Assembly: GCA_018818965.1 (NCBI GenBank)
Contig: JAHJQX010000010.1
Coordinates: 4,579-68,578 of the forward strand
DNA: 64,000 bases
Source: Patescibacteria group bacterium
Lineage (GTDB): Bacteria; Patescibacteriota; JABMPQ01
Direction of reading: 5' to 3'
The notes beneath the pieces are model-generated. The model made no database searches. It saw only the letters and a program-made list of their open reading frames with translations, and was not told the DNA's origin. The translations under genes and the position numbers were made by a program. Positions within the stretch are counted from its first letter, which is position 1. The number at the start of each line of letters is the position of its first letter. Positions 1-64,000 of the stretch are shown in pieces.

Positions 1-696
1 GAGGTTGAAAGTGAAGGGACAAAAGATAGTGACCAACTAGAGGGAACGAACGAGGAGACAAGTAACACGGAACAGGAAAAAGTAGAAAAGCAGTCCGAAC
101 CCGAACCAATTCCCGCCAGTCATCAACTCACCGCCGCTTTCATCCCTCAAGCTCCTTTCCACGATTGGTCGGAGCCGTGGCAGAATGCTTGCGAGGAAGC
201 AGCGCTGCTCGTCGCTCACCACTATATTCAGGGCGATAAGACAGTCCCGCCAGCGCAGGTCAAGCAAGAAATTCAAGCAATGCTTAATTGGCAGGATAAA
301 TATTACGGAACCCACAAAGATCTAGTGGCCGCCGAGGTAGCGGAAATGGCGCGGGAATATTTAGGCTACGAAGATGTCGAAGTGGCCTACGATATTACGA
401 TCGAAGATATAAAAAGAGAAGTGACAGCTGACAATCCAGTAATTATACCCGCTGCCGGCCGCACGCTTAATAATCCTAACTACACTGCTCCGGGACCGGT
501 TTACCATATGCTGACGGCAATTGGCTATACTGAGAGCACAATTATTACCAATGATCCAGGCACACGCAAAGGAGCGGGCTTTACTTTCACTTATGACAAT
601 TTTTATAACTCTATCCACGATTTTGTCGCCGGGGCGAATGCCAAGCCAGCCTTGATGGGGGAGGGAAGGCGGGCGATGGTGGTGGTTAACAAATAG
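1..696 (+). CDS. C39-like (papain-fold) cysteine peptidase domain protein; 5' end lies outside the window
   Basis: Frame 1 is open from nt 1 to the stop at 697. The translation contains ...QAPFHDWSEPWQNACEEAALLVAHHY... followed by a C-terminal half with conserved Y/H residues typical of peptidase_C39_2-type domains. The N-terminal part is acidic and low-complexity. Confidence 0.5.
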   Translation, partial: EVESEGTKDSDQLEGTNEETSNTEQEKVEKQSEPEPIPASHQLTAAFIPQAPFHDWSEPWQNACEEAALLVAHHYIQGDKTVPPAQVKQEIQAMLNWQDKYYGTHKDLVAAEVAEMAREYLGYEDVEVAYDITIEDIKREVTADNPVIIPAAGRTLNNPNYTAPGPVYHMLTAIGYTESTIITNDPGTRKGAGFTFTYDNFYNSIHDFVAGANAKPALMGEGRRAMVVVNK

Positions 697-792
697 GCTT
701 GCGAGAGCCCTTATTCTAGTTGTAGTTAAGGGGATTTTTATTGTTGTACAAATTTGACAATTCTATTGACAATTGTTCTAATATTAGGTAAC

Positions 793-821
793 TTGACTAG
801 CTTTTAGACTAGTGATAAAAG
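793..821 (+). promoter_or_regulatory. putative sigma70-type promoter (TTGACT-N17-TGaTAAAAG) for the 916..2424 gene
   Basis: -35 TTGACT at 793-798 and extended -10 TGATAAAAG at 813-821, in a 220-nt AT-rich intergenic region that also carries tandem TTGACA hexamers at 754-759 and 766-771. Confidence 0.3.
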
Positions 822-849
822 CCCTATTTATTGAGAAAAATTAAATTAT

Positions 850-886
850 TTTGCCTAATTAGCCGTTTAAAATAGTTAATTAGGCA
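850..886. promoter_or_regulatory. perfect 11-bp inverted repeat (TTGCCTAATTA-N15-TAATTAGGCAA); candidate operator/regulator-binding site
   Basis: 850-860 is the exact reverse complement of 876-886, with a 15-nt spacer. It lies between the putative promoter and the start of the 916..2424 gene. Confidence 0.35.
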
Positions 887-915
887 AGGTAATTTTTGAA
901 CGCAACTTTTCAAAC

Positions 916-2424
916 TTGTGGCTAAAATGCTGCAAAAGGAAATCTATCGTGAAACTTGAAATCACAACTTCCGTGGTCTTTTTTTCAACCATCAGTCTGA
1001 TCGTTGGCTATCTGCTGGGAGTGATTACTGCCCTGGTGGCGGTGATTATTCGCCGCAATCGAAGAGGTAACAAATCCCAGAAAGAGGAGGTTATGCCCTC
1101 AGTTTCAGCCGAAATACCTGGAGCGATGCCGGCAACCTCTGCTCCTGCCACCTCTCAACCGCCAGCCCCCGGTCCTCAGCCCACTATCCAGGCCTCGGCG
1201 GGCTTTCTCAAGGTTGAGTTGTCAGATAGTCGGCTAGGCATTGATGGTAAGCTGTCAATAAAACTAACCAACACTGGCCTTGAGCCAGTGAGAGTCGAAA
1301 AGCTTTGGGTTAGATCAGCGGGAGGAAACATCTATCTGACGCTTTGTCAAAAAGTGGATGCTTTCGGCTTGGGAGCTGGATGTGAGAAAACGATTGACAT
1401 CTTGCTCGAAGGCGGAGGAGACCGTAGTTGGCAGGACGTTTCCAAAATTGTTCTCGAGGTTGGGGTCAAGGCGGGTGGTAAGAATTTCACCGAGAAATAT
1501 CCACCGTTTCCCCTCACGCCTGTCATCCCCCCCGGATTTTCTCCCGAACAGTCTCATGCCAAGACCAGTTCGACCACCAGCCTGTTCCGGTGGTGGGCCG
1601 ATATGGTTCCCAGTGAGGCTCCTGACGGCTGCCAGGTGAAGTTTGTCGACCTGGCTCTGCTCTACCCACCTGATCGATGTGTGTTGTTTTCTGATCTGGC
1701 TGACTGGGATGGGCAGGAGGCAAGGGAGGTGTCTGCAGCTGGCACAGACCTGACGGTCAAGCTCAGCGCTGGCAAGTTCGAGCTGGTCAGCCAGGATCCG
1801 CTGGCAACGACTCAGTGGCCGACAGGCTGCCGATTGTCGTTAACCCTCACTCACCGTGGGAGCCGATTTCAGATTCACTCGAATCAGTTCTTCAGCTTCG
1901 ATCCGCCGGAGCTGAAGATTGATGAAGGCCTGACAGAGCTGCATGCTGGTCTGGGTCGTCTTCCGTCGATGAGCTCGCCAGGAGGCAACATTAATATGAC
2001 CCGAACTATTCGGGAGCTAAGAGGCTTTTTGAAAGGATTGGCAGATTTAGAACAGACTAGACAGATCATTTTACCTCGATACCTTAAGGGGGTAAGTGAG
2101 AGGTTTCTTAGCCCCTTTGGCGTCGCCCTTAGAAAGAGATACAGCACTGACCCCCTGTTTGTTAAACAGAGGGAAGGTGGGGAGGTCTGGCACGATTGTC
2201 TGAGGGAGTTTGCCTGGGCTTGGGCACAGTCTTCAGGGCAGGCGGAGCTACTCTGGTGGCCAGCGCTTGATGGCTCATTATCAGGCAAGGAAGGGGAGGA
2301 TTATAGCGTTATTACGACAATTGGCAAGGACGGATCTTCCCATGTTTATTGGGTTTATTCTCCAGGTTGGCTCGAGAGAGGTCCGGGAATGAGATCTGGC
2401 CAGGTTTATATTTACAAGCGATGA
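916..2424 (+). CDS. hypothetical membrane-anchored protein with a Pro-rich linker; compositionally atypical (GC-rich)
   Basis: 502-aa ORF with one N-terminal TM helix (VVFFSTISLIVGYLLGVITALVAVII), then a Pro/Ala/Ser-rich linker and a large domain of unknown family. Local GC is about 55-58% against about 40% for the window. The true start may be GTG at 949. Confidence 0.55.
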   Translation: MWLKCCKRKSIVKLEITTSVVFFSTISLIVGYLLGVITALVAVIIRRNRRGNKSQKEEVMPSVSAEIPGAMPATSAPATSQPPAPGPQPTIQASAGFLKVELSDSRLGIDGKLSIKLTNTGLEPVRVEKLWVRSAGGNIYLTLCQKVDAFGLGAGCEKTIDILLEGGGDRSWQDVSKIVLEVGVKAGGKNFTEKYPPFPLTPVIPPGFSPEQSHAKTSSTTSLFRWWADMVPSEAPDGCQVKFVDLALLYPPDRCVLFSDLADWDGQEAREVSAAGTDLTVKLSAGKFELVSQDPLATTQWPTGCRLSLTLTHRGSRFQIHSNQFFSFDPPELKIDEGLTELHAGLGRLPSMSSPGGNINMTRTIRELRGFLKGLADLEQTRQIILPRYLKGVSERFLSPFGVALRKRYSTDPLFVKQREGGEVWHDCLREFAWAWAQSSGQAELLWWPALDGSLSGKEGEDYSVITTIGKDGSSHVYWVYSPGWLERGPGMRSGQVYIYKR

Positions 2425-2435
2425 TCTTTCACAGT

Positions 2436-2467
2436 CCCCAGCGTTTCGACGTTTGGGGATTTTTTTA
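2436..2467 (+). terminator. rho-independent terminator after the 916..2424 gene
   Basis: Hairpin CCCCAGCG...CGTTTGGGG (2436-2458) followed by ATTTTTTTAT (2459-2468). Confidence 0.5.
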
Positions 2468-2561
2468 TAAGCGGAATTCTGCTACGGAATTTTATCGACA
2501 AATATCCCAATTGACACCCTCTTACAATCAGCTAAAATAGACCTATTATATAACAAACGAT

Positions 2562-4388
2562 ATGTGTGGAATAATAGGTTATGTCGGAAAAAAAGAAGCG
2601 CTGCCTATCCTCCTGCAAGGGCTACGACGCTTGGAATACCGCGGTTATGACAGTGCGGGAGTGGCAATAGCTAACAAAGGCAAGATCTGTCGGGTAAAGT
2701 CTGTCGGTCGAATAGATAAGTTAACGGAGAAGGCTAAAGGCAAAAATCTAGCTGGTACTATTGGCATTGCCCACACTCGTTGGGCTACCCATGGCGGGGT
2801 GACGGAGGTTAACGCCCATCCGCATACTTCTTGTGGCGACAAAATCACTCTTGTTCATAATGGCATTATCGAAAATTACCAAGAGCTTAAAGAAAAATTG
2901 AGCGCGAAGCATAAATTTCTTTCCGACACTGATTCGGAAGTAATGGCACATTTGATTGAAAGTTATTACCAAGATGACCTGCGCGCAGCGGTCGAGCAAG
3001 CGCTGGCTGAAGTACGTGGTACTTATGGTATCGCCGTGATGTCAAGTGACGAGCCAGACAAGATTATTATTGCCCGCCTGGGTAGTCCGATTGTAATTGG
3101 CCTGGGTCGGGATGAATATTTTGTGGCCAGTGATCCGACACCTTTACTACCGCACACTAAAGAAATGGTTTTTCTCGATGATGGTGAGCTAGCGGAGATT
3201 ACTAGTGAGGGAGTAAAGACATATAACCTAGAGCAGCACAGAGCTGTTAAAAAAGAAGTGGAGACAATCGACTGGGATGAAGCTAAGGCGCAAAAGCAAG
3301 GCTACCAGCATTTCATGTTTAAAGAGATCTCCGAGCAATCGCATGTTTTGCAAGATGCCATTCGCGGTCGCTACGACGAGGAGGAAGGCACGGCTCATCT
3401 TGGCGGTCTCAATATGACTGAGGAGGAAATGCGCAAGATTAATCGGGTGGTCTTTATCGCCTGTGGAACAGCTTCCTACGCGGCCATGATTGGAAAATAT
3501 GCTTTTGAGCGGTTGGCTGGGATCTCGACGGAGGTAGATGTTTCCAGTGAGTTTCGTTATCGTGATCCGGTAGTGGATAAGCACACACTAGTTTTTGCTG
3601 TCTCGCAATCGGGGGAGACTTTGGACACCCTGGCAGCTTTGCGTGAAGCCAAGCGACGAGGCGCCCAGGTACGAGGGATTATCAATTCGATTGGTTCGAC
3701 CATTGCCCGGGAAACGGATGGTGGTACCTATATCCACGCTGGCCCGGAACTAGCAGTTGCTTCGACTAAGGCGTATACCAATATGACGGCCATTATGTTT
3801 CTTTATGCTTTGCAATTTGGCCGACTACGAGGGGTATCGCTCGGAACAGGGAAAAAATTAATCAAAGCGCTCTTGGAAATCCCGACCAAGATAGAATCGA
3901 TTCTTGAGCAAAGTAACGAAATTAAAAAACTAGCTAAGAAATATAGTAAATATGAAGCTTTCTTGTATTTGGGACGAGGAGTTAACTTTCCCGTAGCTTT
4001 GGAGGGATCACATAAGCTTAAAGAGATTTCATATATCCACAGCGAAGCTTATCCGGCAGGCGAGATGAAGCATGGCGTCAATGCACTGCTCTCCGAAGAC
4101 TTTCCCGTTTTTGCGATTGCCACCCAGAATCAGCTGTACGAGAAAATGATCAGTAATATCGAGGAGGTAAAGGCGCGTCAGAGCAAAATTGTTATCCTGG
4201 CCAATGAAGGCGATGAAAAAATAGCCGATCTGGCTGATGACGTTATCTATATTCCCGAAACCATGGAGTTGCTAGAGCCCCTGCTTAATACTATCCCACT
4301 GCAAATCTTTGCTTATCATATGGCAGTTCTACTGGGGCGGGACGTTGACCGACCGCGTAATTTAGCCAAGAGCGTAACGGTTGAATAA
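2562..4388 (+). CDS. glmS: glutamine--fructose-6-phosphate aminotransferase (isomerizing)
   Basis: 608 aa. N-terminal MCGIIGY (Cys2 Ntn amidotransferase), two SIS domains and a C-terminal ...RPRNLAKSVTVE. Confidence 0.95.
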   Translation: MCGIIGYVGKKEALPILLQGLRRLEYRGYDSAGVAIANKGKICRVKSVGRIDKLTEKAKGKNLAGTIGIAHTRWATHGGVTEVNAHPHTSCGDKITLVHNGIIENYQELKEKLSAKHKFLSDTDSEVMAHLIESYYQDDLRAAVEQALAEVRGTYGIAVMSSDEPDKIIIARLGSPIVIGLGRDEYFVASDPTPLLPHTKEMVFLDDGELAEITSEGVKTYNLEQHRAVKKEVETIDWDEAKAQKQGYQHFMFKEISEQSHVLQDAIRGRYDEEEGTAHLGGLNMTEEEMRKINRVVFIACGTASYAAMIGKYAFERLAGISTEVDVSSEFRYRDPVVDKHTLVFAVSQSGETLDTLAALREAKRRGAQVRGIINSIGSTIARETDGGTYIHAGPELAVASTKAYTNMTAIMFLYALQFGRLRGVSLGTGKKLIKALLEIPTKIESILEQSNEIKKLAKKYSKYEAFLYLGRGVNFPVALEGSHKLKEISYIHSEAYPAGEMKHGVNALLSEDFPVFAIATQNQLYEKMISNIEEVKARQSKIVILANEGDEKIADLADDVIYIPETMELLEPLLNTIPLQIFAYHMAVLLGRDVDRPRNLAKSVTVE

Positions 4389-4390
4389 AT

Positions 4391-5044
4391 ATGAAATACA
4401 AAGCAGCCATCTTTGATATGGACGGGGTTTTGGTTGATAGTGAATATTATTGGCAAAAATTTGAATTAAAGATCTGGCAGCGTTTGGGAGTGGACACTAA
4501 TCAGGAATTTCGTGAGCAGATAGTGGGCTTGGGGATTAGTAGTATTGCCAAGCTTCTTAAAGAGGAGCATGACATAAATATTTCAGCGGATAAGTTGGCG
4601 GCTGAATTAAATGAAGAAGCCAAGCAGGTTTATCTAGAATATTGCGATTTGATCCCGGGAGTCACCGAATTATTAGATAAATTAAAAAACAACTCAGTCC
4701 AATTATCTTTAGCCTCAGCTTCGCCACAGAATTGGGTAGATATGGTGATAGATAGATTTAGCCTAAAAAAATATTTCTCCTTGACTTTATCAACTCGCAC
4801 TATGCAGATACCACCCAAGCCTGATCCAGCTGTCTTCATTCGGGCGATGGAGGAGATGCAGGTAAGTCCAAATACGACATTGATATTTGAAGATTCTAGC
4901 TATGGCGTGTTGGCTGGCAGCCGTAGCGGGGCAACGGTGGTAGCTGTCAAGGATGGTCGCTGGTTAACGGGTGATATTGAGCCGGCTGATTTGGTCATCA
5001 AGTCGTTTACGGATGAGAGGTTAGAAGAGTTTTTGATAGAGTAG
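4391..5044 (+). CDS. HAD-superfamily hydrolase (beta-phosphoglucomutase-like subfamily IA)
   Basis: 217 aa. Motif I FDMDGVLVDSE and the HAD motif III/IV region. Separated from glmS by only 2 nt. Confidence 0.8.
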   Translation: MKYKAAIFDMDGVLVDSEYYWQKFELKIWQRLGVDTNQEFREQIVGLGISSIAKLLKEEHDINISADKLAAELNEEAKQVYLEYCDLIPGVTELLDKLKNNSVQLSLASASPQNWVDMVIDRFSLKKYFSLTLSTRTMQIPPKPDPAVFIRAMEEMQVSPNTTLIFEDSSYGVLAGSRSGATVVAVKDGRWLTGDIEPADLVIKSFTDERLEEFLIE

Positions 5045-5046
5045 TC

Positions 5047-5197
5047 TGCAGTCATTCTGATATATTTTGAAGGATTTTGAGAGGTTGAGCGGGCATGGTT
5101 TCCCGATTCTGATCGGGAAGAGCGAAACCTCTCCCAAAGTTAGATTTCCTCGCCGGGGAAATCTAACGCTCCTTCAGGATGTATCAGAATGACTGCA
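5047..5197. repeat. 151-nt nested perfect-palindrome element (candidate structured RNA, or a MITE/REP-like repeat)
   Basis: The 16-bp terminal inverted repeat TGCAGTCATTCTGATA (5047-5062) pairs with 5182-5197. Inside it, GAGAGGTT (5079-5086) pairs with AACCTCTC (5126-5133), and this stem encloses TCCCGAT-tctg-ATCGGGA (5101-5118). A further perfect 11-bp stem GTTAGATTTCC (5139-5149) pairs with GGAAATCTAAC (5157-5167). The element begins 3 nt after the HAD gene stop and ends 27 nt before the glmM start. Confidence 0.45.
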
Positions 5198-5224
5198 AAT
5201 AAGACTGGTTGATAAACATAAATT

Positions 5225-6562
5225 ATGCCACACAAGCTATTCGGCACCGACGGTATCCGCGGAAAATATGGCGAGGAACCAGTCACACCGGCCACAGCAG
5301 CCAAGTTAGGTCGGGCAGTGGTGGATTACTTTGGTGGCGAGAATAAATCTCCCCAAATCGTGATTGGACGTGATACTAGAGAGAGTGGTTCTGAGTTAGA
5401 GAGTGCTTTGATTGAAGGCGTCACTTCTCGGGGCGGGAAAGTTATTCGCTTAGGCGTAGTACCAACCCCGACCGTAGCCTATATTACCAAAGTGCGATCA
5501 GCTGCAGCTGGTATAGTGATTTCTGCTTCCCATAATCCTTATTATGATAATGGTCTAAAAATATTTGCGGCTGACGGCTATAAGTTACCGGATGAGGTAG
5601 AAAAAGAACTAGAGAAATCGATTTTAGCAGATGATTATACTTTCACTAGTAAAATTATCGCGGATGGTGCTCAAAATAGTAATGAATATATAGAATTTGC
5701 CAAAGAGTCTGTTGGCGAATTGTCTCTCAAGGGGATGAAAATAGCCCTCGACTGTGCCAATGGCGCGGCATATAAATTGGCTCCGCAGATTTTCCGGGAA
5801 TTAGGAGCGGAAGTTGAGATAATAAACAATCAGCCTAACGGTAAAAATATTAACGATAATTGTGGCAGCCAGTTTTTGGCTGGCCTACAAGCCTCAACAA
5901 AAGAAAAAAACTGCGATATCGGCATTGCTTTTGATGGTGACGCTGATCGGGTGATTATTTGTGACGAGAAGGGCAAAGAATTGAACGGTGATCATATTTT
6001 GGCCCTGAGTAGCCTTGATTTGTTGGAGAAAGATGAGCTGATTGGCAAAACCGTCGTCGTAACTGAGTACAGCAATTTGGGCCTAGACAAATTACTGGAG
6101 TCACGGGGAGTTAAGGTAGTACGGGTATTAAACGGTGACCGATATGTTATTGAAGAGATGCGCAAAAACGGGTATATTTTAGGAGGAGAACGTTCTGGTC
6201 ATATTATTTTTGGTCAGCTAACTACGACGGGTGATGGTATTATTGCCGCCTTACAAATCGCATCGCTACTCAAAGAAAGAAATCAGTCACTTTCCGAGCT
6301 GGCGAGTGTTTTAAAAGAGTACTCTCAAGTTTTGCTTAGTGTGCCAGTCGCCGAGAAGAAAGATCTGTCTGAGTTGAGTATGACCCAACAGGCTGTTGAG
6401 CAAGCCAAGGAGGAACTAGCTGATCAGGGTCGAGTGTTGATAAGGTATTCCGGAACAGAGATGAAAGCACGAGTATTAGTGGAAGGACAAAGCCAAACGC
6501 AAGTCAATAAATTTGCTAATGAAATTGCCCAGACGTGGCAGAAAGAGGTTAATAATAATTAA
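5225..6562 (+). CDS. glmM: phosphoglucosamine mutase
   Basis: 445 aa. FGTDGIRG start, the phosphoserine loop ...SASHNP..., and the alpha-D-phosphohexomutase domains. Confidence 0.9.
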   Translation: MPHKLFGTDGIRGKYGEEPVTPATAAKLGRAVVDYFGGENKSPQIVIGRDTRESGSELESALIEGVTSRGGKVIRLGVVPTPTVAYITKVRSAAAGIVISASHNPYYDNGLKIFAADGYKLPDEVEKELEKSILADDYTFTSKIIADGAQNSNEYIEFAKESVGELSLKGMKIALDCANGAAYKLAPQIFRELGAEVEIINNQPNGKNINDNCGSQFLAGLQASTKEKNCDIGIAFDGDADRVIICDEKGKELNGDHILALSSLDLLEKDELIGKTVVVTEYSNLGLDKLLESRGVKVVRVLNGDRYVIEEMRKNGYILGGERSGHIIFGQLTTTGDGIIAALQIASLLKERNQSLSELASVLKEYSQVLLSVPVAEKKDLSELSMTQQAVEQAKEELADQGRVLIRYSGTEMKARVLVEGQSQTQVNKFANEIAQTWQKEVNNN

Positions 6563-6573
6563 AATAATAATTC

Positions 6574-8610
6574 ATGATAGACAATTGCCAAGAATTTGCT
6601 TCCGGTCACCGAAGTTGTCGGGGTTGCACAGCGGTGCCGCAGCCAATTCGCTATACTATTTCGGCGATGAAGGAAGAGGGGATCCCAGTTGTAATTGCTA
6701 ATGCTACGGGGTGTACTGAGGTTACCTCGACTATTTCACCTTATACCTGTTGGAATGTGCCTTATATACACAGCGTGTTTGCTAATGTTGCGGCCACCGC
6801 CTCCGGGATAGAGTCAGCCTACAAGGCGTTGGCCAAAAGTGGCAAACTTAAAGAGATAAATGGCGGTAAGGATATAAAAAAACCAGCTATTATTGCTCTC
6901 GCCGGTGATGGCGGCTCCTATGATATTGGTCTGCAAGCTCTCTCGGGAGCATTTGAGCGACGTCATGATTTTGTCTATATTTGCTACGACAACGAAGCTT
7001 ATATGAATTGCTTGTCTACGGATTCTCTGGTAATGACTGCAGCCGGATTGAAGAAAATTACTGAGGTAAAAAAAGGAGAAAAAGTATGCACTTTTGATCA
7101 GAAAGACTACAAGCTAGTTTTAAAGAAATGCACTGGCGTTTTTGATAATGGTATAAAACAAGTATATAATCTTAAAACCTTTCATCACGACATTAAGGCT
7201 ACTACCAATCATCCCTTTTTAGTATTACAGCGGGGAGGTCGGGGAGGAAAAAATAAATTTATTTGGAAAGTGCTTGGTAAAATCAAACCAGGGGACGAAG
7301 TGGTGGTATCGAAAAAAATAGACGAGGGTAAATCTTTTGATTTTCATTTTAAGAAAACAAAGGTCGGAGATTACAAAGTGTCTCATCTAAATAAAATTAT
7401 ATTACCGAAAAATTCCAGTCCGGACTTGATGAAATATCTGGGATTATATGTTGGTGATGGTTGGCTGCGAGAAAAAAAGGGAGAAGTTGGTTTTGCGTTG
7501 CCGGCTAACACTTCTGGCCGACGAGCTTTAGTTGCCTTACATCGTAAAATTTTTCAGAGTAAGGTAAAAACTGATGAACTATATGCTTATATTAATTCAG
7601 TTAATCTGGCTAAATTTATTAAGTCGCTCGGTTTTGGTCAGGGGGCAGAAAATAAGCGGGTACCGTTCTGGATTTTTACTTTGCCACAAAAAGAAAAGGA
7701 AGCTTTTTTGGAAGGACTGATGTTATCTGATGGATACAAGCATGGTAATAGCTGGCGATACGTTTCTGCTAGTGGAGGGCTATTGCAAACTCTACGTTTA
7801 TTACTGCAAACTTTTGATTATCGAGTGGGTGGTATCCATTGGCAAACTAAAAAGAAAGGCACCAAGGTGGTTTACCGCAGATTGCTTAAGGATGCTAAAT
7901 ATGGCTATATTTGCTTTAGTAAAAAGCGTAAGTGGAATTTAGAGAAATATCCCAACCAATATAAATATCAAAATTTCTTAGTTGATAATGACTATTTTAA
8001 TGTCGAAAAGGTAAAATCTGTAAAGCTAGTTGGTCGAGAACCAACATTGGATTTGAGAGTAGAGGGCGAACATAACTTTATTGCTGATGGGGTTGTAGTT
8101 CACAATACCGGCAATCAACGTTCTTCCGCTACTCCCTTTGGTAGCGCCACTTCTACCACCCCAGCGGGAAAAAAGATTGGCGGCAAACAACGCCAACGCA
8201 AAGATTTAACTAAAATAGCGGTCGCTCATAATATTCCCTACGTGGCTACTGCCGCTGTTAGCCACCGCGCTGATTTTATGACCAAAGTAAAGAAAGCCGT
8301 GGCGGTCGATGGGCCAGCATTTATTAATATCTTAGCCCCTTGCACTTTGGGCTGGAAATTTCCGGAGGATATGGGAATTACTATCGCGCGCTTGGGAGTT
8401 GAGACAAACTACTGGCCACTCTACGAGGTTGAGGACGGAGAATATAAGTTGAGTTATCAGCTAAAACAGCGCAAGCCGATCACGGAATTTGTTAAATTGC
8501 AGGGACGGTTTAAGCACTTATTTAAAGACAAGGATCAACTGGTTATAACAGAGATGCAAAAATATGTTGATGATCAATGGCGTCGGTTATTATCTTTGTG
8601 CGGTAAGTAA
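6574..8610 (+). CDS. porB: 2-oxoacid (pyruvate):ferredoxin oxidoreductase beta subunit (TPP-binding, PorB-like), interrupted by an intein
   Basis: Exteins 6574-7008 and 8107-8610 (about 312 aa together) carry the Cys cluster (CRGC...C) and the GDGG TPP motif. The YDNEAYMN|TGNQRSS junction is reconstituted by removing residues 146-511. Confidence 0.8.
   Translation: MIDNCQEFASGHRSCRGCTAVPQPIRYTISAMKEEGIPVVIANATGCTEVTSTISPYTCWNVPYIHSVFANVAATASGIESAYKALAKSGKLKEINGGKDIKKPAIIALAGDGGSYDIGLQALSGAFERRHDFVYICYDNEAYMNCLSTDSLVMTAAGLKKITEVKKGEKVCTFDQKDYKLVLKKCTGVFDNGIKQVYNLKTFHHDIKATTNHPFLVLQRGGRGGKNKFIWKVLGKIKPGDEVVVSKKIDEGKSFDFHFKKTKVGDYKVSHLNKIILPKNSSPDLMKYLGLYVGDGWLREKKGEVGFALPANTSGRRALVALHRKIFQSKVKTDELYAYINSVNLAKFIKSLGFGQGAENKRVPFWIFTLPQKEKEAFLEGLMLSDGYKHGNSWRYVSASGGLLQTLRLLLQTFDYRVGGIHWQTKKKGTKVVYRRLLKDAKYGYICFSKKRKWNLEKYPNQYKYQNFLVDNDYFNVEKVKSVKLVGREPTLDLRVEGEHNFIADGVVVHNTGNQRSSATPFGSATSTTPAGKKIGGKQRQRKDLTKIAVAHNIPYVATAAVSHRADFMTKVKKAVAVDGPAFINILAPCTLGWKFPEDMGITIARLGVETNYWPLYEVEDGEYKLSYQLKQRKPITEFVKLQGRFKHLFKDKDQLVITEMQKYVDDQWRRLLSLCGK
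7009..8106 (+). mobile_element. intein (366 aa) with a LAGLIDADG homing-endonuclease domain, inserted in the porB TPP motif
   Basis: Begins with Cys (CLSTDSLV, block A) and has TTNHPF (block B). Two LAGLIDADG motifs: LGLYVGDGW at about 7440 and LEGLMLSDG at about 7715. Ends ...VVVHN followed by Thr (+1). The insert is more AT-rich than the flanking extein. Confidence 0.85.
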
Positions 8611-8635
8611 TTAAATAATTAAGAGTAATAAAAAT

Positions 8636-9343
8636 ATGTCTGCCGCTAAAGCACAAACTACTATCAAATCCACTCCTGCTCCACCACCTCAGACTCCCAC
8701 CGAGCAACCCCCAGCTAGTAAAGGTAAGTCTAAGGGAGGCAAAATAGCTTGCAGCATCACTCTCGGTTGTTTAGTGGCGGCGTTGATTAGTGCTGTTTTG
8801 GGTTACTATATTTATCAACAAGTACAAAAGAGAGCCGAAGAGAAGCTGGAGGGAATCTCGTTTGCAGAGTTGGAGAAAAATTTAACCAATTTCCCTAGTA
8901 CAGAAGAATTAGATAAAATAGCCAAAAATGCTGCTGATGATTCAGCTAAATCGGCACAAAAATCAGGCCAAGTAGGAGAGGAATTGTCTGACGGCGAGGT
9001 GACTATCACAGTTAATTCTTCCCAGCGACAGGATAAAATAGGGGACAACACTCCGATGGCCGACTATGAATATATTGTAGTTAATGTTACTCTTAAAAAC
9101 GAACTGCAGCAGGAGATCTCTGTGTTCACCTCTAACTTTTTTCTCCGTGATGGCAACGCCAATCAATACTATGAGGCCTATCTAGAAGGAGATTCAGTTG
9201 AACAGCCGATCGCTGCCTGGCAGTACCTCTCCATCGGACAAAGTATAGTTGGTAATATAGTATTTGAAGCCAAGAAAGACGTCGGTGATCTCGATGTGAT
9301 GTATGATGGGGAGAAGGTTTTAGAATTTAAGCCAGTAAGTTAG
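8636..9343 (+). CDS. DUF4352-domain membrane-anchored protein
   Basis: 235 aa. Pro-rich N-terminus, one TM helix, and a C-terminal region (...YEYIVVNVTLKNELQQEISVFTSNFFLRDGNANQYY...) matching the DUF4352 pattern. Confidence 0.6.
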   Translation: MSAAKAQTTIKSTPAPPPQTPTEQPPASKGKSKGGKIACSITLGCLVAALISAVLGYYIYQQVQKRAEEKLEGISFAELEKNLTNFPSTEELDKIAKNAADDSAKSAQKSGQVGEELSDGEVTITVNSSQRQDKIGDNTPMADYEYIVVNVTLKNELQQEISVFTSNFFLRDGNANQYYEAYLEGDSVEQPIAAWQYLSIGQSIVGNIVFEAKKDVGDLDVMYDGEKVLEFKPVS

Positions 9344-9374
9344 TTTTTGTTATTCATATATTAATAAAACGAAC

Positions 9375-10388
9375 ATGGCTAAAAGAAAATATACTTGGCT
9401 TTGGATTTTACTGGGGGCGGTGTTAGTTGTATTGGTTTTGGGAATTACAGTTGTAGTGGGTATCGGGTATTTGGTAAATAAAAATTATGCAGTTGATGAT
9501 TATTTATCCTCTTCTGATTACGGCCTAACTAAAGGTTCATCGTCGGGGTATAGCTTGAGTGGTGCCAGTGATACTGAGTCAGCCCTAAGCGAGGAAAAAA
9601 CTTTGTCTAAATCTGCGGCTGAGCCATCCGCCTTAACTACCAGTAATTCTGCATCTTTAGACACGAGCGTTGACGAAGTTTATTCCGCTGCTAGCGATAT
9701 TTCTGAAAAGAAAGTAATTAAAACTGGCAACCTTTCCGTAACAGTAGAAAATGCGGGGGAAGCGGTTACTAAAATTACTGACGTGATAGACGACGAGGGT
9801 GGTTTTGTACAGAGCTCTAATGTCTATACTGCCTCTGATGATTCACAGTCGGCTACCGTCGTCGTAAAAGTCCCCGCCAAGGATTTTGAAAAGACAGTCA
9901 AAGATATCAAAAAACTAGTCAAAAGCGTAGAAAGTGAAAGTGTGTCGGGTCAGGATGTCACGGCCGAATATGTGGATTTGCAAGCTCAGCTGAAAAATTA
10001 TCGTGCTGAAGAGGAGCAGTACATCAAGATAATGGAGCAGGCGACTACGGTTGAAGACACCCTGAAGGTAGCAGACAAATTAGCCCGGGTACGAGGAAAT
10101 ATCGAACAGGTAGAAGGCAGGATCAAATATTTGGAAAATCAAACAGATTTTTCTACCATTACTATCTATTTGAGCGAGGAAACTAAGGTTAGTATACCCA
10201 CTAAGGAATGGAAGCCCTGGGAAAATGCCAAAGTAGCTTTTCAATATTGGGTAAAAGCTTTGCAGGGGTTAGTTGATGCCTCGGTCTGGATTATCTTGTT
10301 TGTCGGACCGGTAGTGATTGTGGCTCTGATAATAGTGTTGATCATTAGAGCAGTAATCAGAAAGAGAAAGAAAGCGAAAATAGAGTAG
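9375..10388 (+). CDS. DUF4349-domain protein with N- and C-terminal TM helices
   Basis: 337 aa. The core ...VKVPAKDFEKTVKDIKKLVKSVESESVSGQDVTAEYVDLQAQLKNYRAEEEQ...STITIYLSEE is a typical DUF4349 signature. Hydrophobic at both ends. Confidence 0.65.
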   Translation: MAKRKYTWLWILLGAVLVVLVLGITVVVGIGYLVNKNYAVDDYLSSSDYGLTKGSSSGYSLSGASDTESALSEEKTLSKSAAEPSALTTSNSASLDTSVDEVYSAASDISEKKVIKTGNLSVTVENAGEAVTKITDVIDDEGGFVQSSNVYTASDDSQSATVVVKVPAKDFEKTVKDIKKLVKSVESESVSGQDVTAEYVDLQAQLKNYRAEEEQYIKIMEQATTVEDTLKVADKLARVRGNIEQVEGRIKYLENQTDFSTITIYLSEETKVSIPTKEWKPWENAKVAFQYWVKALQGLVDASVWIILFVGPVVIVALIIVLIIRAVIRKRKKAKIE

Positions 10389-10443
10389 ATTTAAATTCTG
10401 TGAAATATCAGGAACCGCTTTTTGTAATGTAAATTTATACCAT

Positions 10444-11766
10444 ATGACCAAAGTAGAGATAAAAAAACTGTGTAAGACTCATAACGTCAACTCTGTTAGT
10501 CTTTGGTTTACCGATGTTCTGGGGATGCTCAAATCAGTCTCGGTATCAATCAAAGAGATTGATGATGTGATAGAGAATGGCAAGTTTTTTGATGGGTCAT
10601 CGATTGAAGGTTTTGCTCGGATTGAGGAATCAGATTTATTACTCCAGCCCGATTTAGATACCTTCTTAGTATTACCCTTCGAAATAGGTGATTATAAAAT
10701 TGGTCGACTAATTTGCGATGTTTATAAACCTAACAATACTTCTTTTACTAATTGTCCCCGGGGAGTTTTAAAAAGGACTCTCCAAAAATTATCTCGGCCG
10801 GGCTATAAAATGTATTGTGGTCCTGAATTAGAATATTTTTACCTTAAAGAAAATGAGGATCAGCACGATTTGATCGATAGAGGTAAATATTTTGATATGT
10901 TGGGCATTGATGAAGGAACAGTACTGCGGGAAAAGACATTATCTACTTTAGAAAGTATTGGGATTAAGTGTGAATGTACCCATCACGAAGTAGCCCCTTC
11001 CTCACACGAGATTGGCCTCAAGTATGCCGAAGCTCTCAAGATGGCTGATCAGGTGATGACTTACCGTTTTATAGTCAAGGCTGTCGCCCAACAAGCTGGT
11101 TTTCACGCCACCTTTATGCCCAAGCCAATCACTGGCATCAACGGTAGCGGTATGCATGTGCATCAATCGCTGTTTAAAGGCGCGAAAAATATATTTTATG
11201 ATAAACAAGATGAATATGGTTTGTCAGCTATCGCCAAATTTTACACAGCCGGATTATTAAAATATAGTCGAGAAATTACTTTAACCACTAACCAATGGGT
11301 TAATTCCTATAAAAGATTAGTCCCGGGCTATGAAGCTCCAACCTATATTGCTTGGGGACGAGCTAATCGTTCCGCTTTGGTTAGAATACCAGCTACCAGG
11401 CCGGGTAAGGCTAAAGCGACTAGGGTAGAATATCGTGCTCCTGATCCAGCCTGTAATCCCTATTTAGCCTTTGCGTCAATGTTAGGAGCAGGCTTACAGG
11501 GCATTAAAGAAAAACTAGTCTTAGACAAACCAGCCGAGGATGATATCTATCATCTAAGTAAAGAGGAGCTGGATGGAAGAAAGATTGGCGTTTTACCAGA
11601 TAATTTAATTGAAGCTGTCCAGGAAGCAGAAGAGAGTAAATTTTTGCAAGATTTATTAGGAGAAGGCCTACATACTAAATTGCTTGAAAATAAACATCAG
11701 GAATGGGATGAATATCGTATCCAAGTTTCTGATTACGAGAAGAAAAGATATTTGCCGATTTTGTAG
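10444..11766 (+). CDS. glnA: glutamine synthetase, type I
   Basis: 440 aa. Has the GS beta-grasp and catalytic domains (...NGSGMHVHQSLF..., the Mn/ATP-binding region, and the region equivalent to the adenylylation loop). Confidence 0.9.
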   Translation: MTKVEIKKLCKTHNVNSVSLWFTDVLGMLKSVSVSIKEIDDVIENGKFFDGSSIEGFARIEESDLLLQPDLDTFLVLPFEIGDYKIGRLICDVYKPNNTSFTNCPRGVLKRTLQKLSRPGYKMYCGPELEYFYLKENEDQHDLIDRGKYFDMLGIDEGTVLREKTLSTLESIGIKCECTHHEVAPSSHEIGLKYAEALKMADQVMTYRFIVKAVAQQAGFHATFMPKPITGINGSGMHVHQSLFKGAKNIFYDKQDEYGLSAIAKFYTAGLLKYSREITLTTNQWVNSYKRLVPGYEAPTYIAWGRANRSALVRIPATRPGKAKATRVEYRAPDPACNPYLAFASMLGAGLQGIKEKLVLDKPAEDDIYHLSKEELDGRKIGVLPDNLIEAVQEAEESKFLQDLLGEGLHTKLLENKHQEWDEYRIQVSDYEKKRYLPIL

Positions 11767-11774
11767 TTGCGCCT

Positions 11775-12977
11775 ATGTCAAAACTAGAGCTACTAGCCCC
11801 AGCGGGGGATTTACGCAAACTTAAAACAGCGTTAGCCTTTGGGGCGGACGCTGTTTATTTTGGTTTGCCGGCTTTTTCGCTACGGTCACGGCTTAATCCT
11901 TTTGATAAAGGGAAAGTCAAGGAGGCGATGGCCTATGTGCATCAACAGGGTCGCCGAGCTTATTTAACCTTTAATATCTATCCCCACAGTCGTCATCTAA
12001 AAGAGTTGCCGAAATATGTTGATTTGATCGCTGAGCTCAAGCCCGATGCGCTGATCATGTCTGATCCGGGCATTATATCTTTTGTTAAAGAAAAGTTGCC
12101 GGAAATCCCGCGCCATCTTTCTACTCAGGCCAATTGCACTAACTGGCGGGCGGCTAAATTCTGGCATGAGCAAGGGATTAAGCGGATTATCTTAGCGCGG
12201 GAGGTGATTCTAGAAGATGTCAAAGAAATCCATCAAAAGGTTCCGAAATTAGAATTAGAATATTTTGTTCACGGGGCGATGTGCATGGCTTATTCGGGGC
12301 GGTGTATCTTGAGTAAATGGCTAACCGGTCGCAGTGCTAACCTGGGTGATTGTTCGCAGCCTTGCCGTTGGAAGTATCATCTAACGGAAGAAAAGCATCC
12401 AGGCGAGTATATGCCGATAGAAGAGGATCAACATGGTACTTACATCATGAATTCTAAGGATATATGCTTGATAGAACATATTGATGAGCTGCGCCAGGCT
12501 GGTGTTTGCAGTGTAAAGATCGAAGGACGGACGAAAAGTATTTACTATGTAGCCAATATTGTCAAAGCTTATCGGCAGGCTATTGATGGTGATAGGCCGG
12601 TTAAAGAGTTACGTCAAGAATTAGATAAAATCACTAATCGAGGCTATATCCCAGGATTTTTGTTTGGTGAAGAAAAATGCGAGCATAATCTGGCTAATTC
12701 GCATAATATTGCTGATTGGCAATTTGTGGGCGAGGTAATAGAATATGATCGGAAAAAAGAGACAGCGAACATTAAAGTTCACAATGAAATTCATCAAGGT
12801 GATAAAATAGAATTCGTAGTGCCAGGGGGAGATAATTTTACGCAAAAGCTGGATAAATTTCAGGATACTGAATCGGGAGAAGAGCTAACGGAAGCACACG
12901 GAGGAGCGGGGCAGAAAATAATTGTCAACCCTAGGAACCTGGCCCCAAAATACTCAGTCTTAAGAAGAAAAATATAA
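11775..12977 (+). CDS. peptidase U32 family protein (collagenase-like)
   Basis: 400 aa. Begins MSKLELLAPAGDL..., has a Cys-rich segment (CMAYSGRC...CSQPCRW) and the U32 C-terminal beta-barrel. Confidence 0.8.
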   Translation: MSKLELLAPAGDLRKLKTALAFGADAVYFGLPAFSLRSRLNPFDKGKVKEAMAYVHQQGRRAYLTFNIYPHSRHLKELPKYVDLIAELKPDALIMSDPGIISFVKEKLPEIPRHLSTQANCTNWRAAKFWHEQGIKRIILAREVILEDVKEIHQKVPKLELEYFVHGAMCMAYSGRCILSKWLTGRSANLGDCSQPCRWKYHLTEEKHPGEYMPIEEDQHGTYIMNSKDICLIEHIDELRQAGVCSVKIEGRTKSIYYVANIVKAYRQAIDGDRPVKELRQELDKITNRGYIPGFLFGEEKCEHNLANSHNIADWQFVGEVIEYDRKKETANIKVHNEIHQGDKIEFVVPGGDNFTQKLDKFQDTESGEELTEAHGGAGQKIIVNPRNLAPKYSVLRRKI

Positions 12978-12990
12978 TTTGTGCTAATAA

Positions 12991-13027
12991 AAAAACTACC
13001 CCACATAAAACAAGGGTAGTTTTTTAT
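12991..13027. terminator. bidirectional intrinsic terminator between convergent genes
   Basis: Stem CTACCC (12996-13001) pairs with GGGTAG (13014-13019). An A-run lies 5' and TTTTTTT 3' (13020-13026). Confidence 0.6.
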
Positions 13028-13035
13028 TAGTATGC

Positions 13036-13317
13036 TTACAGTGTTTTCTCAGCGTCAGCGACGAAATTATCAACGGCTGTTTGTAATATTGATTCGTAAT
13101 CTGGCACATTACTCTTGAGGTATTCTGCTAGCTTGGGGTCGTCGTCGTTAATTTTTTCTTCTAACTCGGCGGCTTTATCATCTGGAATGCTATTTGCGAG
13201 AGCGGTAATGATATATTTCTCTAGTTTTTCTCCCAGTTTTTCCGTCAATAATTCGCTAGCAGATAATTTATCGAGTAACCCCGTGCTTTGCAAAAGTTGT
13301 TTTGTTTGAGTAAGCAT
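13036..13317 (-). CDS. small acidic hypothetical protein (93 aa)
   Basis: ORF with a start and a convergent terminator. Acidic, helical-looking sequence with no recognisable family. Confidence 0.45.
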   Translation of the reverse strand: MLTQTKQLLQSTGLLDKLSASELLTEKLGEKLEKYIITALANSIPDDKAAELEEKINDDDPKLAEYLKSNVPDYESILQTAVDNFVADAEKTL

Positions 13318-13359
13318 TTATTTTTTTATTTAGGTGTTCATTAGTTAGTTTATGGAATG

Positions 13360-14115
13360 CTATCTACTGGCTACTTTTTCTGGCTCTTCTTGATCAGCTC
13401 TTTGCGGCACAGGTTTTCCGACAGTTCTTGGTGGCTTAGGTTTTTTATCAGCAAATAAATAATCGATTTCAGACCCTGCATTTCCTTGGCGCGGTGCTCG
13501 ATGGGAAGGACCCTGGCGACGTTTTTTACCACCAGGACGTTCTAAAGGAGCAGGTGATCCCTTTAGAGCCCTACCGGCTGTCTCCATGTTTCTTCTGTCC
13601 TCTACTTCCTTCAGAGCTCGTTTGTAAAATCCCTGTAAAGAATCTGGTAGTTGTAAATTTTTATCATCGCCGGACTCAATCGCTACTTTAAGGGTGTCGA
13701 TTATTTTACGCCCGTTCATTTCCAGGATACTTCCTTTAATTTCACCTTGACCAACTTTGGGGGCTGTATCACCCTGTTGTTTAATTTTCAAGCGCTCTTT
13801 TAGTAAATCTTCTAGTTGGTAAGAAGTCACTATTTCATCACTGTCTAAAGATTCTAGATCAACTCCTGGCTTAAAAAAGCTAGCAGGAATAGGTCTATCC
13901 ACATAACTATCTAAATGTCTTCCAGTCTCCGCGCTAGCATTACCAGCCAAACTCAACAGAGTCGCTGCGAGTATGATCTCTTTTTTACCGAACAACCCAC
14001 CCCGAAGACGCTCTCTTCCGGGAGACAATTTCGGTTCCATGATTTCCAACCGAGCCTCTCTGTCGGCTCCTGCTAATTCTTCGCTCGGCACTCCTTCAGG
14101 TGATCCCTCAGTCAT
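13360..14115 (-). CDS. hypothetical exported protein, GC-rich, next to an IS element
   Basis: 251-aa ORF. Signal-anchor-like segment (EIILAATLLSLAGNASA), a low-complexity Lys/Arg/Pro-rich C-terminus and no family match. About 50% GC. Confidence 0.35.
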   Translation of the reverse strand: MTEGSPEGVPSEELAGADREARLEIMEPKLSPGRERLRGGLFGKKEIILAATLLSLAGNASAETGRHLDSYVDRPIPASFFKPGVDLESLDSDEIVTSYQLEDLLKERLKIKQQGDTAPKVGQGEIKGSILEMNGRKIIDTLKVAIESGDDKNLQLPDSLQGFYKRALKEVEDRRNMETAGRALKGSPAPLERPGGKKRRQGPSHRAPRQGNAGSEIDYLFADKKPKPPRTVGKPVPQRADQEEPEKVASR

Positions 14116-14203
14116 ATTTTTATAGTTATTTATTATCTATCTTCCCTATGCTAACATAATATAACACAAATGTCAATAGTACTATAAAGGGTATACTAAC
14201 CCT

Positions 14204-15041
14204 GTTGGAACAAGAGTAGGATAGAATGAAATATATTAATTAACTCTTGTTCTATGATTGCATTTATCAATCAGGTTCCCTCGGAAACTAAAATCAAGAA
14301 ACAATTAAGAAAGATTATCTTTGGTCAAAATATGTTTTGTCCTCACTGTAATTCTAGGCAAGTGTATCGTTGTGAGAGTAGATACAGGTGTCGTAAGTGT
14401 AGAAGACCATTCACCCTACTATCAGGTACTTGGCTGAAGGACATGAAATTATCCCTGCGTACCTTCTGGGCTTTACTCTGGTGTTGGACACAGAAGGTTC
14501 CAGTGTTACAAACTATTAAACTATGCCATGTCAGCGAGAAGACTGCTAGGCATTGGTTCAGACAGTTCAGGCTACATTTGCCTCAATTTGAGGAGATTCT
14601 AGAAGGGACAGCTCAAATGGATGAAGCCTACTTCAGAAGTCTATCTCTGATTATGGCTAAACAACAAGGTAGTAGAAAACTAGCTCATCAGATCATAACC
14701 GGGAATTCCGTAAACAAAACTGAAGCAGCAAATTTCCTTTTTCAATATGTTCAACCTAATACTAAATTACATACAGATGGAGCTGGTATATATCGTAGTA
14801 TTGATCAGTGGTGGCCAGTCAAGCACAAGAGAGATATTCATTCCAAATGGGAATTTGGATTAACCTCAGAAATTGAAGGAATGTTTGGTAATTTACGTAC
14901 TTTTATTCGCAGAATGTATCATCATGTTACTCCACAATACCTACCAGAATATGTGAGTGAATTCTGCCTCAGATTTTCCTCACCTAAAATGTTCAGTTCT
15001 CCCTTAGAATATCTTAAAAAGTCCCTTTAGCTTGTTCCAAC
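14204..15041 (+). mobile_element. IS1595-family insertion sequence (about 840 bp)
   Basis: Terminal 11-bp inverted repeats: GTTGGAACAAG at 14204-14214 and CTTGTTCCAAC at 15031-15041. The 10-bp direct repeat TACTAACCCT sits at 14194-14203 (abutting the left IR) and again at 15058-15067 (16 bp beyond the right IR). Confidence 0.5.
14254..15030 (+). CDS. IS1595-family (ISXO2-like) transposase
   Basis: 258 aa. N-terminal zinc ribbon (CPHCNS...CRKC), the ...AQMDEAYF... motif (cf. VEVDETYF) and a DDE-type catalytic region. Confidence 0.8.
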   Translation: MIAFINQVPSETKIKKQLRKIIFGQNMFCPHCNSRQVYRCESRYRCRKCRRPFTLLSGTWLKDMKLSLRTFWALLWCWTQKVPVLQTIKLCHVSEKTARHWFRQFRLHLPQFEEILEGTAQMDEAYFRSLSLIMAKQQGSRKLAHQIITGNSVNKTEAANFLFQYVQPNTKLHTDGAGIYRSIDQWWPVKHKRDIHSKWEFGLTSEIEGMFGNLRTFIRRMYHHVTPQYLPEYVSEFCLRFSSPKMFSSPLEYLKKSL

Positions 15042-15185
15042 TTGTAATGATTACCCCTACTAACCCTCTTGACATAGGCTACAACAAAGAACGTTATAAC
15101 AATTTTTAAATCTTTTCAGTATAAATAAAATGTCTAATTAGTAAAGGTCTTTTATATAGAAAGTTCTACCATCCACGCTCTTCCA

Positions 15186-15221
15186 TCAAAAAAAGGCTTA
15201 AATAAGCCTTAAAATCGTCTA
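15186..15221 (-). terminator. intrinsic terminator after tRNA-Gln
   Basis: On the minus strand: CGATTTT-AAGGCTT-attt-AAGCCTT-TTTTTTT. Confidence 0.55.
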
Positions 15222-15292
15222 CTGGGGAGGAGGGATTCGAACCCCCGATCATGGAGCCAGAGTCCATTGCCTTACCGCTTGGCTACTCCCCA
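15222..15292 (-). tRNA. tRNA-Gln (anticodon CUG)
   Basis: Minus-strand sequence UGGGGAG UA GCC AAGCGGUAA GGC A AUGGA CUCUGGC UCCAU GAUC GGGGG UUCGAAU CCCUC CUCCCCA G. Has a U1:A72 pair and a 7-nt anticodon loop with U33 and CUG at positions 34-36. Closely resembles E. coli tRNA-Gln. CCA is not encoded. Confidence 0.9.
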
Positions 15293-15338
15293 TTATAAAA
15301 CCTATTGCCCCCGGAGTATAAAAAATCGTAGCTGACTT

Positions 15339-16484
15339 TTACTTTTTGGTCAAGGTTGCACTCTTACCTCCAACCTGCCTGTCCGGCAAACAAATCCGTT
15401 TCGCCTTCAAAACTAAAATCATTCCCAAGACGAACATAAAAATAAACAACAAGGCTAACACGAGAGACTTGTATTTACCTTCAACCAACAAAGCTACCGA
15501 ACCGAATATTGCACTGACAATATAGAAAAATACAACGGCACCTCGTTGAGTAAACCCCAAATCTAGCAAACGAAAATGTAAGTGTTTGCGATCAGCTGAT
15601 TTAAAAGGTGACTGCCTAAACCACAGGCGGCGGGCAATTACCCAACCCACATCTAAGATAGGGATGCCCATGATTAGCAAAGCTGTAGCAATCTTCCCAC
15701 CGCTAATGATAGCTAACACTCCTAACATAAACCCAACCCACGTACTACCTGCTTCCCCGAGAAATATTCGAGCGGGATGAAAATTTAGCAAGAGAAATCC
15801 TAGAGCAGCCCCGGCCAAGACGATACATAACAAAGCAGTTTCTGGTTGCATCACCTGTGGAGTGAGACTGAGAAAAAATAGAACCACCGCTCCGATTACA
15901 GTGACACCAGACACTAATCCATCAAGTCCATCAAGCAATTTGGTGGTGTACACCATTCCTAATAACCACAACAGAGTAAAAATATCGGCTAGAGGAGTAA
16001 AATAATAGGGCACTCCCTGCCAATTAAGAACTTCAATATTGATAAGATCAAGTCGGAAAGCACTACCAAAGGGATTGGAAATAAAATCAATGCCAATACC
16101 AGCAGTGATAATAACTAAAGAAGCTAATACTGGCCAAATAATCAGCTTGCCGGGCGATAAGTTATATTTATCATCAAGAACACCACCAACCATTAAAATC
16201 AGTCCTCCCAAAATTATACCGGCGATATGTTTTGGCAACATGTAGCCAGTAAAATAAGAATCGTCCCAAAGTAAAAAGAAAAGCAACACTAGTGTGAAAG
16301 CCAAAAAAACAGCTACTCCACCTAGTAGTGGAATCGGCTTCCGATGTATCTTCCGTTGGCCCTCTGGCTGATCAACAATCCCCCAACGCAAAGCTAACTT
16401 TTTCGTTAACAAAGTCAACAACGCCGACAGAGAACCAGCGAGAAAAAAAAGGGTAACAAATTGAACAACATTAGTCAGCATCAA
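15339..16484 (-). CDS. polyprenyl-phosphate N-acetylhexosamine-1-phosphate transferase (WecA/TagO-like GT4 MraY superfamily)
   Basis: 381 aa, polytopic. Motifs VDQPEGQRKIHRKPIPLLGG, LLDGLDGL, IFLGEAGSTWVG and SPFKSADRKHLH align with WecA rather than MraY. Confidence 0.8.
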   Translation of the reverse strand: MMLTNVVQFVTLFFLAGSLSALLTLLTKKLALRWGIVDQPEGQRKIHRKPIPLLGGVAVFLAFTLVLLFFLLWDDSYFTGYMLPKHIAGIILGGLILMVGGVLDDKYNLSPGKLIIWPVLASLVIITAGIGIDFISNPFGSAFRLDLINIEVLNWQGVPYYFTPLADIFTLLWLLGMVYTTKLLDGLDGLVSGVTVIGAVVLFFLSLTPQVMQPETALLCIVLAGAALGFLLLNFHPARIFLGEAGSTWVGFMLGVLAIISGGKIATALLIMGIPILDVGWVIARRLWFRQSPFKSADRKHLHFRLLDLGFTQRGAVVFFYIVSAIFGSVALLVEGKYKSLVLALLFIFMFVLGMILVLKAKRICLPDRQVGGKSATLTKK

Positions 16485-17998
16485 ATTTTACGTTTTTTCT
16501 CTGTCACCCAAAATCCCATATATTTTCCTATCATCAGTCTAGTTTGCGATTCTAGGGCTGGTACCGACCCAAGTAAAATAGCAGCGATAGGAAGTAACAG
16601 CCATTGCAAGAGCATGCTAATAATCATGCTTTTCTTCTTGTGCTTTGGCCTTTCGGGAATAATTAACATATTAATAGTAGCGGAAATAAACATACCAATC
16701 ATCGCTAAAGTCATCAAAACTTGAGTAATGTAGGGTAGGCTTTGGGCTAAAACTGTTTGGGTAAAATCATCTCCGCCCACAATTAACGGTAACCAGCCTA
16801 AAGAGAATATGATAATAGCATTGGTCGCCCAGGAATGAAAACCTTCCAGCGACCAAAAACCAAACTTGATTTTTTTCCGCCAGTTGATTTTGGTATTGCC
16901 GATAAAATTAGTAAAAATATAAGGGATATCTTCAATCCCCCAGGACCAACGTCGTTGCTGTTTGTACTGATTAATGACGCTTTCTCTGTAAGTATCGGCT
17001 AACACTGTATCCATGTAAACCGGGATTAACAAGGGCTCTACTCTGTATTCGCCATTATAATGGATTAAACACTGCCAAAAAACATGGGCGTCTTCAGACA
17101 CCACATCCACATCCCAAAAGCCGATATCAACTAGTGTTTTAAAACTCATGCTGTGGCTAGAGAAGGTTACCAACTTATCCGGCTTACTCTGTTCCATCAT
17201 CATCCAAAAAGTGGTGTGCATGGCTACTACCCGCATCAGAGCGGGTGAATCCCAAATATTATTAAAGAACATCGGCACTGGTTGATAACTAGCTTGGTGT
17301 GGATTCTCGGTAGTAAGAAATTTATATGTTAAAGCTCCGAAGTATTCGGGATGGATACAAGTGTCAACGTCTAGCACCGAGACAATCACTTTTTCGTATG
17401 GTATTTTTTGCTCGTCGATCACTTTTTTGGCTTCCCGCGCTGCCCAAGTTTCGTTTGATCCCTTGCCCGCAATTTCTCCCGGAATATTAGACGGATGCAA
17501 GGTACTCAAAAAAGTTTTGAATTTGTCACCATACAGGCCACGAATTGCCGCTGCATTTTTTTCCGCCCTTGCCTGATCTCTTTCCTCACCGGCGAAAACC
17601 ACAATCATCTTCTCTAGCGGATAATTAGCTTTTATTAAAGCTTCAAAGGTGGGCCTAATGACATCCAGTTCCTCCTTATAGGTCGGTAAAATTACCAAGT
17701 GATAAATATCATCCCACCCTTTGCTAGACTGACACTTTTGTTGCCAATCCACCCGTATCACTTTTTTTAAATTACGGTAAGAGGAAACCAGATGAATTGC
17801 CGAATAAAGAGCTTTAATCAACCAGTAAATATCAAAACAAATAATAAAAACTGCTACCCAAACAGGTTTGATAAAAGATAAAGTTATACTTCCGATTAAT
17901 GTTCCCCACGACAATACCCCCGGCAATACCTCAAAAAAACGCCAACCCGGCATTTTCCTCTTCTCGTGAATACTTAACTTGTTAATACTTATATTCAT
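16481..17998 (-). CDS. family 2 glycosyltransferase, processive type (QxxRW motif)
   Basis: 505 aa. N-terminal TMs, catalytic DxD region (VLDVDTC), QQRRWSWG motif and C-terminal TM helices. Resembles cellulose/hyaluronan-synthase enzymes. Overlaps the wecA-like gene by 4 nt. Confidence 0.75.
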   Translation of the reverse strand: MNISINKLSIHEKRKMPGWRFFEVLPGVLSWGTLIGSITLSFIKPVWVAVFIICFDIYWLIKALYSAIHLVSSYRNLKKVIRVDWQQKCQSSKGWDDIYHLVILPTYKEELDVIRPTFEALIKANYPLEKMIVVFAGEERDQARAEKNAAAIRGLYGDKFKTFLSTLHPSNIPGEIAGKGSNETWAAREAKKVIDEQKIPYEKVIVSVLDVDTCIHPEYFGALTYKFLTTENPHQASYQPVPMFFNNIWDSPALMRVVAMHTTFWMMMEQSKPDKLVTFSSHSMSFKTLVDIGFWDVDVVSEDAHVFWQCLIHYNGEYRVEPLLIPVYMDTVLADTYRESVINQYKQQRRWSWGIEDIPYIFTNFIGNTKINWRKKIKFGFWSLEGFHSWATNAIIIFSLGWLPLIVGGDDFTQTVLAQSLPYITQVLMTLAMIGMFISATINMLIIPERPKHKKKSMIISMLLQWLLLPIAAILLGSVPALESQTRLMIGKYMGFWVTEKKRKI

Positions 17999-18000
17999 GT

Positions 18001-18369
18001 TTAAATTTCCTGGGTCATGGCGATACTGGCAGCTAGTAATAATAATTGAACTAAAATATTACTTAAGTTCAAAAGATAGGCTATAAATTTTTCTCGTCGG
18101 AAGAAAGATATACTAGTAATTAAATTAATAAGCAAAAGAAACAGGCCAAAGGCGGGAATAATAAACACTTTGTACCATAAATCAACAATATCTATCCCAT
18201 TATAGATATTATAATGCAACGGGATGGGATAGACACTGGGCTTAATTCTTAGAACCAGTACCATCCAAACCGCAAAATTGGTCAAGACACCAAAAATTAC
18301 CAAAACTAGAAAAAATTTGTCTCGTCGGATATTTGCTTGCTTGGCCTTTTGGATAATTTTACCTAACAT
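18001..18369 (-). CDS. small polytopic membrane protein (122 aa), hypothetical
   Basis: ORF packed between ftsQ and the GT2 gene with gaps of 5 nt and 2 nt. Three predicted TM helices. Confidence 0.5.
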   Translation of the reverse strand: MLGKIIQKAKQANIRRDKFFLVLVIFGVLTNFAVWMVLVLRIKPSVYPIPLHYNIYNGIDIVDLWYKVFIIPAFGLFLLLINLITSISFFRREKFIAYLLNLSNILVQLLLLAASIAMTQEI

Positions 18370-18374
18370 AATAA

Positions 18375-19301
18375 CTATTTATACTTGTAGTAGGCCCAGT
18401 TACCAATACGCAGATCTATGTAATCAACTCGCTCAATCCCCTCTTTGATTTGCTCATCCATAACAACCTTGAGATCGCCCAATTGCGACTCCACGCTGCG
18501 ATCAATACTGAAATAAACACGCCAGCCCCCCGTAGTTTCAAGATGAACTTCTTTAGCTAAAATAGAAGGTGCCCAGAATTTTTTGATATCTACATTTATT
18601 TGCAAGGGAAATTGTTGGTGCAAATCTTGCAGGAAGCCAACAAAATTACGTGTTACTACTTCCTCGCGTAAGTATACTTCGCGATCATTAGAGTCATACA
18701 CTAAAGGTAAATCCCGTTCGACCACTTCATCCAGGGTGGCTCGACAGCAAATACTGCCGTATTGATCAACGTAATGTAATTGGTTACCAGCCACCCAGAC
18801 CAACAACAATTGCCGTTCTCTGACTTTAACCTTGATAACATCGGTTAACTTTTTTTCTATCTCTATCTGCTCTAGCCGTGGTATTTCTGCCAGCAAAAAA
18901 TCATTCAGGCTATTTTTATCCAATAAAAATATATTGTCAGCTGGTAACACCCACAATATTTTTCTGGTAGCAAATTTATTGAAAGCCTCTTCAACTTCTG
19001 TCTGGTTTACTTCGACATTATCGATCAAGACCACCTTTTCAACCCGGAAAAAGTTAGTGAAAAAGAGAAAATAGATTAAAAAGGACAAAGTAGTAATGCT
19101 AACCAGTAGATATACCTTTTTAAGAGTTGCAGAAAGCCACTCGCGCTTCTTCCGTTGGGTCGCTCGATTCCGATAATAGAGATCTTTACGCAATTTCTGC
19201 TTGCTCCACAGTTTATTCTTCTTCGGCGTGGAACTACTATGGCTGGCTCGGCGACGAAACAGCTTCTTTTTTCTTCTTTTATTTATACTCATCCAAGCCA
19301 T
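18375..19301 (-). CDS. ftsQ: cell division protein FtsQ/DivIB (POTRA domain)
   Basis: 308 aa. Highly basic N-terminus, a single TM helix, then POTRA and FtsQ-type beta domains (FRVEKVVLIDNVEVNQTEVEEAF...). Confidence 0.7.
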   Translation of the reverse strand: MAWMSINKRRKKKLFRRRASHSSSTPKKNKLWSKQKLRKDLYYRNRATQRKKREWLSATLKKVYLLVSITTLSFLIYFLFFTNFFRVEKVVLIDNVEVNQTEVEEAFNKFATRKILWVLPADNIFLLDKNSLNDFLLAEIPRLEQIEIEKKLTDVIKVKVRERQLLLVWVAGNQLHYVDQYGSICCRATLDEVVERDLPLVYDSNDREVYLREEVVTRNFVGFLQDLHQQFPLQINVDIKKFWAPSILAKEVHLETTGGWRVYFSIDRSVESQLGDLKVVMDEQIKEGIERVDYIDLRIGNWAYYKYK

Positions 19302-19308
19302 CTCAGTT

Positions 19309-20463
19309 TTAAATTACTACTCTCTTAATCAGAGGATTAATCCTAGTAACAAATTCATAATTGATTGTCCCAATACTATCGGCCAATGAGTCGGCGGTAA
19401 TCTCTTCCAAGCCCTGTTTGCCTAATAATACCACTTCATCCTCTACCGCTACCTCCTTACAATTAGTTACATCGACCACGATCATATTCATGAATACCCG
19501 CCCCAGCACTTTACAACGTTGACCCTTAATTAACACCTCACCGACCCGAGATAATTTTCGATCGTAGCCGTCCCAATAACCAATTGGTAGCACCGCTATT
19601 TGGCTATCTCGTTTCACCTTTTCCGTGCAACCATAACCCACTGCCGTTCCCGCCTTGATGTTCTTGACCTGAGCCACTACCGTTTTCCAAGTAAGGACGG
19701 TTTGCAGAGAAAAATCCTTCAGGCGCCCATTTTTTTCCTGCACTGTTTGCCGTGTCTCTGGTGATGGCCAGAAACCATACAGACTAATACCTACTCGTAC
19801 CATAGCAAAGTGAGTTTCGGGAAATAACATCGTCGCGGCCGAGTTGGCAGTATGCTTAAGGGGGATATTAATGCCTGCTTTTTCTAAATTGGAGACAACT
19901 TCCTGGAAAGTCTTTAATTGTTTTTGGGCATAACTATAATCCGTTGTGTCCTCAATATTAGCAAAGTGGGTCGAAATTCCTTCGATATGAACGCCAGGAT
20001 ACTTTTTGATGAATTTGATAAACTTGAGAGTGTCCTCGGGCATTACCCCCTGGCGCGATGTCCCCGTTTCAATTTTAAGGTGAATGTTAACTTCCGACTT
20101 TCCCAAATTAGTTATTCTCCCCAGCTCTTCAATCGTCTCCTGATTATAAACAGTCAGCCTAAGATCATTTTCCACTGCCTCTGCTAATCGTGACCGCAAT
20201 ACATAGCCAATTATCAAAATGGAGGCGTCAACGCCCGCCTGACGTAAAACTAATGCCTCATCAATTGAATCCACTCCCAGACAATCAGCCCCTGCCGCTA
20301 GCGCGATTTTGCTCACTCCCACTAGGCCGTGTCCATAAGCATTCGCTTTAACAGCTACCAGCAATTTTACTTCCGACCCGATAAGATTTTTAAACTGCTG
20401 CACATTATGTGTAAGTGCTGCCTGATCTATTTCTACCCAAGTTTTCTGACTAGCTGAATCCAT
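19309..20463 (-). CDS. alr: alanine racemase
   Basis: 384 aa. PLP motif AVVKANAYGHG and the C-terminal beta domain. Confidence 0.9.
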   Translation of the reverse strand: MDSASQKTWVEIDQAALTHNVQQFKNLIGSEVKLLVAVKANAYGHGLVGVSKIALAAGADCLGVDSIDEALVLRQAGVDASILIIGYVLRSRLAEAVENDLRLTVYNQETIEELGRITNLGKSEVNIHLKIETGTSRQGVMPEDTLKFIKFIKKYPGVHIEGISTHFANIEDTTDYSYAQKQLKTFQEVVSNLEKAGINIPLKHTANSAATMLFPETHFAMVRVGISLYGFWPSPETRQTVQEKNGRLKDFSLQTVLTWKTVVAQVKNIKAGTAVGYGCTEKVKRDSQIAVLPIGYWDGYDRKLSRVGEVLIKGQRCKVLGRVFMNMIVVDVTNCKEVAVEDEVVLLGKQGLEEITADSLADSIGTINYEFVTRINPLIKRVVI

Positions 20464-20472
20464 GTTAACCAG

Positions 20473-21738
20473 CTATTTGATAACTTTCATCCCGCTCATA
20501 TATTCTTGCAGGGCAATTGGCACGACTACGCTACCATCCGCCTGTTGATAATTTTCTAAAATAGCAATAATCATCCGCCCCATCGCCAAAGCAGTACCAT
20601 TCAAGATGTGAACTAATTCATTCTTTTTACTTTTCTGATCACGATATTTGATATTCAGCCGTCGTGCCTGAAAATCTGTGCAATTGCTAGTTGAGTGAGT
20701 TTCCCGATACTTATCCTGCGAAGGTATCCAGCACTCTAGATCATAGGTATTAGCTGATTGATAGCTCAAATCACCGGTACATACTTGGATAATCCGATAC
20801 GGCAATTTTAACTCGGCTACTAATTTTTCCTGCAAAGACAGTAAATATTTATGCTCTTTGTCAGATTGCTCCGGCTTGGTGAAAGAAACCATTTCAACTT
20901 TGTCAAATTGGTGCACGCGGAGAATGCCTTTGGTATCTTTGCCATAAGAACCAGCCTCCCGACGAAAGCAAGTGGAAAAGGCGGCGTAGCGCTTGGGCAG
21001 CTCCTCTTCAGCTAATATCTCATCCATATGCAACGGAACCACTGATTGCTCGGAGGTGCCAGTAAAATATTGCTTATCTTTGGTGAAGTGATAAGTGTCT
21101 TCTTCTCCCCCACCTGATAAATAACCCAACCCCTGCATGGCTTTCTCTTTAATAACCACCGGCGGAACAATCGGCGTGAAACCTTCTTTAATCAGCAAAT
21201 CAAAAGCAAAACGCATTAGAGCAAATTCGAGTAAAGCAGCCGCTCCCTTGAAGTAGCCAAAGCGTGACCCGGAAACCTTGGCTGCTCTTTTGACATCAAT
21301 AATGTCTAGTTTTTCTCCTAAGGCAGCGTGATCGAGGGGTTTGAAATTAAATTCGGTGGGCTGACTGACAACCTTTAGCTCTTTATTTTCACTGTCGTCT
21401 TCGCCCACTGGCACACTTGGTTGTGGAATATTAGGCAGCTCCAGCATCATTTGCTTAATCTGAGCTTCTATTTCTTTCAACTCCGGCTCACTTTCTTTCA
21501 CGCGTTGTGAAATAGCCTTCATTTCCATAACTAGTTTCTGCTTGGTCGCACCACTACTTTTAGCAATCTCGGCTGAAGCTTTATTTTGCTCAGCCCGCAA
21601 TTTTTCCACTTCTTGAAGTAAGTCCCGTTTCTTTTTATCAAGCTTAATCAAGGCGTCAACATCGAATTTTAGTTGACGATCTTTAATAATCTGTTTAAGT
21701 TTCTTGGGATCTTTACGAATGAGATTAATATCTAGCAT
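20473..21738 (-). CDS. serS: seryl-tRNA synthetase
   Basis: 421 aa. N-terminal coiled-coil arm and class II motifs 1-3 (...FRREAGS..., GTALA...R). Confidence 0.95.
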   Translation of the reverse strand: MLDINLIRKDPKKLKQIIKDRQLKFDVDALIKLDKKKRDLLQEVEKLRAEQNKASAEIAKSSGATKQKLVMEMKAISQRVKESEPELKEIEAQIKQMMLELPNIPQPSVPVGEDDSENKELKVVSQPTEFNFKPLDHAALGEKLDIIDVKRAAKVSGSRFGYFKGAAALLEFALMRFAFDLLIKEGFTPIVPPVVIKEKAMQGLGYLSGGGEEDTYHFTKDKQYFTGTSEQSVVPLHMDEILAEEELPKRYAAFSTCFRREAGSYGKDTKGILRVHQFDKVEMVSFTKPEQSDKEHKYLLSLQEKLVAELKLPYRIIQVCTGDLSYQSANTYDLECWIPSQDKYRETHSTSNCTDFQARRLNIKYRDQKSKKNELVHILNGTALAMGRMIIAILENYQQADGSVVVPIALQEYMSGMKVIK

Positions 21739-21743
21739 ATAGG

Positions 21744-22916
21744 TTAGGTTTTAAGTTGTGATCCTTTGCCCATATAACCTTTCAGTACCGACAACCAGGC
21801 TCCCAAGCCGAAGGCGATAGCCACGAGCTTTACTAGCCAACCAATAAAAGGAACTGCTACTACAATCCCAAAGATTACCAAGCCCAGCCCAACAGACCAG
21901 ATCAGAGAAACTTCTTGCTTTTTACCAATCGCTTTGATCAAACGATCACCAATCCACAAGCCAACAATAACCTTAGCCAAATAAATAGCTGCACTGTATA
22001 AGACAAAGACAAGCAAGGCTAGAGGAAAACCAACAATTGTTACCATAACCATGACAGCTGCAATTGGGGTGGCGATTAATACTAACAGTCCCCAACCAAA
22101 ACTTGCACCAGGCTGACCAGTAAGTTTTGCTAAAACTCTACTGGCAATACGCGGGAATAGTAATACAAATAAAATACCGATAATTAATAAACCTAGACCA
22201 CTAATAATCTTACTCGCTGTCCCAGTAATCATCGCCAGGACAGGATTGCCAGAGCCCACCTTAGCCCCACTGTATGAATTTTTAGCCTCCGTCCATTCTT
22301 TGACACCAGCCACTTCTGCTCCACTATCTATTTGCGCTTCTTGAGTAGAGCTATATTTTAAATCACCATTAATCCTTGCATCCGAAGTTAGACTTAGATT
22401 TTCAATTTCTCCCTCTACATTACCACCAACTTCACCCGCTAATTTCATCTCACCCGCTCCCACCCAGATATTACGACCAACATCACCATATAAACTTACG
22501 TTTCCCGCTCCCACGATCAAATCACGACCGATTAGAACATTATCATCTATTTCAACCATGCCGCCCGCCAAGATCACATTATCCTCTATTCTCTCCTTGA
22601 TCCTAACTTGCCCCCCAGAAGCAACCACGTCATCCATTACCGGTCCTTCGATAGTCACTTGGCCTGCTCCCACCAGCACATCGCCATTTACCTGACCAGT
22701 TACTTCTACATCCCCTCCAGCGATAACCAAATCGCCATTTATTTGCCCGTGGATTCTTATATTCCCTCCGGCCACTAATAAATCGTCCTCAATAATCTGA
22801 TCTGCAGCGATAATAACTTCATCACCATTCTTGAATTCAATAGCCTGAGCGCTCACTGGTAGCACTAGAAACATAAACAAGGCAACTACACCAATTAATC
22901 CCCATTTGACCTTCAT
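21744..22916 (-). CDS. exported beta-helical repeat (bactofilin/DUF583-like) domain fused to a C-terminal polytopic membrane domain
   Basis: 390 aa. Signal peptide MKVKWGLIGVVALFMFLVLPVSAQA, then about 150 aa of G-x-V/I-x-G-D/N repeats (INGDLVIAGGDVEVTGQVNGDVLVGAGQV...), then 5-6 TM helices. Confidence 0.55.
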   Translation of the reverse strand: MKVKWGLIGVVALFMFLVLPVSAQAIEFKNGDEVIIAADQIIEDDLLVAGGNIRIHGQINGDLVIAGGDVEVTGQVNGDVLVGAGQVTIEGPVMDDVVASGGQVRIKERIEDNVILAGGMVEIDDNVLIGRDLIVGAGNVSLYGDVGRNIWVGAGEMKLAGEVGGNVEGEIENLSLTSDARINGDLKYSSTQEAQIDSGAEVAGVKEWTEAKNSYSGAKVGSGNPVLAMITGTASKIISGLGLLIIGILFVLLFPRIASRVLAKLTGQPGASFGWGLLVLIATPIAAVMVMVTIVGFPLALLVFVLYSAAIYLAKVIVGLWIGDRLIKAIGKKQEVSLIWSVGLGLVIFGIVVAVPFIGWLVKLVAIAFGLGAWLSVLKGYMGKGSQLKT

Positions 22917-23329
22917 ATTTTTATTTTTTTAATTAGTTTTGATGATTTATATATCTCCGGCTTATACGATCTTGCTCGTATTATTTTAATATTTTGGTTG
23001 CTTCCCTTAATATATCTTTCCAACTCACCGACAAACTTCCGCTGATCATAGCCTAAACAAATTATAGCTGGCTGGCGCTCACGGATTATTTGTAATTTAT
23101 CACCTCCCGACTGAGCAGCTATTACCTCATCAACTATTCCTTGTTTCTCAATCTCGGCCATCCGCTCAGTTTGTTTATGTATTGGATATTCGCCTTTGAT
23201 TGTCTTTACCGTCTCATCGTGAGCTACCACCACCGTTAGCTGATCACCATGCTCCTTGGCTTGGCGGAAAAAATCTAGATGACCCAGATGAAGAATATCA
23301 AAGGTGCCGAAGACCATTATTTTAATCAT
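22913..23329 (-). CDS. HxGH-motif nucleotidyltransferase (cytidylyltransferase-like; RibL/TagD-type)
   Basis: 138 aa. MVFGTFDILHLGHLDFFRQAK... carries the (T/H)xGH signature. Resembles glycerol-3-P cytidylyltransferase and the archaeal-type FAD synthetase. Confidence 0.7.
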   Translation of the reverse strand: MIKIMVFGTFDILHLGHLDFFRQAKEHGDQLTVVVAHDETVKTIKGEYPIHKQTERMAEIEKQGIVDEVIAAQSGGDKLQIIRERQPAIICLGYDQRKFVGELERYIKGSNQNIKIIRARSYKPEIYKSSKLIKKIKI

Positions 23330-25428
23330 AATCCTAACTCATCACTAATTTCCTGCATCGCCTTGAGGCTAAGTTCGATAAACTCATCTAACGATAATCC
23401 TAATTGATCACACTCTCCAATCATCTCACGCGACACTTTAGCGGCAAAAGACTTGTCTTTCATTTTTTTCTTAAGCGACTTGGCTTTGACGTTGGCTAGT
23501 TTTTTGTCTGGATGCACTAGAGCAGAAGCAAAAATCAAACCAGTGATACTCTCTGCACAAGCCACCGCATGATCGAGCTTAGTTTGCCGCTCAATCACCT
23601 TATTATATTCATAACTGTGAGCTTGGATAGCGTTGATACCAACTTCAGGAAACTTTTGCGCCCGGAGAATATCAGCTGTTACCTTACCATGCTCGGCTGG
23701 CTTATCTTGAGTCTCCTCCCAATCAAGATCGTGTAGTAAACCTGTTACTGCCCACAACTCCTCGTCCTCACCTAACTTTTTAGCCAAAGCTCGCATAATT
23801 ACTTCCGTCTCGCGGGAGTGAAGAATGTTTTTTTCGTCTTTCAAATGCTCTTTGAGTAGAGCAAACGCATCGTCGCGAGTCAGGGATAAATTAACTTTGG
23901 CCATTTTTTGAGATTTAGTTAGCAGGGTTTTATTTCTATCTGCAGTTGATGTCAGCCGGTGACCGTCGTCACCTTTGGGCTTCATGGTGGGGAACAAGAT
24001 CACTTCTTTGATCGAATTGGTATTGGTAAACAACATTGCCATACGATCAATCCCGATACCAATTCCAGTTACGGGTGGCATTCCATGCTCAATCGCTTCG
24101 ATAAATTCTTCGTCAGTCTGGTGGGCTTCGTCAAAACCAGATTGTTCTTTCTTTTTTTCCTCAACGAAACGTTGACGCAAATCAACCGGATCATTAAGCT
24201 CTGAATAATGATTGCCAGCTTCAGATCCGATAATGAAATGTTCGAAGCGCTCAACAAAACGAGGATCATCGGCGCATTTCTTGGCTAGGGGAGATGTTTC
24301 TACTGGGTAATTGTAAATGATGGTCGGCTGAATTAGTTTCTCCTCCACTTTCTCTTCAAAAATATAAGCAATCATCTCACCTGTGGTCTGGAACATGGCA
24401 AGCTCCTCTTTGTCTAGCCCCAACTTTAAGGCCTTTTCCCTGACCTGGTCACAGCTATCACCGATAGTAAAATCAGCTCCGGTATATTCTTTAATAGACT
24501 CGACCATAGTTAACCGCTTCCAAGGTCGTTCCAGATTAATCTTCTGTCCCTGATATTCAATCTCCGTTCCACCTAGCACTTCTTGAGCCGTCTGCAAATA
24601 GATCTCCTCCACCAAATCCATACTAAACTCATAGTTTTGGTAAGCCGTCATAATTTCTAGCAGAGTAAACTCAGGATTATGACTTAGATCAATGCCTTCA
24701 TTGCGAAAGTCCTTACAAAACTCAAACACTTTCTCAAAACCACCCACTATTAATCTCTTAAGATACAGCTCGTCAGAAATACGCAGATAAAGTGGAATAT
24801 CCAAGGCATTATGATGAGTCTTAAATGGCTTAGCAAAACCGCCACCATAAATCGTTTGCAAAATAGGAGTGTCGACTTCCATATACCCTTTAGTAATCAG
24901 AATCTGCCGAATTTTTTCAATCATGGCGGAACGAAGTTCAAATCTTTTTCTAACTTCCGGATTGACTGCCAAATCCAAATAACGCTTACGAAATCTTTCC
25001 TCGACATCTTTTAAACCATGCCATTTTTCTGGCAATGGCTTTAGGCTCTTAGTGAGAAGGGAATAGTCAGATACTTCGAGAGTCTTTTCGCCCTTCTTAG
25101 TAGTAAATAATTTACCAGTCAGCTGCACAAAATCTCCCATATCAAGACTTGAGAAAGATTTATACTTGTCTTCGCCAAGGATATCTCGTCGTAAATAAGC
25201 TTGGATTCGAGCAGTACCATCTTGCACCTGGACAAAAGTAGATCCCCCATGGGAGCGAATAGCATAAATCCTTCCCACTAAGGATATTTCCCGTCCCTTG
25301 AGCTTAGCAAAATCAGCCAACATTTCCTGGCAAGTGTTTGTCCTTTTGGCTTTAGCCGGATAGGGATTTAATTTTGCCTGCTTAATTTTATTGAGTTTGG
25401 CAAGACGTATTGCTGACTCTTCCGCCAT
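23326..25428 (-). CDS. lysS: lysyl-tRNA synthetase (class II) fused to a C-terminal HD-domain phosphohydrolase
   Basis: 700 aa. Residues 1 to about 500 are a complete LysRS (OB anticodon-binding domain, motifs 1-3, ...GIGIDRMAMLF...VILFPTMKP). Residues about 520-700 carry H...HD...H...D (ILHSRE...LLHDLDW...AHSYE...LDHAV), typical of HD/YqeK-like hydrolases. No stop separates the two parts. Confidence 0.9.
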   Translation of the reverse strand: MAEESAIRLAKLNKIKQAKLNPYPAKAKRTNTCQEMLADFAKLKGREISLVGRIYAIRSHGGSTFVQVQDGTARIQAYLRRDILGEDKYKSFSSLDMGDFVQLTGKLFTTKKGEKTLEVSDYSLLTKSLKPLPEKWHGLKDVEERFRKRYLDLAVNPEVRKRFELRSAMIEKIRQILITKGYMEVDTPILQTIYGGGFAKPFKTHHNALDIPLYLRISDELYLKRLIVGGFEKVFEFCKDFRNEGIDLSHNPEFTLLEIMTAYQNYEFSMDLVEEIYLQTAQEVLGGTEIEYQGQKINLERPWKRLTMVESIKEYTGADFTIGDSCDQVREKALKLGLDKEELAMFQTTGEMIAYIFEEKVEEKLIQPTIIYNYPVETSPLAKKCADDPRFVERFEHFIIGSEAGNHYSELNDPVDLRQRFVEEKKKEQSGFDEAHQTDEEFIEAIEHGMPPVTGIGIGIDRMAMLFTNTNSIKEVILFPTMKPKGDDGHRLTSTADRNKTLLTKSQKMAKVNLSLTRDDAFALLKEHLKDEKNILHSRETEVIMRALAKKLGEDEELWAVTGLLHDLDWEETQDKPAEHGKVTADILRAQKFPEVGINAIQAHSYEYNKVIERQTKLDHAVACAESITGLIFASALVHPDKKLANVKAKSLKKKMKDKSFAAKVSREMIGECDQLGLSLDEFIELSLKAMQEISDELGL

Positions 25429-25467
25429 AAATATAATTTATTTACGATTTTACTTTAAGCAATAGCT

Positions 25468-25502
25468 GCAAACAAAAGCAATCTACTTTAACGTAGATTG
25501 CT
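25468..25502 (-). terminator. putative intrinsic terminator after greA
   Basis: 10-bp stem AGCAATCTAC (25477-25486) pairs with GTAGATTGCT (25493-25502). On the minus strand it is followed by TTTTGTTTG. Confidence 0.4.
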
Positions 25503-25537
25503 TGTATTATAGCAAAAAATATACTTATTCAAAGCAA

Positions 25538-25999
25538 TTATCCGATAGTCATCACTCTATAACTTTTCTGTCCGACAGGAGTTTCTACTTTGACTATTTC
25601 GCCTACTTCTCTATCTAAAAAAGCTTGACCAATCGGTGATTCGTTAGAAATTTTACCCGCTACCGGATCAGCTTCATCTGATCCTACTATTTTGTACTCG
25701 ATTTCTTTGCCATTACTTTTCACCACAATCGTTGAACCTACTCTAATAGATTTCCCCTGACCACTTTTCTTGATAATGACAGCGTTTTTTATCTTGCTCG
25801 CCAATTCAATAATTCTCCCCTCGACAAAGGCCTGCTGCTCCTTAGCCTCTGAATATTCACCACTCTCAGAAATATCACCTTCTTCTAGAGCCTTCCGGAT
25901 ACGATCAGAAACTTCTTTACGCTCGACTTTCTGCAAATGCTCTAGCTCTTTTTTTAATTCGCTCAGACCTTCTTCGGTTAAGTAGTTCTTTTTTATCAT
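25538..25999 (-). CDS. greA: transcription elongation factor GreA
   Basis: 153 aa. N-terminal coiled coil with acidic tip residues, and a C-terminal FKBP-like domain. Confidence 0.9.
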   Translation of the reverse strand: MIKKNYLTEEGLSELKKELEHLQKVERKEVSDRIRKALEEGDISESGEYSEAKEQQAFVEGRIIELASKIKNAVIIKKSGQGKSIRVGSTIVVKSNGKEIEYKIVGSDEADPVAGKISNESPIGQAFLDREVGEIVKVETPVGQKSYRVMTIG

Positions 26000-26149
26000 T
26001 TTTCTGTTTTAACTAAAACTGAGCCTGTCCAGTTTGGCAAAAAGCCCATTATTTTACTTGTACACCCCTCCGATCTTAGCTTGCTTCACCGTTATGTCAA
26101 CAACAGTTATCCACAAAATAATCTGCGAGCGGTAACTCAGATAATTAAC

Positions 26150-28105
26150 TTACTGTTTATTATCAAAATACCACTCCAAAATCTTTCCGGCAATTGGCAC
26201 CGCTACTTCGCTACCTTCTCCTCCTTCTTCTACCAGAACCGTCACTACTACCTCTGGATTTTCGTAAGGAGCAAAAGTTGTATACCAAGCATGATTATCA
26301 CCGCTGCCGGAATGTTGAGCCGTCCCTGTCTTGCCGGCCGACGATACCGATAAATAATTTAAGGATTTACCTGATCCGGATAATACTGTCTCGCGCATAG
26401 CCCTTTGCACAATCTTAATATTCTCCTGACTAACCAGTCCTTCTTTCATAGAATGAGGGAAATGTTCCTTAATACTATTACTGCTATTATCGACTACCTT
26501 TTGCACCAAATATGGTTGATAGACAACTCCCCCGTTGGCAACGGCAGCCGTCCAGCAAGCTACTTGAAGAGGAGTAGTTAGAACATCTCCCTGGCCAATC
26601 GCCATATGGTAAGTATCGCCTAGGTACCATTCCTCTCCTTTGGTTTCCCCTTTCCAATCGGGAGTGGGAATCAATCCTTTCTTTTCATTGGGTAAATCTA
26701 TGCCTGTAGCCTGACCCAAACCAAATTTTTGATAATACTTTTCTAATTTTTCCGCCCCTAGACCTTCCCGACTTTCATATCCTCCGCCCGCAATGTAAAA
26801 ATAGATATCTGATGACTGGGCAATGGCACTATAAATATCCATCGGGCCCAAACCAGCTAAATTCCAGCCAACGAAATTATAAACAACGTCTGGATTATAT
26901 TTATTGGGCACACTAATCGAGCCAGTATCTTCGATAATGGTGTGCTCATTCACCACCCGTTCCTCGAGAGCAGCGGCAGCCACTACTGGTTTAATAGTTG
27001 ATCCGGGAGGGTAAACACCGTTTATCACCCGGTTGAATAAAGGTTTATCCTCATCATTAATTAGACGTTCGTAATCTTCTGATAATACACCCCCCGTAAA
27101 AATGTTGTTATTATAATCAGGTGTGCTAACCAAAGACAGAACTCGACCACTATCTGGTTCCATTACTACCACTGCTGCTTTATTTGATTGTATTTTCTCT
27201 AGCTCGGCAGCCACTATTTCATTAACTTTCAGCTGCAATTCCCGATCCACAGTTAAAATCAAATCGCTGCCAGCCACTGATTCACTGACCGCTACCACTT
27301 CTTTTACCTTACCGCGGGAATCAACTTCAACTTGCTCTCGGCCGTGCTGACCTCGCAGCTCTGATTCATAATAATTTTCGAGACCACTCTTCCCTAGCCA
27401 GTCAGTTGTCTGATAGTCATCTTCTCCTAATTCGTTTAACTCTTCCTCGGTTATTTTGCCAACATAACCCAAAATGTGGGCAAACGCAGCCGCCTCTTCA
27501 TAGTAACGTCTGGTATTAATTTCAATATCAACACCAGGCCACTGCGCTAATCGCGGTTGGAGAAATAATGCCTTGTCTCGCTCTAAATTACGCTTTATTG
27601 GCACTGGCGTATAGGAACTATAATCTAAATTGTTCTCTACTTCACTAAATTCGTCTTCTCCTATTGCCAAATGCAATTTGACTTTACCTAACACCTCTTG
27701 CCGCTGCTTTTCTTCTTTAGGTAAATCAGCCGGAATAACTAATAAATCAAAACTGGGCTCATTACGTACTAAGATATTTTTATCGGAGTCATAGATTATG
27801 CCCCGAACTGTTTTTTTAATATTTACCCTGAATCTATTTTCAGCAGCTGCTTGCTTATACTCATCCCCAGCGAATACCTGTAGTTGAATTAAACGCAACA
27901 AAAGCACAATAAAGACAGATAAAATGATAGCCGCAAAAATTTTTATCTTGCCATAATCAAACAGGGGGTTAATTGTTCTAACCTCTTGAGCATCCTGCCG
28001 TCCTGTCATCAGAGCTTCGTCCCAATTTTCCATTACCTCATTACTATCGCGATCTATTGTTTTCCCCTCCAAATAGTCAGTGTGAAAGGGATTTTTATTT
28101 GTCAT
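26150..28105 (-). CDS. mrdA: penicillin-binding protein 2 (peptidoglycan D,D-transpeptidase)
   Basis: 651 aa. N-terminal TM, PBP dimerisation domain, and a transpeptidase domain with STIKP, SGN-like and KTGTA motifs. Overlaps mreD by 4 nt. Confidence 0.9.
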   Translation of the reverse strand: MTNKNPFHTDYLEGKTIDRDSNEVMENWDEALMTGRQDAQEVRTINPLFDYGKIKIFAAIILSVFIVLLLRLIQLQVFAGDEYKQAAAENRFRVNIKKTVRGIIYDSDKNILVRNEPSFDLLVIPADLPKEEKQRQEVLGKVKLHLAIGEDEFSEVENNLDYSSYTPVPIKRNLERDKALFLQPRLAQWPGVDIEINTRRYYEEAAAFAHILGYVGKITEEELNELGEDDYQTTDWLGKSGLENYYESELRGQHGREQVEVDSRGKVKEVVAVSESVAGSDLILTVDRELQLKVNEIVAAELEKIQSNKAAVVVMEPDSGRVLSLVSTPDYNNNIFTGGVLSEDYERLINDEDKPLFNRVINGVYPPGSTIKPVVAAAALEERVVNEHTIIEDTGSISVPNKYNPDVVYNFVGWNLAGLGPMDIYSAIAQSSDIYFYIAGGGYESREGLGAEKLEKYYQKFGLGQATGIDLPNEKKGLIPTPDWKGETKGEEWYLGDTYHMAIGQGDVLTTPLQVACWTAAVANGGVVYQPYLVQKVVDNSSNSIKEHFPHSMKEGLVSQENIKIVQRAMRETVLSGSGKSLNYLSVSSAGKTGTAQHSGSGDNHAWYTTFAPYENPEVVVTVLVEEGGEGSEVAVPIAGKILEWYFDNKQ

Positions 28106-28635
28106 AATTTACTAGCCAGACTAGTGGCAAATCCATTAATTATTTTTTGATATTTGGCGATCAGTGGATAAATAATTAACATCAATAACACATTTGCTAC
28201 TGTTCCCAATAGTATTGACCAAAAAACAGTAGTTGATAGACCAATTCCAGTTTCGGCAAAACTGATAAAGCTAAATAACCACGAAAAAAAGTAAATCAAC
28301 CCGTAGTATAAAATGGCTATTAGTCCGCATAGCCAAGTTCGAGTATAGTACTTATTAAAACTGATTGCGGTATTAGAAATTAAATAGAGACTGAGGACTA
28401 TTACTAGTAGAGATATCATGAAAACACTTAATTTGACTGACGAAAAAATATCTAAGAGAACACCGCCGCCAATAGCCCAGAAAAATGCCTCTTGGTAATC
28501 ACCGAGTAGACACCAACAAAATACTACTACCATTATAATACTAGGCAAAAAACCCCGCGTAGAAAAATGAGGCAAAAAAGAAACCTGCAAAATGGCAGCT
28601 ATGAAGACTCCTATTAGAGCAATAAATCTTTTCAC
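28102..28635 (-). CDS. mreD: rod shape-determining protein MreD
   Basis: 177-aa polytopic membrane protein in mreC-mreD-mrdA order, overlapping both neighbours. Confidence 0.75.
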   Translation of the reverse strand: MKRFIALIGVFIAAILQVSFLPHFSTRGFLPSIIMVVVFCWCLLGDYQEAFFWAIGGGVLLDIFSSVKLSVFMISLLVIVLSLYLISNTAISFNKYYTRTWLCGLIAILYYGLIYFFSWLFSFISFAETGIGLSTTVFWSILLGTVANVLLMLIIYPLIAKYQKIINGFATSLASKL

Positions 28636-29438
28636 CAGCTCGTGATTACAAAAATCAAGCGTAAATCCTGGAAATTAAACAAAGGTTTGATTTTGGCTTT
28701 TTGAAATAAAGCATTGTCACTGTTGCTTACCTCCTCTACCTCTCCGAGCAACAACCCACGGGGGAACAATTGTCCAATTCCCGAGGTAGCGACTAAATCA
28801 CCTGGTTTTACTTCTTTGTTTTGCGGAATCATGTCCATTACTAAAGCTAAATTGTGCTCACCAGTAATGATCCCAGTGGCACCCGAGTTGACTACTTCGG
28901 CATTAATTTTACTACGCGAATCTACCACGGGTAGAATACTGGCAGTCTTATCTTCAGTTGCCAATACTTGCCCGATCAAAACACCATCAGATAATACTAC
29001 CGGCATGTCTTGAACAATACCATCGCTGCTGCCCTTATCAATTCCCAAAGAGAAAAATAGATTATTGGGATCACGGCTGATAATAAAAGCAGGGGTCATT
29101 TCTTCTTTTCTTTCCCGAACCAGACTCAATTGCTCGCGCAGCATTTTGTTTTCTCTCGTTAAGGATTTGACCTGGCTTTTACTGACATATAGATTTCTCA
29201 CTTTCTCTTCCAGGGCTTTGTTTTCTTGATCTAGCTGACGAATAGACACTAACAGATGAGAATAAGTTGTTACTCGTTCACCCCAACCATAAAAATAAGA
29301 CTGGACGGGAGCCAGCCCTGCTTTTAAATAGCTCGTTAAAGGAGAAAGAAGACCAGTACTATTTAAAACGACAAATATTACTACCAAAATTACACTGACA
29401 AGTAAAAACAGAGAGCTGTTAATGCTTTTAAATTTCAT
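28632..29438 (-). CDS. mreC: rod shape-determining protein MreC
   Basis: 268 aa. N-terminal TM, coiled coil, then the MreC beta-barrel domain (...GLLLGEVEEV...). Confidence 0.85.
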   Translation of the reverse strand: MKFKSINSSLFLLVSVILVVIFVVLNSTGLLSPLTSYLKAGLAPVQSYFYGWGERVTTYSHLLVSIRQLDQENKALEEKVRNLYVSKSQVKSLTRENKMLREQLSLVRERKEEMTPAFIISRDPNNLFFSLGIDKGSSDGIVQDMPVVLSDGVLIGQVLATEDKTASILPVVDSRSKINAEVVNSGATGIITGEHNLALVMDMIPQNKEVKPGDLVATSGIGQLFPRGLLLGEVEEVSNSDNALFQKAKIKPLFNFQDLRLIFVITSW

Positions 29439-29448
29439 ACGGGCGGTC

Positions 29449-30510
29449 CTATTTCTTTATTATCATATTATCTTCCGAAGAAACCAGGACGTCCTTCAAA
29501 CTATCAATATCCTCTAGAATAATCCCGGTCCCACGAGCGACGCAAGTCAAGGGATCATCAGCCAGAAAAACGGGGATTTTAGTCTGCTCAGTGATTAATT
29601 TATCTAGACCCCGCAATAAAACCCCTCCTCCGGCTAAAACAATTCCCTTACGCATAATATCAGCTACCAGTTCGGGAGGAGTTTCTTCAATTACCATTTT
29701 AATATTATCAACGATTGTATAAACCGATCTGGCAATAGCTTTTCTAATATCTTCATCAAGAGCCTTCACTTCTTTGGGCAAGCCAGTGACAAGGTCACGA
29801 CCCCGCATAATGGTTTGTAAAGGTTTCCTCAGCGGAGTGGCCGATCCAACCGCTATTTTGATTTCTTCAGCGGTACGTTCTCCCAGCAGCAGATTGATTT
29901 CATCACGAGCATATTGAATAATGTTTTCATTCATTTCATCACCAGCCACCCGCAATGACTTTGACACTACCACTCCTCCCAAAGAAATCACCGCAATTTC
30001 CGTGGTACCACCACCAACATCAACAATCATACTACCAGCCGCGTCTTGCACTGGTAAACGAGCTCCGATTGCAGCGGCCATCGGTTCCTCGACTAGAAAT
30101 GTGCGCCGGGCACCAGCGCTCTTGGCTGCATCTTCCACTGCCTTTTTTTCAACCTCGGTTACTCCCGAAGGAATTCCAATCACCACTCGCGGACGGGGCA
30201 ACAAAGAAAAACCACCTTTGTGTACTTTTTCGACAAAATATTTTAACATCTGTTCGGTAATCTCAAAATCAGATACCACCCCATCAACCAAAGGACGACT
30301 AGCTACGATATGAGCGGGTGTTTTCCCTACCATTTTACGAGCCTCACTACCAATCGCTAAAATCTGACCAGTACGTTTATTGATAGCAACTACTGATGGT
30401 TCATTGATAACAATCCCTTCATTGCGAACATAAACCAAGGTATTGGCGGTGCCGAGATCGATACCGATATCTTTAGAAAATGTACCTAAAATGTCACTGA
30501 TTATTGGCAT
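29449..30510 (-). CDS. mreB: rod shape-determining protein MreB (actin homolog)
   Basis: 353 aa. DIGIDLGTANTLVY phosphate-1, DVGGGTTEIAVISLGG phosphate-2 and adenosine motifs. Confidence 0.95.
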   Translation of the reverse strand: MPIISDILGTFSKDIGIDLGTANTLVYVRNEGIVINEPSVVAINKRTGQILAIGSEARKMVGKTPAHIVASRPLVDGVVSDFEITEQMLKYFVEKVHKGGFSLLPRPRVVIGIPSGVTEVEKKAVEDAAKSAGARRTFLVEEPMAAAIGARLPVQDAAGSMIVDVGGGTTEIAVISLGGVVVSKSLRVAGDEMNENIIQYARDEINLLLGERTAEEIKIAVGSATPLRKPLQTIMRGRDLVTGLPKEVKALDEDIRKAIARSVYTIVDNIKMVIEETPPELVADIMRKGIVLAGGGVLLRGLDKLITEQTKIPVFLADDPLTCVARGTGIILEDIDSLKDVLVSSEDNMIIKK

Positions 30511-30649
30511 ATTGATGAAAATTGAAGATTTATTACAACCATTTCGCTTACTTGTTGGTACGAGTTTGCCTAATCTACCTGCCAGTAGATAGGATAGGAA
30601 GATCCATGATGGATCTCTATACTTTGCTTAAAGAATAATTTCTACTCTT

Positions 30650-31891
30650 TTATCCCTCACTTAAATACTCCGTCAATTTGTCTAACAACACAATTTTAGC
30701 TTCTTTTTCAGCCCGCTTTTTCACCTCACAACCACCCCTGGCTATTGTTTTCTCGCTTATAACCAAGCGTACAGGCAACCCTAATAAGTCTGCATCAGCA
30801 AATTTCTGGCCAACACCGATATCTACACGGTCGTCATATAATACTCCAATATTCTTTTCCTGTAAAGACTTATATAAATCAGTGGCAGTAGCTTGAATTT
30901 CTTGGTTTTTATCAGCTCCGATGGGGATTAGATGCACTCTGAAAGGAGCAATGTTAGTCGGCCAGATAATCCCCGCTTTATCGTGATGCACTTCCACTAC
31001 TGCCCCCAGCAATCGCGAAATACCAATTCCATAACAGCCCATAATCACATCCTGTTCTTGGCCTTTCTCATCCGTATAGGTAAGATTAAAATCCTTAGCA
31101 TATTTGCTACCTAGCTTAAATATATTACCAACTTCAATTGCCTTATTTTTCTCCAATTTCCCCTGACAATTGGGGCACTTATCCCCCGCAAAAATTTCTT
31201 TGTTTTGATGTAAATCACACTTGGAACAAGAAAAAACAATATCTTCTCCATAAGGTGTAAATACTTGAAATTCATCGGAAAACTTAGAAAAAGTCCCACC
31301 ACTAGCCTTTACTAACTTAACATCCAAGCCACAACGACTAAAAATCTTCTTGTAAGCCGTGATAAATTTCTCATAATATTTATCTAAATCGGCTTGATCA
31401 CGATGAAAGCTGTACAAATCCTTCATGCTGAATTCCCGCCCGCGCAACAAGCCTGATTTTGGACGCGGTTCATCCCGAAATTTAGTTTGGATCTGATACA
31501 AAGATACGGGTAAGTCCCGATAAGAATTAACATATTTATCTACTAACGGGGTGACCACCTCCTCATGACTAGCTCCCAAGGCATATTCTTTATCACCCGA
31601 GCCTTTTAATTTAAATAGGACATCAAACCCTTCCCAACGACCAGTCTTTTGCCAGTTGGATTTGGGAGAAAGGGCGGGCATTAATATTTCCTGACCACCA
31701 ATTTTGTTCATTTCCTCCCGGACAATATCTTGGATGTTGGACAATACTTGTAACCCCAAAGGAAGATAGGTATAAACACCGGCCATTAATTTATCAATAT
31801 ACCCTGCCCGTAATAATAATTGAGCGTTTAGACTAGCCTCATCAGGAGGAGTTTCTTTTTTAGTTTTGCTGAATAATTTTGTTTGCTTCAT
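30650..31891 (-). CDS. proS: prolyl-tRNA synthetase, compact form lacking the INS editing domain; Cys4 zinc ribbon at the insertion site
   Basis: 413 aa. Class II motifs 1-3, a C-terminal class II anticodon-binding domain, and CSKC...CPNC between motifs 2 and 3. Confidence 0.9.
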   Translation of the reverse strand: MKQTKLFSKTKKETPPDEASLNAQLLLRAGYIDKLMAGVYTYLPLGLQVLSNIQDIVREEMNKIGGQEILMPALSPKSNWQKTGRWEGFDVLFKLKGSGDKEYALGASHEEVVTPLVDKYVNSYRDLPVSLYQIQTKFRDEPRPKSGLLRGREFSMKDLYSFHRDQADLDKYYEKFITAYKKIFSRCGLDVKLVKASGGTFSKFSDEFQVFTPYGEDIVFSCSKCDLHQNKEIFAGDKCPNCQGKLEKNKAIEVGNIFKLGSKYAKDFNLTYTDEKGQEQDVIMGCYGIGISRLLGAVVEVHHDKAGIIWPTNIAPFRVHLIPIGADKNQEIQATATDLYKSLQEKNIGVLYDDRVDIGVGQKFADADLLGLPVRLVISEKTIARGGCEVKKRAEKEAKIVLLDKLTEYLSEG

Positions 31892-31900
31892 AATGTTGTC

Positions 31901-33067
31901 CTATTGCCCAATTATTCTTTTACCAATATTTACAAAAATATCTTGAAATTTAAAAACGTCACGAAAAGTAACGGCCAGCATTAACAAAAGCAGAAGAATG
32001 AAGCCAATCATGTGAATGGTATTTTCTAACTTACGCTCTACTTTTTTGCCCCGGATTTTTTCTAATGCCAGAAATATCAAACGTCCCCCATCAAGAGCTG
32101 GCAATGGAAATAAATTGATAATGGCTAGATTGATGCTTAAGATAGCAATAAACTGCAAGATATAAACATAACCCATCCGTGCCATCTGGCCAGTCATTAC
32201 CGCGATACCAACTGGACCACTAAGCTCTTCGGCTACTCCTGCCCCCACTAGTAGATTTTTGATAATATTAAACAAAGCTACTACTATTGCCACCAGCAAG
32301 GCGAAGGTCGCTACCGCTCCCTTGGTTAAAGCTTGGTACCAGGGATAAGACACAATTCCAACTTCTACCAAAGAAATGCCAACGGGGCCGTCACCATCTG
32401 AAAACTCACTGCGAGGCACTAAGGAAAGTTCACGCTTTTCTTCCCCACGCTTAATCTCTATCACCATCTCCCGATCCTGGTAGTCACGGGTGATATCTTG
32501 TATCCGATTCGCTTGGTCGACTGGTTGTCCCGCAACAGACAAAATTTGGTCGCCCATCTGAATTCCAGCCGCTGCCGCCGGGGAATTTTCACTGACAGCC
32601 ATTATTTGGACTTTTCTGTCTCGGATCTGATCTGTTGGTATACCATCCTCAATAGCCACCGGCAAACCAACCTTGAAGCCAATAATCAGCAGAACCATGG
32701 CTAACAAAACGTTCATTGTCACTCCCGCAATCAAAATCAACGCTCGCTGCCAAATTTTCTTTTTAGCAAAACTGTCAGAATCCTGATTGCCGCTATCATC
32801 TTCTCCCTTGATTTTACAAAATCCACCAATTGGCAACCAATTCAAAGAATAAACCGTTGGTGCATCCAATTTGGGTTCTGCGTTACCCCAAAGTTTCCCC
32901 CATTTGCCATTTTTATTACGATAAACTCCAAAAATACGTGGGGGAAAGCCCATACCAAACTCTTCCACTTTAGCTCCCATCTTGCGTGCAGCTACAAAAT
33001 GACCAAACTCGTGGACAAAAATGAGTAGACCCAGTATTAAAACAAATAAAACTATGGTAGTCAGCAT
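31901..33067 (-). CDS. rseP: RIP metalloprotease RseP (site-2 protease, M50) with a PDZ domain
   Basis: 388 aa. HEFGHF zinc motif in the first TM, a PDZ domain, and LDGG in the C-terminal TM. Confidence 0.85.
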   Translation of the reverse strand: MLTTIVLFVLILGLLIFVHEFGHFVAARKMGAKVEEFGMGFPPRIFGVYRNKNGKWGKLWGNAEPKLDAPTVYSLNWLPIGGFCKIKGEDDSGNQDSDSFAKKKIWQRALILIAGVTMNVLLAMVLLIIGFKVGLPVAIEDGIPTDQIRDRKVQIMAVSENSPAAAAGIQMGDQILSVAGQPVDQANRIQDITRDYQDREMVIEIKRGEEKRELSLVPRSEFSDGDGPVGISLVEVGIVSYPWYQALTKGAVATFALLVAIVVALFNIIKNLLVGAGVAEELSGPVGIAVMTGQMARMGYVYILQFIAILSINLAIINLFPLPALDGGRLIFLALEKIRGKKVERKLENTIHMIGFILLLLLMLAVTFRDVFKFQDIFVNIGKRIIGQ

Positions 33068-33090
33068 CGGCTGTTATTTTTACTTCTTTA

Positions 33091-33648
33091 TTAAACAGTC
33101 ATTACTTCTTGCTCTTTTTTCTCTTCTCTTTCCTTGATCTGATTATTAATCTCATTTACCACTTTATCAAGCTCTTCTTGGGCTTTATATTTATCATCTT
33201 CAGTAACCTGACCAGTATTTTCCAGATCTTTGATTTCCTTCCAGATTTTCTCGCGGGCGTTTCTGACGATAATCTTAGCTTCTTCAGCTTTTTGGCCAAT
33301 CACCTTGGCTAGTTCCTGACGCCTTTCTTCATTTGGTTCAGGAAAGGTTACTCGCACTACATCCTTTTCCGCGCTGCAGCTCAAACCTAAATCGGACTGA
33401 CTAATAACACCTTCTATTGCTTTAAGCGACCCTTTATCATAGGGCTGGATCGCTAACAAGCGGATATCAACCACGTTTATGGTAGCTAGTTGCTTCAGGG
33501 GCGTCTTAACGCCATAATAATCTACTGCTAAGTCCTCAATAAGGGACGGGGAAGCCTTACCTACACGCAACTTACTAAATTCCTTACTTAAATAATCTAA
33601 AGCTTTTTCCATCTCTTGCTTGCCTTCGATAATTTTTTGCTCGTACAT
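33091..33648 (-). CDS. frr: ribosome recycling factor
   Basis: 185 aa. Conserved over its full length (...RVGKASPSLIEDL...). Confidence 0.95.
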   Translation of the reverse strand: MYEQKIIEGKQEMEKALDYLSKEFSKLRVGKASPSLIEDLAVDYYGVKTPLKQLATINVVDIRLLAIQPYDKGSLKAIEGVISQSDLGLSCSAEKDVVRVTFPEPNEERRQELAKVIGQKAEEAKIIVRNAREKIWKEIKDLENTGQVTEDDKYKAQEELDKVVNEINNQIKEREEKKEQEVMTV

Positions 33649-33684
33649 ATGATTTTGATGTTAAGTGATAGAATAAAAAAACTC

Positions 33685-34737
33685 CTACTGTTGCTGAGTG
33701 GATAGCACCGTTGTGTAAAGAACCGAAGTATCTCCTGGGTCAACAGCTAGACCCCGTAACTTACCGGTGGTAAATTGTTTAACTGACCAATTTGCTCCTC
33801 CGTCAGCAGTTTTGTACAAATTAGAATCAAAAGTAAAATATATTTTGCCAGCGTCTTTAGGATCCAGGGCAATGTTGGCGACGGTATGGTATTCTGGATT
33901 AGCTAAAATATTAACTTTCTGCCAAGTTTGGCCCCAATCATAGGAAATCAAAAAACCGATTTCTCCGATTAGGTATACCCGACTCTTCTCCTCTGGATGC
34001 GCTACAATATCATGAATACCACTTGCTTTACCAATTGATTCGACCTTATCTTTGATGTCAGTTACTATTTTTCCACCATCACTACTCTGGTAGAGACTCT
34101 CGCTAGTAGCCACAAAAAGCTGGCGGCTATCCTGATAACCAACAGCGATTCCATTGACCGATTCACCTTCCTCAAACCACCTAATAGCCACCCAACTACG
34201 CCCACTGTCCTTACTTTTAAGAAGGGCACCGTTGCTGGTACCAGCGTAGACTCGACGCGGGTCATACCAATCTGCCACGACATCATTGACTACCGTATCA
34301 TCATGGGTCTCAGCGTAAACTTCCTCCCAATTGTTACCCCCGTCAGAACTTTTATAGATTTGTCCAATATCATTGGCACTACCAGCTGCATATATAACTG
34401 AGCTGTCATTTGGATTAATATCTAAGGAGTAAATATTACCAGCCCTAAGAGCGGTCTGTTGCCAGGTATCCCCGCCATCTGTACTCTTGTAGATTCCATT
34501 CAATTCAGTACCTACAAACACAATATTTGAATCACTAGGATCAATGGCCACTTCATTCACGCTCAAACCAGAGATATCGTTCTTATCATCTATTTTTACC
34601 TTTTGTTCCCATGTTTCTCCCCCGTCAGTAGATTTGTAAACGCCAGCGTCCGATTGTTTTTTATTACCACAACTGAGCCCGAGTAAAGACAGAGGAGCTA
34701 GCAATAAAACTATTAACGCTATTTTAAACCTGGTCAT
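33685..34737 (-). CDS. BNR/Asp-box repeat lipoprotein (Ycf48/sialidase-like beta-propeller)
   Basis: 350 aa. Lipobox LLGLSC. Repeated S-x-D-G-G-x-T-W motifs (STDGGETW, STDGGDTW, SSDGGNNW, SKDSGRSW, SSDGGK, TADGGANW). Overlaps holB by 14 nt. Confidence 0.6.
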   Translation of the reverse strand: MTRFKIALIVLLLAPLSLLGLSCGNKKQSDAGVYKSTDGGETWEQKVKIDDKNDISGLSVNEVAIDPSDSNIVFVGTELNGIYKSTDGGDTWQQTALRAGNIYSLDINPNDSSVIYAAGSANDIGQIYKSSDGGNNWEEVYAETHDDTVVNDVVADWYDPRRVYAGTSNGALLKSKDSGRSWVAIRWFEEGESVNGIAVGYQDSRQLFVATSESLYQSSDGGKIVTDIKDKVESIGKASGIHDIVAHPEEKSRVYLIGEIGFLISYDWGQTWQKVNILANPEYHTVANIALDPKDAGKIYFTFDSNLYKTADGGANWSVKQFTTGKLRGLAVDPGDTSVLYTTVLSTQQQ

Positions 34738-35713
34738 GATGAAGCATTACGATAAAATTTTCAATAACGAGCTTAGGATTAACATTGTGAGTTAGCAATT
34801 TACTAGCAGTTACTAAATAATTTAAAATATTCCTGATCTGCTGTCTAGAAAACTTTTTAGTTGCGACTTGGTTACTTTGGGTCAAAGCTAGTTCAGGACA
34901 GTGAGCTTGGCTGACAATTAAGTCCCGGAAATACTTGGTCATAGCATTGATGAATTCTAAGGCCTGTTCGTTTTTTACCTTCCAGCTGTTTATCATTTGA
35001 AAAGAACTATTTATGTCCTGATCTAGCACTTGGAGTAATTCCTGTTGACGTTGCTGCTGACGAGACAATTGTTCACTGTCGGCCTGATACTTAATCGCCA
35101 ATCCTGGCCGGCCGAAAGCAACCTGAGCTATTTCAGTTAAGATCACTGAGCTTTTATCCATTGCTAGATTCTTTTCTATTTCTGCTTTTGCTACCAAATT
35201 AAAATTAATAATTACTGACCGGGAAATAATAGTAGGAATAACACCCTCAATACTTTCCGCTAACAAGATAAATACTACCTTATCACCCGGTTCTTCTAGT
35301 ATTTTTAAAATAGCATTGGCCGCTGGCAAGGTGAAACAATCGACTCCATCAATTATGCAAACTCGATATCCACCCTGATAAGATTTCAGAGACAAGTGGT
35401 GCTGTACTTCTCGCACTTGAGCGATACCAATCTTGCCTTTGGTTTTAGTGACCAAGTTTACATCTGCTTGTTTGTTCGCGGCGACATCAAGGCAATTCCG
35501 ACACTGACCACAAGGTTTCCGAGCTTGCAAACAAAACAAAGTCCTGGCAAACTCAGTGGCTACCTTTCTCTTGCCAACTGATTCAGGCCCCACGAATAGA
35601 TAAGCATGATTAATTTTATCCGTTTCAATATGACGCGCTAGGATTGCTACTGCCCGTTGATGCCCGATAACGCCCCAATTATCCTGACTGGTTGTTTTCA
35701 CAGCGTTTTCCAT
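34724..35713 (-). CDS. holB: DNA polymerase III delta-prime subunit
   Basis: 329 aa. AAA+ fold with HAYLFVGPESVGKRK P-loop and a C-x2-C-x2-C zinc module (CGQCRNC). Confidence 0.8.
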   Translation of the reverse strand: MENAVKTTSQDNWGVIGHQRAVAILARHIETDKINHAYLFVGPESVGKRKVATEFARTLFCLQARKPCGQCRNCLDVAANKQADVNLVTKTKGKIGIAQVREVQHHLSLKSYQGGYRVCIIDGVDCFTLPAANAILKILEEPGDKVVFILLAESIEGVIPTIISRSVIINFNLVAKAEIEKNLAMDKSSVILTEIAQVAFGRPGLAIKYQADSEQLSRQQQRQQELLQVLDQDINSSFQMINSWKVKNEQALEFINAMTKYFRDLIVSQAHCPELALTQSNQVATKKFSRQQIRNILNYLVTASKLLTHNVNPKLVIENFIVMLHHDQV

Positions 35714-35765
35714 AATCCAAATATACCATATCTGGTCGTTTAGTTCTATAACTTCCTCGCAATGG

Positions 35766-36527
35766 CTAATTTTTAATTATTTTTATCAGCTTCTTGTGTA
35801 AATGTTCGTTAGCCGCTACCAAGCTTTTGCTATCTAGGGTCCAGGGTTGACCATCAATGTCACTCACTATACAACCTGCCTCCCTCATAATTAGTGTTGG
35901 GGCAGCGTAATCCCACACCTTGCCGCCCAAGGAAAATTTCCAATCGCGTCTACCATCAGCTACACAAAGAGAAGATATTGCCGCCGATCCAAAAGCGTTC
36001 ATCCAAAATTGTTTTTGGGAGGCTAGTTTTATTAGCTTTTTGTATATTTGAGCCCTTCCATGGTCCAAAGCCGCTATTCCAAAACCATAACTCTGCTCCC
36101 ATTCTTTAGTGTCAGAGCACTTCATCGGCTTGTCATTAAGAAAAGCTCCTTGCCCTTTCTCGGCAAAAGCCAACTGATTATGAACTGGATCACATACCGC
36201 TCCCATTTCCATCTCTCCTCCCTTCGCTAGTCCAACAATTACACCAAATATTGGGACATGCGTCGCAAAATTTCTCGTACCATCTAAAGGATCAATTATC
36301 CAAATATATTCCGCAGCAGCTTTACTCTCGCCACTTTCCTCGGAAATAATGCCATGTTCCGGATATTTCTGAGTAATTTGCTCTACCAAATAATCATTAG
36401 CTGCTAAATCAGCTTCCGTAACCACGTCAGCAATATTCGATTTAGTATATTTCACCCCCACTTTACCAAATTTCTCTAAAATAATTTGGCCAGCCTGGTG
36501 AGTAATTTTTTTGATAAAATTTTTCAT
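35766..36527 (-). CDS. inositol monophosphatase family protein
   Basis: 253 aa. WIIDPLDGTRNF and DxxD metal-binding motifs. Confidence 0.85.
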   Translation of the reverse strand: MKNFIKKITHQAGQIILEKFGKVGVKYTKSNIADVVTEADLAANDYLVEQITQKYPEHGIISEESGESKAAAEYIWIIDPLDGTRNFATHVPIFGVIVGLAKGGEMEMGAVCDPVHNQLAFAEKGQGAFLNDKPMKCSDTKEWEQSYGFGIAALDHGRAQIYKKLIKLASQKQFWMNAFGSAAISSLCVADGRRDWKFSLGGKVWDYAAPTLIMREAGCIVSDIDGQPWTLDSKSLVAANEHLHKKLIKIIKN

Positions 36528-36551
36528 CCTAACAAAATTAATTATTGATGA

Positions 36552-37682
36552 CTAATCGCCGGCTACCTTCTCAATCGCCTGCAAAGTCTCCCGAGCGCAC
36601 TTTCCCCAGCTAAAATCTTTCACTCTCTTGTTGCCCCGCTGCACTAGATCAATCCGGAGAGTTTCGTTATTAGCGATGGTCTCCATTTTCTTAGCCATAT
36701 CGGGCACATCGTAAGGGTCAAAAAGCAAAGCTGCTCCCTTAGTCACCTCCGGAATCGAAGCTGCCCGCGCTGCTAAAATTGGCGTCCAGCAACTCATGGC
36801 TTCAAGTAACGGTAATCCAAACCCCTCATAGAAGCTAGGGAAAATAAAGGCTAGACTGGCGCTAAGTAATACTGGCAAATCTTCTTCCGCTACCCAACCC
36901 GTTTCAATCACTTCTTCCGCTAACTTATTCTGGATGATTAATTCTCGGACTTTTTCATAATTATGACCAGGGCTACCCGCTAAAACCAGCTTGCACTGGC
37001 CGGCCAGATTCTCTTTTTTAAATTTAGCAAAGGCTTTTATTAAACCGGGAGTGTTTTTCTTTTCTTCTAGGCGACCAATGTACAAAAAGTATGGGGTGGC
37101 GGTTGGTATTTTATACTTGCGCAAAGCAGTTTTAATCTTAGCCCGATCTCTTGTCGGCTGAAAAATGCCGGCATCAAACCCCAAATATATAACTTGGATA
37201 CGCTCCGGATCAATGTCACACTGCTTCACCATTTCTTCTTTGGAAAAATTAGAGATGGTCAGTATGCGGGACGCCTTTTGGATCGCTTGACGCAAACCAA
37301 AATTATGATATTTAAGTTCTTTTTGTGGATACAGCTCCGGTTTACTAACAAAGCCAATGTCCATAATAGTCGTCACCGTTCTAGCTGGACTGACTAGCGG
37401 AATAATATGAGCTGGGACAAACAAAACGTCCGGGGATCGCCATTTCATTTCCCACGACAAACGAACCATTGTCCAGAGATATCTGGGGGGCCAAGATAAA
37501 GTTTTTTCCCGAAAATTATCAGGCAGAGATGACATTTCACCGCCTAGTTTATCCGGGGAATATAAAAAATATCGATTACGTGAATCGATTTTTGCTAATT
37601 CGAGAATTAAATTATAGGAATACCACTCCGTACCTGTTTTAGCAGCTCGGTTAGCACGAGAGGCGTCGATGCCGATATTCAT
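36552..37682 (-). CDS. glycosyltransferase family 4 (GT-B, glycosyl transferases group 1)
   Basis: 376 aa. C-terminal EGFGLPLLEAM motif. Confidence 0.8.
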   Translation of the reverse strand: MNIGIDASRANRAAKTGTEWYSYNLILELAKIDSRNRYFLYSPDKLGGEMSSLPDNFREKTLSWPPRYLWTMVRLSWEMKWRSPDVLFVPAHIIPLVSPARTVTTIMDIGFVSKPELYPQKELKYHNFGLRQAIQKASRILTISNFSKEEMVKQCDIDPERIQVIYLGFDAGIFQPTRDRAKIKTALRKYKIPTATPYFLYIGRLEEKKNTPGLIKAFAKFKKENLAGQCKLVLAGSPGHNYEKVRELIIQNKLAEEVIETGWVAEEDLPVLLSASLAFIFPSFYEGFGLPLLEAMSCWTPILAARAASIPEVTKGAALLFDPYDVPDMAKKMETIANNETLRIDLVQRGNKRVKDFSWGKCARETLQAIEKVAGD

Positions 37683-37701
37683 GGAAAACTTATATGTTTA
37701 T

Positions 37702-38712
37702 TTATTTTTTTGCTGATAGAACACTGCGCTTGTATGAGTCTAAGTTCTCCAACGCAATTCCGTTACCTTTGGCTACGCAAAGCAATGGATCCTCGGCCAC
37801 ATAACACAAAACACCGATTGATTTAGTAACTAAAGTATCCAGGCCTCGTAACAAAGCTCCCCCACCAGTTAATACTATTCCTTTATCAATGACATCGGCA
37901 GATAATTCTGGTGGAGTTTCTTGCAAGACAGATTTAATCGTTTGCAGCATTTCCCGTAGTTCATTCTTAATCGATTCTGCTACCTCATTAGAACAAATTT
38001 TGATAGTTTGGGGTAAGCCAGACACCATGTCCCGACCTTTAATCTCCATACATTGCTCTTTTTTAACCGGAATAGCCGAACCGATCTTGATTTTGATTTC
38101 TTCGGCCGTTCGGTCGCCAATGGCCAAACCATGTTTTCTTCTAACGTAATCGGTTATGGCTTGATCAAGCTTGTCGCCAGCGATGCGAACAGAACTAGCA
38201 GCTACAATACCACCCAGAGAAATAACAGCGACTTCGGTAGTACCACCACCAATATCAATTACCATGTTACCACTGGATTGAGCAATCGGAATTCCCGCTC
38301 CAATTGCCGCTGCCACTGGCTCTTTGATAACATAGGCTGCTTTAGCTCCAGCTTGGATAGTGGCATCGATCACTGCTCGTCGCTCAGTGCTAGTAATCCC
38401 CGCTGGAATCGAAACCATTACTTCGGGACGAAACATGCGGATATTACCAATTGCTTTAGTAATAAAATATTTAAGCATCGCCTCTGTCACCCGATAGTCA
38501 GCTATCACTCCATCTTTGAGGGGTCGGGAAGCAACGATTGTGTCGGGTGTTTTGCCCAACATCATCTTGGCTTCATTCCCTACCGCTAGAATTGAATTGT
38601 CGTCCATCGAAACTGCCACGACTGAAGGTTCATCAATGACAATTCCCCTGCCAGGGACATATACTAGTGTATTGGCCGTACCCAAATCAATACCAACTTT
38701 CTTAACAAACAT
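37702..38712 (-). CDS. mreB: second MreB-family actin homolog (MreB/Mbl paralog)
   Basis: 336 aa. KVGIDLGTANTLVYV and DIGGGTTEVAVISLGG. Recognisably related to the 29449..30510 copy over its full length but clearly divergent. Confidence 0.9.
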   Translation of the reverse strand: MFVKKVGIDLGTANTLVYVPGRGIVIDEPSVVAVSMDDNSILAVGNEAKMMLGKTPDTIVASRPLKDGVIADYRVTEAMLKYFITKAIGNIRMFRPEVMVSIPAGITSTERRAVIDATIQAGAKAAYVIKEPVAAAIGAGIPIAQSSGNMVIDIGGGTTEVAVISLGGIVAASSVRIAGDKLDQAITDYVRRKHGLAIGDRTAEEIKIKIGSAIPVKKEQCMEIKGRDMVSGLPQTIKICSNEVAESIKNELREMLQTIKSVLQETPPELSADVIDKGIVLTGGGALLRGLDTLVTKSIGVLCYVAEDPLLCVAKGNGIALENLDSYKRSVLSAKK

Positions 38713-38811
38713 GTTTTATGATTAAACGCAGATCTCAACGACTATAGCATTAGAGTGAGAAAATGCAAGATTAATAGATTAAAAGCCTGGACGATAACCT
38801 TGCGTTTTCGT

Positions 38812-40068
38812 TTATTCCACCCGCCTAATATCCGCTCCTAATTTCTTTAGCCTGCTCTCAATATCCTCATAGCCCCGGTCGATTTGGAAAGCATTGCCAA
38901 TTTCACTTTTCCCTTCAGCTATCAAAGCAGCTAAAACCAGAGCAATCCCCGCTCTTAAATCTGGGCTGATCAAGGTAGTGCCGTATAATTTAGTTGGGCC
39001 ATTTACTACCACCCGATGAGGATCACACATGGTAATATTGGCTCCCATTTTGTTTAAGCTATCAGTGTAGAAAAGACGGCCTTCGTATATAGTCTCGTGG
39101 ATTAAACTTGCGCCCTTAGCTTGCGTCATTAATACCGTGAAGGGAGCTTGAAGATCGGTAGCAAAGCCCGGATATTCGTGCGTCCTGGCCTCACAGGCCT
39201 TCAATCTACTAGCTGCTTTAACTTTCACCGTCTGTTTGCCTATCTTGCATTCTACCCCTGCCTTAGCCAGCATTTTCCAAAACACTTCCAGGTGGCTCGG
39301 ATCACAATTAGTTATTTGAACTTCCTTCCCAGTCAATGCCCCTAAAATAGCAAAGGTGCCAGTTTCAATCCGATCCGGGATTATTTTGTAACGGCTGCCT
39401 GTTAACCCCTTAATCCCCTTAATTTTGATCTCTCCTGCTTCTGAACAATTTATTTGTGCACCGCTCTGCTGTAAAAATTGGCAAAGAGCAACTACTTCAG
39501 GTTCGCGAGCGGCATTGATTAACTTAGTTTCACCGCGGGCCAATACTGAGGCCATAATCATACTTTCCGTAACAGTATGAGAAATCCAGGGGAAAACATA
39601 CCGGCAACCCGTTAATTGCTGAGCCTTGATATGATAAAAATTTTCCTTTCCGCTGACCTCTGCCCCAAGAGCTCGATATCCTTCTAAAAACATATCGATT
39701 GGCCTTTTTCCGAGAATGCAACCACCAGGATGGGGAAATTTAACTTCACCAAAACGGGCTAATAAAGGAGCGACAAACATGATCGAGGACCTGATTTTAG
39801 CCGCTAGATCAGCTGGAAGCTCACTTTTGTTAATACTCTTCCCCTGAATGATATACTCCCCCTTGCCTTCCTTGGTCACTTTGGCTCCTAAGTGCTCTAG
39901 AATATTAACCATCAAAAATACTTCTTCAATCTCTGGAACATTAGTAAAGCGACATTCTCCTGGTATTAAAACAGAAGCTGCTAATAATTTAAGCGCGCAG
40001 TTCTTGGCACCGGCAACAGCAATTTCTCCCTCTAATTCATTTTGTCCCTGGATAACAAATTTACTCAT
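38812..40068 (-). CDS. murA: UDP-N-acetylglucosamine 1-carboxyvinyltransferase
   Basis: 418 aa. Full-length EPT fold with the active-site Cys region (...HPGGCILGKRPID...). Confidence 0.95.
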   Translation of the reverse strand: MSKFVIQGQNELEGEIAVAGAKNCALKLLAASVLIPGECRFTNVPEIEEVFLMVNILEHLGAKVTKEGKGEYIIQGKSINKSELPADLAAKIRSSIMFVAPLLARFGEVKFPHPGGCILGKRPIDMFLEGYRALGAEVSGKENFYHIKAQQLTGCRYVFPWISHTVTESMIMASVLARGETKLINAAREPEVVALCQFLQQSGAQINCSEAGEIKIKGIKGLTGSRYKIIPDRIETGTFAILGALTGKEVQITNCDPSHLEVFWKMLAKAGVECKIGKQTVKVKAASRLKACEARTHEYPGFATDLQAPFTVLMTQAKGASLIHETIYEGRLFYTDSLNKMGANITMCDPHRVVVNGPTKLYGTTLISPDLRAGIALVLAALIAEGKSEIGNAFQIDRGYEDIESRLKKLGADIRRVE

Positions 40069-40130
40069 ATGTCAAATCAATTACTATCCATTATAGCTAA
40101 AAATAACTGTTTGGCAATTAAAAACTTGCT

Positions 40131-40162
40131 TTGACAGATTAGAGACAACCTGTTATTTTATA
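40131..40162 (+). promoter_or_regulatory. putative promoter TTGACA-N17-TGtTATTTT for the PEGA-domain gene
   Basis: -35 at 40131-40136 and extended -10 TGTTATTTT at 40151-40159, about 30 nt upstream of the ATG at 40189. Confidence 0.35.
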
Positions 40163-40188
40163 GCCAAGAAAACAATCAATAAAATTAG

Positions 40189-41604
40189 ATGAAACGTTGG
40201 AAGCGAAAAATATTCTTTATCCTAGCCATTATAATTTTTTTATTGGTCTCGCCTTTAGCCATTCTTTATACCAGTGGCTATCGCTATGATTTTGCTGATA
40301 AATCCCTAAAGAAAATAGGGATGATTATTGTTAAATCGGTACCAGAAGAAGCTGATGTTCATTTAAATGATCAGTATATGACTAATAAAACTCCCTACAA
40401 AGAAACTAGTCTTTTCCCTGACACCTACAATATTAAAATTACCAAAGAAGGGTACACTACCTGGGAGAAAAATTTAACAGTAGAATCAAAACTAGTTACT
40501 TGGATTAGTAAAGCTAGGATATTTAAGCTTAAACCGCCTACTCGGATCCTAGTCGAACAACCCCAGATTGCCGATTATTCTCTGGCACCTGATTATAAAA
40601 AGATAGTCCTGACTGTACCACAAGAAGAAGGATCAGAATTATGGCTAGTGAACATTGATGATTTACATCAAGAAAAGTTGTTCCCCTTAGAATCCATTCC
40701 GGTCAATCAGCAGAAAGGCTCTCTGTCAAACATCCGTTGGTCACCGGATAGCCGTAAGGTTCTATTTAACCTCACTACCGGCGATAATACTCATCATTGG
40801 ATTGTTAACACAACAAAGTTGACTGAATCTATATTTTTGCCGAATACTAATCTTCAACAACTAATTTGGGATACCCAGGACGCTGATTTTATTTACTACC
40901 TTGACAATAATAATTTAACTAGTGTCAACTTGGCTCAGCTAAACAAAACTGTCGTCATCGCCCAAAATGTTGTAAGTTACGACCTTGCCTCACGTAGTAT
41001 TTTTTATCTTAAAAGAGAATTAGAGGGAAAAGGACTAGCAATATTCAATATTACTAAAAACCAAAACGAACGAGACTACGAACCATCGCCTATATCACAA
41101 TTGCCCGGTGATAATTATATTCTAAAAGTTTCGCCATCAGAAAAGCTAGCTTTGTTAGCTGACAATAAATCACTTTTCCTTTCTGACGGACAGGAATTTA
41201 AGAAATTAAAGGATCGCGTGGTTGACTTCGATTGGACGGAAAAAAATGACGGCTTAGTATTCTGCACCGAAAATGAAATTTGGTATTATAAAGTAGAGAA
41301 AGATGAAAAATTAAACAGTCATCCTCAGTACAACCTTAATCAGGTCAACCTTTTTACCCGCTACAGTACTAAAATCGATCTAGCGATTTGGCACCCCGAT
41401 GAGGAACATATCATTTTTGCCACCAACAACAAATTATACATCAAGGAATTAGATAGCCGCGATAAAGCTAACAGCGCTGAATTGGCAGTGGATTTCCCCA
41501 GTGATGATCAACAAAAAGTCTGGTTTGATAAGAAAGGGCAGAAGATCTATCACAAAAGCTCCCTGGATAAGCTGGATGCTTTAGTGGAAAAAGAGATATA
41601 CTAG
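40189..41604 (+). CDS. PEGA-domain / beta-propeller (TolB-like) membrane-anchored protein
   Basis: 471 aa. N-terminal TM, a PEGA-like beta-sandwich (...ADVHLNDQYMTNKTPYKETSLFPDTYNIKITKEGY...) and repeats resembling a WD40/TolB-like propeller. Confidence 0.55.
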   Translation: MKRWKRKIFFILAIIIFLLVSPLAILYTSGYRYDFADKSLKKIGMIIVKSVPEEADVHLNDQYMTNKTPYKETSLFPDTYNIKITKEGYTTWEKNLTVESKLVTWISKARIFKLKPPTRILVEQPQIADYSLAPDYKKIVLTVPQEEGSELWLVNIDDLHQEKLFPLESIPVNQQKGSLSNIRWSPDSRKVLFNLTTGDNTHHWIVNTTKLTESIFLPNTNLQQLIWDTQDADFIYYLDNNNLTSVNLAQLNKTVVIAQNVVSYDLASRSIFYLKRELEGKGLAIFNITKNQNERDYEPSPISQLPGDNYILKVSPSEKLALLADNKSLFLSDGQEFKKLKDRVVDFDWTEKNDGLVFCTENEIWYYKVEKDEKLNSHPQYNLNQVNLFTRYSTKIDLAIWHPDEEHIIFATNNKLYIKELDSRDKANSAELAVDFPSDDQQKVWFDKKGQKIYHKSSLDKLDALVEKEIY

Positions 41605-41661
41605 AGGACTGTTGCCAAACAATCCCTCCCAATAAAAAAAGCGAGGACGGCCGCAAACTAC

Positions 41662-41877
41662 CTAAGTCCTCTGCTGTTCAATCCCTCTCCTTCTCAGCTC
41701 TCGGCCAGTGACATTGTGCACCCGGCCAACTTCTGTGCGGCAAGTACCGCACTTGTACACAATATCGTACCGACCTCCGTCCTCCTTTGGTACTATCTTG
41801 GTAGTCATTCCGGTCTTAGCAGTCTCCTGTTGACAACCAGGGCAGGTTTTTTTAATCGACATTGTCACACCTCTCAC
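41662..41877 (-). CDS. small Cys4 zinc-ribbon protein (hypothetical)
   Basis: 66-71 aa. C-P-G-C...C-G-T-C spacing. Lies directly downstream of rpsI in the same orientation. No family assigned. Confidence 0.35.
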   Translation of the reverse strand: MRGVTMSIKKTCPGCQQETAKTGMTTKIVPKEDGGRYDIVYKCGTCRTEVGRVHNVTGRELRRRGIEQQRT

Positions 41878-41990
41878 CCTTTGATGCTCGGGGTAGTGAT
41901 ATGTAATGAAACAAAGAACATCAACCTATAAGATACTGCCCATAATAGCTCCGGTCATAATCGACCCAGAGCTGCATATAAATATAATGA

Positions 41991-42476
41991 TTAGCGCTTC
42001 TGCCACTGAGGAGCCCGTCGTGCTTTCTTGAGACCACACTTTTTCCGTTCCTTCATGCGAGGATCCCTCTTAAGAAATCCTGCCTGCTTGAGCGGTATTC
42101 TTAATCCTTGGTCATTTTTTTCTAAAGCCCGAGCAATGCCATGACGGACTGCTTCCGCTTGACCTTTTACTCCGCCTCCTTTTACCTTCACCGTAATATC
42201 AAAACCATCAGTCTCGCCTGTCAGCACTAGAGCCTGGCGGACAAAGTGTTGTAACTCGGCAGTGGGGAAATATTCTTTATAATTTTTGCCATTGACTGTA
42301 ATACTACCCTTCCCTTTTTGATAGAGACGCACGCGGGCAACTGCTTCTTTACGCCGACCAGTCGCATAAACATAGCGTCCTGGTTTTTGAGCCGGAGTTG
42401 TTTTATTTTTAGAACTCTCGGCCTGACTATTGGCACTTTTCTTGACAGTATTTTTGACTTTTGCAACAACACTCAT
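41991..42476 (-). CDS. rpsI: 30S ribosomal protein S9 with an N-terminal extension of about 35 aa
   Basis: Core ...[13 protein letters not shown]...[19 protein letters not shown]...[12 protein letters not shown]. Confidence 0.9.
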
Positions 42477-42491
42477 AAATAAAATATTTTA

Positions 42492-42920
42492 CTATTTTTT
42501 AAATTGATCTTGGTAGGGATGTTCCTCGCTACCATATATCTTCAAGCGGACTAGACGCTCTCGCCGTAATCTATTCTTGGGTAACATCCCCCGCACTGCT
42601 TCTCTCACCACCCAAGTTGATCCTCGTTGCGCTAATTTTCCGGCCAAGTCCTTAGAACGCAATCCACCGGGATAACCAGAATAATGGTGATAAATTTTAC
42701 CTTTAAGCTTGCCGGCGGGAATATTAAGCTTGTCAGTATTAACCACTACTACATAACCTCCTTTGTCCTCATGCGGCAGATAGTCAGATCGGTTTTTCCC
42801 CGTCAAAAAAGTAGCAATTTGCGTAGCTATTCTCCCTAGAGAGGCCTCCTTGGCATCAACCAGATACCAAGCTCTAGGATTTATCTTTTCCTTATCTTTC
42901 TTGTTAGTTGTTTTAGTCAT
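42492..42920 (-). CDS. rplM: 50S ribosomal protein L13
   Basis: 142 aa. ...WYLVDAKEASLGRIAT... Confidence 0.95.
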   Translation of the reverse strand: MTKTTNKKDKEKINPRAWYLVDAKEASLGRIATQIATFLTGKNRSDYLPHEDKGGYVVVVNTDKLNIPAGKLKGKIYHHYSGYPGGLRSKDLAGKLAQRGSTWVVREAVRGMLPKNRLRRERLVRLKIYGSEEHPYQDQFKK

Positions 42921-42938
42921 AAAGTGTAAAACAGATTT

Positions 42939-43292
42939 TTACAATAATTCGATTTGCACCATGGTTGCTCCATCACCCTGACGACGATCCAGCTTGAGTA
43001 TTCTAGTATAGCCACCTGGCTTATTTTTGTACTTCTTGCTAAGCTCGGTCTTTAATTTCTTCTCGGCCGTCTTATTATTCAATAAGCTCTGAAGGCGTCG
43101 TTTAGTACTTAAATCACTCTGTCTGCTTAGAGTGATTAGTTTCTCAATAATGGGTTGGAGTAATCTAGCTTTCTTGGTGGTTGTCTTCAGCTTTTCATTT
43201 AAAATCAAAGAAGCGGTCAGATTACGATATAAAAGCTTATTTTGACTATTAGCCTTTGCCCCAATTTTTCGCTTGTTTTTCCGGTGACGCAT
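42939..43292 (-). CDS. rplQ: 50S ribosomal protein L17
   Basis: 117 aa. MRHRKNKRKIG... Confidence 0.95.
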   Translation of the reverse strand: MRHRKNKRKIGAKANSQNKLLYRNLTASLILNEKLKTTTKKARLLQPIIEKLITLSRQSDLSTKRRLQSLLNNKTAEKKLKTELSKKYKNKPGGYTRILKLDRRQGDGATMVQIELL

Positions 43293-43295
43293 TTT

Positions 43296-44255
43296 TTACT
43301 CTGGTAAAGTTAAATCAATTTTCTTTAAAGCGCGCTTGATCTCATCGAGAGCGGTCTGACCCAAGCCTTCAAGAGCCAGTAGATCTTTTTCTGCCCTTTT
43401 AGCTAAATCATCAATTGTTCTAATCTTGGCTTTACTGAGAGCATTAAACGTTCGAGTGGAAAAATTCAACTCTTGGATAGGAGTACCTGCGCCTTCAGTC
43501 TGCTCTTCTTTGGCTTGTTGCTCGACCAAGGCTTGCTCTTCTTCTTCTGCTGCTGCCTTCTTGATAGCTTCTTCTGGATTAGCTAAAAAATTGAACTGAT
43601 TAACTAATACCTTGGCAGCTTCGTTGAAAGCATCCAGAGGAGTGATAGTCCCATCAGTTTTAATGTTGATGACTAATTTATCATAATCAGTCCTTTTTCC
43701 CAAACGAATATTCTCTACCTCATAGCCAACCTTCAATACGGGCGTAAAAATAGAATCTACTAGGATTGTTCCTACCTCTAAATCTTTAGCGCTCTTTTGC
43801 TCAGTAGGGATATAGCCACGACCTTTTTCGACGGTAATTTCCATATCCAGCTCGGCATCTTTATGCGTCCCGGTGGCGATCACCAAATCCGGATTAGCAA
43901 TCTTGACATCAGCTGACACTTCAATGTCAGCTGCTTTAACTTCTTTGGCTCCCTGGCTGATGAGTTTTAATTTAACTGGCTCTTCAGTAAACATCGCTAG
44001 GCGTAAAGATTTTAGATTCATAATAATCTCTACTGTATCTTCCTTAACATTCTCAATTGTAGAAAATTCATGGTCTACCCCTTTAATCTTTACTGCTGAT
44101 ACGGCCGCTCCAGGCAACGAGGACAAGAGTACGCGTCTCATAGTGTTACCTAAGGTAGTACCATAGCCAGGATAACAAGGTTCGACGATCACCGCTGCCT
44201 CATTTTCACCCTTCTCTTCTAATTTTATTTTACTAGGTAGAGTAATTTCTTCCAT
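43296..44255 (-). CDS. rpoA: DNA-directed RNA polymerase alpha subunit
   Basis: 319 aa. NTD (...GYGTTLGNTMRRVLLSS...) and alpha-CTD (...FSTRTFNALSKAKI...). Confidence 0.95.
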   Translation of the reverse strand: MEEITLPSKIKLEEKGENEAAVIVEPCYPGYGTTLGNTMRRVLLSSLPGAAVSAVKIKGVDHEFSTIENVKEDTVEIIMNLKSLRLAMFTEEPVKLKLISQGAKEVKAADIEVSADVKIANPDLVIATGTHKDAELDMEITVEKGRGYIPTEQKSAKDLEVGTILVDSIFTPVLKVGYEVENIRLGKRTDYDKLVINIKTDGTITPLDAFNEAAKVLVNQFNFLANPEEAIKKAAAEEEEQALVEQQAKEEQTEGAGTPIQELNFSTRTFNALSKAKIRTIDDLAKRAEKDLLALEGLGQTALDEIKRALKKIDLTLPE

Positions 44256-44292
44256 GATGTTTTTCCTTTATTAAATATGGGGAACTAATAAC

Positions 44293-44925
44293 TTAACGTG
44301 AATAAAATTCAACAATAAGACTAGTATTTATTTTATGACCAACGTCATCTAGGGTAGGTTCACGAACTATTTTACCAGTGGCATTTTTGGTATTCACCTC
44401 AAGCCATGACGGCACCTCTTCTTTTCTAATCTCCTTGATTATATTAGCAAAACCTTTCTTTTGCCGAGTAGCTTTGGTCACCTCAATGACATCTCCCACT
44501 TTAACTGAATAGGAGGGGATTGTCACTCTCTGGTCATTAACACGTACGTGACCATGCGATACCATCTGCCTAGCCTGAGAACGTGATTTTGTTAAAGATA
44601 AACGGAAAACAACATTATCTAATCTTTTTTCTAGCAACTGGATTATAGTTTTACCAGTAGCGCTTTGTTTCTTATTTGCTTCCAGATAATAATTACGTAA
44701 TTGTTTCTCCAAAACATTATAGAACTTTTGGGCTTTTCGCTTTTCCCGTAACTGCACGCCATATTCTGATATCTTCCTTCTTGACTGATTCTGTCCAGTC
44801 TGGCCAGGAGGATAGTTTCTTTTTACTGCTGCACATTTCTGGGTAAAACAACGCTCCCCTTTCAAAAAAAGTTTTTCCCCCTCCCGACGACACTGCTTAC
44901 ATTTTGGATCTAAATTCCTGGCCAT
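44293..44925 (-). CDS. rpsD: 30S ribosomal protein S4
   Basis: 210 aa. N-terminal zinc-finger-like MARNLDPKCKQCRREG and an S4 RNA-binding domain. Confidence 0.95.
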   Translation of the reverse strand: MARNLDPKCKQCRREGEKLFLKGERCFTQKCAAVKRNYPPGQTGQNQSRRKISEYGVQLREKRKAQKFYNVLEKQLRNYYLEANKKQSATGKTIIQLLEKRLDNVVFRLSLTKSRSQARQMVSHGHVRVNDQRVTIPSYSVKVGDVIEVTKATRQKKGFANIIKEIRKEEVPSWLEVNTKNATGKIVREPTLDDVGHKINTSLIVEFYSR

Positions 44926-44961
44926 ATTTAACTAGTTGGCTAAATAGTAGTAAATAATTAC

Positions 44962-45432
44962 CTAGACACGACGCACTTTCTTGAGCCGGCAACCATTATG
45001 GGGTACCGGGGTGACATCCTTGATAGAATTCACCGTCAGGCCGTAATTGTGTAAAGCTCTCACAGCTGATTCCCGTCCTCCACCAATACCTCTGACCGAG
45101 ACATCGACATCACTCAAACCAGTATCTTTGACTTTATCGATTAATTGCTTAACCACTTGGGTAGCAGCGTAGGGCGTAGACTTCTTCGCACCCCTAAAAC
45201 CTAAAGATCCTGCACTCTGCCAAGCTAGAGCATTACCCTGTAAATCGGTAACAGTAACAACCGTATTATTATAGGTTGATTTAATATAAACCTTGCCTCG
45301 AGTCAGTTTTCTCATCTTACTTTGACGAGCCGGTCGCTTTTTCGCCTTGACCTTGGAAACTGACTTGCTTGCAGCGTCTTTCGTTTCTGCTTTGGATTTA
45401 GTTGAAGATTCTTGCACTTTTTCTTCTGCCAT
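44962..45432 (-). CDS. rpsK: 30S ribosomal protein S11 with a Lys/Ser-rich N-terminal extension
   Basis: Core ...GKVYIKSTYNNTVVTVTDLQGNAL... The preferred start is MAEEK at 45432. The ORF track begins at an upstream Met at 45447. Confidence 0.9.
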   Translation of the reverse strand: MAEEKVQESSTKSKAETKDAASKSVSKVKAKKRPARQSKMRKLTRGKVYIKSTYNNTVVTVTDLQGNALAWQSAGSLGFRGAKKSTPYAATQVVKQLIDKVKDTGLSDVDVSVRGIGGGRESAVRALHNYGLTVNSIKDVTPVPHNGCRLKKVRRV

Positions 45433-45453
45433 ATAAATTAGCAACAATTAAGA

Positions 45454-45843
45454 TTAAGTTTTCTGGGCTGACGTTTTACGTCCACTGCCGGCAGTTTTAC
45501 GCGTATTACCACGCACCGTACGAGAATTAGTCTTAGTTCTTTGCCCCCGCGCTGGTAGATTTTTAACATGTCTTCCGCCTCGATAACAATTTATTTCTTT
45601 GAGTCGTTTGATATTCATCAGCACAATCCGCCGTAGTTCACCTTCTACCTTGTGGTTACTTTCAATTGACTGACGCAGATCATTTATCTCCCCTTCGGAC
45701 AGTTCTTTTATTCTCTTACTGGGATCAATACCTGCTTTAGTGACAATTCCTCTGCTCAAAGAACGACCGATACCATAAATATAAGTTAGGGCTATTTCAA
45801 CTCGCTTGTCGACGGGGATGTTAACCCCAGCTATTCTGGCCAT
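45454..45843 (-). CDS. rpsM: 30S ribosomal protein S13
   Basis: 129 aa. [10 protein letters not shown]... Confidence 0.95.
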
Positions 45844-45870
45844 TACTAGTGTGAATTTATTAAGTAAGAT

Positions 45871-45984
45871 TTATCCTTGTCTTTGTTTGTGCCTCGGATT
45901 ACTGCAAATAATAAAAACCTTCCCCTTGCGGCGAACTACGCTACACTTTTCACAAATTTTCTTAACTGAAGTTTGGACTTTCAT
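45871..45984 (-). CDS. rpmJ: 50S ribosomal protein L36 (Zn-ribbon type); not in the supplied ORF track because it is under 60 aa
   Basis: Manual minus-strand translation gives [37 protein letters not shown] (37 aa, C-x2-C...C-x4-H). Starts 1 nt after the infA stop. Confidence 0.85.
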
Positions 45985-45985
45985 T

Positions 45986-46279
45986 CTAACATCTCTTAGT
46001 TATTCTTCCCTTGGTCAAATCGTAAGGAGTCATTTCCATGATTACTCTGTCTCCTGGCAAAACTTTTATTAAATACATACGCATTTTCCCTGAAACATGA
46101 CCTAAGATTTCTTGTCCATTATCAAGTTTGATCTTGAATTTGGCATCAGGCAATGTCTCTAGCACAATTCCTTCCACTTCAATAACATTGGCTTTCTTTT
46201 TTTTGGTAGCCTCGCTGGCAATTGTCGATGTCTGATCTTGCTTTTTACTTTTATCCCAACTGGAAACATGTTTTGCCAT
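45986..46279 (-). CDS. infA: translation initiation factor IF-1 (S1-like OB fold), apparent N-terminal extension of about 30 aa
   Basis: Core ...[61 protein letters not shown]... The annotated ATG abuts a hairpin and T-run (see findings), so the true start is uncertain. Confidence 0.8.
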
Positions 46280-46342
46280 AAAAAAAGGTAAAGGAAATTA
46301 TAAACCCTTTAGATAGTCCTAAATCGAGTTTAATTAATTAAT

Positions 46343-48211
46343 CTATATAGTATCAGCAATCCTCTCCTTGTCAAGCATAATTTCAATTTTTTTCTCGGTG
46401 CGCGGGATCTTTTTGACCCAGAATGGCCAAAGAGAAATTTCCACGCTAACTATGTTCGGATTGCCCAGAATATGATCACGTGCTTCCTGTTCAGTTTGAC
46501 CCCTAATATCCCTTTTCATCTTCTGCTCATCAAGACGCCAGGCTACTTCTTTACTAATCGACACCTTGATAGTAACTGCTTCTTGGCCATTAAAACCTTG
46601 TTCTACTTTCTCAAAAGCTATACCCTGTTCAATATCATCATTAATAATATATTTCTCGGTGGGAACCAATCGGTCAAATTTACTAGCTAACAACTGTGAA
46701 AAATCGTTTCGGGAAAAAGTTAAGCCGGTAGCCCGGACGCTAACTTTCATGTCAAACTCATCAGCTTCGGTATCGGCCTCAGCGCTGGCTTCAACCTCGG
46801 CGATTTCTTGCTCAAACATCCCGGACGGCAATATTTTATCACCACTTAGATCGTTGGTTAATTTTTTAGTTGCTTCGGCGGCAGCGGTAGTTACTAGTGA
46901 CTGTTTAGCCTCACTCAAATTTTCGGCTGATACTACTTTTACTTTGCGTGAAGAGCCGCCAGTAAACTGAGTTGTACTTTTGCCATAAATGTCACTTTGC
47001 TTACTCTGAGGTAGACTAGCAATAACAAAATTGGCTGGTCCAATATTGTAATCTTCCCCCGCTGTCCCCGCCTCCACTCGCACTTTTACTTGTCCTGGAA
47101 TGGCTTCACCCTCTTCTATGTGTGCTCCCGGTATTACTACTTCTTGCAAAGTAATATAAACCAAGCCATTAGTGATTAGTTGAGACGAGGTTGGTAAAAG
47201 TTGTGCCTCGGAAGAAAAACTATTATGCAAAACTACCTGCCCCCGAGCTTTATCACCAACTTCTTTTTCGCCAGTGGCCTCAAATTTCTTTTTGTCACTT
47301 TTACTTTCAGTTGTTACTAGTTCTCCCGGAATGGTTGCCTTTTCGGTATCAACGTCAGTAATATTTTGACTAATCACCATTTCAAAAGAAGTGGAAAATG
47401 GCTCTGTTTTAGGAACCAAGGATATTTCCGCTTTCGGTAAAACCAAAAAAAACACTAGCCCTAAAACTACCAAACTAATGGTAAAGAAAAGCGAGAAAGA
47501 TTTTATACTCAGGGAAGGCAGAAGAAATACTCGCCCTTTAACTGACTTTTTTGTTTTTCGACGGGAAGAAAGCGGACGCAAGTTAGACTGCTTAGCTTCA
47601 ACGGTAGTAGCTGGATTCGACGAAGGAGCTGCTGGCGGATGTTTGGGTTTGCTCTTTTTCCTGGCTGTAAATATCTTAGTCAAAACAGATAACTCGCTTT
47701 TACTTCTCTCTTTGGGAGAACGGGGCGTGTATTTTTTAGCTTTGCGTTGAAAAAGACGAGAATTATCTAGCCGAATTTCCTGGAACATATTGCTCTCCGA
47801 CTGGTCATCATCTGGTTCATTACCATCTCTAGATTGATAATCTGGGATTGAGTCTATCGGCTCTGCTTCCCCTATTTCTCCAACTTCGTCAGCTGATTCC
47901 GTTTCAGCTTCTGGCTCACTTAGATTTTCAATTTCCCCTGTCTCCCTAGCCAATTTTCCCGACAGCCTGGCTTGAGTAGTCAGACCCGCTTTTTTGGCCA
48001 GGCTCCTTCCGCCCACGTCAGTTGTTACCAAAATAACTTTCTTACCTAAAATATCAGCTTGCCGCCGCAGTAGTTTTAAATTGACAATGCTTTGCACAAT
48101 AGAAGCGCGACGCGGCACTAAAACATAAACAGTGCTACTGCTAGCACTGGCAATTTTATCAACCGCCGAAGTTATTTCTTCGTCTGTTTCTAAATAAACC
48201 TTGTCGCTCAT
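46343..48211 (-). CDS. large hypothetical bitopic membrane protein co-located with ftsA
   Basis: 622 aa. About 95-aa N-terminal cytoplasmic domain (MSDKVYLETDEEITSAVDKIAS...VILVTTDVGGRSLAKKAGL), an acidic then basic disordered linker, one TM (VFLLPSLSIKSFSLFFTISLVVLGLVFFLVLP) and an extracytoplasmic domain of about 370 aa. Starts 7 nt after the ftsA stop. Confidence 0.55.
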   Translation of the reverse strand: MSDKVYLETDEEITSAVDKIASASSSTVYVLVPRRASIVQSIVNLKLLRRQADILGKKVILVTTDVGGRSLAKKAGLTTQARLSGKLARETGEIENLSEPEAETESADEVGEIGEAEPIDSIPDYQSRDGNEPDDDQSESNMFQEIRLDNSRLFQRKAKKYTPRSPKERSKSELSVLTKIFTARKKSKPKHPPAAPSSNPATTVEAKQSNLRPLSSRRKTKKSVKGRVFLLPSLSIKSFSLFFTISLVVLGLVFFLVLPKAEISLVPKTEPFSTSFEMVISQNITDVDTEKATIPGELVTTESKSDKKKFEATGEKEVGDKARGQVVLHNSFSSEAQLLPTSSQLITNGLVYITLQEVVIPGAHIEEGEAIPGQVKVRVEAGTAGEDYNIGPANFVIASLPQSKQSDIYGKSTTQFTGGSSRKVKVVSAENLSEAKQSLVTTAAAEATKKLTNDLSGDKILPSGMFEQEIAEVEASAEADTEADEFDMKVSVRATGLTFSRNDFSQLLASKFDRLVPTEKYIINDDIEQGIAFEKVEQGFNGQEAVTIKVSISKEVAWRLDEQKMKRDIRGQTEQEARDHILGNPNIVSVEISLWPFWVKKIPRTEKKIEIMLDKERIADTI

Positions 48212-48218
48212 ATTTGTT

Positions 48219-49481
48219 TTAAGTCTGCATTATCTTTACCACCTTGCGCAAGGCACGATGCAAAATATCTTCCTCGCCCGCCAGATCAATCGCTAGGTTG
48301 GCCAAAGCCATCGGCGTAATATCCTGTTGATCAACCAGCTTACCAGTTTCATCAACAATATTAACTACCTCTCCTGGTTTAATGAAGGAAACATGGGGTG
48401 GTTTAGCAAAAGGTAAATTTTTGGTCCAAGTCTCTGAAAGTAGAGAAGATTTGATGCCTGGCAACACACTACCACCACCACAGAGAAGAATGCGTGCTGG
48501 TAAAAGATCCAAATTAGAAAATTCGCTGAGAGCCAGTTCTACTCCTGATAACCATACCTTACAATCGGCATCCAAAATATTTTTAACTTTACGTGTTCTC
48601 TGTACTGGTAGAGATCCTTTCGAGTATTCAATTTTTACCTTTTCCGCCTCCGTAAAACTTATCCCCAATTCATTGGAAACACGCTTAGTAAAAGCTCGTC
48701 CTCCTAGGGCAAACATCTTAGTGCCCTCTAGGCCTCCATTTCGTACTACGGCAATATCAGTGGTACCACCACCAACGTCCATAAAAATAGCGTTGAATTC
48801 CACCGAATCTTCCGCTCCGACTGAACGCGCCACCGTGTAAGGCTCAGCGGCAATCGAAAGCAAATCCATATCCAGTTCAGTGGCAATAGTCTGCAAAGCA
48901 CCCAGATGAACCAAGGGAGCATAGGCATTAAAAATTGAAATGGAGACATCCTTGCCCTGAAAACCAAGCGGGTTGGTAATCTTATATCCATCGATTTTAA
49001 CATCGACAATAGCTGCGTTGATCAAGCGGACGTCCATTTCATTGTGGCCTGTCTCCCACGACAACTGCTTGCGTACCTTATCAAAAGCTTTCCATTGTAC
49101 CTTGTGAATAATATTCTTTAGTTCCGACAGGTCTATTTTGGATTTGGGCTTCAGCCGCTCGTAGTGAACAGTGGTAGTGGTTCCCTTAACTAACTCACCC
49201 GCAATCCCCAAGATTACTTGATCGGGTCGAACACCAGCTTGCTCGACAGCTTCATCAAGTGCCTTCTCACTGGTGCGGACCACACCTTCAATATCAGTCA
49301 CCCCACCTGATTGCATATCACCTAGTCGTTGCTGATAACGACCCACTCCCTTGACAATTCCTTTACCTTCCTTGACGTCTATTTCAAAAACCAAAGCCTT
49401 CACGACCTCGGTGCCAACATCAAGGGCAAGAGCATAATGACCCAAGTTCTCCCGATGGATTATTTTATTAAAAATTCCCAT
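48219..49481 (-). CDS. ftsA: cell division protein FtsA (actin-like ATPase; FtsA/PilM family)
   Basis: 420 aa. LALDVGTEVVKALVFE phosphate-1, DVGGGTTDIAVV phosphate-2 and an SHS2-type insert. Confidence 0.75.
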   Translation of the reverse strand: MGIFNKIIHRENLGHYALALDVGTEVVKALVFEIDVKEGKGIVKGVGRYQQRLGDMQSGGVTDIEGVVRTSEKALDEAVEQAGVRPDQVILGIAGELVKGTTTTVHYERLKPKSKIDLSELKNIIHKVQWKAFDKVRKQLSWETGHNEMDVRLINAAIVDVKIDGYKITNPLGFQGKDVSISIFNAYAPLVHLGALQTIATELDMDLLSIAAEPYTVARSVGAEDSVEFNAIFMDVGGGTTDIAVVRNGGLEGTKMFALGGRAFTKRVSNELGISFTEAEKVKIEYSKGSLPVQRTRKVKNILDADCKVWLSGVELALSEFSNLDLLPARILLCGGGSVLPGIKSSLLSETWTKNLPFAKPPHVSFIKPGEVVNIVDETGKLVDQQDITPMALANLAIDLAGEEDILHRALRKVVKIMQT

Positions 49482-49529
49482 AAATATAATACAAACCTCT
49501 CGTAGTTAGTTACTACCAGCTGCCAGAAT

Positions 49530-49565
49530 ATTATACCACATTAGTTGGTAAATAAAAAACCCTAT
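49530..49565 (-). promoter_or_regulatory. putative promoter with extended -10 (TGGTATAAT) for ftsA
   Basis: Minus-strand TGGTATAAT at 49538-49530, with a weak -35 (TTTTTA) 17 nt upstream. About 50 nt upstream of the ftsA ATG. Confidence 0.35.
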
Positions 49566-49584
49566 ATCTGTTGTTGATATAAGG
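49553..49584 (-). terminator. intrinsic terminator after alaS
   Basis: Minus-strand hairpin CCTTATATC...GATATAGGG (49584-49560, one bulge) followed by TTTTTTA (49559-49553). Lies 27 nt after the alaS stop. Confidence 0.5.
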
Positions 49585-49610
49585 AAATGTTTAAAACTAA
49601 TATTGCCTAC

Positions 49611-51542
49611 CTATTCCAGTACTGCTTTTACTCGCCGCACTCCCGCTCCCGATGATTGCTCTTTCTTTATTTTAAATTTTCCTAGTTCTTTGGTATTTTT
49701 TACATGGGGACCACCACAAAGCTCACCGGAAATATCACTAATAGTATAGACTTTTACCTTATTGCCATACTTGTCTTCAAATAATCCAATTACATCGCGT
49801 TTTTTAGCTTCCTCGTAGGGCAATTCTTCGCATTCCACTTTCAGCCCGGCTGTAATCCATCCATTGACTAGTTTTTCGGTGGCGGCGATTTGTTCTGGGG
49901 TCACCTTTTCGTCATGACTAAAATCAAAGCGCAGACGTTCAGTGGTGATATTACTGCCCTTTTGCTGAACATGATCACCTAGCACCTGCCTAAGAGCCGC
50001 CTGGAGCAAATGAGTGGCAGTATGCAACTTGGTTGTTTGTTCGTCGGCATCAGCTAAGCCGCCTTTGAATTTATCAGTTGAGGCGGAGCGGGAGAGGGCT
50101 TGGTGTTTTTCTAGCTCTTCGGCAAATCCTTCCTCGTCAAACTTTACCTTTTTTTCCTCGCAAAGTTCTTGCATTATCTCTTTGGGAAATCCATAGGTTT
50201 GATAAAAATAAAAAGCGCTATCACCATATAGTATCCCTTGGTTCCATGATTTACCTATTCTGCCATATTTATCTAGCGGTTCTGTACTAAAAGCAAATTT
50301 ATCAAATTCTCTTAACCCTTTTTTCAACGCTTTACCAAATTTAGCTTCTTCTTTTCTTATTTCCTCAAGGATAAAATTGCTTTTTTCACCCACGTTTGAA
50401 TAAAAATCGGTCAACTTCGCATCCTCTTTATAAAAATCAATAACTGAAGCTGCTATAGGTTGAAGATAATATTCTCGTTCATTACCCAATCTCCTACCAG
50501 CCAAACAAGCACGCCTAATCAATCTTCTCACTAAATACCCCTGATCGACATTTGAAGGTCCCACTCCTCGATCATCAGCCATTATCATCGTCGCTGCTCT
50601 AACATGATCAGCAATAATCCTTATTTCTTTCTTTGTCTTTTCTCCACAATCTACATAACTTTTACCAATTTCTTTCTCCACCTTAGCAATAATTGGCTTA
50701 AAAACATCAATCATAAAAATATCAGGCACGTCGAGGCTCGCCATCACCATCCGCTCCAGACCCCCACCAAAGTCAACATTATTTTGCGGCAGGGGCTCGA
50801 AGCTATCTTCGGTCTTTTTGTACTGCATAAAGACACTATTGCCAATTTCAATAAACCGACCACAATCGCAATTAATGTGACACGGCTTGTTTTTGAAAGA
50901 AGATTTTTCGTGTATCTCTAGCTCCTCGCCAAAGTCCCAAAATATCTCCGAATCGGGACCACCGGGCTCGCCAACTGGCATGTTTTTCGTCACTCCACTG
51001 CGTGACCACCAGTTTTTGGTTTCGTCATAGTAAAATATTCGGCCATTCTGCATCCCTTTTTTCTCCGCCTCGTCAATCACTCGCGCTTTAATACCAGCTC
51101 CAGCAAAAACTTCTTGCCAAAGCTTAGCTGAATCCTCATCGCGTGGGATATTAGCTTCTTCCTGACCCCGAAAGATAGAAACATAAATCCGCCCCGGATC
51201 CAGCCCAACCACCTCCGTCAAAAACTCAAACACCCAGGGGATTTGTTCCTCTTTAAAATAATCTCCCAGCGACCAATTACCTAGCATTTCAAAAAAAGTA
51301 GTATGCCGATTATCACCTACTTCCTCAATATCCTGGGAACGAAAACACTTCTGCGAATCAGCTAGTCGCGCCCCCTGCGGATGCTTTTCGCCTAGTAGAT
51401 AAGGTATCATCGGCTGCATTCCCGAACCAGTAAAAAGAGTGGTGGGATCATTTTCAGGTAATAAAGAAGCCGAGGGTAAAATGGCATGCCCTTTTTCAAT
51501 AAAAAAGTCTAAATACTTTTCCCGCAACTCGGTGACGGTCAT
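49611..51542 (-). CDS. alaS: alanyl-tRNA synthetase, short form (catalytic, tRNA-recognition and editing domains; no C-Ala domain)
   Basis: 643 aa. N-terminal class II core (...FTGSGMQPM...) and editing-domain HxxxH...CGGPH motifs (HTATHLLQAAL...CGGPHV). Ends at least 200 aa short of typical bacterial AlaRS. Confidence 0.9.
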   Translation of the reverse strand: MTVTELREKYLDFFIEKGHAILPSASLLPENDPTTLFTGSGMQPMIPYLLGEKHPQGARLADSQKCFRSQDIEEVGDNRHTTFFEMLGNWSLGDYFKEEQIPWVFEFLTEVVGLDPGRIYVSIFRGQEEANIPRDEDSAKLWQEVFAGAGIKARVIDEAEKKGMQNGRIFYYDETKNWWSRSGVTKNMPVGEPGGPDSEIFWDFGEELEIHEKSSFKNKPCHINCDCGRFIEIGNSVFMQYKKTEDSFEPLPQNNVDFGGGLERMVMASLDVPDIFMIDVFKPIIAKVEKEIGKSYVDCGEKTKKEIRIIADHVRAATMIMADDRGVGPSNVDQGYLVRRLIRRACLAGRRLGNEREYYLQPIAASVIDFYKEDAKLTDFYSNVGEKSNFILEEIRKEEAKFGKALKKGLREFDKFAFSTEPLDKYGRIGKSWNQGILYGDSAFYFYQTYGFPKEIMQELCEEKKVKFDEEGFAEELEKHQALSRSASTDKFKGGLADADEQTTKLHTATHLLQAALRQVLGDHVQQKGSNITTERLRFDFSHDEKVTPEQIAATEKLVNGWITAGLKVECEELPYEEAKKRDVIGLFEDKYGNKVKVYTISDISGELCGGPHVKNTKELGKFKIKKEQSSGAGVRRVKAVLE

Positions 51543-51551
51543 TTCAATAAC

Positions 51552-51767
51552 TTATCCTTCTAGTCTCATACGCGTAGCCTCTCGTGCCAATCTTTTCTCT
51601 TCGGCAAATAATTCGTCTAACTCTTCTTCTAGCAACTCTTTCCGTTTTTCCAGATCGCGAATGTCTATTCTTACTCTTCTAACTTCTTTTTCTCGCTTAC
51701 CAATGTCCTCTCGGAGATCTTCTAATTCTCCCTGAATCCTTTTACTTGGATCACTAAAGTCTGGCAT
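51552..51767 (-). CDS. small coiled-coil protein (71 aa), hypothetical
   Basis: Charged heptad-like sequence (EDLREDIGKREKEVRRVRIDIRDLEKRKELLEEELDELFAEEKRL). Sits between mnmA and alaS with 11-nt and 9-nt gaps. Confidence 0.4.
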   Translation of the reverse strand: MPDFSDPSKRIQGELEDLREDIGKREKEVRRVRIDIRDLEKRKELLEEELDELFAEEKRLAREATRMRLEG

Positions 51768-51778
51768 ATTTTAGTAGT

Positions 51779-52861
51779 TTACTTTTTTATTATTCCCCCT
51801 CCTAATAATTCATTCTGATGATAAAAAACTACCGACTGGCCCGGCATGACCGCTCGTTGAGCAGTAACAAGATCAACTCGGTATCCTTGGGGATCAGCAG
51901 TGACCTCAGCCGCCACTGGTTTTGTATTATACCTCACTACCGCCTCCGCCACCAGAGGCCAAGTTGGCTCCTGCCCACTCACCCAATTAATTGTTCTACA
52001 TTTAACAATTCGAGAATATAGTTTTTTATCCTGCGGATTATTAGTAACTACTAAATTATTATTAGGCCAATCTCGATTCACCACATAATATGGCCCCTTA
52101 CCGCCAACCCTTACTCCTTTCCTCTGGCCAACAGTATATGAATGTAGCCCGTGATGCTGGCCAATCACCTTTCCAGATATGTCGACAATTGACCCTTCTT
52201 CCGCCCCACCTAAATGCCTGTCTACAAAATCTTCGACTGTATTACCAACAAAACAGATATCCTGGCTTTCTTTGACAGCAGTTACAGGCAAATCTAGCTG
52301 GAAAGCAATTTTTCTGACTTCACTTTTTTTATATCCTCCTAGGGGAAATAATAAATACTTAAGCTGCTGCTGGGTTAAATTATAGAGAAAATATGATTGA
52401 TCTTTTTTAACATCCTTAGCCTTAAAAAGCTTATATTTACCCTTGCTCTCACCCTTTTCTACGTAGTGCCCCGTCGCCAAACAATCAAATCCCAACTCTC
52501 TGATCTTATCAAGAAGCAAACCAAATTTTATCTCACGGTTACAAACTACGCAAGGATTAGGCGTATGGTGTTGCCGATATTCAGAGAGAAAATTGTCCAC
52601 TACTTGCTCTTTAAATTCCTTTTTAAAATCCAAGGAGTAAAAAGGAATTTTCAACTTGTTCGCCACCGCTCGCACCCGCTTTTCTGCTGCACTAGAGCAA
52701 CAACGATTCTCTCGCCGACAGCCAGACTGATCCTGCCAAAAGTACATAAAAAAACCAGTCACATCACAGTCACTTTTTTGTAACAGAGCAGCGGCCACTG
52801 ATGAATCTACTCCTCCTGACATAGCTACCGCCACCCGAAGTCGACGTTTGTTTCTCATCAT
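51779..52861 (-). CDS. mnmA: tRNA-specific 2-thiouridylase MnmA
   Basis: 360 aa. PP-loop SGGVDSSV, with catalytic Cys residues in the ...CCSS... region and a downstream conserved Cys. Confidence 0.9.
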   Translation of the reverse strand: MMRNKRRLRVAVAMSGGVDSSVAAALLQKSDCDVTGFFMYFWQDQSGCRRENRCCSSAAEKRVRAVANKLKIPFYSLDFKKEFKEQVVDNFLSEYRQHHTPNPCVVCNREIKFGLLLDKIRELGFDCLATGHYVEKGESKGKYKLFKAKDVKKDQSYFLYNLTQQQLKYLLFPLGGYKKSEVRKIAFQLDLPVTAVKESQDICFVGNTVEDFVDRHLGGAEEGSIVDISGKVIGQHHGLHSYTVGQRKGVRVGGKGPYYVVNRDWPNNNLVVTNNPQDKKLYSRIVKCRTINWVSGQEPTWPLVAEAVVRYNTKPVAAEVTADPQGYRVDLVTAQRAVMPGQSVVFYHQNELLGGGIIKK

Positions 52862-54426
52862 TACGAACGCTGGTCGTTAATTTTGACTACTTGGCCAGGT
52901 TTTATTCCGGCTCCTGATTTGCGACTCGGCCGCGAGTCAACTTTAGCTGGTTCGGTAGCTTTTTTCTGGTTACTGTTCCGCCCCCCGAGAGCAGTGGCGA
53001 AAGCTTTTTTAAAAGGCTGGTGAACTTTAGTATCCGGGGATGGTTGCGACGATCTATTAGATGTGATTGATCTATCTTTTGGTCTCCGATCCCTGTCCGC
53101 TGGTGCTCTATCAATCTTTTTCTCCTCGCTCTCTTCCTCCATTACCCCACTCCAACGAGCAATTTTATCTTCAACCACGTCTCGCTTCTTAGCATAACGC
53201 TCGCGCGAGATTTCAACAATTTTATCTCTGTTCCCCTCTGTTTCCCACAAAGGTGGTAGGGTCATAGCCGAAAAAGCCTGACTAGCCACCCCTTCTATCA
53301 TTAACTTTAAATATATGCGGTACTTAGTCAGATTAACTAGGTCAGTTTCGTCGAAAATTGGCTCAAATTCTTTAACTAGAACTTCGGCATCAGCTGCCCC
53401 GATTCGAAAACAGACAATCGTACCGACATTGCCAAACACAGCGTAGCGAACTTCTTCGGCTAGTTGATCAATATACTGGTGAGCCATTATCAAATCTAAG
53501 TGATACTTACGCGCTTCGGACAAGATATCAGCAAAACTTTCCGTCGCAAAATTTTGGAACTCATCGACATAGAGATAAAAATCGGCTCGTTCTTCCTCGG
53601 GAATATCAACTCGACTCATTGCTGCCAACTGGATTTTGGTAATTACCATCGCTCCAAAGAGAGCCGAGGCATCCTCACCTACCCTTCCCTTGGCTAAATT
53701 AAGTAATAGAATCTTCCGGTTATCCATGATGTCACGCATATCCAGAGTTGACTTAGACTGACCCACAATATTTCTGATCAAGGAAATTGACAAGAACTGA
53801 CCAACTTTATTCTGGATTGGAGCAATGGCTTCAGCCATAAATCTATCAGGATACTTCGAGAATTCATCTATCCAAAAAGACTTCACTACTGGATCAGTCA
53901 CCTTCTTGACCACTTTATTGCGAAAAGTCTTGTCCGTCAGCATTTTCATAATACCCAGTAGGGTGCTGCCAGGATAATCCATCAGAGCTAGAATAGTATT
54001 ACGCAGCACATATTCCAAACGCGGACCCCAAGAATCAGCCCAGATCTTTTTAAATACACCCAGCAGTCCTGACGCCACTAAATGCTTGTGATCAGGATCA
54101 ATATTCTCCATCACATTGAAAGCAATTGGATTATTAACGTCGCCAGGATTAAAATAGACAACATCGTTAATTCGGCTGGCGGGAACATAATCTAACATCC
54201 GATCAGCAAACTCACCATGAGGATCAACCACGCAGACTCCATTGCCAGCCTTAATATCAGAAATCACCATGTTCTCCAGCATGGTCGTTTTACCCATACC
54301 CGTTTTTCCGACCACATACATGTGCCGCCGTCGGTCATCAGTTCTAATACCAAACTTTCGACTTTGACCACGGAAATTGGTCTCGCCAAACAGGGTAACG
54401 TCTGATTGGGTTTTGTGTTTTTCCAT
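52861..54426 (-). CDS. TraD/VirD4-like (type IV coupling protein family, FtsK/HerA superfamily) P-loop ATPase, soluble form with a disordered basic C-terminal tail
   Basis: 521 aa. Walker A VVGKTGMGKTT and Walker B LYVDEFQNF. A TraG-D_C-like region (...ARKYHLDLIMAHQYIDQL...). The last roughly 100 aa are low-complexity Arg/Lys/Ser/Pro. Its stop overlaps the mnmA start (TAATGATG). No TM helix of its own. Confidence 0.6.
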   Translation of the reverse strand: MEKHKTQSDVTLFGETNFRGQSRKFGIRTDDRRRHMYVVGKTGMGKTTMLENMVISDIKAGNGVCVVDPHGEFADRMLDYVPASRINDVVYFNPGDVNNPIAFNVMENIDPDHKHLVASGLLGVFKKIWADSWGPRLEYVLRNTILALMDYPGSTLLGIMKMLTDKTFRNKVVKKVTDPVVKSFWIDEFSKYPDRFMAEAIAPIQNKVGQFLSISLIRNIVGQSKSTLDMRDIMDNRKILLLNLAKGRVGEDASALFGAMVITKIQLAAMSRVDIPEEERADFYLYVDEFQNFATESFADILSEARKYHLDLIMAHQYIDQLAEEVRYAVFGNVGTIVCFRIGAADAEVLVKEFEPIFDETDLVNLTKYRIYLKLMIEGVASQAFSAMTLPPLWETEGNRDKIVEISRERYAKKRDVVEDKIARWSGVMEEESEEKKIDRAPADRDRRPKDRSITSNRSSQPSPDTKVHQPFKKAFATALGGRNSNQKKATEPAKVDSRPSRKSGAGIKPGQVVKINDQRS

Positions 54427-54438
54427 CGATAATATAGA

Positions 54439-55713
54439 TTACTCCATTGGTAAATCACTCGGTGGCATTCCCTTACCCGCCTCGGCCGTGATAACTGCCG
54501 GAGATTTAACTGTAATATAAGGAAAGTGAAAAACCGTAGCTACTTCTTCCACACTCAGGATAAAGGGTTGGGCGCCAGCATCAATATCGCGAGCCTGATA
54601 ACGACGCACTAGATTAGACTGACGGGGAGGAATCCGAGTTTTCTTCCAGTAAGAAATAAACGTCCAATGCTTATGGTGAGGCTTGAAAGAATTAAGATTT
54701 TGGGAGTTAAACCCTTTGAATGTTCCCATCATGGGAAAACCGATTCTCTTTTTATTAAAGACATCTTTACGCCCTAAATACATCGTCCTAACTTTTACTT
54801 GAAATCCCCCTTTACTAATATTCTCCTGGATAGCTTTCACTGCTTCTTGCTCACCCGGCGACAGAAAAAGCATCTCGCTCGGCGGAGCTTCGCTCTTGTG
54901 AGAGGTATTTTGTGCCGCTCCCGCTGGCTCAATTGCACTAACAGCTGTATGCACTCCCTTTAGAAACAGCGGTTCATAGGGCTTGCCTTTTTTCTTAATC
55001 AGCTTGGCTACTAATTTATCACCAGCTTCTTTCCACTTATCGCTGACTGGACGTAAAATATACTGATACCAGATTTGTTCGCCATCACCGATACGACTCA
55101 TTACTTCCAGAGTGCCAGATAAGGGATCGATAAACTTGTCTTCATTAATCTCATCCATAAAATACTTATAAGTCCTAATCGGGTAAGCGTCCTCTCTCGT
55201 CAGTTTCCACTCTACTCCTACTAGGTCATACTCATCGTTCGGATACTTATTGGGAACAAAATGGACGTAGTCTTCTACTTCGATAATCTCAGCTTCTGGG
55301 TACTGAGCATAGACATTAGCTTCAACGTGATCGCGCAAAATCACCGGAACCCGGATAATAAAACGAATGTTACCAGCGATACTGACAATTTCTAAACTGA
55401 AAGTTTCCTGTGATTCTCCTTCTATAAATATCTCTTTAAAATTAGGTGGGGAATAAATAGTCCACAAGCCATTTAACACTTCTTCCATCGACTTGGGGTT
55501 CTTCTCGTTATCTTCGGGAACACTGATTGCCAACAAAATATACTCAATTGATTTTACATACTTGATTCTTTTAAAACTAAGCCAAATATAATAGACGGCT
55601 ACTATTGTCCCCGCGATGGCTAGCCACCATACTTTTTGGGCCACTATAAAAAACATGTACCAGAATTCGTACAAGAAATCAAAGAAATCAAGTGGCGGCA
55701 AATCGTTTAGCAC
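54439..55713 (-). CDS. hypothetical membrane protein (N-terminal TM hairpin plus a soluble domain of about 350 aa), partner of the TraD-like ATPase
   Basis: 424 aa. Two TM helices in residues 10-50 (FLYEFWYMFFIVAQKVWWLAIAGTIVAVYYIWL). No family recognised. Lies 12 nt upstream of the ATPase. Confidence 0.5.
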   Translation of the reverse strand: MLNDLPPLDFFDFLYEFWYMFFIVAQKVWWLAIAGTIVAVYYIWLSFKRIKYVKSIEYILLAISVPEDNEKNPKSMEEVLNGLWTIYSPPNFKEIFIEGESQETFSLEIVSIAGNIRFIIRVPVILRDHVEANVYAQYPEAEIIEVEDYVHFVPNKYPNDEYDLVGVEWKLTREDAYPIRTYKYFMDEINEDKFIDPLSGTLEVMSRIGDGEQIWYQYILRPVSDKWKEAGDKLVAKLIKKKGKPYEPLFLKGVHTAVSAIEPAGAAQNTSHKSEAPPSEMLFLSPGEQEAVKAIQENISKGGFQVKVRTMYLGRKDVFNKKRIGFPMMGTFKGFNSQNLNSFKPHHKHWTFISYWKKTRIPPRQSNLVRRYQARDIDAGAQPFILSVEEVATVFHFPYITVKSPAVITAEAGKGMPPSDLPME

Positions 55714-55782
55714 AGATATTCTTTTTACTAGGCTTTTATTTTTGTATTATATAATATCTGCTAGCCTGGGGAAATAGATAAA

Positions 55783-56871
55783 TTAGGCTAGAGTGTAAGA
55801 TTTCTGTCCAACTTTTTTGAAACGATCAGTATTTTGTAAAGCCAAGGCAACTGTGTTGCGCTTAACAATTCTTTGCTTTAATACTTTGGCGATAATATCT
55901 TCTTTAGGCAGTGGTTGACCAGCTGCTTTGAGAACACTGACTACTACATCCGCTACTGTACCCGAGCTGTATCCCCATTCAGTCAAACCATAAATACCTC
56001 GCCCCACTAGGACAAAACGTTTGTCTTTAATAAGCTCGTTGTGCACTGTTTGGGGAATAGCCTGACGACCGCCAAAATTAGTATTGTTGATTTTGCTAGT
56101 AATTTCCTTAAAGTGAAGAGGTTTATTGCTTTTCTTTAAAACTAAGTAAGCCTTATCTTTAACTCCCTTGGGCACGATCTCATTCCAAGTAACAAACCCC
56201 CATTCAGCGAAGGGGTTTTTGCGCATCTTTTTGCTTAGATTTAGATAAGATTGAATATGTTTAGATTCCGAAATATCACACTTTTCAGCTACCTCGTGCT
56301 GTAAAAGTTGCTCTACAATTCCGAACTCTTTTAGTGGCTTATTATGCTTTTTTAGCACCTCGTGGGCAGCTTCAATCACTTGCTTGGGAATATCAAGCGA
56401 ACCATTTTTTACTGCCCAAGCCTTATAAGTATGCTCGGAATCAGCTAAGTGCTCAAATTTATTGCTCAGATTTAATATAAAATCAACCACGTTAGCATGA
56501 GTTTCAACTGGTGATACAGCCTCGATAAAGGAATCAATCGCGTGGTTATGCTCCATTACCTGACCATGCTTGTCGATAATAGACTCCAGCAAAACTTCGC
56601 ACGGCTTGATTGCTTTAATTTTATTACCTTTCTGTAGATCTTTAAGGGCAGCTGATTCAATCTGACGAACTCGCTCCCTGGTAATTTCGTGGTTGCGGCC
56701 AATCTCTTCTAGTGTTTGGTGACGACTGCCGTCTAAACCAAAACGTTTGACTAAAATATCTTTAGTCCTCGGTTTGAGGCTAGAGATAAGCTGCAGAACA
56801 AAATCTGTTGGCAGCACTTGCAGCCCAGTCACGTTGTTACTAGTAATATTTTTTAGGTTGTTGCTTGTCAT
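55783..56871 (-). CDS. DNA-binding protein with sigma-70 region 4 and two HARE-HTH (RNAP delta/RpoE-like winged helix) domains
   Basis: Residues about 25-80, ...DILVKRFGLDGSRHQTLEEIGRNHEITRERVRQIESAALKDL, match the sigma70 r4.2 consensus. The C-terminal ...HFKEITSKIN...RFVLVGRGIYGLTEWGY and an internal ...NPFAEWGFVTWNEI... resemble HARE-HTH (cf. B. subtilis RpoE DGRFLALSDQTWGLRSWY). Confidence 0.6.
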   Translation of the reverse strand: MTSNNLKNITSNNVTGLQVLPTDFVLQLISSLKPRTKDILVKRFGLDGSRHQTLEEIGRNHEITRERVRQIESAALKDLQKGNKIKAIKPCEVLLESIIDKHGQVMEHNHAIDSFIEAVSPVETHANVVDFILNLSNKFEHLADSEHTYKAWAVKNGSLDIPKQVIEAAHEVLKKHNKPLKEFGIVEQLLQHEVAEKCDISESKHIQSYLNLSKKMRKNPFAEWGFVTWNEIVPKGVKDKAYLVLKKSNKPLHFKEITSKINNTNFGGRQAIPQTVHNELIKDKRFVLVGRGIYGLTEWGYSSGTVADVVVSVLKAAGQPLPKEDIIAKVLKQRIVKRNTVALALQNTDRFKKVGQKSYTLA

Positions 56872-56929
56872 GATTCTTCCCTTCTATTAGCAATTATTTA
56901 AACAAACCCGTAACTTCAATTCTCCGTAA

Positions 56930-57018
56930 AGTGTATCACAAACCTCTAACATTGTCAACACTTATTTTGCCTTTTACATTTAATCGTGACATAATATCAT
57001 CATCCTATTTTTCGTCAA
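56930..57018 (-). promoter_or_regulatory. two tandem sigma70-like promoters upstream of the sigma-r4/HARE-HTH gene
   Basis: Minus strand: TTGACG (57018-57013)-N16-TATTAT (56996-56991), and TTGACA (56958-56953)-N17-tgaTACACT (56935-56930). Confidence 0.35.
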
Positions 57019-57073
57019 GAGATTTTAGTAATAATATTAAGTCACAAGAAAGATTTGGCCTTGAATAAAAGAC

Positions 57074-57105
57074 AAACTCCCTCAATGACTGAGGGAGTTT
57101 TTTTA
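57074..57105. terminator. bidirectional intrinsic terminator (after wbaP-like gene)
   Basis: Perfect 11-bp stem AAACTCCCTCA (57074-57084) pairs with TGAGGGAGTTT (57090-57100). An A-run lies 5' and T7 3' (57098-57105). Confidence 0.6.
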
Positions 57106-57128
57106 CTTGAAGGTTAAATTTAATATCC

Positions 57129-58511
57129 TTAATAGGCGGCTTCTGCTCTAACTACGATCTTAGCGGTACGTAGTAATATCTGCAAATCCATCTTAAGCGA
57201 CCAATTTTCAATATAATAGGTGTCCAATTTTACCTCTTCGTCAAAAGAGAGGTCGGCTGCACCACTTACCTGTCCCATACCAGTCATACCAGGCTTGATA
57301 GCCAACACCTTATTTTGATGTTTTCGATACTGAGCTACTTCTTCTGGTTCGTGGGGACGTGGTCCCACCAAACTAATATCGTCCTTGAGGATATTAATAA
57401 ATTGGGGCAATTCATCAATCCGAGTTTTACGTAATAATTTACCAACTTGGGTGATGCGAGGATCATTTTTCATTTTAAACAGTGGCCCTTGACGCTCACT
57501 GTACTTAAGCAGGTCTTTTTTCATTTTATGGGCATCTTTGACCATGGAACGAAACTTAAACATATCAAAATTACCATCACGCCCTACTCGAGTCAGCCTG
57601 ACAAAAACTGGTCCGGGAGAATCTAATTTAATCGCAATGGCAACTAGCACAAATAAGGGGGTCAAGAATACTAAACCAAAAACTGCCCCGATAACATCAA
57701 TAACCCGTTTTATTATCTTCCCCCAGCCATCGAGAGGAGTGCGGCGGAATTCCACCAAAGGAAACCCGGCAATGACTTTAACCTCTATATTGATGGCCTC
57801 TGTGCCAAATAAGTCCGGGACATATTTCATATCAATCTTGCGCTCATTGGCAAAATCAATCAACTCCAACATTTTCGTCTTCGGAATACTGGGATCAGTT
57901 TGAATAATTTCGTCTATTCCTTGCGTTTGTGATAAATTTTCTAATTTTTCTAGCGTATCGCCATTAATTTCTGGTAATACTCCGACTACTTTATAGCCAA
58001 AAAGAGGGTTACGATAATTATCTTTGATGTGTTTGGTAGCAGAAGTTTGACCAATTAAGGCCACTCGGTGTGCCCCGTAGCCATAACGATATAGTCGCTG
58101 TTGGATAAAGCGGACCAGCGATCGACCAAAAACGACAAACATGATGGCTAAAGACCAAGTAACTAAGACTAAAAAACGGGAAGAAAACAACTCGGCTCGC
58201 AGAAAAATATACAAAACAATGCCCATTGCTCCCGTTGAAACCCCGACGAACACACTATAGAGATCATCAACAAAGCGCCTTTTCTTCTTAGGATTATACA
58301 GTCCCAATAAAGCAAAAATAATCAACCAAACCGGAGCTACTAATGCTATTAAGACAATGTATTGCTGCAGAGGTAAATCAAACTTGATTGGTCTGATCTC
58401 CACCACTTGCCCTGTAAAACGCAAAAAATAGGTAACAATAGCCGCCAATACTACCATTAGAAAATCAACGGGGACTAAGATCGCAGTAAAAAATAATTCT
58501 GATTTCTTCAT
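57129..58511 (-). CDS. polyprenyl-phosphate hexose-1-phosphate transferase (WbaP-type bacterial sugar transferase)
   Basis: 460 aa. Four or five N-terminal TMs, a cytoplasmic loop, and the C-terminal catalytic domain ...DELPQFINILKDDISLVGPRP...KPGMTGMGQVSG. Confidence 0.85.
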   Translation of the reverse strand: MKKSELFFTAILVPVDFLMVVLAAIVTYFLRFTGQVVEIRPIKFDLPLQQYIVLIALVAPVWLIIFALLGLYNPKKKRRFVDDLYSVFVGVSTGAMGIVLYIFLRAELFSSRFLVLVTWSLAIMFVVFGRSLVRFIQQRLYRYGYGAHRVALIGQTSATKHIKDNYRNPLFGYKVVGVLPEINGDTLEKLENLSQTQGIDEIIQTDPSIPKTKMLELIDFANERKIDMKYVPDLFGTEAINIEVKVIAGFPLVEFRRTPLDGWGKIIKRVIDVIGAVFGLVFLTPLFVLVAIAIKLDSPGPVFVRLTRVGRDGNFDMFKFRSMVKDAHKMKKDLLKYSERQGPLFKMKNDPRITQVGKLLRKTRIDELPQFINILKDDISLVGPRPHEPEEVAQYRKHQNKVLAIKPGMTGMGQVSGAADLSFDEEVKLDTYYIENWSLKMDLQILLRTAKIVVRAEAAY

Positions 58512-58553
58512 TTAAAGAAGGGGTTAACCTGCTCTGAATTATATACCAAAAAG

Positions 58554-58984
58554 CTCAAGCAAACAATAAGCCGAATTTAGTACCTCGTACCATTTCGGAT
58601 TTGAGTGATACGGGGCGATGATCATCTATCTGGTCCCATCATTGCTAATGGGATCAAGCGACCTACATTTTGGTCTTGCACCAGGCAGGGTTTACCAGAT
58701 TCCCATGTCACCATGAGATCAAATGGGTAGCTATCATGCTAACATCCCATTTCTTTTCACCTTTGCTCCCATCTGCCTGCCGGTAGGCAGGATCAGATCG
58801 GGACTAGTATTGTCTCTGCGGCACTTTCCCTAAGATTCAAGCCAGCTAAAAGTCTGCAGGACTCCTAACTATCTTTCTCCCGGTCGCCGTTAGCGACTGC
58901 CTTGCTGTCCCGATGGTCATCGGGACGGTGTTCGGACTTTCCTCCCCGATGAATATCGAGGCGATCATCTTGTTTACTTGAGCC
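58554..58984 (-). ncRNA. rnpB: RNase P RNA, bacterial type A
   Basis: ORF-free GC-rich block. The minus strand reads GCUCAAGUAAAC...GGGGAGGAAAGUCCGAAC (P4 5' strand)...AAGGUGAAAAG...GGUAAACCCUGCCUGGUGCAAGACCAAAAUGUAGG...ACUAAAUUCGGCUUAUU (P4 3' strand) GUUUGCUUGAGC. The two ends pair to form P1. Confidence 0.85.
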
Positions 58985-59072
58985 AGAACAGAATAACATA
59001 ATAATGACAGATGTCAATAATATTCACCCCGATAGATTCTCTTGTTTAGAGAATAACAAAAAAATCTAAATT

Positions 59073-59357
59073 TTATTCATCCCGCTCGACAATTCGATAA
59101 TTTTTCTGCAAATAGAGTAAATCTTTTTTAAATTTACTCAGTCGGGCACTACTGCCAACATCTTTTTTCCTAACCATCTGACCAGTTAAATCTAGTACGG
59201 TGGCTAAACTAGCAAAATAGTCACCTGCTTTGATATGCTCTTTGACTCCAGTGATTCTCTGTTCTTTCTCTGAATCATTTATGAGCAAGGGGAAATTAAA
59301 ACCAGTCCAAGGGTAATCCCCAAAAAACATCAGGTTGTGGGAGTTGATTTTATACAT
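59073..59357 (-). CDS. hypothetical protein (94 aa)
   Basis: ORF directly downstream of radC on the same strand (24-nt gap). No family recognised. Confidence 0.4.
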   Translation of the reverse strand: MYKINSHNLMFFGDYPWTGFNFPLLINDSEKEQRITGVKEHIKAGDYFASLATVLDLTGQMVRKKDVGSSARLSKFKKDLLYLQKNYRIVERDE

Positions 59358-59381
59358 GGCGACAGAGATGTTGGAGTTAAC

Positions 59382-60110
59382 TTAGTACTCAACTGGTACA
59401 CTAGCAAATCGATTTTTGGTAATGATAATATGATCTAGCAAATCAATACCGAGAATATGACCAGCCTCTACTAATTGTTTAGTGATGCTAATATCTGATT
59501 CGGTTGGTTTGACAACGCCAGAAGGATGGTTGTGTGCTAAAACCATGGCCACAGCTGAATACTCCAAAGCTGGTCGGAAAACCTCGCGGGGATGAACAAT
59601 ATTGGTTGTTAAACTACCAATGGAGATAATTTCATCGTGCACCACCCGATGACGACTATTAAGATAAATACCCCGCAGTTGTTCTTTGGGTAAGTCCCGC
59701 ATCTCTTTGAGATATTCATAAGCTTGCTTGGGTGTTCTAATGACAGCAGCCCGACCCTTAGTCTCTTTAAAAAACCGCCGGCCCAACTCGAAACAAGCGA
59801 CAATTTGACAAGACTTAGCTAGCGGAACACCTAATTCTTTTTCCAGTAATTTTGGATCGGTTTGGTTTATAATGCCTTTTTCGCCATATTCCTTAACTAT
59901 GCGAGAAGACATCATCATTACTTCCTCCTTTTTTGTGCCCACGTTTAAAACCACTGCCAATAATTCAGGCGTGGATAAAGAAATGGGACCTTCTTTGATT
60001 AATTTCTCCCGTGGTTTGTCCTCGTCTGGCAGATCTTTTATGCGGAGAGGATACTGTCGGTTTGGATTGTCGAGGATAAGGCTGTGATCTTGGAGGGAAT
60101 AGGTAGTCAT
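59382..60110 (-). CDS. radC: RadC-family JAB/MPN domain protein
   Basis: 242 aa. N-terminal HhH region (...ELLAVVLNVGTKKEEV...) and a JAMM-like motif ...VMVLAHNHPSGVVKPTESD... Confidence 0.85.
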   Translation of the reverse strand: MTTYSLQDHSLILDNPNRQYPLRIKDLPDEDKPREKLIKEGPISLSTPELLAVVLNVGTKKEEVMMMSSRIVKEYGEKGIINQTDPKLLEKELGVPLAKSCQIVACFELGRRFFKETKGRAAVIRTPKQAYEYLKEMRDLPKEQLRGIYLNSRHRVVHDEIISIGSLTTNIVHPREVFRPALEYSAVAMVLAHNHPSGVVKPTESDISITKQLVEAGHILGIDLLDHIIITKNRFASVPVEY

Positions 60111-60311
60111 GTTTTTCGTTTATGTTAAGCCCTTACTTGATACAGAAAAACTACTTATTGAGTCTACTTTAATATAAAATGAGAGGGAAAGCAAATGTTG
60201 GATTAAAACCTAAAGTAAGGTGCTGTTAGCCCCCATCTGGCAATAGAAATTTGACGTTGAACAAGTCCACATACATATTGGACTCTAGAAGAGGTGGACT
60301 CATACAGACGT

Positions 60312-60340
60312 TTGACTTAACTACTAGCTAATGTTATTTT
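60312..60340 (+). promoter_or_regulatory. putative promoter TTGACT-N17-TGtTATTTT for the 60390 gene
   Basis: -35 at 60312-60317 and extended -10 TGTTATTTT at 60332-60340, the same extended -10 sequence as at 40151-40159. A strong SD AAGGGAGG precedes the ATG. Confidence 0.3.
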
Positions 60341-60389
60341 TACGATCTGCTCATTCAACAACCATATCGTCCACTAAGGGAGGCAAGAA

Positions 60390-60866
60390 ATGTTCTTTCC
60401 TGTTTTCGGCATTGTTTTTGTTCTTCTCGGTGCTCTATTTCTTTCCTGGAGCAGCTGGCGGTTATACCAGAAAGTAAAAAGAGTACAACAAGGCATGATG
60501 GCGAGCCTGGATCGAAAAATATCCACAGCTGAGGAAAAACTGACTGCTATCAAGGAACTATGGGGAGACCAAGTTCCCTATTACCAACTCTTCGCTCATT
60601 GTTTGCTCGGAGAGAGCAGGGATGTTCCTCATATTATGACCGCGGCTTGTTTGGTTTTCTTCCCTCACGATGAAGCCCAACCGGGTAAAGACGTAAAAAT
60701 AGAAACTGAAAGAACTGAACAAGGAACTTTAATTACTGTCATCGTCCACGACAGTGAGGTCTTACTGACCGATGTTACCCTGAGCGAACGGCTGTTCGCA
60801 CTTATTCAGGTAGCAGACAACAGAGATGATAATCCCCGCTTTCTCGAGTTTAATCTTGAACCTTAG
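60390..60866 (+). CDS. hypothetical membrane-anchored protein (158 aa)
   Basis: N-terminal TM (FFPVFGIVFVLLGALFLSWSSW), SD-like AAGGGAGG 8 nt upstream, no family match. Confidence 0.45.
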   Translation: MFFPVFGIVFVLLGALFLSWSSWRLYQKVKRVQQGMMASLDRKISTAEEKLTAIKELWGDQVPYYQLFAHCLLGESRDVPHIMTAACLVFFPHDEAQPGKDVKIETERTEQGTLITVIVHDSEVLLTDVTLSERLFALIQVADNRDDNPRFLEFNLEP

Positions 60867-61058
60867 CCAGTTTAGAGCGCACTTCGCTGTGTGCTTTTTT
60901 TACAACAAAACCCTTTCGCCAGGGGTTAATTTTATTTATGGGAATTACTAGAAAATATTAGAATCTGTTTGGTAAAAAATGGCTTACAGCCCCAAGTGGT
61001 AATTTTGTTGGATTTGGGATACAATAAATTAGTGTTGGGTAAAAAGAAATATACTCAA

Positions 61059-63371
61059 ATGGACACAGAGTCTCCAGATACAAAAACCGAAACTCCAGAT
61101 CAAGAAATCCCCACTAAACCCCAAAAAAAGCACCGTCGCGGTCTCAAAATAGCCATTGGGGTCGTCTTGGCTGTGGCCGCTATTGGTGGCGGGATGCTCT
61201 TGGCCTATTTTGATGTGTTTAATAGTGGAGCAGATAAAGAAACGGTAGGAGGAATGACCATGGAAGAGTTTTTTGCCCAAGAAGGTGATACTAGCTTTGA
61301 TCTGATAGATAAGGCCTACGAGGAAGGCAAAATAGATAAAGAGACTTCGTTAATATATGGCGCTTACGCTGCTTTTGGGGATGAGAGGTTGCCGGAGGAA
61401 TATCAAAGTGACATTATAGCTTTTGAGGCTAATCATGTGTTTCGGGAGATTAGAGAAAACTATGACAGCTTCAGCCCAGAGAATAAAGAGATCATTGACC
61501 CTTTCCTGAAGCGGCCGGATGACCCGGAGAGTTGGTGGAATGAAAAAGTGAGGGAGAAACAAGTGAGAAATAATCCAGATTTAATAAAAGCGGCTCGAGC
61601 CAAAGACCGAGAAGTAAAAAGTATTTTCTCTGAACATTTAACCACCGTTGATGGTAAGATAAAAATCTGGTATGCCCAAATTGGAATATTTGATGATTTT
61701 ATTGATAAAATATTTAAGCCGGGGAGAGCTGAATACTTTGATGCTGCAGACAAAGAAATGGCAGAAAAAATAAAAGATATATTGGACAAAGATAGAGCAT
61801 ACGCCAAATTTTCCAACATTATGGCAAAAGAACCACTCAATGATGGTAATCTGGGTGGCGACGGCGAATTAGATATATATGCAATCAGTCCAACCATGAT
61901 GGAGTATAAGAGGTTACAATTGACAGCTACCGCTGGCTATTCTGGGGTACTCGGAGGGTATATCCCAGATACTGCTAATTTCCCTACCTCTGGCTATTTG
62001 ATCCTAATAGGTTCCAACAAAACAGTGATCGCCCACGAACTCTTTCATGCCTTCCAGGCTGCCTTTAAACAGAATGAGTCTAGCGATCGTTGGTTTGCTG
62101 AAGCCTCTGCTGTTTGGTCAGAAGATTTTATATATCCGCAAGATAACAGCGAGCAAAAATGGCTAAAAGTATCACCTATTAATCAGCCGGGGACTTCGTT
62201 AGACAATACCAATTTGTCAGGATACGAATATGGAGCATATTTATTCCCCTTCTACCTTACTCAACCGGGAGTTAGTGGTAGCGAGATAATAGGAAAAATC
62301 TGGGCAGGCTGCGGCAATTATAATTCATGTCTTAATTCGATCGACAAGAATATCAGTGGCGACTTTGAAGATACCTGGCGGGAATTTACGCTTTGGAACT
62401 ACAACAAAAAGCCAGTTAAACTATACCAAGACGAGGGTGGTTTTCCAGAAATTTCATCAGGCGTTGCTTCCTATCAAAGTGATATAAAAAAAATCGGTAA
62501 CAACTCTATTGAAATCTCATGGAAGAAGGATTTAGAATATCTAGCAGCTCATCTTGTTGAGGTACGTAATAAAACAAATTCCCCTGAGGTCAAACAAATC
62601 ATCTTCAAAGACTTTAAAAACTTCACCAGCCAATCTAACAAAGCCGCCATCAAAGCGATCGTCTATCCTAAAAATGGCGAGCCATATTTAGATGAGGAAT
62701 GGACTAACAAAGAAGAAAGAAAGTTCTGTCTGGAAGATCCACGAGAGAGCTTTGATAATATAGTTCTCATCTTTAGCAACGGCGAGATGAAAAAATCACT
62801 GACAGCAACCGAAATCACCGCCGAAGCTAAAACAGAATCCTGTTACGCCATTGAGCAAACAGATACCAGAGAAGCAACTTACCAGATCACTGGTTCGGAT
62901 AGCAGCAATAAGGCAAACTTTACCGTAAAAACTACTGGGACTATCCTAGAACCGGCTCCAGCAGAGGCTCAATATGGCTATCAAGCTAAATGGCAAGCTA
63001 AACTTGACTATCAAGAGCAATGGGATCCCTACAGTCAGGTCACCGGCTGTGTTGTTCATCCGGGAGAAACTAAGTATACCTCGACCTTTGAGTTTGATTT
63101 AAGCTCTGTTAAGAATAATAGTAGTTTTCCAGTCAAAGTGACCGAATCTAATGTCCATTATGATCCCTGGAGCCAAAAATGCACGATTGCTGGTTTTACT
63201 ACCGATACAGAGACGGAGCCAGTTGAATATGATGATTTATCATTTAGCGAAGGCTTTATCTACGATATGTCTGAGACTGAAGCTAAAATCAAGTTTCCGG
63301 GATCTCTGGCCTACGGTAATTTTATCTCTCGTCGTGAGATGGAGCCGATTGTGCTGGAGATTAAGAGATAG
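61059..63371 (+). CDS. large membrane-anchored extracytoplasmic protein with an HExxH zinc-metallopeptidase motif
   Basis: The open frame runs from 60969; the preferred start is MDTESPD at 61059. Signal anchor KIAIGVVLAVAAIGGGMLLAYF and HELFHAF (VIAHELFHAFQ). About 770 aa, otherwise unknown; the C-terminal part is rich in Thr, Ser and Tyr. Confidence 0.55.
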   Translation: MDTESPDTKTETPDQEIPTKPQKKHRRGLKIAIGVVLAVAAIGGGMLLAYFDVFNSGADKETVGGMTMEEFFAQEGDTSFDLIDKAYEEGKIDKETSLIYGAYAAFGDERLPEEYQSDIIAFEANHVFREIRENYDSFSPENKEIIDPFLKRPDDPESWWNEKVREKQVRNNPDLIKAARAKDREVKSIFSEHLTTVDGKIKIWYAQIGIFDDFIDKIFKPGRAEYFDAADKEMAEKIKDILDKDRAYAKFSNIMAKEPLNDGNLGGDGELDIYAISPTMMEYKRLQLTATAGYSGVLGGYIPDTANFPTSGYLILIGSNKTVIAHELFHAFQAAFKQNESSDRWFAEASAVWSEDFIYPQDNSEQKWLKVSPINQPGTSLDNTNLSGYEYGAYLFPFYLTQPGVSGSEIIGKIWAGCGNYNSCLNSIDKNISGDFEDTWREFTLWNYNKKPVKLYQDEGGFPEISSGVASYQSDIKKIGNNSIEISWKKDLEYLAAHLVEVRNKTNSPEVKQIIFKDFKNFTSQSNKAAIKAIVYPKNGEPYLDEEWTNKEERKFCLEDPRESFDNIVLIFSNGEMKKSLTATEITAEAKTESCYAIEQTDTREATYQITGSDSSNKANFTVKTTGTILEPAPAEAQYGYQAKWQAKLDYQEQWDPYSQVTGCVVHPGETKYTSTFEFDLSSVKNNSSFPVKVTESNVHYDPWSQKCTIAGFTTDTETEPVEYDDLSFSEGFIYDMSETEAKIKFPGSLAYGNFISRREMEPIVLEIKR

Positions 63372-63477
63372 TGGGGATTAGTTTAATAAAGCTACTGCCA
63401 AATTTATAGTCGAGTTGATAAATGCGGGTAAATCTATGCTCGCATTTTTAGATATATTCTAACTCCATACCCCCCAA

Positions 63478-63512
63478 CCAAAAAAGGCTTCAATAAGCCT
63501 TTTAAAATCGCA
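63478..63512 (-). terminator. intrinsic terminator after tRNA-Lys
   Basis: Minus strand: GCGATTTTAA-AAGGCTT-attg-AAGCCTT-TTTTTGG. Confidence 0.55.
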
Positions 63513-63585
63513 TGGGGCGTACAGGAATCGAACCTGTGACCTTCTCCTTAAAAGGGAGCTGCTCTACCGGCTGAGCTAACGCCCC
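63513..63585 (-). tRNA. tRNA-Lys (anticodon UUU)
   Basis: Minus strand: GGGGCGU UA GCUC AGCCGGUA GAGC A GCUCC CUUUUAA GGAGA AGGUC ACAGG UUCGAUU CCUGU ACGCCCC A. Close to E. coli tRNA-Lys. CCA is not encoded. Confidence 0.9.
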
Positions 63586-63667
63586 AAATTATAAATTTGG
63601 TTTAAAAATCCTAACAAAAAAACCAGTAGCCGGCAAGTATATTCCAAATCACCTGCCTATGCGTAGG

Positions 63668-64000
63668 CTACTCGCTACTTTTTTTCTTCATGAAAAACAT
63701 TGCTGCCAGTGGCGCCAACATCCACAAAAAACGGCTATTGTCCGCAGCAAACAAAGTCTTAGTAAACGGTCCCAATGATGCCAAGGCTGTCTCTGGTAAA
63801 AAGGATAAAACAATACTAATTAATAGTCCCACTTGCAAAAAACTGAAAACAATGATTTGTACGATCCCCGCTTCCGCCGAAAAAGTAGATAACGCTCCCA
63901 CCCGAGCGAACAAGAGAAATAATCCTACTACACAAACCAGAAAAACTGCTATTTGTAAAAAAGCAACCTGACTAAATCCTAATCGCTGTGAACTTTCTTC
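63668..64000 (-). CDS. hypothetical polytopic membrane protein; 5' end outside the window
   Basis: The minus-strand frame stays open from 63913 to the window edge at 64000. The ORF-track Met is actually a TTG codon, and the hydrophobic sequence continues upstream. Confidence 0.4.
   Translation of the reverse strand, partial: EESSQRLGFSQVAFLQIAVFLVCVVGLFLLFARVGALSTFSAEAGIVQIIVFSFLQVGLLISIVLSFLPETALASLGPFTKTLFAADNSRFLWMLAPLAAMFFMKKKSSE

What the first reader, a model, noticed from the sequence alone, without database searches (positions are those of the whole stretch)
5047..5197. 151-nt element of perfectly nested inverted repeats between the HAD gene and glmM
A 16-bp perfect terminal inverted repeat (TGCAGTCATTCTGATA) encloses three further perfect stems of 8 bp, 7 bp and 11 bp, so nearly the whole glmS-HAD/glmM intergenic region folds into a multi-stem structure. 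All stems are perfect, with no G-U pairs or mismatches, and local GC is higher than in the flanks. This suggests either a recently inserted MITE/REP-like element or a structured regulatory RNA (attenuator or processing site) within the glmS-glmM amino-sugar operon. It fits no riboswitch I recognise, and it is not the glmS ribozyme.
Basis: seen in the sequence. Interest (0 to 1): 0.6.

Follow-up and report, generated by a model that had tools for sequence, protein, structure and literature searches.

The report
Orphan palindromic insertion between two genes
A 151-base stretch of nested hairpins sits inside the amino-sugar operon of an uncultured Parcubacteria bacterium; all five related lineages examined lack it, so it is most likely a small non-coding mobile-type repeat (MITE/REP-like), not a conserved regulatory RNA, and it is only modestly interesting.

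Summary
Window 5047-5197 has a perfect 16-bp terminal inverted repeat, which extends to 28 bp with three G·U pairs on the + strand. It encloses three further perfect stems. The RNA fold is -83.9 kcal/mol (z = -10.9), and this is the strongest inverted repeat in the 64 kb.

It is not a conserved RNA. There is no Rfam hit. In five related Parcubacteria lineages (HAD protein 61-79% identical) the same glmS-HAD-glmM genes are separated by only 1-39 nt at this point. The element is therefore a lineage-specific insertion, starting 2 nt after the HAD stop codon, inside an operon.

I found no second copy in the window, GTDB representative genomes, JGI metagenomes, IMG/VR, plasmids, phages or 5.8 billion proteins. 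The organism's own genome is in neither large DNA collection, so copy number is untested and MITE status is unproven.

Each arm begins GTCATTCTGA-N8-GAAGGA. This matches the frame of a widespread, apparently unnamed, cross-phylum hairpin unit (GTC-ATTCT-GA-[small hairpin]-GA-AGAAT-C) that behaves like REP sequences.

Best reading: an orphan REPIN/MITE-like palindromic insertion that is co-transcribed. It has no U-tract, so it is not a terminator. It probably acts as an RNase III site or mRNA-decay barrier and uncouples HAD and glmM translation. Interest is low to moderate.

The parts
5047..5197 (+). Whole 151-nt nested-palindrome element, drawn on the strand of the operon. It begins 2 nt after the HAD stop codon and ends 27 nt before the glmM start codon.
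   Evidence: absent from orthologous loci
5047..5074 (+). Left arm of the outer stem. 28 nt; the first 16 are the perfect terminal inverted repeat TGCAGTCATTCTGATA.
5170..5197 (+). Right arm of the outer stem. It pairs with 5047-5074. The three non-Watson-Crick positions are all G·U on the + strand.
5047..5050 (.). TGCA, left copy. Either the tip of the inverted repeat or one copy of a palindromic 4-bp target-site duplication.
   Evidence: The empty-site spacer of relative L006 aligns to the window spacer with one TGCA at the matching place (score 24; 14/5000 shuffles reach it). Suggestive only.
5194..5197 (.). TGCA, right copy. See the entry for 5047-5050.
5051..5076 (+). Unit U1: GTC-ATTCT-GA-TATATTTT-GA-AGGAT. 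It has the frame of the widespread GTCAT-tagged hairpin unit: tag, 5-nt lower-stem halves, GA...GA brackets and N8 spacing. The upper stem is missing.
5168..5193 (-). Unit U3, an inverted copy of U1: GTC-ATTCT-GA-TACATCCT-GA-AGGAG on the - strand. It is the best hit in the whole window to an HMM built from class arms that were not selected with the window's own pattern (7.1 bits, E = 0.48).
5104..5126 (+). Unit U2, an internal and degenerate class-like unit: CG-ATTCT-GA-TCGG-GA-AGAGC-G. It repeats the 8-mer ATTCTGAT of the left arm. The class HMM finds it independently.
   Evidence: (D4)
5079..5133 (+). Inner branch: an 8-bp stem (5079-5086 / 5126-5133) enclosing an 8-bp hairpin (5100-5107 / 5112-5119, loop TCTG).
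5139..5167 (+). Second inner hairpin. 13 bp, of which 11 are perfect, one is G·U and one is C-G; loop GCC.
5198..5224 (+). Remnant of the ancestral HAD-glmM spacer (GGTTGATAAACATA...). It is homologous to the 39-nt spacer of relative L006. There is no Shine-Dalgarno motif, which is normal for this genome.
4391..5044 (+). HAD-family phosphatase gene. It has the same length (217 aa) and stop position as in the closest relative, so its C-terminus was not altered by the insertion.
5225..6562 (+). glmM-type phosphoglucosamine mutase gene. In relatives it starts 1-39 nt after HAD (1-4 nt in three of the five lineages).
2562..4388 (+). glmS, the first gene of the operon. By eye, a terminator of the upstream gene lies at about 2435-2466 and a TTGACA-N16-TAAAAT promoter at 2511-2538.
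   Evidence: sequence inspection

Best explanation
The element is a lineage-specific insertion of a small, non-coding palindromic repeat of the mobile REP/REPIN/MITE kind. It went into the short HAD-glmM spacer of the glmS-HAD-glmM operon of a Parcubacteria (Patescibacteria) bacterium.

Anatomy. Two inverted copies of a roughly 26-nt unit (GTC-ATTCT-GA-N8-GA-AGGAT) form a 28-bp outer stem. The unit frame matches a widespread cross-phylum hairpin repeat. The 95-nt interior holds a third degenerate unit and two further hairpins.

Shown:
- the structure;
- its absence from five orthologous loci;
- the lack of coding capacity;
- the lack of any Rfam match, terminator or promoter signal.

Inferred:
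- It arrived by transposition in trans, using either a HUH/Y1 enzyme acting on single-stranded DNA hairpins (as for REPINs) or a DDE transposase (if the TGCA pair is a target duplication).
- It has no U-tract and glmM has no promoter of its own, so it is transcribed as part of the operon mRNA.
- There, the -84 kcal/mol Y-shaped RNA breaks the tight HAD-glmM translational coupling seen in relatives.
- It probably also serves as an RNase III cleavage site and/or a barrier to 3'-exonucleases, changing the relative stability of the glmS-HAD and glmM segments. REP, ERIC and Correia elements do this in other bacteria.
For: Structure far beyond chance, and unique in the window.

Insertion:
- Relatives with HAD at 79, 78, 73, 70 and 61% identity keep the glmS-HAD-glmM order but have spacers of 14, 4, 39, 1 and 1 nt.
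- The alignment to L003 breaks exactly at window 5044-5219.
- The 27 nt to the right of the element are homologous to the L006 spacer.

Non-coding:
- No gene is called in the spacer in the public assemblies.
- All six frames contain stop codons.
- The translated segments match nothing among 5.8 billion proteins.

Not a known RNA.

No terminator or promoter consensus in 4300-5600.

Widespread unit:
- GTCATTCTGA-N8-GAAGRAT occurs in 22 IMG/VR loci against 5 for a scrambled control.
- The consensus is GTCATTCTGAGCGNNAGCGAAGAATCT, with inverted partner arms and tandem arrays.
- Within the unit, the lower stem covaries (ATTCT/AGAAT, ATCCT/AGGAT, ACCCT/AGGGT) and so does the upper stem (GC/GC, GGC/GCC, GCC/GGC, GGGAC/GTCCC).
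- An HMM of 17 arms not selected with the window's pattern puts 3 of its top 5 window hits inside the 151 nt, in the expected places and orientations. Background is 2.8 such hits per shuffled 64 kb.

Extragenic, intra-operon location next to a stop codon is typical of REP/BIME (own knowledge; REP roles are summarised in the abstract of PMC3733652). The REPIN definition, two inverted REPs plus a spacer, comes from the abstracts of PMC3337134 and PMC3116915. RNase III binding and cleavage of Correia elements comes from the abstract of PMC2649163.
Against: - No second copy of the element, its arms or its inner hairpins was found. Searches covered the 64-kb window plus 4.6 kb of extra flank, 185,579 GTDB representative genomes (two-arm pattern), JGI metagenomes (arm pattern), IMG/VR, and plasmids and phages.
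- A single copy does not define a repeat family.
- No RAYT/Y1 transposase is in the window. The only transposase, IS1595 family at 14254-15030, has unrelated ends.
- The individual HMM scores are at chance level (E = 0.5-4). The class itself was found by searching with the element's own 10-mer, so only the internal unit U2 is independent evidence (about p = 0.007).
- The arms lack the class's upper stem and GNNA loop.
- The target duplication is at best suggestive, and class members show no consistent duplication.
- All downstream RNA effects are inferred. No transcript data were available.
Confidence: 0.6

Rival explanations
1. A lineage-specific but selected cis-regulatory RNA. Whatever its origin, the Y-shaped structure is kept because it controls glmM relative to glmS-HAD, as a processing site, a decay barrier or an attenuator. 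This overlaps with the best explanation, because an inserted repeat can be exapted.
For: All four non-Watson-Crick positions in the extended stems are G·U on the transcribed (+) strand, so the + strand RNA folds 14.6 kcal/mol better than the - strand. The stems are otherwise perfect, although the flanking genes are only 74-80% identical to the nearest relative. The element sits inside an operon with no promoter or terminator of its own. It folds autonomously in its mRNA context.
Against: It is absent from all five orthologous loci, so there is no conservation or covariation. There is no Rfam match. Four out of four G·U is only about p = 1/16, and C-to-T bias on the non-template or leading strand would also produce it (GC skew is positive here). 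The 8-mer alternative pairings seen are at chance level.
Confidence: 0.2
2. A palindrome made de novo by replication errors, such as template switching or hairpin-primed synthesis, or by filler DNA at a repaired break. No transposable element would be involved.
For: Only one copy is known. The stems are perfect. Short 8-9-nt matches to neighbouring coding sequence exist: TGAGAGGTT at 5014 and 5078, and TTCCTCGCC complementary to 5270-5278.
Against: Those short matches are at the level expected by chance in 450 nt. No donor sequence longer than 12 nt exists in the window. About 147 nt of new sequence with three separate nested stems would need several independent switches. The termini match the frame of an existing widespread repeat unit.
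Confidence: 0.1
3. A member of a known structured RNA or recombination-site family: a riboswitch, ribozyme, intrinsic terminator or integron attC site.
For: Strong three-way-junction fold. The inner hairpin begins GTTAGAT and ends ATCTAAC, which resemble the attC core motifs GTTRRRY and RYYYAAC.
Against: No Rfam family matches at E <= 1; the only hit is Cgb105 at E = 1.1 and 14 bits against a gathering score of 163. No T-run follows the stem on either strand. The core motifs are in the opposite order to an attC site and there are no extrahelical bases. No integrase was found in the window.
Confidence: 0.03
4. An assembly artefact, i.e. a chimeric palindrome created by the assembler.
For: Palindromes can be produced by misassembly.
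Against: The identical sequence is present in two other assemblies made with different pipelines (ENA k141 contig and Logan contig), which are 100% identical to the window over 14.3 and 10 kb. The flanking genes are intact.
Confidence: 0.02

Closest known systems
REPINs (REP doublets forming hairpins) and REP/BIME elements mobilised by RAYT transposases (PMC3116915, PMC3337134, PMC3733652)
   Same: Two inverted copies of a short tagged unit are separated by a spacer, so the whole folds into a long hairpin. It is extragenic, inside an operon, next to a stop codon, and non-coding. The related widespread unit is itself a small hairpin and occurs singly, as inverted doublets and in tandem arrays.
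   Different: Only one copy is known, whereas REPINs number tens to hundreds per genome. No RAYT was seen. The tag is GTCAT, not GTAG or CGTC. The window's units lack their own upper stem. The 95-nt spacer carries two extra perfect hairpins.
Bacterial MITEs in general, such as Correia/CREE of Neisseria, ERIC, RUP and Nezha (reviews PMC2229807, PMC10969869; CREE PMC2649163)
   Same: Size about 150 bp. Perfect 16-bp terminal inverted repeat. No coding capacity. Presence/absence difference between related genomes. A possible 4-bp target duplication. Folds into a long dsRNA when co-transcribed, which in CREE is bound and cut by RNase III.
   Different: No multiple copies and no parent IS with matching ends were found. 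There is no TA duplication as in CREE. No outward promoter consensus was found. The host is a reduced-genome Patescibacteria member. I found no literature on MITEs in this group: the two papers that hold both words mention them only in passing.
The widespread GTCAT-tagged hairpin unit GTCATTCTGAGCGNNAGCGAAGAATC(T). I found no name for it. It was seen here in Thermodesulfovibrio, Mucilaginibacter, Brocadiia and Brevinematales genomes and in many IMG/VR contigs.
   Same: Same 10-nt tag plus lower-stem half (GTCATTCTGA), same N8 spacing, same GA...GA brackets, and a complementary AGGAT half. Members also occur as 130-150-nt nested structures bounded by GTCATTCTGAT...ATCAGAATGAC (L026, L027, L030).
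   Different: The window's N8 (TATATTTT / TACATCCT) does not form the class's GC-rich upper stem with a GNNA or GAA loop. The bases before the tag are CA, not TT. HMM scores are weak (E = 0.5-4). No interior homology to any class member.

Membership tests
MITE | Terminal inverted repeats bounding a short (about 50-500 bp) element | tested here: met
   16-bp perfect, 28-bp imperfect terminal inverted repeat; 151 nt in all
MITE | No coding capacity | tested here: met
   Stop codons in all six frames. No protein match among 5.8 billion clusters. No gene called in the spacer.
MITE | Target-site duplication flanking the inverted repeats | tested here: inconclusive
   The bases immediately outside the repeats (TC / AA) are not duplicated. 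The terminal TGCA pair could be a palindromic 4-bp duplication, because the homologous empty spacer of L006 has one TGCA at the aligned place. That part of the alignment is marginal.
MITE | Several copies per genome at different sites | tested here: inconclusive
   No other copy in the 64-kb window plus 4.6 kb of flank, nor in any collection searched. The organism's own genome is in neither large DNA collection, since its own locus was not returned. More than 90% of the genome is therefore untested.
MITE | An autonomous IS with matching terminal inverted repeats | tested here: not met
   The only transposase in the window (IS1595 family, 14254-15030) has unrelated ends. The single-arm 16-mer gave only chance-level single hits in IMG/VR. 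Not testable genome-wide.
REP / REPIN | [quoted passage not shown] | tested here: met
   Units at 5051-5076 (+) and 5193-5168 (-) with a 91-nt spacer; the fold is
REP / REPIN | Each unit is itself a short imperfect palindrome with a conserved terminal tag | tested here: inconclusive
   The tag GTC, the lower-stem halves ATTCT/AGGAT (4 Watson-Crick pairs plus 1 G·U) and the GA brackets are present. The upper stem and loop seen in class members are missing.
REP / REPIN | High copy number in extragenic space | tested here: inconclusive
   The location is extragenic (met). Only one copy was found in the sequence available. The whole genome was not available.
REP / REPIN | A RAYT (Y1/HUH transposase) gene in the same genome, flanked by the units | not testable with these tools
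   None among the 60 window ORFs scanned with Pfam, and none next to the class arrays in L028 and L052. The rest of the genome is unavailable.
Correia element (CREE) | TA target duplication and Neisseria-type 26-bp inverted repeats | tested here: not met
   The flanks are TC / AA, or TGCA. Sequence similarity to CREE was not tested directly.
Any Rfam 15 family, including the glmS ribozyme | Covariance-model score at or above the gathering threshold | tested here: not met
   No hit in the region at gathering threshold. The best hit at E <= 10 is Cgb105, 14.1 bits against a threshold of 163.
Intrinsic terminator | GC-rich hairpin followed directly by a U/T run | tested here: not met
   0 terminator-like sites in 4300-5600 on either strand. 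The sequence after the stem is AAATAAGACTGG.
Integron attC site | RYYYAAC ... GTTRRRY core sites in that order, extrahelical bases, and an adjacent cassette or integrase | tested here: not met
   The motifs in the inner hairpin are in the reverse order and the stem has no bulged bases. No integrase in the window.

The most novel reading that the evidence does not exclude
The element is a diverged, AT-shifted doublet of a very widespread but apparently undescribed superfamily of GTCAT-tagged REP-like units. Each unit is a hairpin of about 26 nt: a 5-bp stem, tandem G·A brackets, a 1-5-bp covarying upper stem (usually 2-3) and a GNNA or GAA loop. These units occur across at least Nitrospirota, Bacteroidota, Planctomycetota, Spirochaetota and many metagenomic contigs. 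On this reading the window records the superfamily reaching a reduced-genome Patescibacteria lineage. That would imply a conserved single-stranded-DNA (HUH-type) or RNA-binding machinery recognising the same hairpin across phyla.
Probability: 0.35. Interest if true: 0.5.

Novelty: new member of a known kind. Interest (0 to 1): 0.3.

Why it matters
On its own this is one more small palindromic insertion, and its effect on the amino-sugar operon is only a guess.

It matters a little for three reasons:
- Patescibacteria have tiny, streamlined genomes, and I found no literature describing non-autonomous repeats in them.
- The insertion splits a translationally coupled pair of essential cell-wall precursor genes. 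That gives a natural test of what such hairpins do to operon expression.
- Following its termini exposed a cross-phylum hairpin unit with clear internal covariation. The unit has no Rfam model, and the tag strings GTCAT and ATGAC do not appear in the two REP surveys I text-searched. That unit deserves its own census and a search for the enzyme that moves or binds it.

Tried and rejected
**Known RNA families**
- Rfam at gathering threshold on the window and at E <= 10 on the region: nothing.
- Rfam on six class-bearing loci: nothing relevant.

**Searches for further copies**
- In the window: 16-mer with up to 3 mismatches, and blastn-short of the spacer. None found.
- Two-arm pattern in GTDB genomes: six loci in unrelated phyla. 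None is homologous inside, and the window's own genome is absent.
- Arm pattern in JGI metagenomes: six single-arm hits, none a copy.
- IMG/VR scans with the 16-mer and with the two inner hairpins: chance hits or nothing.
- blastn against plasmids and phages: no match.
- Six-frame peptides of the element against 5.8 billion proteins, to catch copies overlapped by called ORFs: nothing.

**Literature**
- Searches by DNA string and by the spurious peptide strings: only primer and bla-gene coincidences.
- 'MITE + Patescibacteria' and 'nested palindromes': nothing useful.

**Leads dropped**
- The nested inverted repeats at window 51766-52059 lie inside a tRNA methyltransferase gene and are chance.
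- The IS1595 transposase at 14254-15030 as the parent IS: its ends are unrelated.
- A RAYT next to the class arrays in L028 and L052: none.
- Short complementarities between the element and the HAD 3' end or glmM 5' end (8-9 nt): judged to be at chance level.
- Promoter inside or at the right end of the element: none by scan; by eye only weak matches.

Full report
**1. The observation**

TGCAGTCATTCTGATA at 5047-5062 is matched by its exact reverse complement at 5182-5197. At DNA level the arms extend to 28 nt at 89% complementarity.

Inside are three more stems:
- an 8-bp stem at 5079-5086 / 5126-5133;
- an 11-bp perfect hairpin, 13 bp with one G·U, at 5139-5151 / 5155-5167.

The + strand RNA folds into one Y-shaped structure of -83.9 kcal/mol, against -40.8 ± 4.0 for dinucleotide shuffles (z = -10.9). 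The - strand gives -69.3 (z = -8.8). As single-stranded DNA the fold is -46 kcal/mol (z = -10.4). It is the longest inverted repeat in the 64-kb window.

Two independent public assemblies are 100% identical to the window over 14.3 and 10 kb and contain the element, so it is not an assembly artefact.

- The extended stems contain four G·U pairs, all on the + strand.
- The GC excess is marginal: 46.4% against 42-44% for the neighbouring genes, with no peak in the sliding profile.

**2. Context**

Pfam confirms glmS (2562-4388), a HAD phosphatase (4391-5044), a glmM-type mutase (5225-6562) and then an intein-bearing TPP enzyme, all on the + strand.

By eye, the upstream gene ends with a hairpin plus T7 run at about 2435-2466, and glmS is preceded by TTGACA-N16-TAAAAT at 2511-2538. 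The scan found no promoter-like or terminator-like site in or next to the element. The element therefore lies inside an operon and should be transcribed with it.

It starts 2 nt after the HAD stop codon and ends 27 nt before the glmM ATG. The organism is an uncultured Patescibacteria/Parcubacteria bacterium, according to the source names. Only 8 of 55 genes have a Shine-Dalgarno-like motif, so its absence before glmM is normal for this genome.

**3. Comparative evidence: the key result**

The HAD protein has only a handful of relatives among 5.8 billion proteins. I fetched their contigs. All keep the glmS-HAD-glmM order. Their HAD-glmM spacers are:

| Locus | HAD identity | Spacer |
|---|---|---|
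| L003 | 78% | 4 nt |
| L005 | 79% | 14 nt |
| L006 | 73% | 39 nt |
| L007 | 70% | 1 nt |
| L008-L010 | 61% | 1 nt |
| window | - | 180 nt |

The blastn alignment of L003 to the window breaks exactly at 5044-5219. The 27 nt to the right of the element (GGTTGATAAACATA...) align with the L006 spacer (GGTTGACCAATAAACATA...); only 14 of 5000 shuffles score as well.

The simplest history is a single insertion of about 147-151 nt into a short ancestral spacer on the window's branch. This rules out a conserved riboswitch, ribozyme or attenuator. Rfam agrees: there is nothing at gathering threshold, and the best hit at E <= 10 is meaningless.

**4. Is it a repeat family?**

I found no second copy. The searches were:
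- the window, with up to 3 mismatches and with blastn-short;
- a two-arm pattern in 185,579 GTDB representative genomes;
- an arm pattern in JGI metagenomes;
- IMG/VR with the 16-mer and both inner hairpins;
- plasmids and phages;
- the six-frame peptides against 5.8 billion proteins.

The window's own locus was not returned by either large scan. Its genome is therefore not in those collections, and copy number in the remaining 90% or more of the genome is simply untested.

The window contains no RAYT or integrase. It has one IS1595-family transposase (14254-15030), whose ends are unrelated to the element.

**5. Where the termini lead**

The GTDB scan returned six loci from unrelated phyla (Brocadiia, Mucilaginibacter, Thermodesulfovibrio, Brevinematales and two Arthrobacter), each bounded by GTCATTCTGAT...ATCAGAATGAC. 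Their interiors are not homologous to the window. Four of them carry GAAGAATC / GATTCTTC motifs and nested hairpins. The Brevinematales element has the same Y architecture (z = -9.0). The Thermodesulfovibrio locus holds ten copies of the 10-mer in tandem hairpins.

I tested the grammar directly. GTCATTCTGA-N8-GAAGRAT occurs in 22 IMG/VR loci, against 5 for a scrambled second half. The matches show a sharp consensus, GTCATTCTGAGCGNNAGCGAAGAATCT, with inverted partner arms and tandem arrays.

Each arm is itself a hairpin with internal covariation:
- lower stem ATTCT/AGAAT, ATCCT/AGGAT or ACCCT/AGGGT: 97% Watson-Crick, against at most 92% in 1000 shuffles;
- conserved GA...GA brackets;
- an upper stem that covaries (GC/GC, GGC/GCC, GCC/GGC, GGGAC/GTCCC);
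- a GNNA or GAA loop.

From my own knowledge, GCGAAGC is a classic ultra-stable single-stranded DNA mini-hairpin. This is REP-like behaviour. The unit has no Rfam match. The tag strings GTCAT and ATGAC do not appear in two REP surveys, PMC3733652 and PMC12306157, and sequence-string searches of the literature found nothing.

**6. Does the window's element belong to that class?**

Its arms read GTC-ATTCT-GA-TATATTTT-GA-AGGAT and, for the reverse complement of the right arm, GTC-ATTCT-GA-TACATCCT-GA-AGGAG. They keep the tag, the lower-stem halves, the GA brackets and the N8 spacing, but not the GC-rich upper stem.

I built an HMM from 17 class arms that do not match my own search patterns. Its top hits in the window are:
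- rank 1: the right arm (7.1 bits, E = 0.48);
- rank 4: the left arm;
- rank 5: an internal unit at 5106-5126, CG-ATTCT-GA-TCGG-GA-AGAGC.

Shuffled windows give 2.8 hits of that strength per 64 kb, and the relatives' loci give none.

The class was discovered through the element's own 10-mer, so the arm hits are circular. Only the internal unit is independent (about p = 0.007). I rate membership as plausible (about 0.35-0.5), not shown.

**7. Target site**

The bases just outside the inverted repeat are not duplicated. The terminal TGCA pair could be a palindromic 4-bp duplication, because the aligned L006 spacer has one TGCA at that position. That part of the alignment is marginal. Class members show no consistent duplication; L030 alone is flanked by GTTGT. 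The absence of a duplication would fit HUH-type insertion, and a duplication would fit a DDE enzyme. This remains open.

**8. How it most likely works**

Shown: a lineage-specific, non-coding insertion with extreme fold, inside an operon, with no terminator tail and no promoter.

Inferred:
- It arrived by transposition in trans.
- It is co-transcribed.
- It abolishes the 1-4-nt HAD-glmM coupling seen in three of the five related lineages.
- The 28-bp outer helix is a plausible RNase III substrate or 3'-exonuclease barrier, as documented for Correia elements (abstract of PMC2649163) and proposed for REPs (abstract of PMC3733652).

The 4/4 G·U bias on the + strand hints at RNA-level constraint. 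It is only about p = 1/16, and C-to-T bias on the non-template or leading strand could also produce it (GC skew is positive).

**9. Verdict**

It is a new member of a known kind, namely small palindromic extragenic repeats. Interest is about 0.3. The more interesting by-product is the unnamed cross-phylum GTCAT-tagged hairpin unit.

Noticed in passing
IMG/VR loci L038-L059 (e.g. L052:8924-9388), L028:900-1400, L037:157-266, L026:5085-5213, L027:3285-3428, L030:3303-3449: A widespread hairpin unit, GTC-ATTCT-GA-[GC GNNA GC]-GA-AGAAT-C. Its lower and upper stems covary and the tandem GA brackets are conserved. It occurs singly, as inverted doublets, nested and in tandem arrays, across several phyla. 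It has no Rfam hit, and I could find no name for it in the literature I could search.
   Followed up: partly
window 6574-8610: The TPP-dependent enzyme gene just after glmM is interrupted by an intein with a LAGLIDADG homing endonuclease (678 aa). The L007 ortholog is only 477 aa and hits Intein_splicing but not LAGLIDADG, so relatives differ in intein content.
   Followed up: no
window 14254-15030 (flanks 14194-14207 and 15058-15071): An IS1595-family transposase gene (zinc ribbon plus DDE domain) flanked by 14-nt direct repeats TACTAACCCT[G/C]TTG. The ENA contig L001 ends inside this gene (window 14329), which suggests it is repeated in the genome. Its ends do not resemble the element's inverted repeat.
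   Followed up: partly
L008:61-180: In a relative, just upstream of glmS, there is another Y-shaped nested inverted repeat: a 17-bp outer stem plus two hairpins, -49 kcal/mol, z = -4.7. A CCCGCC...GGCGGGG hairpin follows it. It is unrelated in sequence to the window's element, so a second nested palindrome sits in the same operon neighbourhood.
   Followed up: partly
L029:2568-2712 and L031:3725-3871 (two Arthrobacter genomes): An orthologous, GC-rich element of 145-147 nt bounded by GTCATTCTGAT / ATCAGAATGAC, with conserved flanks and a diverged but still foldable interior. It could be a conserved structured element. Not examined further.
   Followed up: no
window, all gene starts: Only 8 of 55 genes have a Shine-Dalgarno-like motif within 20 nt upstream. 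The leaders are A/T-rich, so this organism appears to initiate translation largely without Shine-Dalgarno pairing.
   Followed up: partly
window 58552-58980 (- strand): RNase P RNA class A. The match spans 429 nt for a 367-position model, so it carries about 60 nt of insertions. It lies in the largest same-strand intergenic gap of the window.
   Followed up: no
L030:3298-3454: The Brevinematales nested element is flanked by a 5-nt direct repeat, GTTGT, on both sides. This may be a target-site duplication. The other class members examined do not show one.
   Followed up: no

What the first reader, a model, noticed from the sequence alone, without database searches (positions are those of the whole stretch)
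7009..8106. LAGLIDADG intein splitting the TPP motif of a PorB-like oxidoreductase subunit
The ORF is 678 aa where a beta subunit is about 310 aa. Residues 146-511 start with Cys, carry the block B motif TTNHPF and two LAGLIDADG motifs (LGLYVGDGW and LEGLMLSDG), and end HN followed by Thr. Removing them yields ...YDNEAYMN-TGNQRSS..., the conserved TPP/substrate loop. The insert is also more AT-rich than the exteins. An intein in porB is uncommon and marks an active homing element in this otherwise minimal genome.
Basis: partly seen in the sequence, partly recalled or inferred. Interest (0 to 1): 0.6.

Follow-up and report, generated by a model that had tools for sequence, protein, structure and literature searches.

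The report
Homing-endonuclease intein inside a PorB gene
A self-excising protein element (an intein that carries its own DNA-cutting enzyme) interrupts the active-site loop of a pyruvate:ferredoxin-oxidoreductase beta subunit in an uncultivated Patescibacteria bacterium; it is a textbook intein in an unusual host gene, and close relatives show the same site empty, or holding a shrunken intein.

Summary
ORF 6574-8610 (+) encodes 678 aa, and nt 7009-8106 encode a 366-aa insert. The insert starts with Cys, has TTNHPF (block B) and two LAGLIDADG motifs, and ends VVVHN followed by Thr. Pfam and NCBIfam intein and LAGLIDADG models match it. A confident AlphaFold model (pLDDT 92) is closest to solved endonuclease-bearing inteins (TliVMA, PI-PkoII, PI-SceI). 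With the insert removed, the 312-aa product aligns without a gap across the junction to solved PFOR and oxalate-oxidoreductase beta subunits.

All 80 best genome homologues are contiguous at the site, so the insert is not a native domain. The same intein sits at exactly this site (YMN|C...VHN|TG) in all 120 listed hits of 173. These come from Omnitrophota, Aerophobetes, Patescibacteria, DPANN and other archaea, and intein lengths run from 145 to 371 aa.

Syntenic relatives of this genome show an empty site (L088) and a 165-aa mini-intein (L003). Both the exteins and the splicing domain are under strong purifying selection.

It is a new member of a known kind. Current endonuclease activity is plausible but not shown. 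One side observation stays open: porB here lacks the adjacent porG, porD and porA genes that almost all homologues have.

The parts
6574..8610 (+). porB precursor ORF (678 aa, 76.2 kDa), starting 11 nt after the glmM stop codon
   Evidence: NCBIfam PorB model NF008819 matches in two stretches on either side of the insert.
6574..7008 (+). N-extein (aa 1-145). Carries Cys15, Cys18 and Cys47 (putative [4Fe-4S] ligands) and ends ...YDNEAYMN.
   Evidence: 90% identical to L003 with pN 0.048 against pS 0.73.
6904..6993 (+). TPP/Mg-binding motif GDG-X26-N (aa 111-140), intact and 5 residues upstream of the insertion point
   Evidence: alignment to 1b0p_A and 9bt4_C
7009..8106 (+). Class-1 intein, 366 aa, 41.9 kDa, pI 9.8
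7009..7383 (+). N-terminal Hint (splicing) lobe, with Cys1 (block A) and the invariant Cys41
   Evidence: TIGR01445 covers intein aa 1-72. This lobe is retained in the L003 mini-intein. C1 and C41 are invariant in A1.
7201..7218 (+). Block B, TTNHPF (intein Thr65...His68)
   Evidence: T65, N67, H68 and P69 are invariant in 38 family members
7384..7986 (+). LAGLIDADG homing-endonuclease domain (precursor aa 271-471), precisely the segment missing from the mini-intein of relative L003
   Evidence: 201-aa gap; Pfam LAGLIDADG_3; alpha/beta elements in the model; fold matches to TliVMA, PI-PkoII and PI-SceI
7435..7461 (+). LAGLIDADG motif 1, YLGLYVGDG (catalytic Asp = intein D150)
   Evidence: G149, D150 and G151 invariant
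7651..7665 (+). NKRVP (endonuclease block D-like; intein Lys216 invariant)
   Evidence: Aligns with 'enkripefvft' of PI-PkoII.
7705..7734 (+). LAGLIDADG motif 2, FLEGLMLSDG (catalytic Asp = intein D241)
   Evidence: G236, L237, D241 and G242 invariant
8038..8106 (+). Blocks F and G, EPTLDLRVEGEHNFIADGVVVHN (Asp348, His365, Asn366)
   Evidence: TIGR01443; invariant columns
8107..8610 (+). C-extein (aa 512-678), starting with the Thr+1 nucleophile, TGNQRSS...; includes the APCTLGW Cys
   Evidence: 77% identical to L003 with pN 0.136 against pS 0.735.

Best explanation
Nt 7009-8106 encode a canonical class-1 intein with an embedded two-motif LAGLIDADG homing endonuclease. It is inserted in frame into the porB-type beta subunit of a 2-oxoacid (most likely pyruvate):ferredoxin oxidoreductase of a Patescibacteria (CPR) bacterium. 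The insertion lies between the residues equivalent to D. africanus PFOR Asn996 (substrate pocket) and Thr997.

Shown here: the insert has every splicing block and both endonuclease motifs, and orthologues lack it. Excising it restores a contiguous, highly conserved active-site loop. The host gene and the splicing domain are both under purifying selection.

Inferred splicing mechanism: the 76-kDa precursor is translated. Cys1 makes the N-S acyl shift, assisted by block B Thr65/His68. Thr+1 attacks the thioester, then Asn366 (with His365 and block F Asp348) cyclises. This releases a 41.9-kDa intein and a 34.4-kDa PorB, which can only then bind substrate and TPP correctly.

Inferred homing mechanism: the endonuclease domain (Asp150, Asp241, Lys216) cuts intein-free porB alleles at about ...TATATGAAT|ACCGGCAATCAA..., and repair copies the intein in. 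In this lineage the intein was already present in the common ancestor shared with L003 and has been inherited vertically. L003 has since lost the endonuclease domain, and L088/L089 carry an empty site.
For: Profile matches: Intein_splicing, LAGLIDADG_3, intein_Nterm and intein_Cterm.

PDB sequence hits to VMA, PI-PkoII, DnaB and GyrA inteins.

AF2 model with pLDDT 92.1 and pTM 0.89. Its best Foldseek matches are 7qsu (TliVMA intein, E=3e-22, TM 0.70), 7qss, 7qst, 2cw7 and PI-SceI.

The extein-only sequence aligns without a gap over the junction to 9bt4_C (E=1e-75) and 5c4i_C (E=5e-71). It matches the NCBIfam PorB model as one stretch, 4-306 of 312, at 378 bits.

80 of 80 best genome loci are contiguous at the site.

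C1, T65, H68, D150, K216, D241, D348, H365 and N366 are invariant in 38 full-length family members.

All listed family members with a visible junction share the site: YMN|C (a few YAN|C or YEN|C) and VHN|TG. Intein lengths are 145-371 aa.

Three states occur at one syntenic locus: full-length (window), 165-aa mini (L003), and empty (L088/L089).

Against L003, pN is 0.05-0.14 and pS about 0.72-0.73 in both the exteins and the Hint lobes.

The endonuclease domain is as conserved as the splicing lobe: 61% against 58.5%.

Inteins are more alike than their host C-exteins in 96% of 666 pairs, and the two identities are only weakly correlated (rho=0.21).

The role of Asn996 comes from PMC5020499.
Against: No experiment: splicing and DNA cleavage are inferred from conserved residues only.

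There is no sign of recent mobility. The closest full-length intein is 66-69% identical. No pair in the family combines very high intein identity with low extein identity. Synonymous sites against the nearest relative are saturated.

The GC shift is modest, about 1.7-1.8 SD.

The spliced product scores 378 bits, below the curated PorB equivalog cut-off of 405.

No porA, porD or porG was found in the 64-kb window or in the relatives' loci. The host enzyme's substrate, and even its partner subunits, are therefore not established.
Confidence: 0.9

Rival explanations
1. The intein splices, but its endonuclease is no longer active or is not used. On this reading it is a fixed, vertically inherited passenger at a late stage of the homing cycle, not an active homing element.
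For: It was present in the common ancestor shared with L003, at a divergence where synonymous sites are saturated. The family shows repeated endonuclease loss, with inteins of 145-325 aa at the same site. The nearest full-length relative is only 66-69% identical.
Against: Both catalytic Asp residues and Lys216 are invariant. The endonuclease domain is as conserved as the splicing lobe. Empty target sites with nearly identical DNA exist in relatives, so homing opportunities exist.
Confidence: 0.3
2. Conditional protein splicing: the intein is kept because it gates maturation of an oxygen-sensitive enzyme. For example, a reversible disulfide between Cys1 and another intein Cys could allow active PorB to form only under reducing conditions.
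For: Cys41 is invariant in 38 family members, and the [KR]CxG[VI]F motif occurs in 72 of 86 hits. The insertion sits in the substrate pocket, so the precursor must be inactive (PMC5020499). Redox-trapped inteins are known in other hosts (own knowledge; not checked here).
Against: No structural or experimental evidence exists. Relatives do without the intein.
Confidence: 0.08
3. The insert no longer splices, and porB is an inactivated relic gene.
For: porB is not next to porG, porD or porA. NCBI annotates the protein only as hypothetical.
Against: The ORF is intact and all splicing residues are present. pN is far below pS in the exteins and the Hint lobes. The cofactor-binding Cys residues and the GDG...N motif are kept.
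Confidence: 0.03
4. Residues 146-511 are a native accessory domain of this PorB, or a bacterial intein-like (BIL) domain.
For: None beyond weak PT-HINT and Hint Pfam hits, both below their cut-offs.
Against: Homologues are contiguous at the site. The terminal HN plus Thr+1, and the insertion into a conserved active-site loop, are intein features.
Confidence: 0.01

Closest known systems
The same PorB intein allele in metagenomic Omnitrophota, Aerophobetes, Patescibacteria, and DPANN and Thermoproteota archaea (e.g. P0001-P0060; loci L004-L006)
   Same: Identical insertion site: YMN|C (a few YAN|C or YEN|C) and VVHN|TG. 55-69% identity over the full 366 aa, with the same blocks and the same endonuclease.
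   Different: Those examined (L004-L006) sit in canonical porG-porD-porA-porB clusters, whereas this one is in a solitary porB after glmM. None is close enough (69% or less) to indicate recent transfer.
Mini-intein allele of the closest relative (P0093, L003)
   Same: Same syntenic locus and same site. Exteins are 77-90% identical and the Hint lobes 74%.
   Different: It lacks the 201-aa endonuclease domain, leaving a 165-aa intein.
Endonuclease-bearing VMA inteins of Thermococcus litoralis and Pyrococcus horikoshii (PDB 7qsu, 7qss, 7qst), PI-PkoII (2cw7) and PI-SceI (1vde, 1lws)
   Same: Hint splicing domain plus an inserted two-motif LAGLIDADG endonuclease. Foldseek E=3e-22 to 1e-10 and TM up to 0.70-0.74; sequence E=5e-9.
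   Different: Only 13-24% identity. The host proteins differ (V-ATPase subunit A, DNA polymerase). The +1 residue here is Thr.
Four-subunit PFOR beta subunit (PDB 9bt4_C) and Moorella oxalate oxidoreductase beta (5c4i_C)
   Same: The spliced extein aligns over 278-295 residues, including the TPP motif, the Cys ligands and the junction loop.
   Different: The solved proteins have no intein. The window protein scores just below the PorB equivalog cut-off (378 against 405 bits), and its partner subunits were not located.

Membership tests
Intein (class 1, Hint superfamily) | Block A: Cys/Ser/Thr as first residue | tested here: met
   Cys146 of the precursor (TGC, 7009-7011). Invariant in 38 relatives.
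Intein (class 1, Hint superfamily) | Block B: TxxH | tested here: met
   T65-T-N-H68 (TTNHPF); T65 and H68 invariant. TIGR01445 scores above its cut-off.
Intein (class 1, Hint superfamily) | Blocks F and G: conserved Asp, penultimate His, terminal Asn, and Cys/Ser/Thr at +1 | tested here: met
   ...LDLRVEGEHNFIADGVVVHN|T. D348, H365 and N366 are invariant. TIGR01443 scores 26.4 bits against a cut-off of 15.6.
Intein (class 1, Hint superfamily) | Insert absent from orthologues, and the exteins rejoin into a contiguous conserved sequence | tested here: met
Intein (class 1, Hint superfamily) | Hint fold | tested here: met
   AF2 model at pLDDT 92. Foldseek hits to full inteins and mini-inteins (DnaB, GyrA, RecA).
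Intein (class 1, Hint superfamily) | Protein splicing demonstrated | not testable with these tools
   Needs expression and detection of 34.4-kDa and 41.9-kDa products.
LAGLIDADG homing endonuclease (intein-associated, two-motif) | Two LAGLIDADG motifs, each with the catalytic acidic residue | tested here: met
   YLGLYVGDG (D150) and FLEGLMLSDG (D241), both invariant. Pfam LAGLIDADG_3 scores 25.7-28.8 bits against a cut-off of 22.5.
LAGLIDADG homing endonuclease (intein-associated, two-motif) | Alpha/beta endonuclease fold inserted in the Hint domain | tested here: met
   The domain boundaries are defined by the natural deletion in L003.
LAGLIDADG homing endonuclease (intein-associated, two-motif) | Site-specific cleavage of the intein-less allele | not testable with these tools
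   Candidate target from L088: GGTTATATGAAT|ACCGGCAATCAACGCTC.
PorB / 2-oxoacid:ferredoxin oxidoreductase beta subunit | TPP-binding GDG...N motif and Cys ligands of the proximal [4Fe-4S] cluster | tested here: met
   GDG-X26-N at aa 111-140. Cys15, Cys18, Cys47 and the APC Cys align with D. africanus PFOR and 9bt4_C.
PorB / 2-oxoacid:ferredoxin oxidoreductase beta subunit | Score above the curated NCBIfam PorB equivalog cut-off (405 bits) | tested here: not met
   The spliced extein scores 378.3 bits; relatives P0125 and P0127 score 371 and 366. PorB is the best-scoring family, but substrate specificity is not assured.
PorB / 2-oxoacid:ferredoxin oxidoreductase beta subunit | Encoded with the alpha (PorA), gamma and delta partner subunits | tested here: not met
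   No PorA, PorD or PorG by tblastn in the 64-kb window, L001-L003 or L087-L089. The rest of the genome could not be searched.
Bacterial intein-like (BIL) domain | Hint domain in a non-conserved, variable protein region, usually lacking the canonical C-terminal HN and +1 nucleophile | tested here: not met
   Canonical HN|T, and insertion in a conserved catalytic loop.

The most novel reading that the evidence does not exclude
The intein is not just a parasite. It is retained as a post-translational switch: because it splits the substrate pocket of an oxygen-sensitive enzyme, splicing would release active PorB only under reducing conditions. The switch might be gated by a reversible disulfide involving Cys1 and the family-invariant Cys41. 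This would be in a CPR clade where porB has also been uncoupled from porG, porD and porA.
Probability: 0.08. Interest if true: 0.6.

Novelty: new member of a known kind. Interest (0 to 1): 0.3.

Why it matters
Surveyed inteins sit overwhelmingly in replication, repair and nucleotide-metabolism proteins: 83% of bacterial and 75% of archaeal intein hosts (PMC4760082). An intein family in a central anaerobic energy-metabolism enzyme widens that picture.

The family is shared by ultra-small bacteria (Patescibacteria, Omnitrophota) and DPANN archaea. Inteins are more similar to each other than their host genes are. This makes the family a usable marker of gene flow between these co-occurring, uncultivated lineages.

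The empty, mini and full-length series at one syntenic locus is a clean natural snapshot of the homing cycle. It also supplies a ready-made target sequence for testing the endonuclease.

There are practical consequences for annotation. The window protein is annotated only as 'hypothetical protein'. Many family members are mis-started at the Met just before the intein and are named 'LAGLIDADG family homing endonuclease', which hides PFOR from metabolic reconstructions of these genomes.

Tried and rejected
(1) About 26 of the 120 intein hits are roughly 540 aa and start 'MNCLS...'. I considered that these might be genuinely split or N-extein-less genes. I rejected this for the two loci checked: in L004 and L005 the N-extein is encoded directly upstream in the same frame with no stop. 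They are start-site miscalls.

(2) I tried to reach the rest of the 94,948-bp source contig to look for porA. The look-ups with two ORFs near the window's end found no exact product, and the glmS look-up returned only the short L002 contig.

None appeared among the 120 listed of at least 8,000 hits, so this is uninformative.

(4) A viral-contig scan with the intein alignment found only distant inteins (29% identity or less over the full length) in other genes. L147 shares only the block F/G segment, in an unrelated protein. There is no evidence for a viral carrier.

(5) Literature searches found no paper describing a PorB or PFOR intein. The terms were intein combined with pyruvate ferredoxin oxidoreductase, ferredoxin oxidoreductase, Patescibacteria and candidate phyla radiation. 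The supplement of the 2016 intein survey is not held. This shows absence from the searched library only.

(6) No other intein was found in the ten largest other ORFs of the window.

Full report
**Observation.** The window has an intact 678-aa ORF at 6574-8610 (+). Translating it shows ...ICYDNEAYMN | CLSTDS... at residues 145/146 and ...DGVVVHN | TGNQRSS... at residues 511/512. The coordinates 7009-8106 therefore bracket exactly 366 codons, from a Cys codon to an Asn codon, and a Thr codon follows. TTNHPF, YLGLYVGDG and FLEGLMLSDG are at the stated positions. The insert is AT-richer than the exteins: GC 36.7% and GC3 31.4%, against 46.2% and 44.4%. The shift is moderate, about 1.7-1.8 SD below the 53 genes of the window, and 1.7% of equally long windows are as low.

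**Is it an intein?** Several independent lines agree.
- Pfam Intein_splicing (E=2.3e-15) and LAGLIDADG_3 (E=1.4e-5) match above their gathering scores. NCBIfam intein_Nterm and intein_Cterm match above their cut-offs.
- Intein-containing DnaB, GyrA, RNR, VMA and RtcB models match only in their intein parts.
- Sequence search of the PDB finds VMA inteins, PI-PkoII, and DnaB and GyrA mini-inteins.
- An AlphaFold2 model built on 38 family sequences is confident (pLDDT 92.1, pTM 0.89). Its best PDB fold matches are endonuclease-bearing inteins: TliVMA 7qsu (E=3e-22, TM 0.70), PhoVMA, PI-PkoII and PI-SceI. Mini-inteins follow, matching the two Hint lobes.
- In the family alignment the following are invariant: Cys1, Thr65 and His68 (block B), Asp150 and Asp241 (the two LAGLIDADG acidic residues), Lys216 (NKxIP), Asp348 (block F), and His365 with Asn366 (block G).

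**Is the host a PorB, and is the insert foreign to it?** With residues 146-511 removed, the 312-aa product aligns without a gap across the junction. The best matches are the beta subunit of a four-subunit PFOR (9bt4_C, E=1e-75; 'cvdneaymntgiqrss') and oxalate oxidoreductase beta (5c4i_C). It matches the NCBIfam PorB model as a single stretch, but at 378 bits, just under the 405-bit equivalog cut-off. 'PorB-like' is therefore the right wording.

The GDG-X26-N TPP motif is aa 111-140. The intein sits five residues later, between the equivalents of D. africanus PFOR Asn996 and Thr997 (numbering derived). Asn996 lines the substrate pocket and rotates when pyruvate binds (PMC5020499). The precursor should therefore be catalytically dead until it is spliced.

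All 80 best loci from the species-level genome collection are contiguous at this point. So are all the closest extein homologues except the one with a mini-intein. The 'native domain' reading is refuted.

**The family.** A search with the intein alone gave 173 hits, of which 120 are listed. Every listed hit in which a junction is visible has it at the same site: YMN|C (a few YAN|C or YEN|C) at the N-terminal junction and VHN|TG at the C-terminal one. Named sources are:
- Omnitrophota, Aerophobetes, Patescibacteria and Endomicrobiia;
- one Proteobacteria-labelled and one Actinomycetota MAG;
- many archaea: Nanoarchaeota, Woesearchaeota, Aenigmatarchaeota, 'ainarchaeum' and Nitrososphaerota.

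Intein lengths form a series: 365-371 aa (full), 192-325 aa (partly deleted) and 145-177 aa (mini). This points to repeated endonuclease loss.

Among 37 full-length members, inteins are more alike (mean 61%) than the host C-exteins (48.6%) in 96% of pairs. The two identities are only weakly correlated (rho=0.21). The closest PorB relatives of the window's extein are intein-free. This patchiness fits horizontal spread by homing followed by decay. However, no pair suggests a very recent transfer.

Against more than 7,766 PorB clusters, the intein is rare in frequency, but it is not a one-off.

**This lineage.** The protein is NCBI MBU1177704.1, 'hypothetical protein KJ903_00625 [Patescibacteria group bacterium]', on a 94,948-bp contig. 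The same syntenic locus, glmS-(HAD)-glmM-porB-DUF4352-...-peptidase U32, is seen in three states:
- the full intein (window, L001, L002);
- a 165-aa mini-intein that lacks exactly precursor residues 271-471 (L003, P0093);
- an empty site (L088/L089, P0125, 74% identical).

The empty-site DNA is GGTTATATGAAT|ACCGGCAATCAACGCTC. The window's flanks are nearly the same: GCTTATATGAAT|ACCGGCAATCAACGTTC.

Between the window and L003, synonymous sites are saturated (pS about 0.72-0.73). pN is only 0.05 in the N-extein, 0.14 in the C-extein, and 0.14 and 0.08 in the two Hint lobes. Host gene and splicing domain are thus both under strong purifying selection, and the intein predates the split of these two genomes. 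The endonuclease domain is as conserved across the family as the N-terminal splicing lobe (61% against 58.5%). That argues it is, or recently was, functional, but this is inference.

**Mechanism (inferred from established class-1 intein chemistry).**
1. Cys1 makes the N-S acyl shift.
2. Thr+1 carries out the transesterification.
3. Asn366 cyclises.
4. An O-N shift follows, giving 34.4-kDa PorB and a 41.9-kDa basic (pI 9.8) endonuclease.
5. The endonuclease would cut empty porB alleles and be copied in by repair.

**Unresolved side observation.** In 78 of the 80 genome loci, and in L004-L006, a porA homologue lies upstream of porB, usually as porG-porD-porA. This includes the Patescibacteria locus L020. 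The two remaining loci have almost no upstream sequence. In the window, L001-L003 and L087-L089, tblastn finds no PorA, PorD or PorG at all. The clade's porB is therefore solitary yet conserved. Its partners may lie elsewhere in the genome, which I could not search.

**Comparison with what is known, and novelty.** This is a canonical bifunctional intein. What is less usual is the host. Surveyed inteins concentrate in COG categories L and F (PMC4760082). I found no paper in the library describing a PFOR or PorB intein, although JGI's automatic annotation already labels some family members 'beta subunit/intein/homing endonuclease'.

**Verdict.** It is a new member of a known kind.

Noticed in passing
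window 6574-8610 and the whole 64-kb window; L001-L003, L087-L089: porB is solitary. No porA, porD or porG homologue is detectable in the window or in the loci of four related Patescibacteria genomes. By contrast, 78 of 80 other genomes (including Moraniibacteriota L020) have porA, usually porG-porD-porA, upstream of porB. The solitary gene is nevertheless under strong purifying selection.
   Followed up: partly
L004 5597-7626, L005 5560-7599; proteins P0001, P0003, P0013, P0015 and others: About 26 of the 120 listed family members are annotated as roughly 540-aa 'LAGLIDADG family homing endonuclease' or hypothetical proteins starting 'MNCLS...'. In the two loci checked, the N-extein is encoded in frame directly upstream. 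These are start-codon miscalls that hide a PFOR beta subunit.
   Followed up: partly
window 7129-7131 (intein Cys41, motif KKCTGVF): A non-catalytic Cys in the N-terminal Hint lobe is invariant in 38 full-length family members, and its motif is present in 72 of 86 hits. It does not align with a Cys in the VMA inteins. A possible structural or redox role was not tested.
   Followed up: no
window 2562-6562, 8636-10388: porB is embedded in a conserved glmS-HAD-glmM-porB-DUF4352-DUF4349 arrangement, and it starts 11 nt after the glmM stop. A DUF4352 or DUF4349 membrane-protein gene follows porB in all four related loci.
   Followed up: partly
window 23326-25428 (-): A class-II Asp/Lys/Asn-type (tRNA-synt_2) aminoacyl-tRNA synthetase with a C-terminal HD-domain fusion (699 aa).
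   Followed up: no
window 46343-48211 (-), 60969-63371 (+), 54439-55713 (-): Large ORFs (621, 800 and 423 aa) with no Pfam match at E<=1e-4. The neighbouring ORF 52861-54426 is a TrwB/VirD4-like coupling ATPase.
   Followed up: no
window 58552-58980 (-): Bacterial RNase P RNA class A (165 bits). tRNA-Gln at 15222-15292 and tRNA-Lys at 63512-63586. These confirm a bacterial chromosome context.
   Followed up: no
L147 about 5001-5420 (IMG/VR contig 3300009149_000266): A viral-contig protein carries at least two unrelated inteins. One of them ends EEHNFIADGVVVHN|T, nearly the same block F/G as the PorB intein, but it sits in a different host protein.
   Followed up: partly

What the first reader, a model, noticed from the sequence alone, without database searches (positions are those of the whole stretch)
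23326..23915. Lysyl-tRNA synthetase carrying a C-terminal HD-domain phosphohydrolase
A complete class II LysRS (about 500 aa) continues in frame, with no stop, into an H...HD...H...D domain of about 180 aa that resembles YqeK-like HD hydrolases. Established knowledge: LysRS is the main cellular source of Ap4A, and YqeK-family HD proteins hydrolyse Ap4A. Inference: this fusion may couple Ap4A synthesis and degradation in one polypeptide, or it may be a nucleotide-signalling or editing accessory. This is an unusual architecture for an aaRS.
Basis: partly seen in the sequence, partly recalled or inferred. Interest (0 to 1): 0.55.

Follow-up and report, generated by a model that had tools for sequence, protein, structure and literature searches.

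The report
LysRS fused to intact HD phosphohydrolase
A Patescibacteria (CPR) lysyl-tRNA synthetase really does continue, without a stop, into a well-conserved metal-dependent HD hydrolase domain, and this pairing recurs across the group, so the two activities are probably linked, but what the hydrolase cleaves is still unknown.

Summary
ORF 23326..25428 (minus strand, 700 aa) is a complete class II LysRS (aa 1-485), a disordered linker of about 25 aa, and an HD/HDIG domain (aa 509-700) that scores above the curated cut-offs.

It is not an assembly artefact. At least 65 distinct LysRS+HD proteins exist in public data, including one in the reverse order (HD-LysRS). In other Patescibacteria the same HD gene sits next to lysS, in either order.

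All six putative metal ligands are essentially invariant in 66 fused tails. The HD module changes more slowly at the protein level than the LysRS core (dN 0.079 versus 0.177). Core and tail have discordant histories, so the pairing has been re-made or re-assorted.

The module belongs to a large, uncharacterised family of stand-alone proteins of about 185 aa.

My best guess, at about 0.35-0.4, is cis hydrolysis of a LysRS nucleotide by-product such as Ap4A. A tRNA-directed role is nearly as likely.

I found no paper describing the fusion. Databases label these proteins simply "lysine--tRNA ligase".

The parts
23326..25428 (-). Whole lysS::HD fusion gene, 700 aa plus a TGA stop at 23326..23328. 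Identical to MBU1177720.1.
23974..25428 (-). Class II LysRS core, aa 1-485. OB anticodon-binding domain at aa 49-125 (25054..25284). Catalytic domain at aa 142-482 (23983..25005). Motif 2 FRNEG at aa 241 and motif 3 GIGIGIDR at aa 455 are intact.
23905..23973 (-). Linker, aa 486-508 (GDDGHRLTSTADRNKTLLTKSQK). Its length and sequence vary between relatives. AF2 pLDDT is below 50 for aa 482-508. Its dN/dS is about 0.7.
23329..23904 (-). HD/HDIG phosphohydrolase module, aa 509-700. It begins at the conserved internal Met509, which corresponds to the start codon of the stand-alone homologues. All-helical model with pLDDT 92.9.
23551..23820 (-). Span holding the six putative metal-ligand codons: H537 (23818-23820), H566-D567 (23728-23733), H580 (23689-23691), H604 (23617-23619), E626 (23551-23553). 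D569 is also invariant.
23425..23523 (-). Conserved basic segment, aa 636-668 (ALVHPDKKLANVKAKSLKKKMKDKSFAAKVSRE; 11 K/R). It contains the invariant F661 and R667.
22913..23329 (-). Downstream 138-aa cytidylyl/adenylyltransferase-family gene (TIGR00125, PF01467). Its ATG overlaps the fusion's stop codon (ATGA), so the two are probably translationally coupled. The same neighbour is found in L001, L002 and L092.
25476..25503 (-). Terminator-like hairpin between greA (25538..25999) and the lysS::HD start. It may mark the 5' boundary of the lysS::HD-nucleotidyltransferase-serS-alr gene string. This is a pattern match only.

Best explanation
Shown: this is the syntenic class II lysyl-tRNA synthetase gene of a Patescibacteria bacterium (its housekeeping role is inferred). 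It is joined by a disordered linker of about 25 residues to a folded HD-domain module. The module comes from a large, functionally uncharacterised family of stand-alone HDIG proteins of about 185 aa. It keeps a full six-residue ligand set of the binuclear type (H, HD, H, H, D/E) and is under strong purifying selection, so it is very probably an active metal-dependent phosphohydrolase. In Patescibacteria this HD gene is tied to lysS. It is found fused C-terminally, fused N-terminally, or as a separate neighbour on either side. Core and tail have different histories, which argues for selection on the pairing.

Inferred: the tethered HD acts in cis on a phosphate-containing product of LysRS chemistry. 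The most likely specific substrate is a dinucleoside polyphosphate (Ap4A/Ap4N, possibly Ap3A), which class II LysRS makes from lysyl-AMP plus ATP. A less likely substrate is an aminoacyl-adenylate. The enzyme would then destroy its own by-product locally. The confidence value below refers to this inferred mechanism. The architecture and the catalytic competence I rate at about 0.9.
For: Architecture:
- One ORF with LysRS, linker and HD, and all profile scores above cut-off.
- LysRS motifs 2 and 3 are intact.
- The HD-only model has pLDDT 92.9. The full-length model has pTM 0.53 with the linker below pLDDT 50.

Not an artefact, and recurrent:
- Uninterrupted ORFs in L001, L002, L060 and L091.
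- About 40 fusions among the top 120 hits.
- About 20 representatives at 50% identity aligned in one stretch over core plus tail.
- 65 proteins carrying both parts.

Catalytic competence:
- In 66 fused tails: H537, H566, D567 and H604 in 66/66; H580 and D569 in 64/66; an acidic residue at 626 in 66/66.
- The same residues are invariant in the stand-alone family.
- Window versus L001: HD dN 0.079 and dN/dS about 0.04; core dN 0.177; linker dN/dS about 0.7.

Linkage to lysS:
- L004 has lysS, a TAA stop, 1 nt, then the HD ATG.
- L006, L007, L088 and L089 have HD followed by lysS. L090 has one gene between them.
- P0270/L091 is an HD-LysRS fusion in the reverse order.
- Fused proteins are scattered on both the HD tree and the core tree.
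- Core/tail discordance: window versus L092 is 44% in the core and 68% in the HD; window versus P0125 is 73% and 42%.

Nucleotide substrate, and Ap4A in particular:
- The only PDB sequence hits of the family profile are YqeK Ap4A hydrolases, and they are also the top Foldseek hits.
- The ligand composition is the same as in YqeK (H21, H50-D51, H83, H109, D127; PMC13627108), and the H-to-HD spacing is identical at 29 residues.
- The module is small and acidic (pI 5.5) with no RNA-binding domain.
- Neighbouring and co-fused genes are nucleotide enzymes: a nucleotidyltransferase, a Ham1/ITPase and a HAD domain.
- Class II LysRS is the classic cellular source of Ap4A (established knowledge; reviews PMC7705103 and PMC10148737 listed).
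Against: - No substrate is shown.
- The YqeK model TIGR00488 is not matched.
- The YqeK phosphate contacts R18 and K54 align with non-basic residues (with PMC13627108).
- The closest curated profiles are the RNase Y HD region and the Trm56-HD fusion, both RNA-linked, although all score far below their cut-offs.
- Outside Patescibacteria the family is stand-alone and not linked to lysS: 79 of 80 genome loci, with no conserved neighbour. Its ancestral role therefore need not involve LysRS.
- Other modules fused to these LysRS proteins (tRNA_bind, B3_4, DUF2000) point to tRNA rather than nucleotides.
- All adjacency cases lie in one conserved MreCD-PBP2-GreA-...-SerRS-Alr block, so part of the linkage could be inherited synteny.
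Confidence: 0.38

Rival explanations
1. tRNA/RNA-directed module. The HD acts on tRNA(Lys), or on tRNA 3' ends in general. It could remove a 2',3'-cyclic or 3'-phosphate so that the CCA end can be charged, as the HD domain of class II CCA-adding enzymes does. Alternatively it could cleave or trim RNA as the RNase Y HD domain does, with LysRS supplying the tRNA binding.
For: - The best curated profile neighbours are the RNase Y HD region (39 of 40 members, E down to 1e-7) and the archaeal Trm56-HD fusion PRK12703 (37 of 40, E down to 1e-10).
- There is a conserved basic stretch at aa 636-668.
- Sister architectures combine the HD with tRNA_bind, B3_4 (the PheRS-beta editing-domain family) and DUF2000 on LysRS.
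Against: - All of these profile matches are far below the family cut-offs (at most 34 bits against 454 for RNase Y, and at most 25 bits against 434 for PRK12703), so they are generic HD similarity.
- The module is acidic overall (pI 5.5, net charge about -7) and lacks KH or other RNA-binding domains.
- Six-ligand binuclear HD sites are best known from nucleotide phosphodiesterases and pyrophosphatases such as YqeK and PgpH.
- Stand-alone family members outside CPR have no tRNA-gene context.
Confidence: 0.27
2. Passenger fusion. The HD is a general nucleotide-housekeeping enzyme that happens to lie next to lysS in a conserved operon. In compact Patescibacteria genomes the stop codon is easily lost, and the fusion persists because it is harmless. 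The only coupling to LysRS is co-expression.
For: - In L004 the two genes are 1 nt apart, so a single change could fuse them.
- The internal Met509 sits where the stand-alone homologues start, a relic of the old start codon.
- The linker evolves almost neutrally, and no docked arrangement is predicted (pTM 0.53).
- The family is widespread and not linked to lysS outside CPR.
- The gene string is tightly packed, with overlapping starts and stops.
Against: - Fusions occur in both orders and adjacency occurs in both orders.
- Fusions are scattered over the LysRS and HD trees.
- Core/tail discordance shows that the pairing survived or was re-made through module replacement.
- There are at least 65 distinct fused proteins spanning less than 50% identity.
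- In these searches I saw no comparable fusion of the HD to GreA or SerRS, the other neighbours in the block.
Confidence: 0.2
3. [quoted passage not shown] It would help position the acceptor arm without hydrolysing anything.
Against: - The GlyRS-beta domain has lost the His-Asp doublet (Ser393-Lys394 in E. coli; PMC8464048). Here all six ligands are invariant in 64-66 of 66 fusions.
- Most closely related LysRS proteins work without the module, for example unfused P0143 at 75% identity over the C-terminal ~150 aa of the core.
Confidence: 0.05
4. Artefact. There are really two genes, joined by a sequencing or assembly error or by wrong gene calling.
For: - Annotators of L001 called only a 184-aa HD protein and no lysS.
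- L092 and L003 show a frame break and an N-run at the junction.
Against: - The L001 DNA holds one 702-aa ORF.
- The L092 break lies in a T9 homopolymer at 1.65x coverage, and the L003 gap duplicates LRPKK. Both point to fusions damaged by assembly, not the reverse.
- Dozens of independent assemblies keep the frame across linkers of different lengths.
- There is no in-frame stop under code 11, so an alternative genetic code is not needed.
Confidence: 0.02

Closest known systems
YqeK (COG1713 / TIGR00488), the symmetrical Ap4A/Ap4N hydrolase of Firmicutes
   Same: Both are small all-helical HD proteins of about 190 aa. The six-ligand binuclear pattern H...HD...H...H...D(E) is the same, and the H-to-HD spacing is identical at 29 residues. 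YqeK gives the only PDB sequence-level hits for the family profile and the top Foldseek hits (PMC13627108). YqeK is encoded next to a nucleotidyltransferase (NadD); here the HD is followed by a small nucleotidyltransferase-family gene.
HD domain of the bacterial (alpha-beta)2 GlyRS beta-subunit
   Different: The GlyRS-beta HD domain has lost the catalytic His-Asp doublet and serves tRNA acceptor-arm recognition (PMC8464048). It is ancient and embedded between other domains. The LysRS HD keeps every ligand, is a terminal module on a flexible tether, was added recently and repeatedly, and occurs in a group (CPR) that lacks bacterial-type GlyRS altogether.
PgpH HD domain (c-di-AMP phosphodiesterase) and HD-GYP (c-di-GMP phosphodiesterase)
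   Different: There is no 7TM sensor and no GYP motif. No profile-level sequence match was found. There is no known link between cyclic dinucleotides and LysRS.
HD domain of class II CCA-adding enzymes (tRNA 3'-end phosphoesterase)
   Same: It is an HD phosphoesterase attached to an enzyme that handles the tRNA 3' end (established knowledge). It is the conceptual model for the tRNA-repair rival.
   Different: It did not appear among the top sequence or fold matches; the only tRNA-processing entry, 3wfo, ranked 42nd in Foldseek at E 0.9. By recollection it has a simpler H...HD...D site.
Other LysRS fusions, such as mycobacterial LysX (MprF-LysRS)
   Same: A class II LysRS core is joined to a second enzyme that uses or handles a LysRS product. 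The window core scores 495 bits on the LysX model over its LysRS part.
   Different: The LysX partner is a membrane lysyl-phosphatidylglycerol synthase at the N-terminus. Here the partner is a soluble phosphohydrolase.

Membership tests
Class II lysyl-tRNA synthetase (LysS; TIGR00499 / PRK00484) | Score above the curated equivalog/subfamily cut-off over the full model | tested here: met
   PRK00484 scores 635 bits (cut-off 468) over aa 4-485. TIGR00499 scores 569 bits (cut-off 428).
Class II lysyl-tRNA synthetase (LysS; TIGR00499 / PRK00484) | N-terminal OB-fold anticodon-binding domain plus a class II catalytic core with motifs 2 and 3 | tested here: met
   PF01336 at aa 49-125 and PF00152 at aa 142-482. 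FRNEG at 241 and GIGIGIDR at 455. R242, E244, H250, E403, E410 and R462 are invariant in 260 LysRS cores.
Class II lysyl-tRNA synthetase (LysS; TIGR00499 / PRK00484) | Lysylation of tRNA(Lys) | not testable with these tools
   This needs an enzyme assay. It is the only LysRS copy in the 64-kb window and sits in the conserved GreA-LysRS-SerRS position.
HD superfamily (PF01966) / HDIG domain (TIGR00277) | Profile score above the gathering or curated cut-off | tested here: met
   PF01966 scores 41.1 bits in the whole protein and 43.9 bits in the tail alone (cut-off 22). TIGR00277 scores 44.7 and 48.2 bits (cut-off 27.6).
HD superfamily (PF01966) / HDIG domain (TIGR00277) | Conserved H...HD...D metal ligands on an all-alpha fold | tested here: met
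HD superfamily (PF01966) / HDIG domain (TIGR00277) | Metal-dependent phosphohydrolase activity | not testable with these tools
   Inferred from ligand conservation and dN/dS of about 0.04.
YqeK Ap4A hydrolase (TIGR00488 / COG1713) | Match to the curated YqeK model (cut-off 70.15 bits) | tested here: not met
   The window tail has no hit at E <= 1. Only 6 of 40 family members hit, with a best E of 0.001. One archaeal member scored 20.3 bits.
YqeK Ap4A hydrolase (TIGR00488 / COG1713) | Binuclear site with six ligands (H21, H50, D51, H83, H109, D127 in GtYqeK; PMC13627108) | tested here: met
   The composition and order are the same: H537, H566, D567, H580, H604 and E/D626. The spacing between HD and the third ligand differs (13 residues against 32).
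YqeK Ap4A hydrolase (TIGR00488 / COG1713) | Phosphate-binding residues R18, K54 and R133 (PMC13627108) | tested here: not met
   In the HMM alignment to 2ogi and 8jja, the R18 position aligns with L/N and the K54 position (HDxxK) aligns with W/F (HDLDW). R133 could not be aligned.
YqeK Ap4A hydrolase (TIGR00488 / COG1713) | Symmetrical hydrolysis of Ap4A to 2 ADP | not testable with these tools
   This needs an enzyme assay.
GlyRS beta-subunit-type HD domain | HD fold with a degenerate (non-catalytic) His-Asp doublet, embedded in a tRNA-binding subunit | tested here: not met
RNase Y (TIGR03319), Trm56-HD (PRK12703), TIGR00295 | Score above the curated cut-offs, and the family's domain architecture | tested here: not met
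   RNase_Y scores 30.9 bits against 454. PRK12703 scores 23 bits against 434. For TIGR00295, family members score at most 23 bits against 172. Only the HD region matches, and there is no KH or SPOUT domain.

The most novel reading that the evidence does not exclude
The LysRS-HD fusion is the first aminoacyl-tRNA synthetase carrying a catalytically active HD phosphohydrolase. It would form a self-contained make-and-break unit for Ap4A/Np4N, or a quality-control step on tRNA(Lys) or lysyl-adenylate. Together with the sister architectures (LysRS plus B3_4, tRNA_bind, DUF2000 or HAD), it would show that Patescibacteria have turned LysRS into a hub for cis-acting proofreading or housekeeping modules. 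It would also assign a first function to a family of more than 5,000 uncharacterised HD proteins.
Probability: 0.3. Interest if true: 0.7.

Novelty: new variant of a known kind. Interest (0 to 1): 0.5.

Why it matters
Aminoacyl-tRNA synthetases often gain accessory domains, and those domains have repeatedly revealed editing, signalling or regulatory functions. Class II LysRS is the classic source of Ap4A, whose turnover and role in bacteria are under active study.

A LysRS that carries its own intact phosphohydrolase gives a concrete, cheap experiment: express one protein, assay a nucleotide panel and damaged tRNA ends, and mutate H566/D567. The pairing was re-created many times in bacteria with minimal genomes, which strengthens the case for a functional link.

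The result would also give a first functional handle on a widespread, unannotated HD family found in Thermodesulfobacteriota, Bacteroidota, Planctomycetota, Elusimicrobiota and archaea.

If the substrate turns out to be tRNA, this would be a new kind of cis tRNA-repair or quality-control step on a synthetase.

Tried and rejected
1. phmmer of the tail against PDB sequences found nothing. A family profile found only marginal YqeK hits.
3. I looked for a conserved neighbour of the stand-alone HD gene in 80 non-CPR genome loci and found none. The largest neighbour cluster had 5 proteins from 4 loci, out of 286 neighbour ORFs.
4. I tested whether the archaeal members belong to TIGR00295 or to the Trm56-HD type, which would have been a second Rosetta stone to tRNA. 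I rejected this because the scores are far below the cut-offs.
5. An independent internal start for the HD module: there is no Shine-Dalgarno-like motif before ATG 23904, and promoter-like matches are at chance level (12 found against 11.5 expected). It is not supported but not excluded.
6. The full-length AF2 model, made to look for a docked HD-LysRS interface, was inconclusive (pTM 0.53, 16-sequence alignment, no PAE or coordinates returned).
7. The first Biopython NJ run timed out and I replaced it with a numpy NJ. The trees have no support values. The Fitch count of 32 changes is inflated by sampling bias and tree error, so I use it only qualitatively.
8. Literature searches for LysRS plus HD, CPR aaRS fusions, COG2316 and Trm56 plus HD found no description of this fusion.
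9. I considered an alternative genetic code as the cause of the fusion. I rejected it because the ORF is open under code 11.
Full report
**1. What is in the sequence**

The window holds a single open reading frame at 23326..25428 on the minus strand (700 aa, ATG start, TGA stop).

- Pfam places an OB-fold anticodon-binding domain at aa 49-125, a class II catalytic core at aa 142-482 (E 3e-80) and an HD domain at aa 537-620 (E 2.4e-10, above the gathering score).
- NCBIfam scores the first 485 residues well above the curated LysRS cut-offs: PRK00484 at 635 bits against 468, and TIGR00499 at 569 against 428. The tail scores above the HDIG-domain cut-off, at 48.2 bits against 27.6.
- Class II motifs 2 (FRNEG, aa 241) and 3 (GIGIGIDR, aa 455) are intact, and this is the only LysRS in the window.
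- The module begins at an internal Met (M509, codon 23904..23902). This Met aligns with the start of the stand-alone homologues.

**2. It is not an artefact**

The two closest relatives of the tail were a partial fusion (P0001, locus L002) and a protein called as a separate 184-aa gene (P0002, locus L001). The L001 DNA in fact contains one 702-aa ORF, and the annotators simply called the HD part from the internal ATG.

- The identical 700-aa protein is in NCBI as MBU1177720.1, "lysine--tRNA ligase [Patescibacteria group bacterium]".
- Two apparent splits look like damaged fusions. L003 has an N-run at the junction with "LRPKK" duplicated on both sides. L092 has a frame break inside a T9 homopolymer on a 1.65x-coverage contig, and the LysRS C-terminal motif "FFPLMRPK" continues in the HD frame.

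**3. The fusion is recurrent**

- A full-length search returned about 40 proteins of roughly 700 aa with both parts among the best 120 hits, at 45-54% identity over 99% of the length. They include Gottesmanbacteria (KKS98743.1 / A0A0G1GIZ9) and Shapirobacteria entries.
- An exhaustive search of 1.84 billion cluster representatives at 50% identity gave about 20 representatives aligned in one stretch over core plus tail.
- In all, 65 fetched proteins carry both parts.
- One cluster (P0270, 8 members, contigs up to 85 kb) has the opposite order, with HD at aa 1-179 and LysRS at aa 217-714. It is an uninterrupted gene in L091.
- L060 is a 704-aa fusion built on a LysRS core only 42% identical to the window's.

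**4. Gene neighbourhood**

Where the HD protein is free-standing in Patescibacteria, it is next to lysS inside the same MreC-MreD-PBP2-GreA-...-SerRS-Alr block.

- L004 has lysS, a TAA stop, 1 nt, then the HD ATG.
- L006, L007, L088 and L089 have GreA-HD-lysS.
- L090 has one gene between HD and lysS.

Outside this group the family is stand-alone (about 170-285 aa). It occurs in Thermodesulfobacteriota, Bacteroidota, Planctomycetota, Elusimicrobiota and archaea. Of 80 genome loci, only L060 had lysS nearby, and no other neighbour was conserved. The linkage is therefore specific to this lineage. Because all cases lie in one syntenic block, part of it could be inherited order. The swap of order and the fusions in both orders argue for more than inertia.

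**5. History of the two halves**

On an NJ tree of HD modules the fused tails fall in at least three places. The window's clade is nested among adjacent forms and likely fusions (L004, L003, P0003). On an NJ tree of 260 LysRS cores, fused proteins are scattered among unfused ones, and the window's clade is sister to unfused P0143. These trees have no support values, and sampling favours fusions.

Direct identities make the same point without a tree:

| Window versus | Core, C-terminal ~155 aa | HD module | Downstream nucleotidyltransferase |
|---|---|---|---|
| L092 | 44% | 68% | 56% |
| P0125 (fused) | 73% | 42% | - |
| P0145 (fused) | 62% | 41% | - |
| P0143 (unfused) | 75% | - | - |

Core and tail therefore have different histories. 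The pairing has been re-created, or kept through replacement of one module.

**6. Is the HD module functional?**

- In 66 fused tails: H537, H566, D567 and H604 are present in 66/66; H580 and D569 in 64/66; residue 626 is D or E in 66/66. G630, F661 and R667 are invariant. The same positions are invariant in 40 stand-alone and tail sequences.
- Between the window and L001, the HD module is 87% identical (dN 0.079, dN/dS about 0.04), the LysRS core is 75% identical (dN 0.177, dS saturated), and the linker is 43% identical (dN/dS about 0.7).
- The HD-only AlphaFold model is confident (pLDDT 92.9, pTM 0.88, all-helical).
- The full-length model has pTM 0.53 with residues 482-508 below pLDDT 50. 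That fits a module on a flexible tether, with no confidently predicted docking.

I infer a catalytically competent phosphohydrolase of the binuclear type.

**7. Which HD family?**

None of the curated ones.

- The window tail does not hit the YqeK model TIGR00488 at E <= 1. Only 6 of 40 family members hit it, with a best E of 0.001.
- The consistent curated neighbours are the RNase Y HD region (39/40), the archaeal Trm56-HD fusion PRK12703 (37/40) and TIGR00295 (32/40). All score far below their cut-offs, and this also holds for archaeal members.
- A family profile against PDB sequences hits only YqeK proteins (2ogi, 8jja), at E about 2e-3 and only over the first H...HD segment.
- Foldseek puts YqeK/SP1746, PgpH and the GlyRS-beta HD domain on top, at E of 3e-3 or worse and TM 0.45-0.53.
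- From the YqeK structure paper (PMC13627108), the metal ligands are H21, H50, D127 and H83, H109, D51, and the tetraphosphate contacts are R18, K54 and R133. The LysRS tail matches the ligand set and the H-to-HD spacing. In the alignment it has non-basic residues at the positions of R18 and K54.

So "works like a binuclear HD nucleotide hydrolase" is reasonable, but "is a YqeK" is not supported.

**8. Comparison with the one known HD domain in an aaRS**

The bacterial GlyRS beta-subunit contains an HD fold whose His-Asp doublet is replaced (Ser393-Lys394 in E. coli). It bound none of the nucleotides tested and helps position the tRNA acceptor arm (PMC8464048). It is closest in sequence to the RNase Y HD domain, and CPR bacteria lack this GlyRS type altogether (10.1101/2023.05.29.542759).

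The LysRS module resembles it in fold and in its RNase Y-like sequence affinity. It differs in being intact, terminal, tethered and recently acquired.

**9. Mechanism**

The shown facts are the architecture, the conservation, the linkage and the discordant histories. The inferred step is the substrate.

I rank first a nucleotide by-product of LysRS, above all Ap4A/Ap4N. The reasons are:
- class II LysRS is the classic Ap4A producer (established knowledge; reviews listed);
- the ligand set and the nearest solved sequences are those of Ap4A hydrolases;
- the module is small and acidic (pI 5.5, charge about -7) and has no RNA-binding domain;
- its gene neighbours and co-fused partners include nucleotide enzymes: a nucleotidyltransferase, a Ham1/ITPase and a HAD domain.

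A tRNA-directed role ranks a close second. The reasons are:
- RNase Y-like and GlyRS-beta-like affinities;
- a conserved basic stretch at aa 636-668;
- sister architectures that combine the HD with tRNA_bind, B3_4 and DUF2000 on LysRS.

A passenger fusion with co-expression only cannot be excluded. A non-catalytic role and an artefact are unlikely.

**10. Novelty and verdict**

I found no paper describing a LysRS-HD fusion. The proteins are in public databases, labelled only as LysRS.

I class the finding as a new variant of a known kind: an aaRS with an appended accessory enzyme. It is real, recurrent and under selection, and its chemistry is unresolved. It is of moderate interest because a simple assay could decide between the models and would annotate a large orphan HD family.

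Noticed in passing
Related proteins P0299, P0318, P0221, P0229, P0159, P0162, P0300, P0248, P0142, P0155, P0339 (not in the window): Patescibacteria-type LysRS proteins carry a combinatorial set of extra modules. The architectures seen are B3_4-LysRS, LysRS-B3_4, LysRS-HD-B3_4, LysRS-B3_4-HD, LysRS-tRNA_bind-B3_4-HD, LysRS-DUF2000, LysRS-DUF2000-HD and LysRS-HAD-HD. B3_4 is the domain family that holds the PheRS-beta editing site. A LysRS with an editing-type domain is itself undescribed as far as I know.
   Followed up: partly
L001 4447..6555 (GCA_013202585.1, JABMPQ010000039.1): The public annotation calls only a 184-aa 'HDIG domain-containing protein' from the internal ATG and leaves about 1.8 kb uncalled. 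The DNA holds one 702-aa LysRS-HD ORF. Counts of the fusion taken from annotations will therefore be too low.
   Followed up: yes
L092 440..480 and L003 about 4860..5000: The junctions of two relatives are damaged by assembly. L092 has a frame break in a T9 homopolymer at 1.65x coverage. L003 has an N-run with 'LRPKK' duplicated on both sides. Both are probably fusions.
   Followed up: partly
window 21744..22916 (-): A 390-aa ORF lies between the nucleotidyltransferase gene and serS. It has a signal-like N-terminus, a repetitive G/D/V-rich (beta-solenoid-like) region and a hydrophobic C-terminal half. It has no NCBIfam hit and only a sub-threshold Pfam FapA match. It is absent from this position in L001 and L002, where the nucleotidyltransferase gene is followed directly by serS.
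   Followed up: partly
window 22913..23329 (-); L003 5624..6217; L004 5570..6160: The gene after the HD module overlaps its stop codon. In the window clade and L092 it is a small cytidylyl/adenylyltransferase-family protein. In L003 and L004 it is a Ham1/ITPase-like protein. Both are nucleotide-handling enzymes, which recalls the NadD-YqeK pairing of Firmicutes.
   Followed up: partly
window 63512..63586 (-) and 15222..15292 (-): tRNA-Lys(UUU) and tRNA-Gln(CUG) genes. The tRNA-Lys gene would be the natural substrate for testing the fusion enzyme.
   Followed up: no
window about 12000..16000 and about 58000..62000: GC skew changes sign: it is positive over 1-14 kb, negative over 14-60 kb, and positive again over 60-62 kb. 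This may reflect a switch in coding strand or a replication landmark. I did not examine it.
   Followed up: no
L060 (CAZNIO010000009.1, labelled 'uncultured Gammaproteobacteria bacterium'): This contig carries a 704-aa LysRS-HD fusion whose LysRS resembles the type found in L003, L004 and L006. Either the bin label is wrong, or the fusion also occurs outside Patescibacteria.
   Followed up: no
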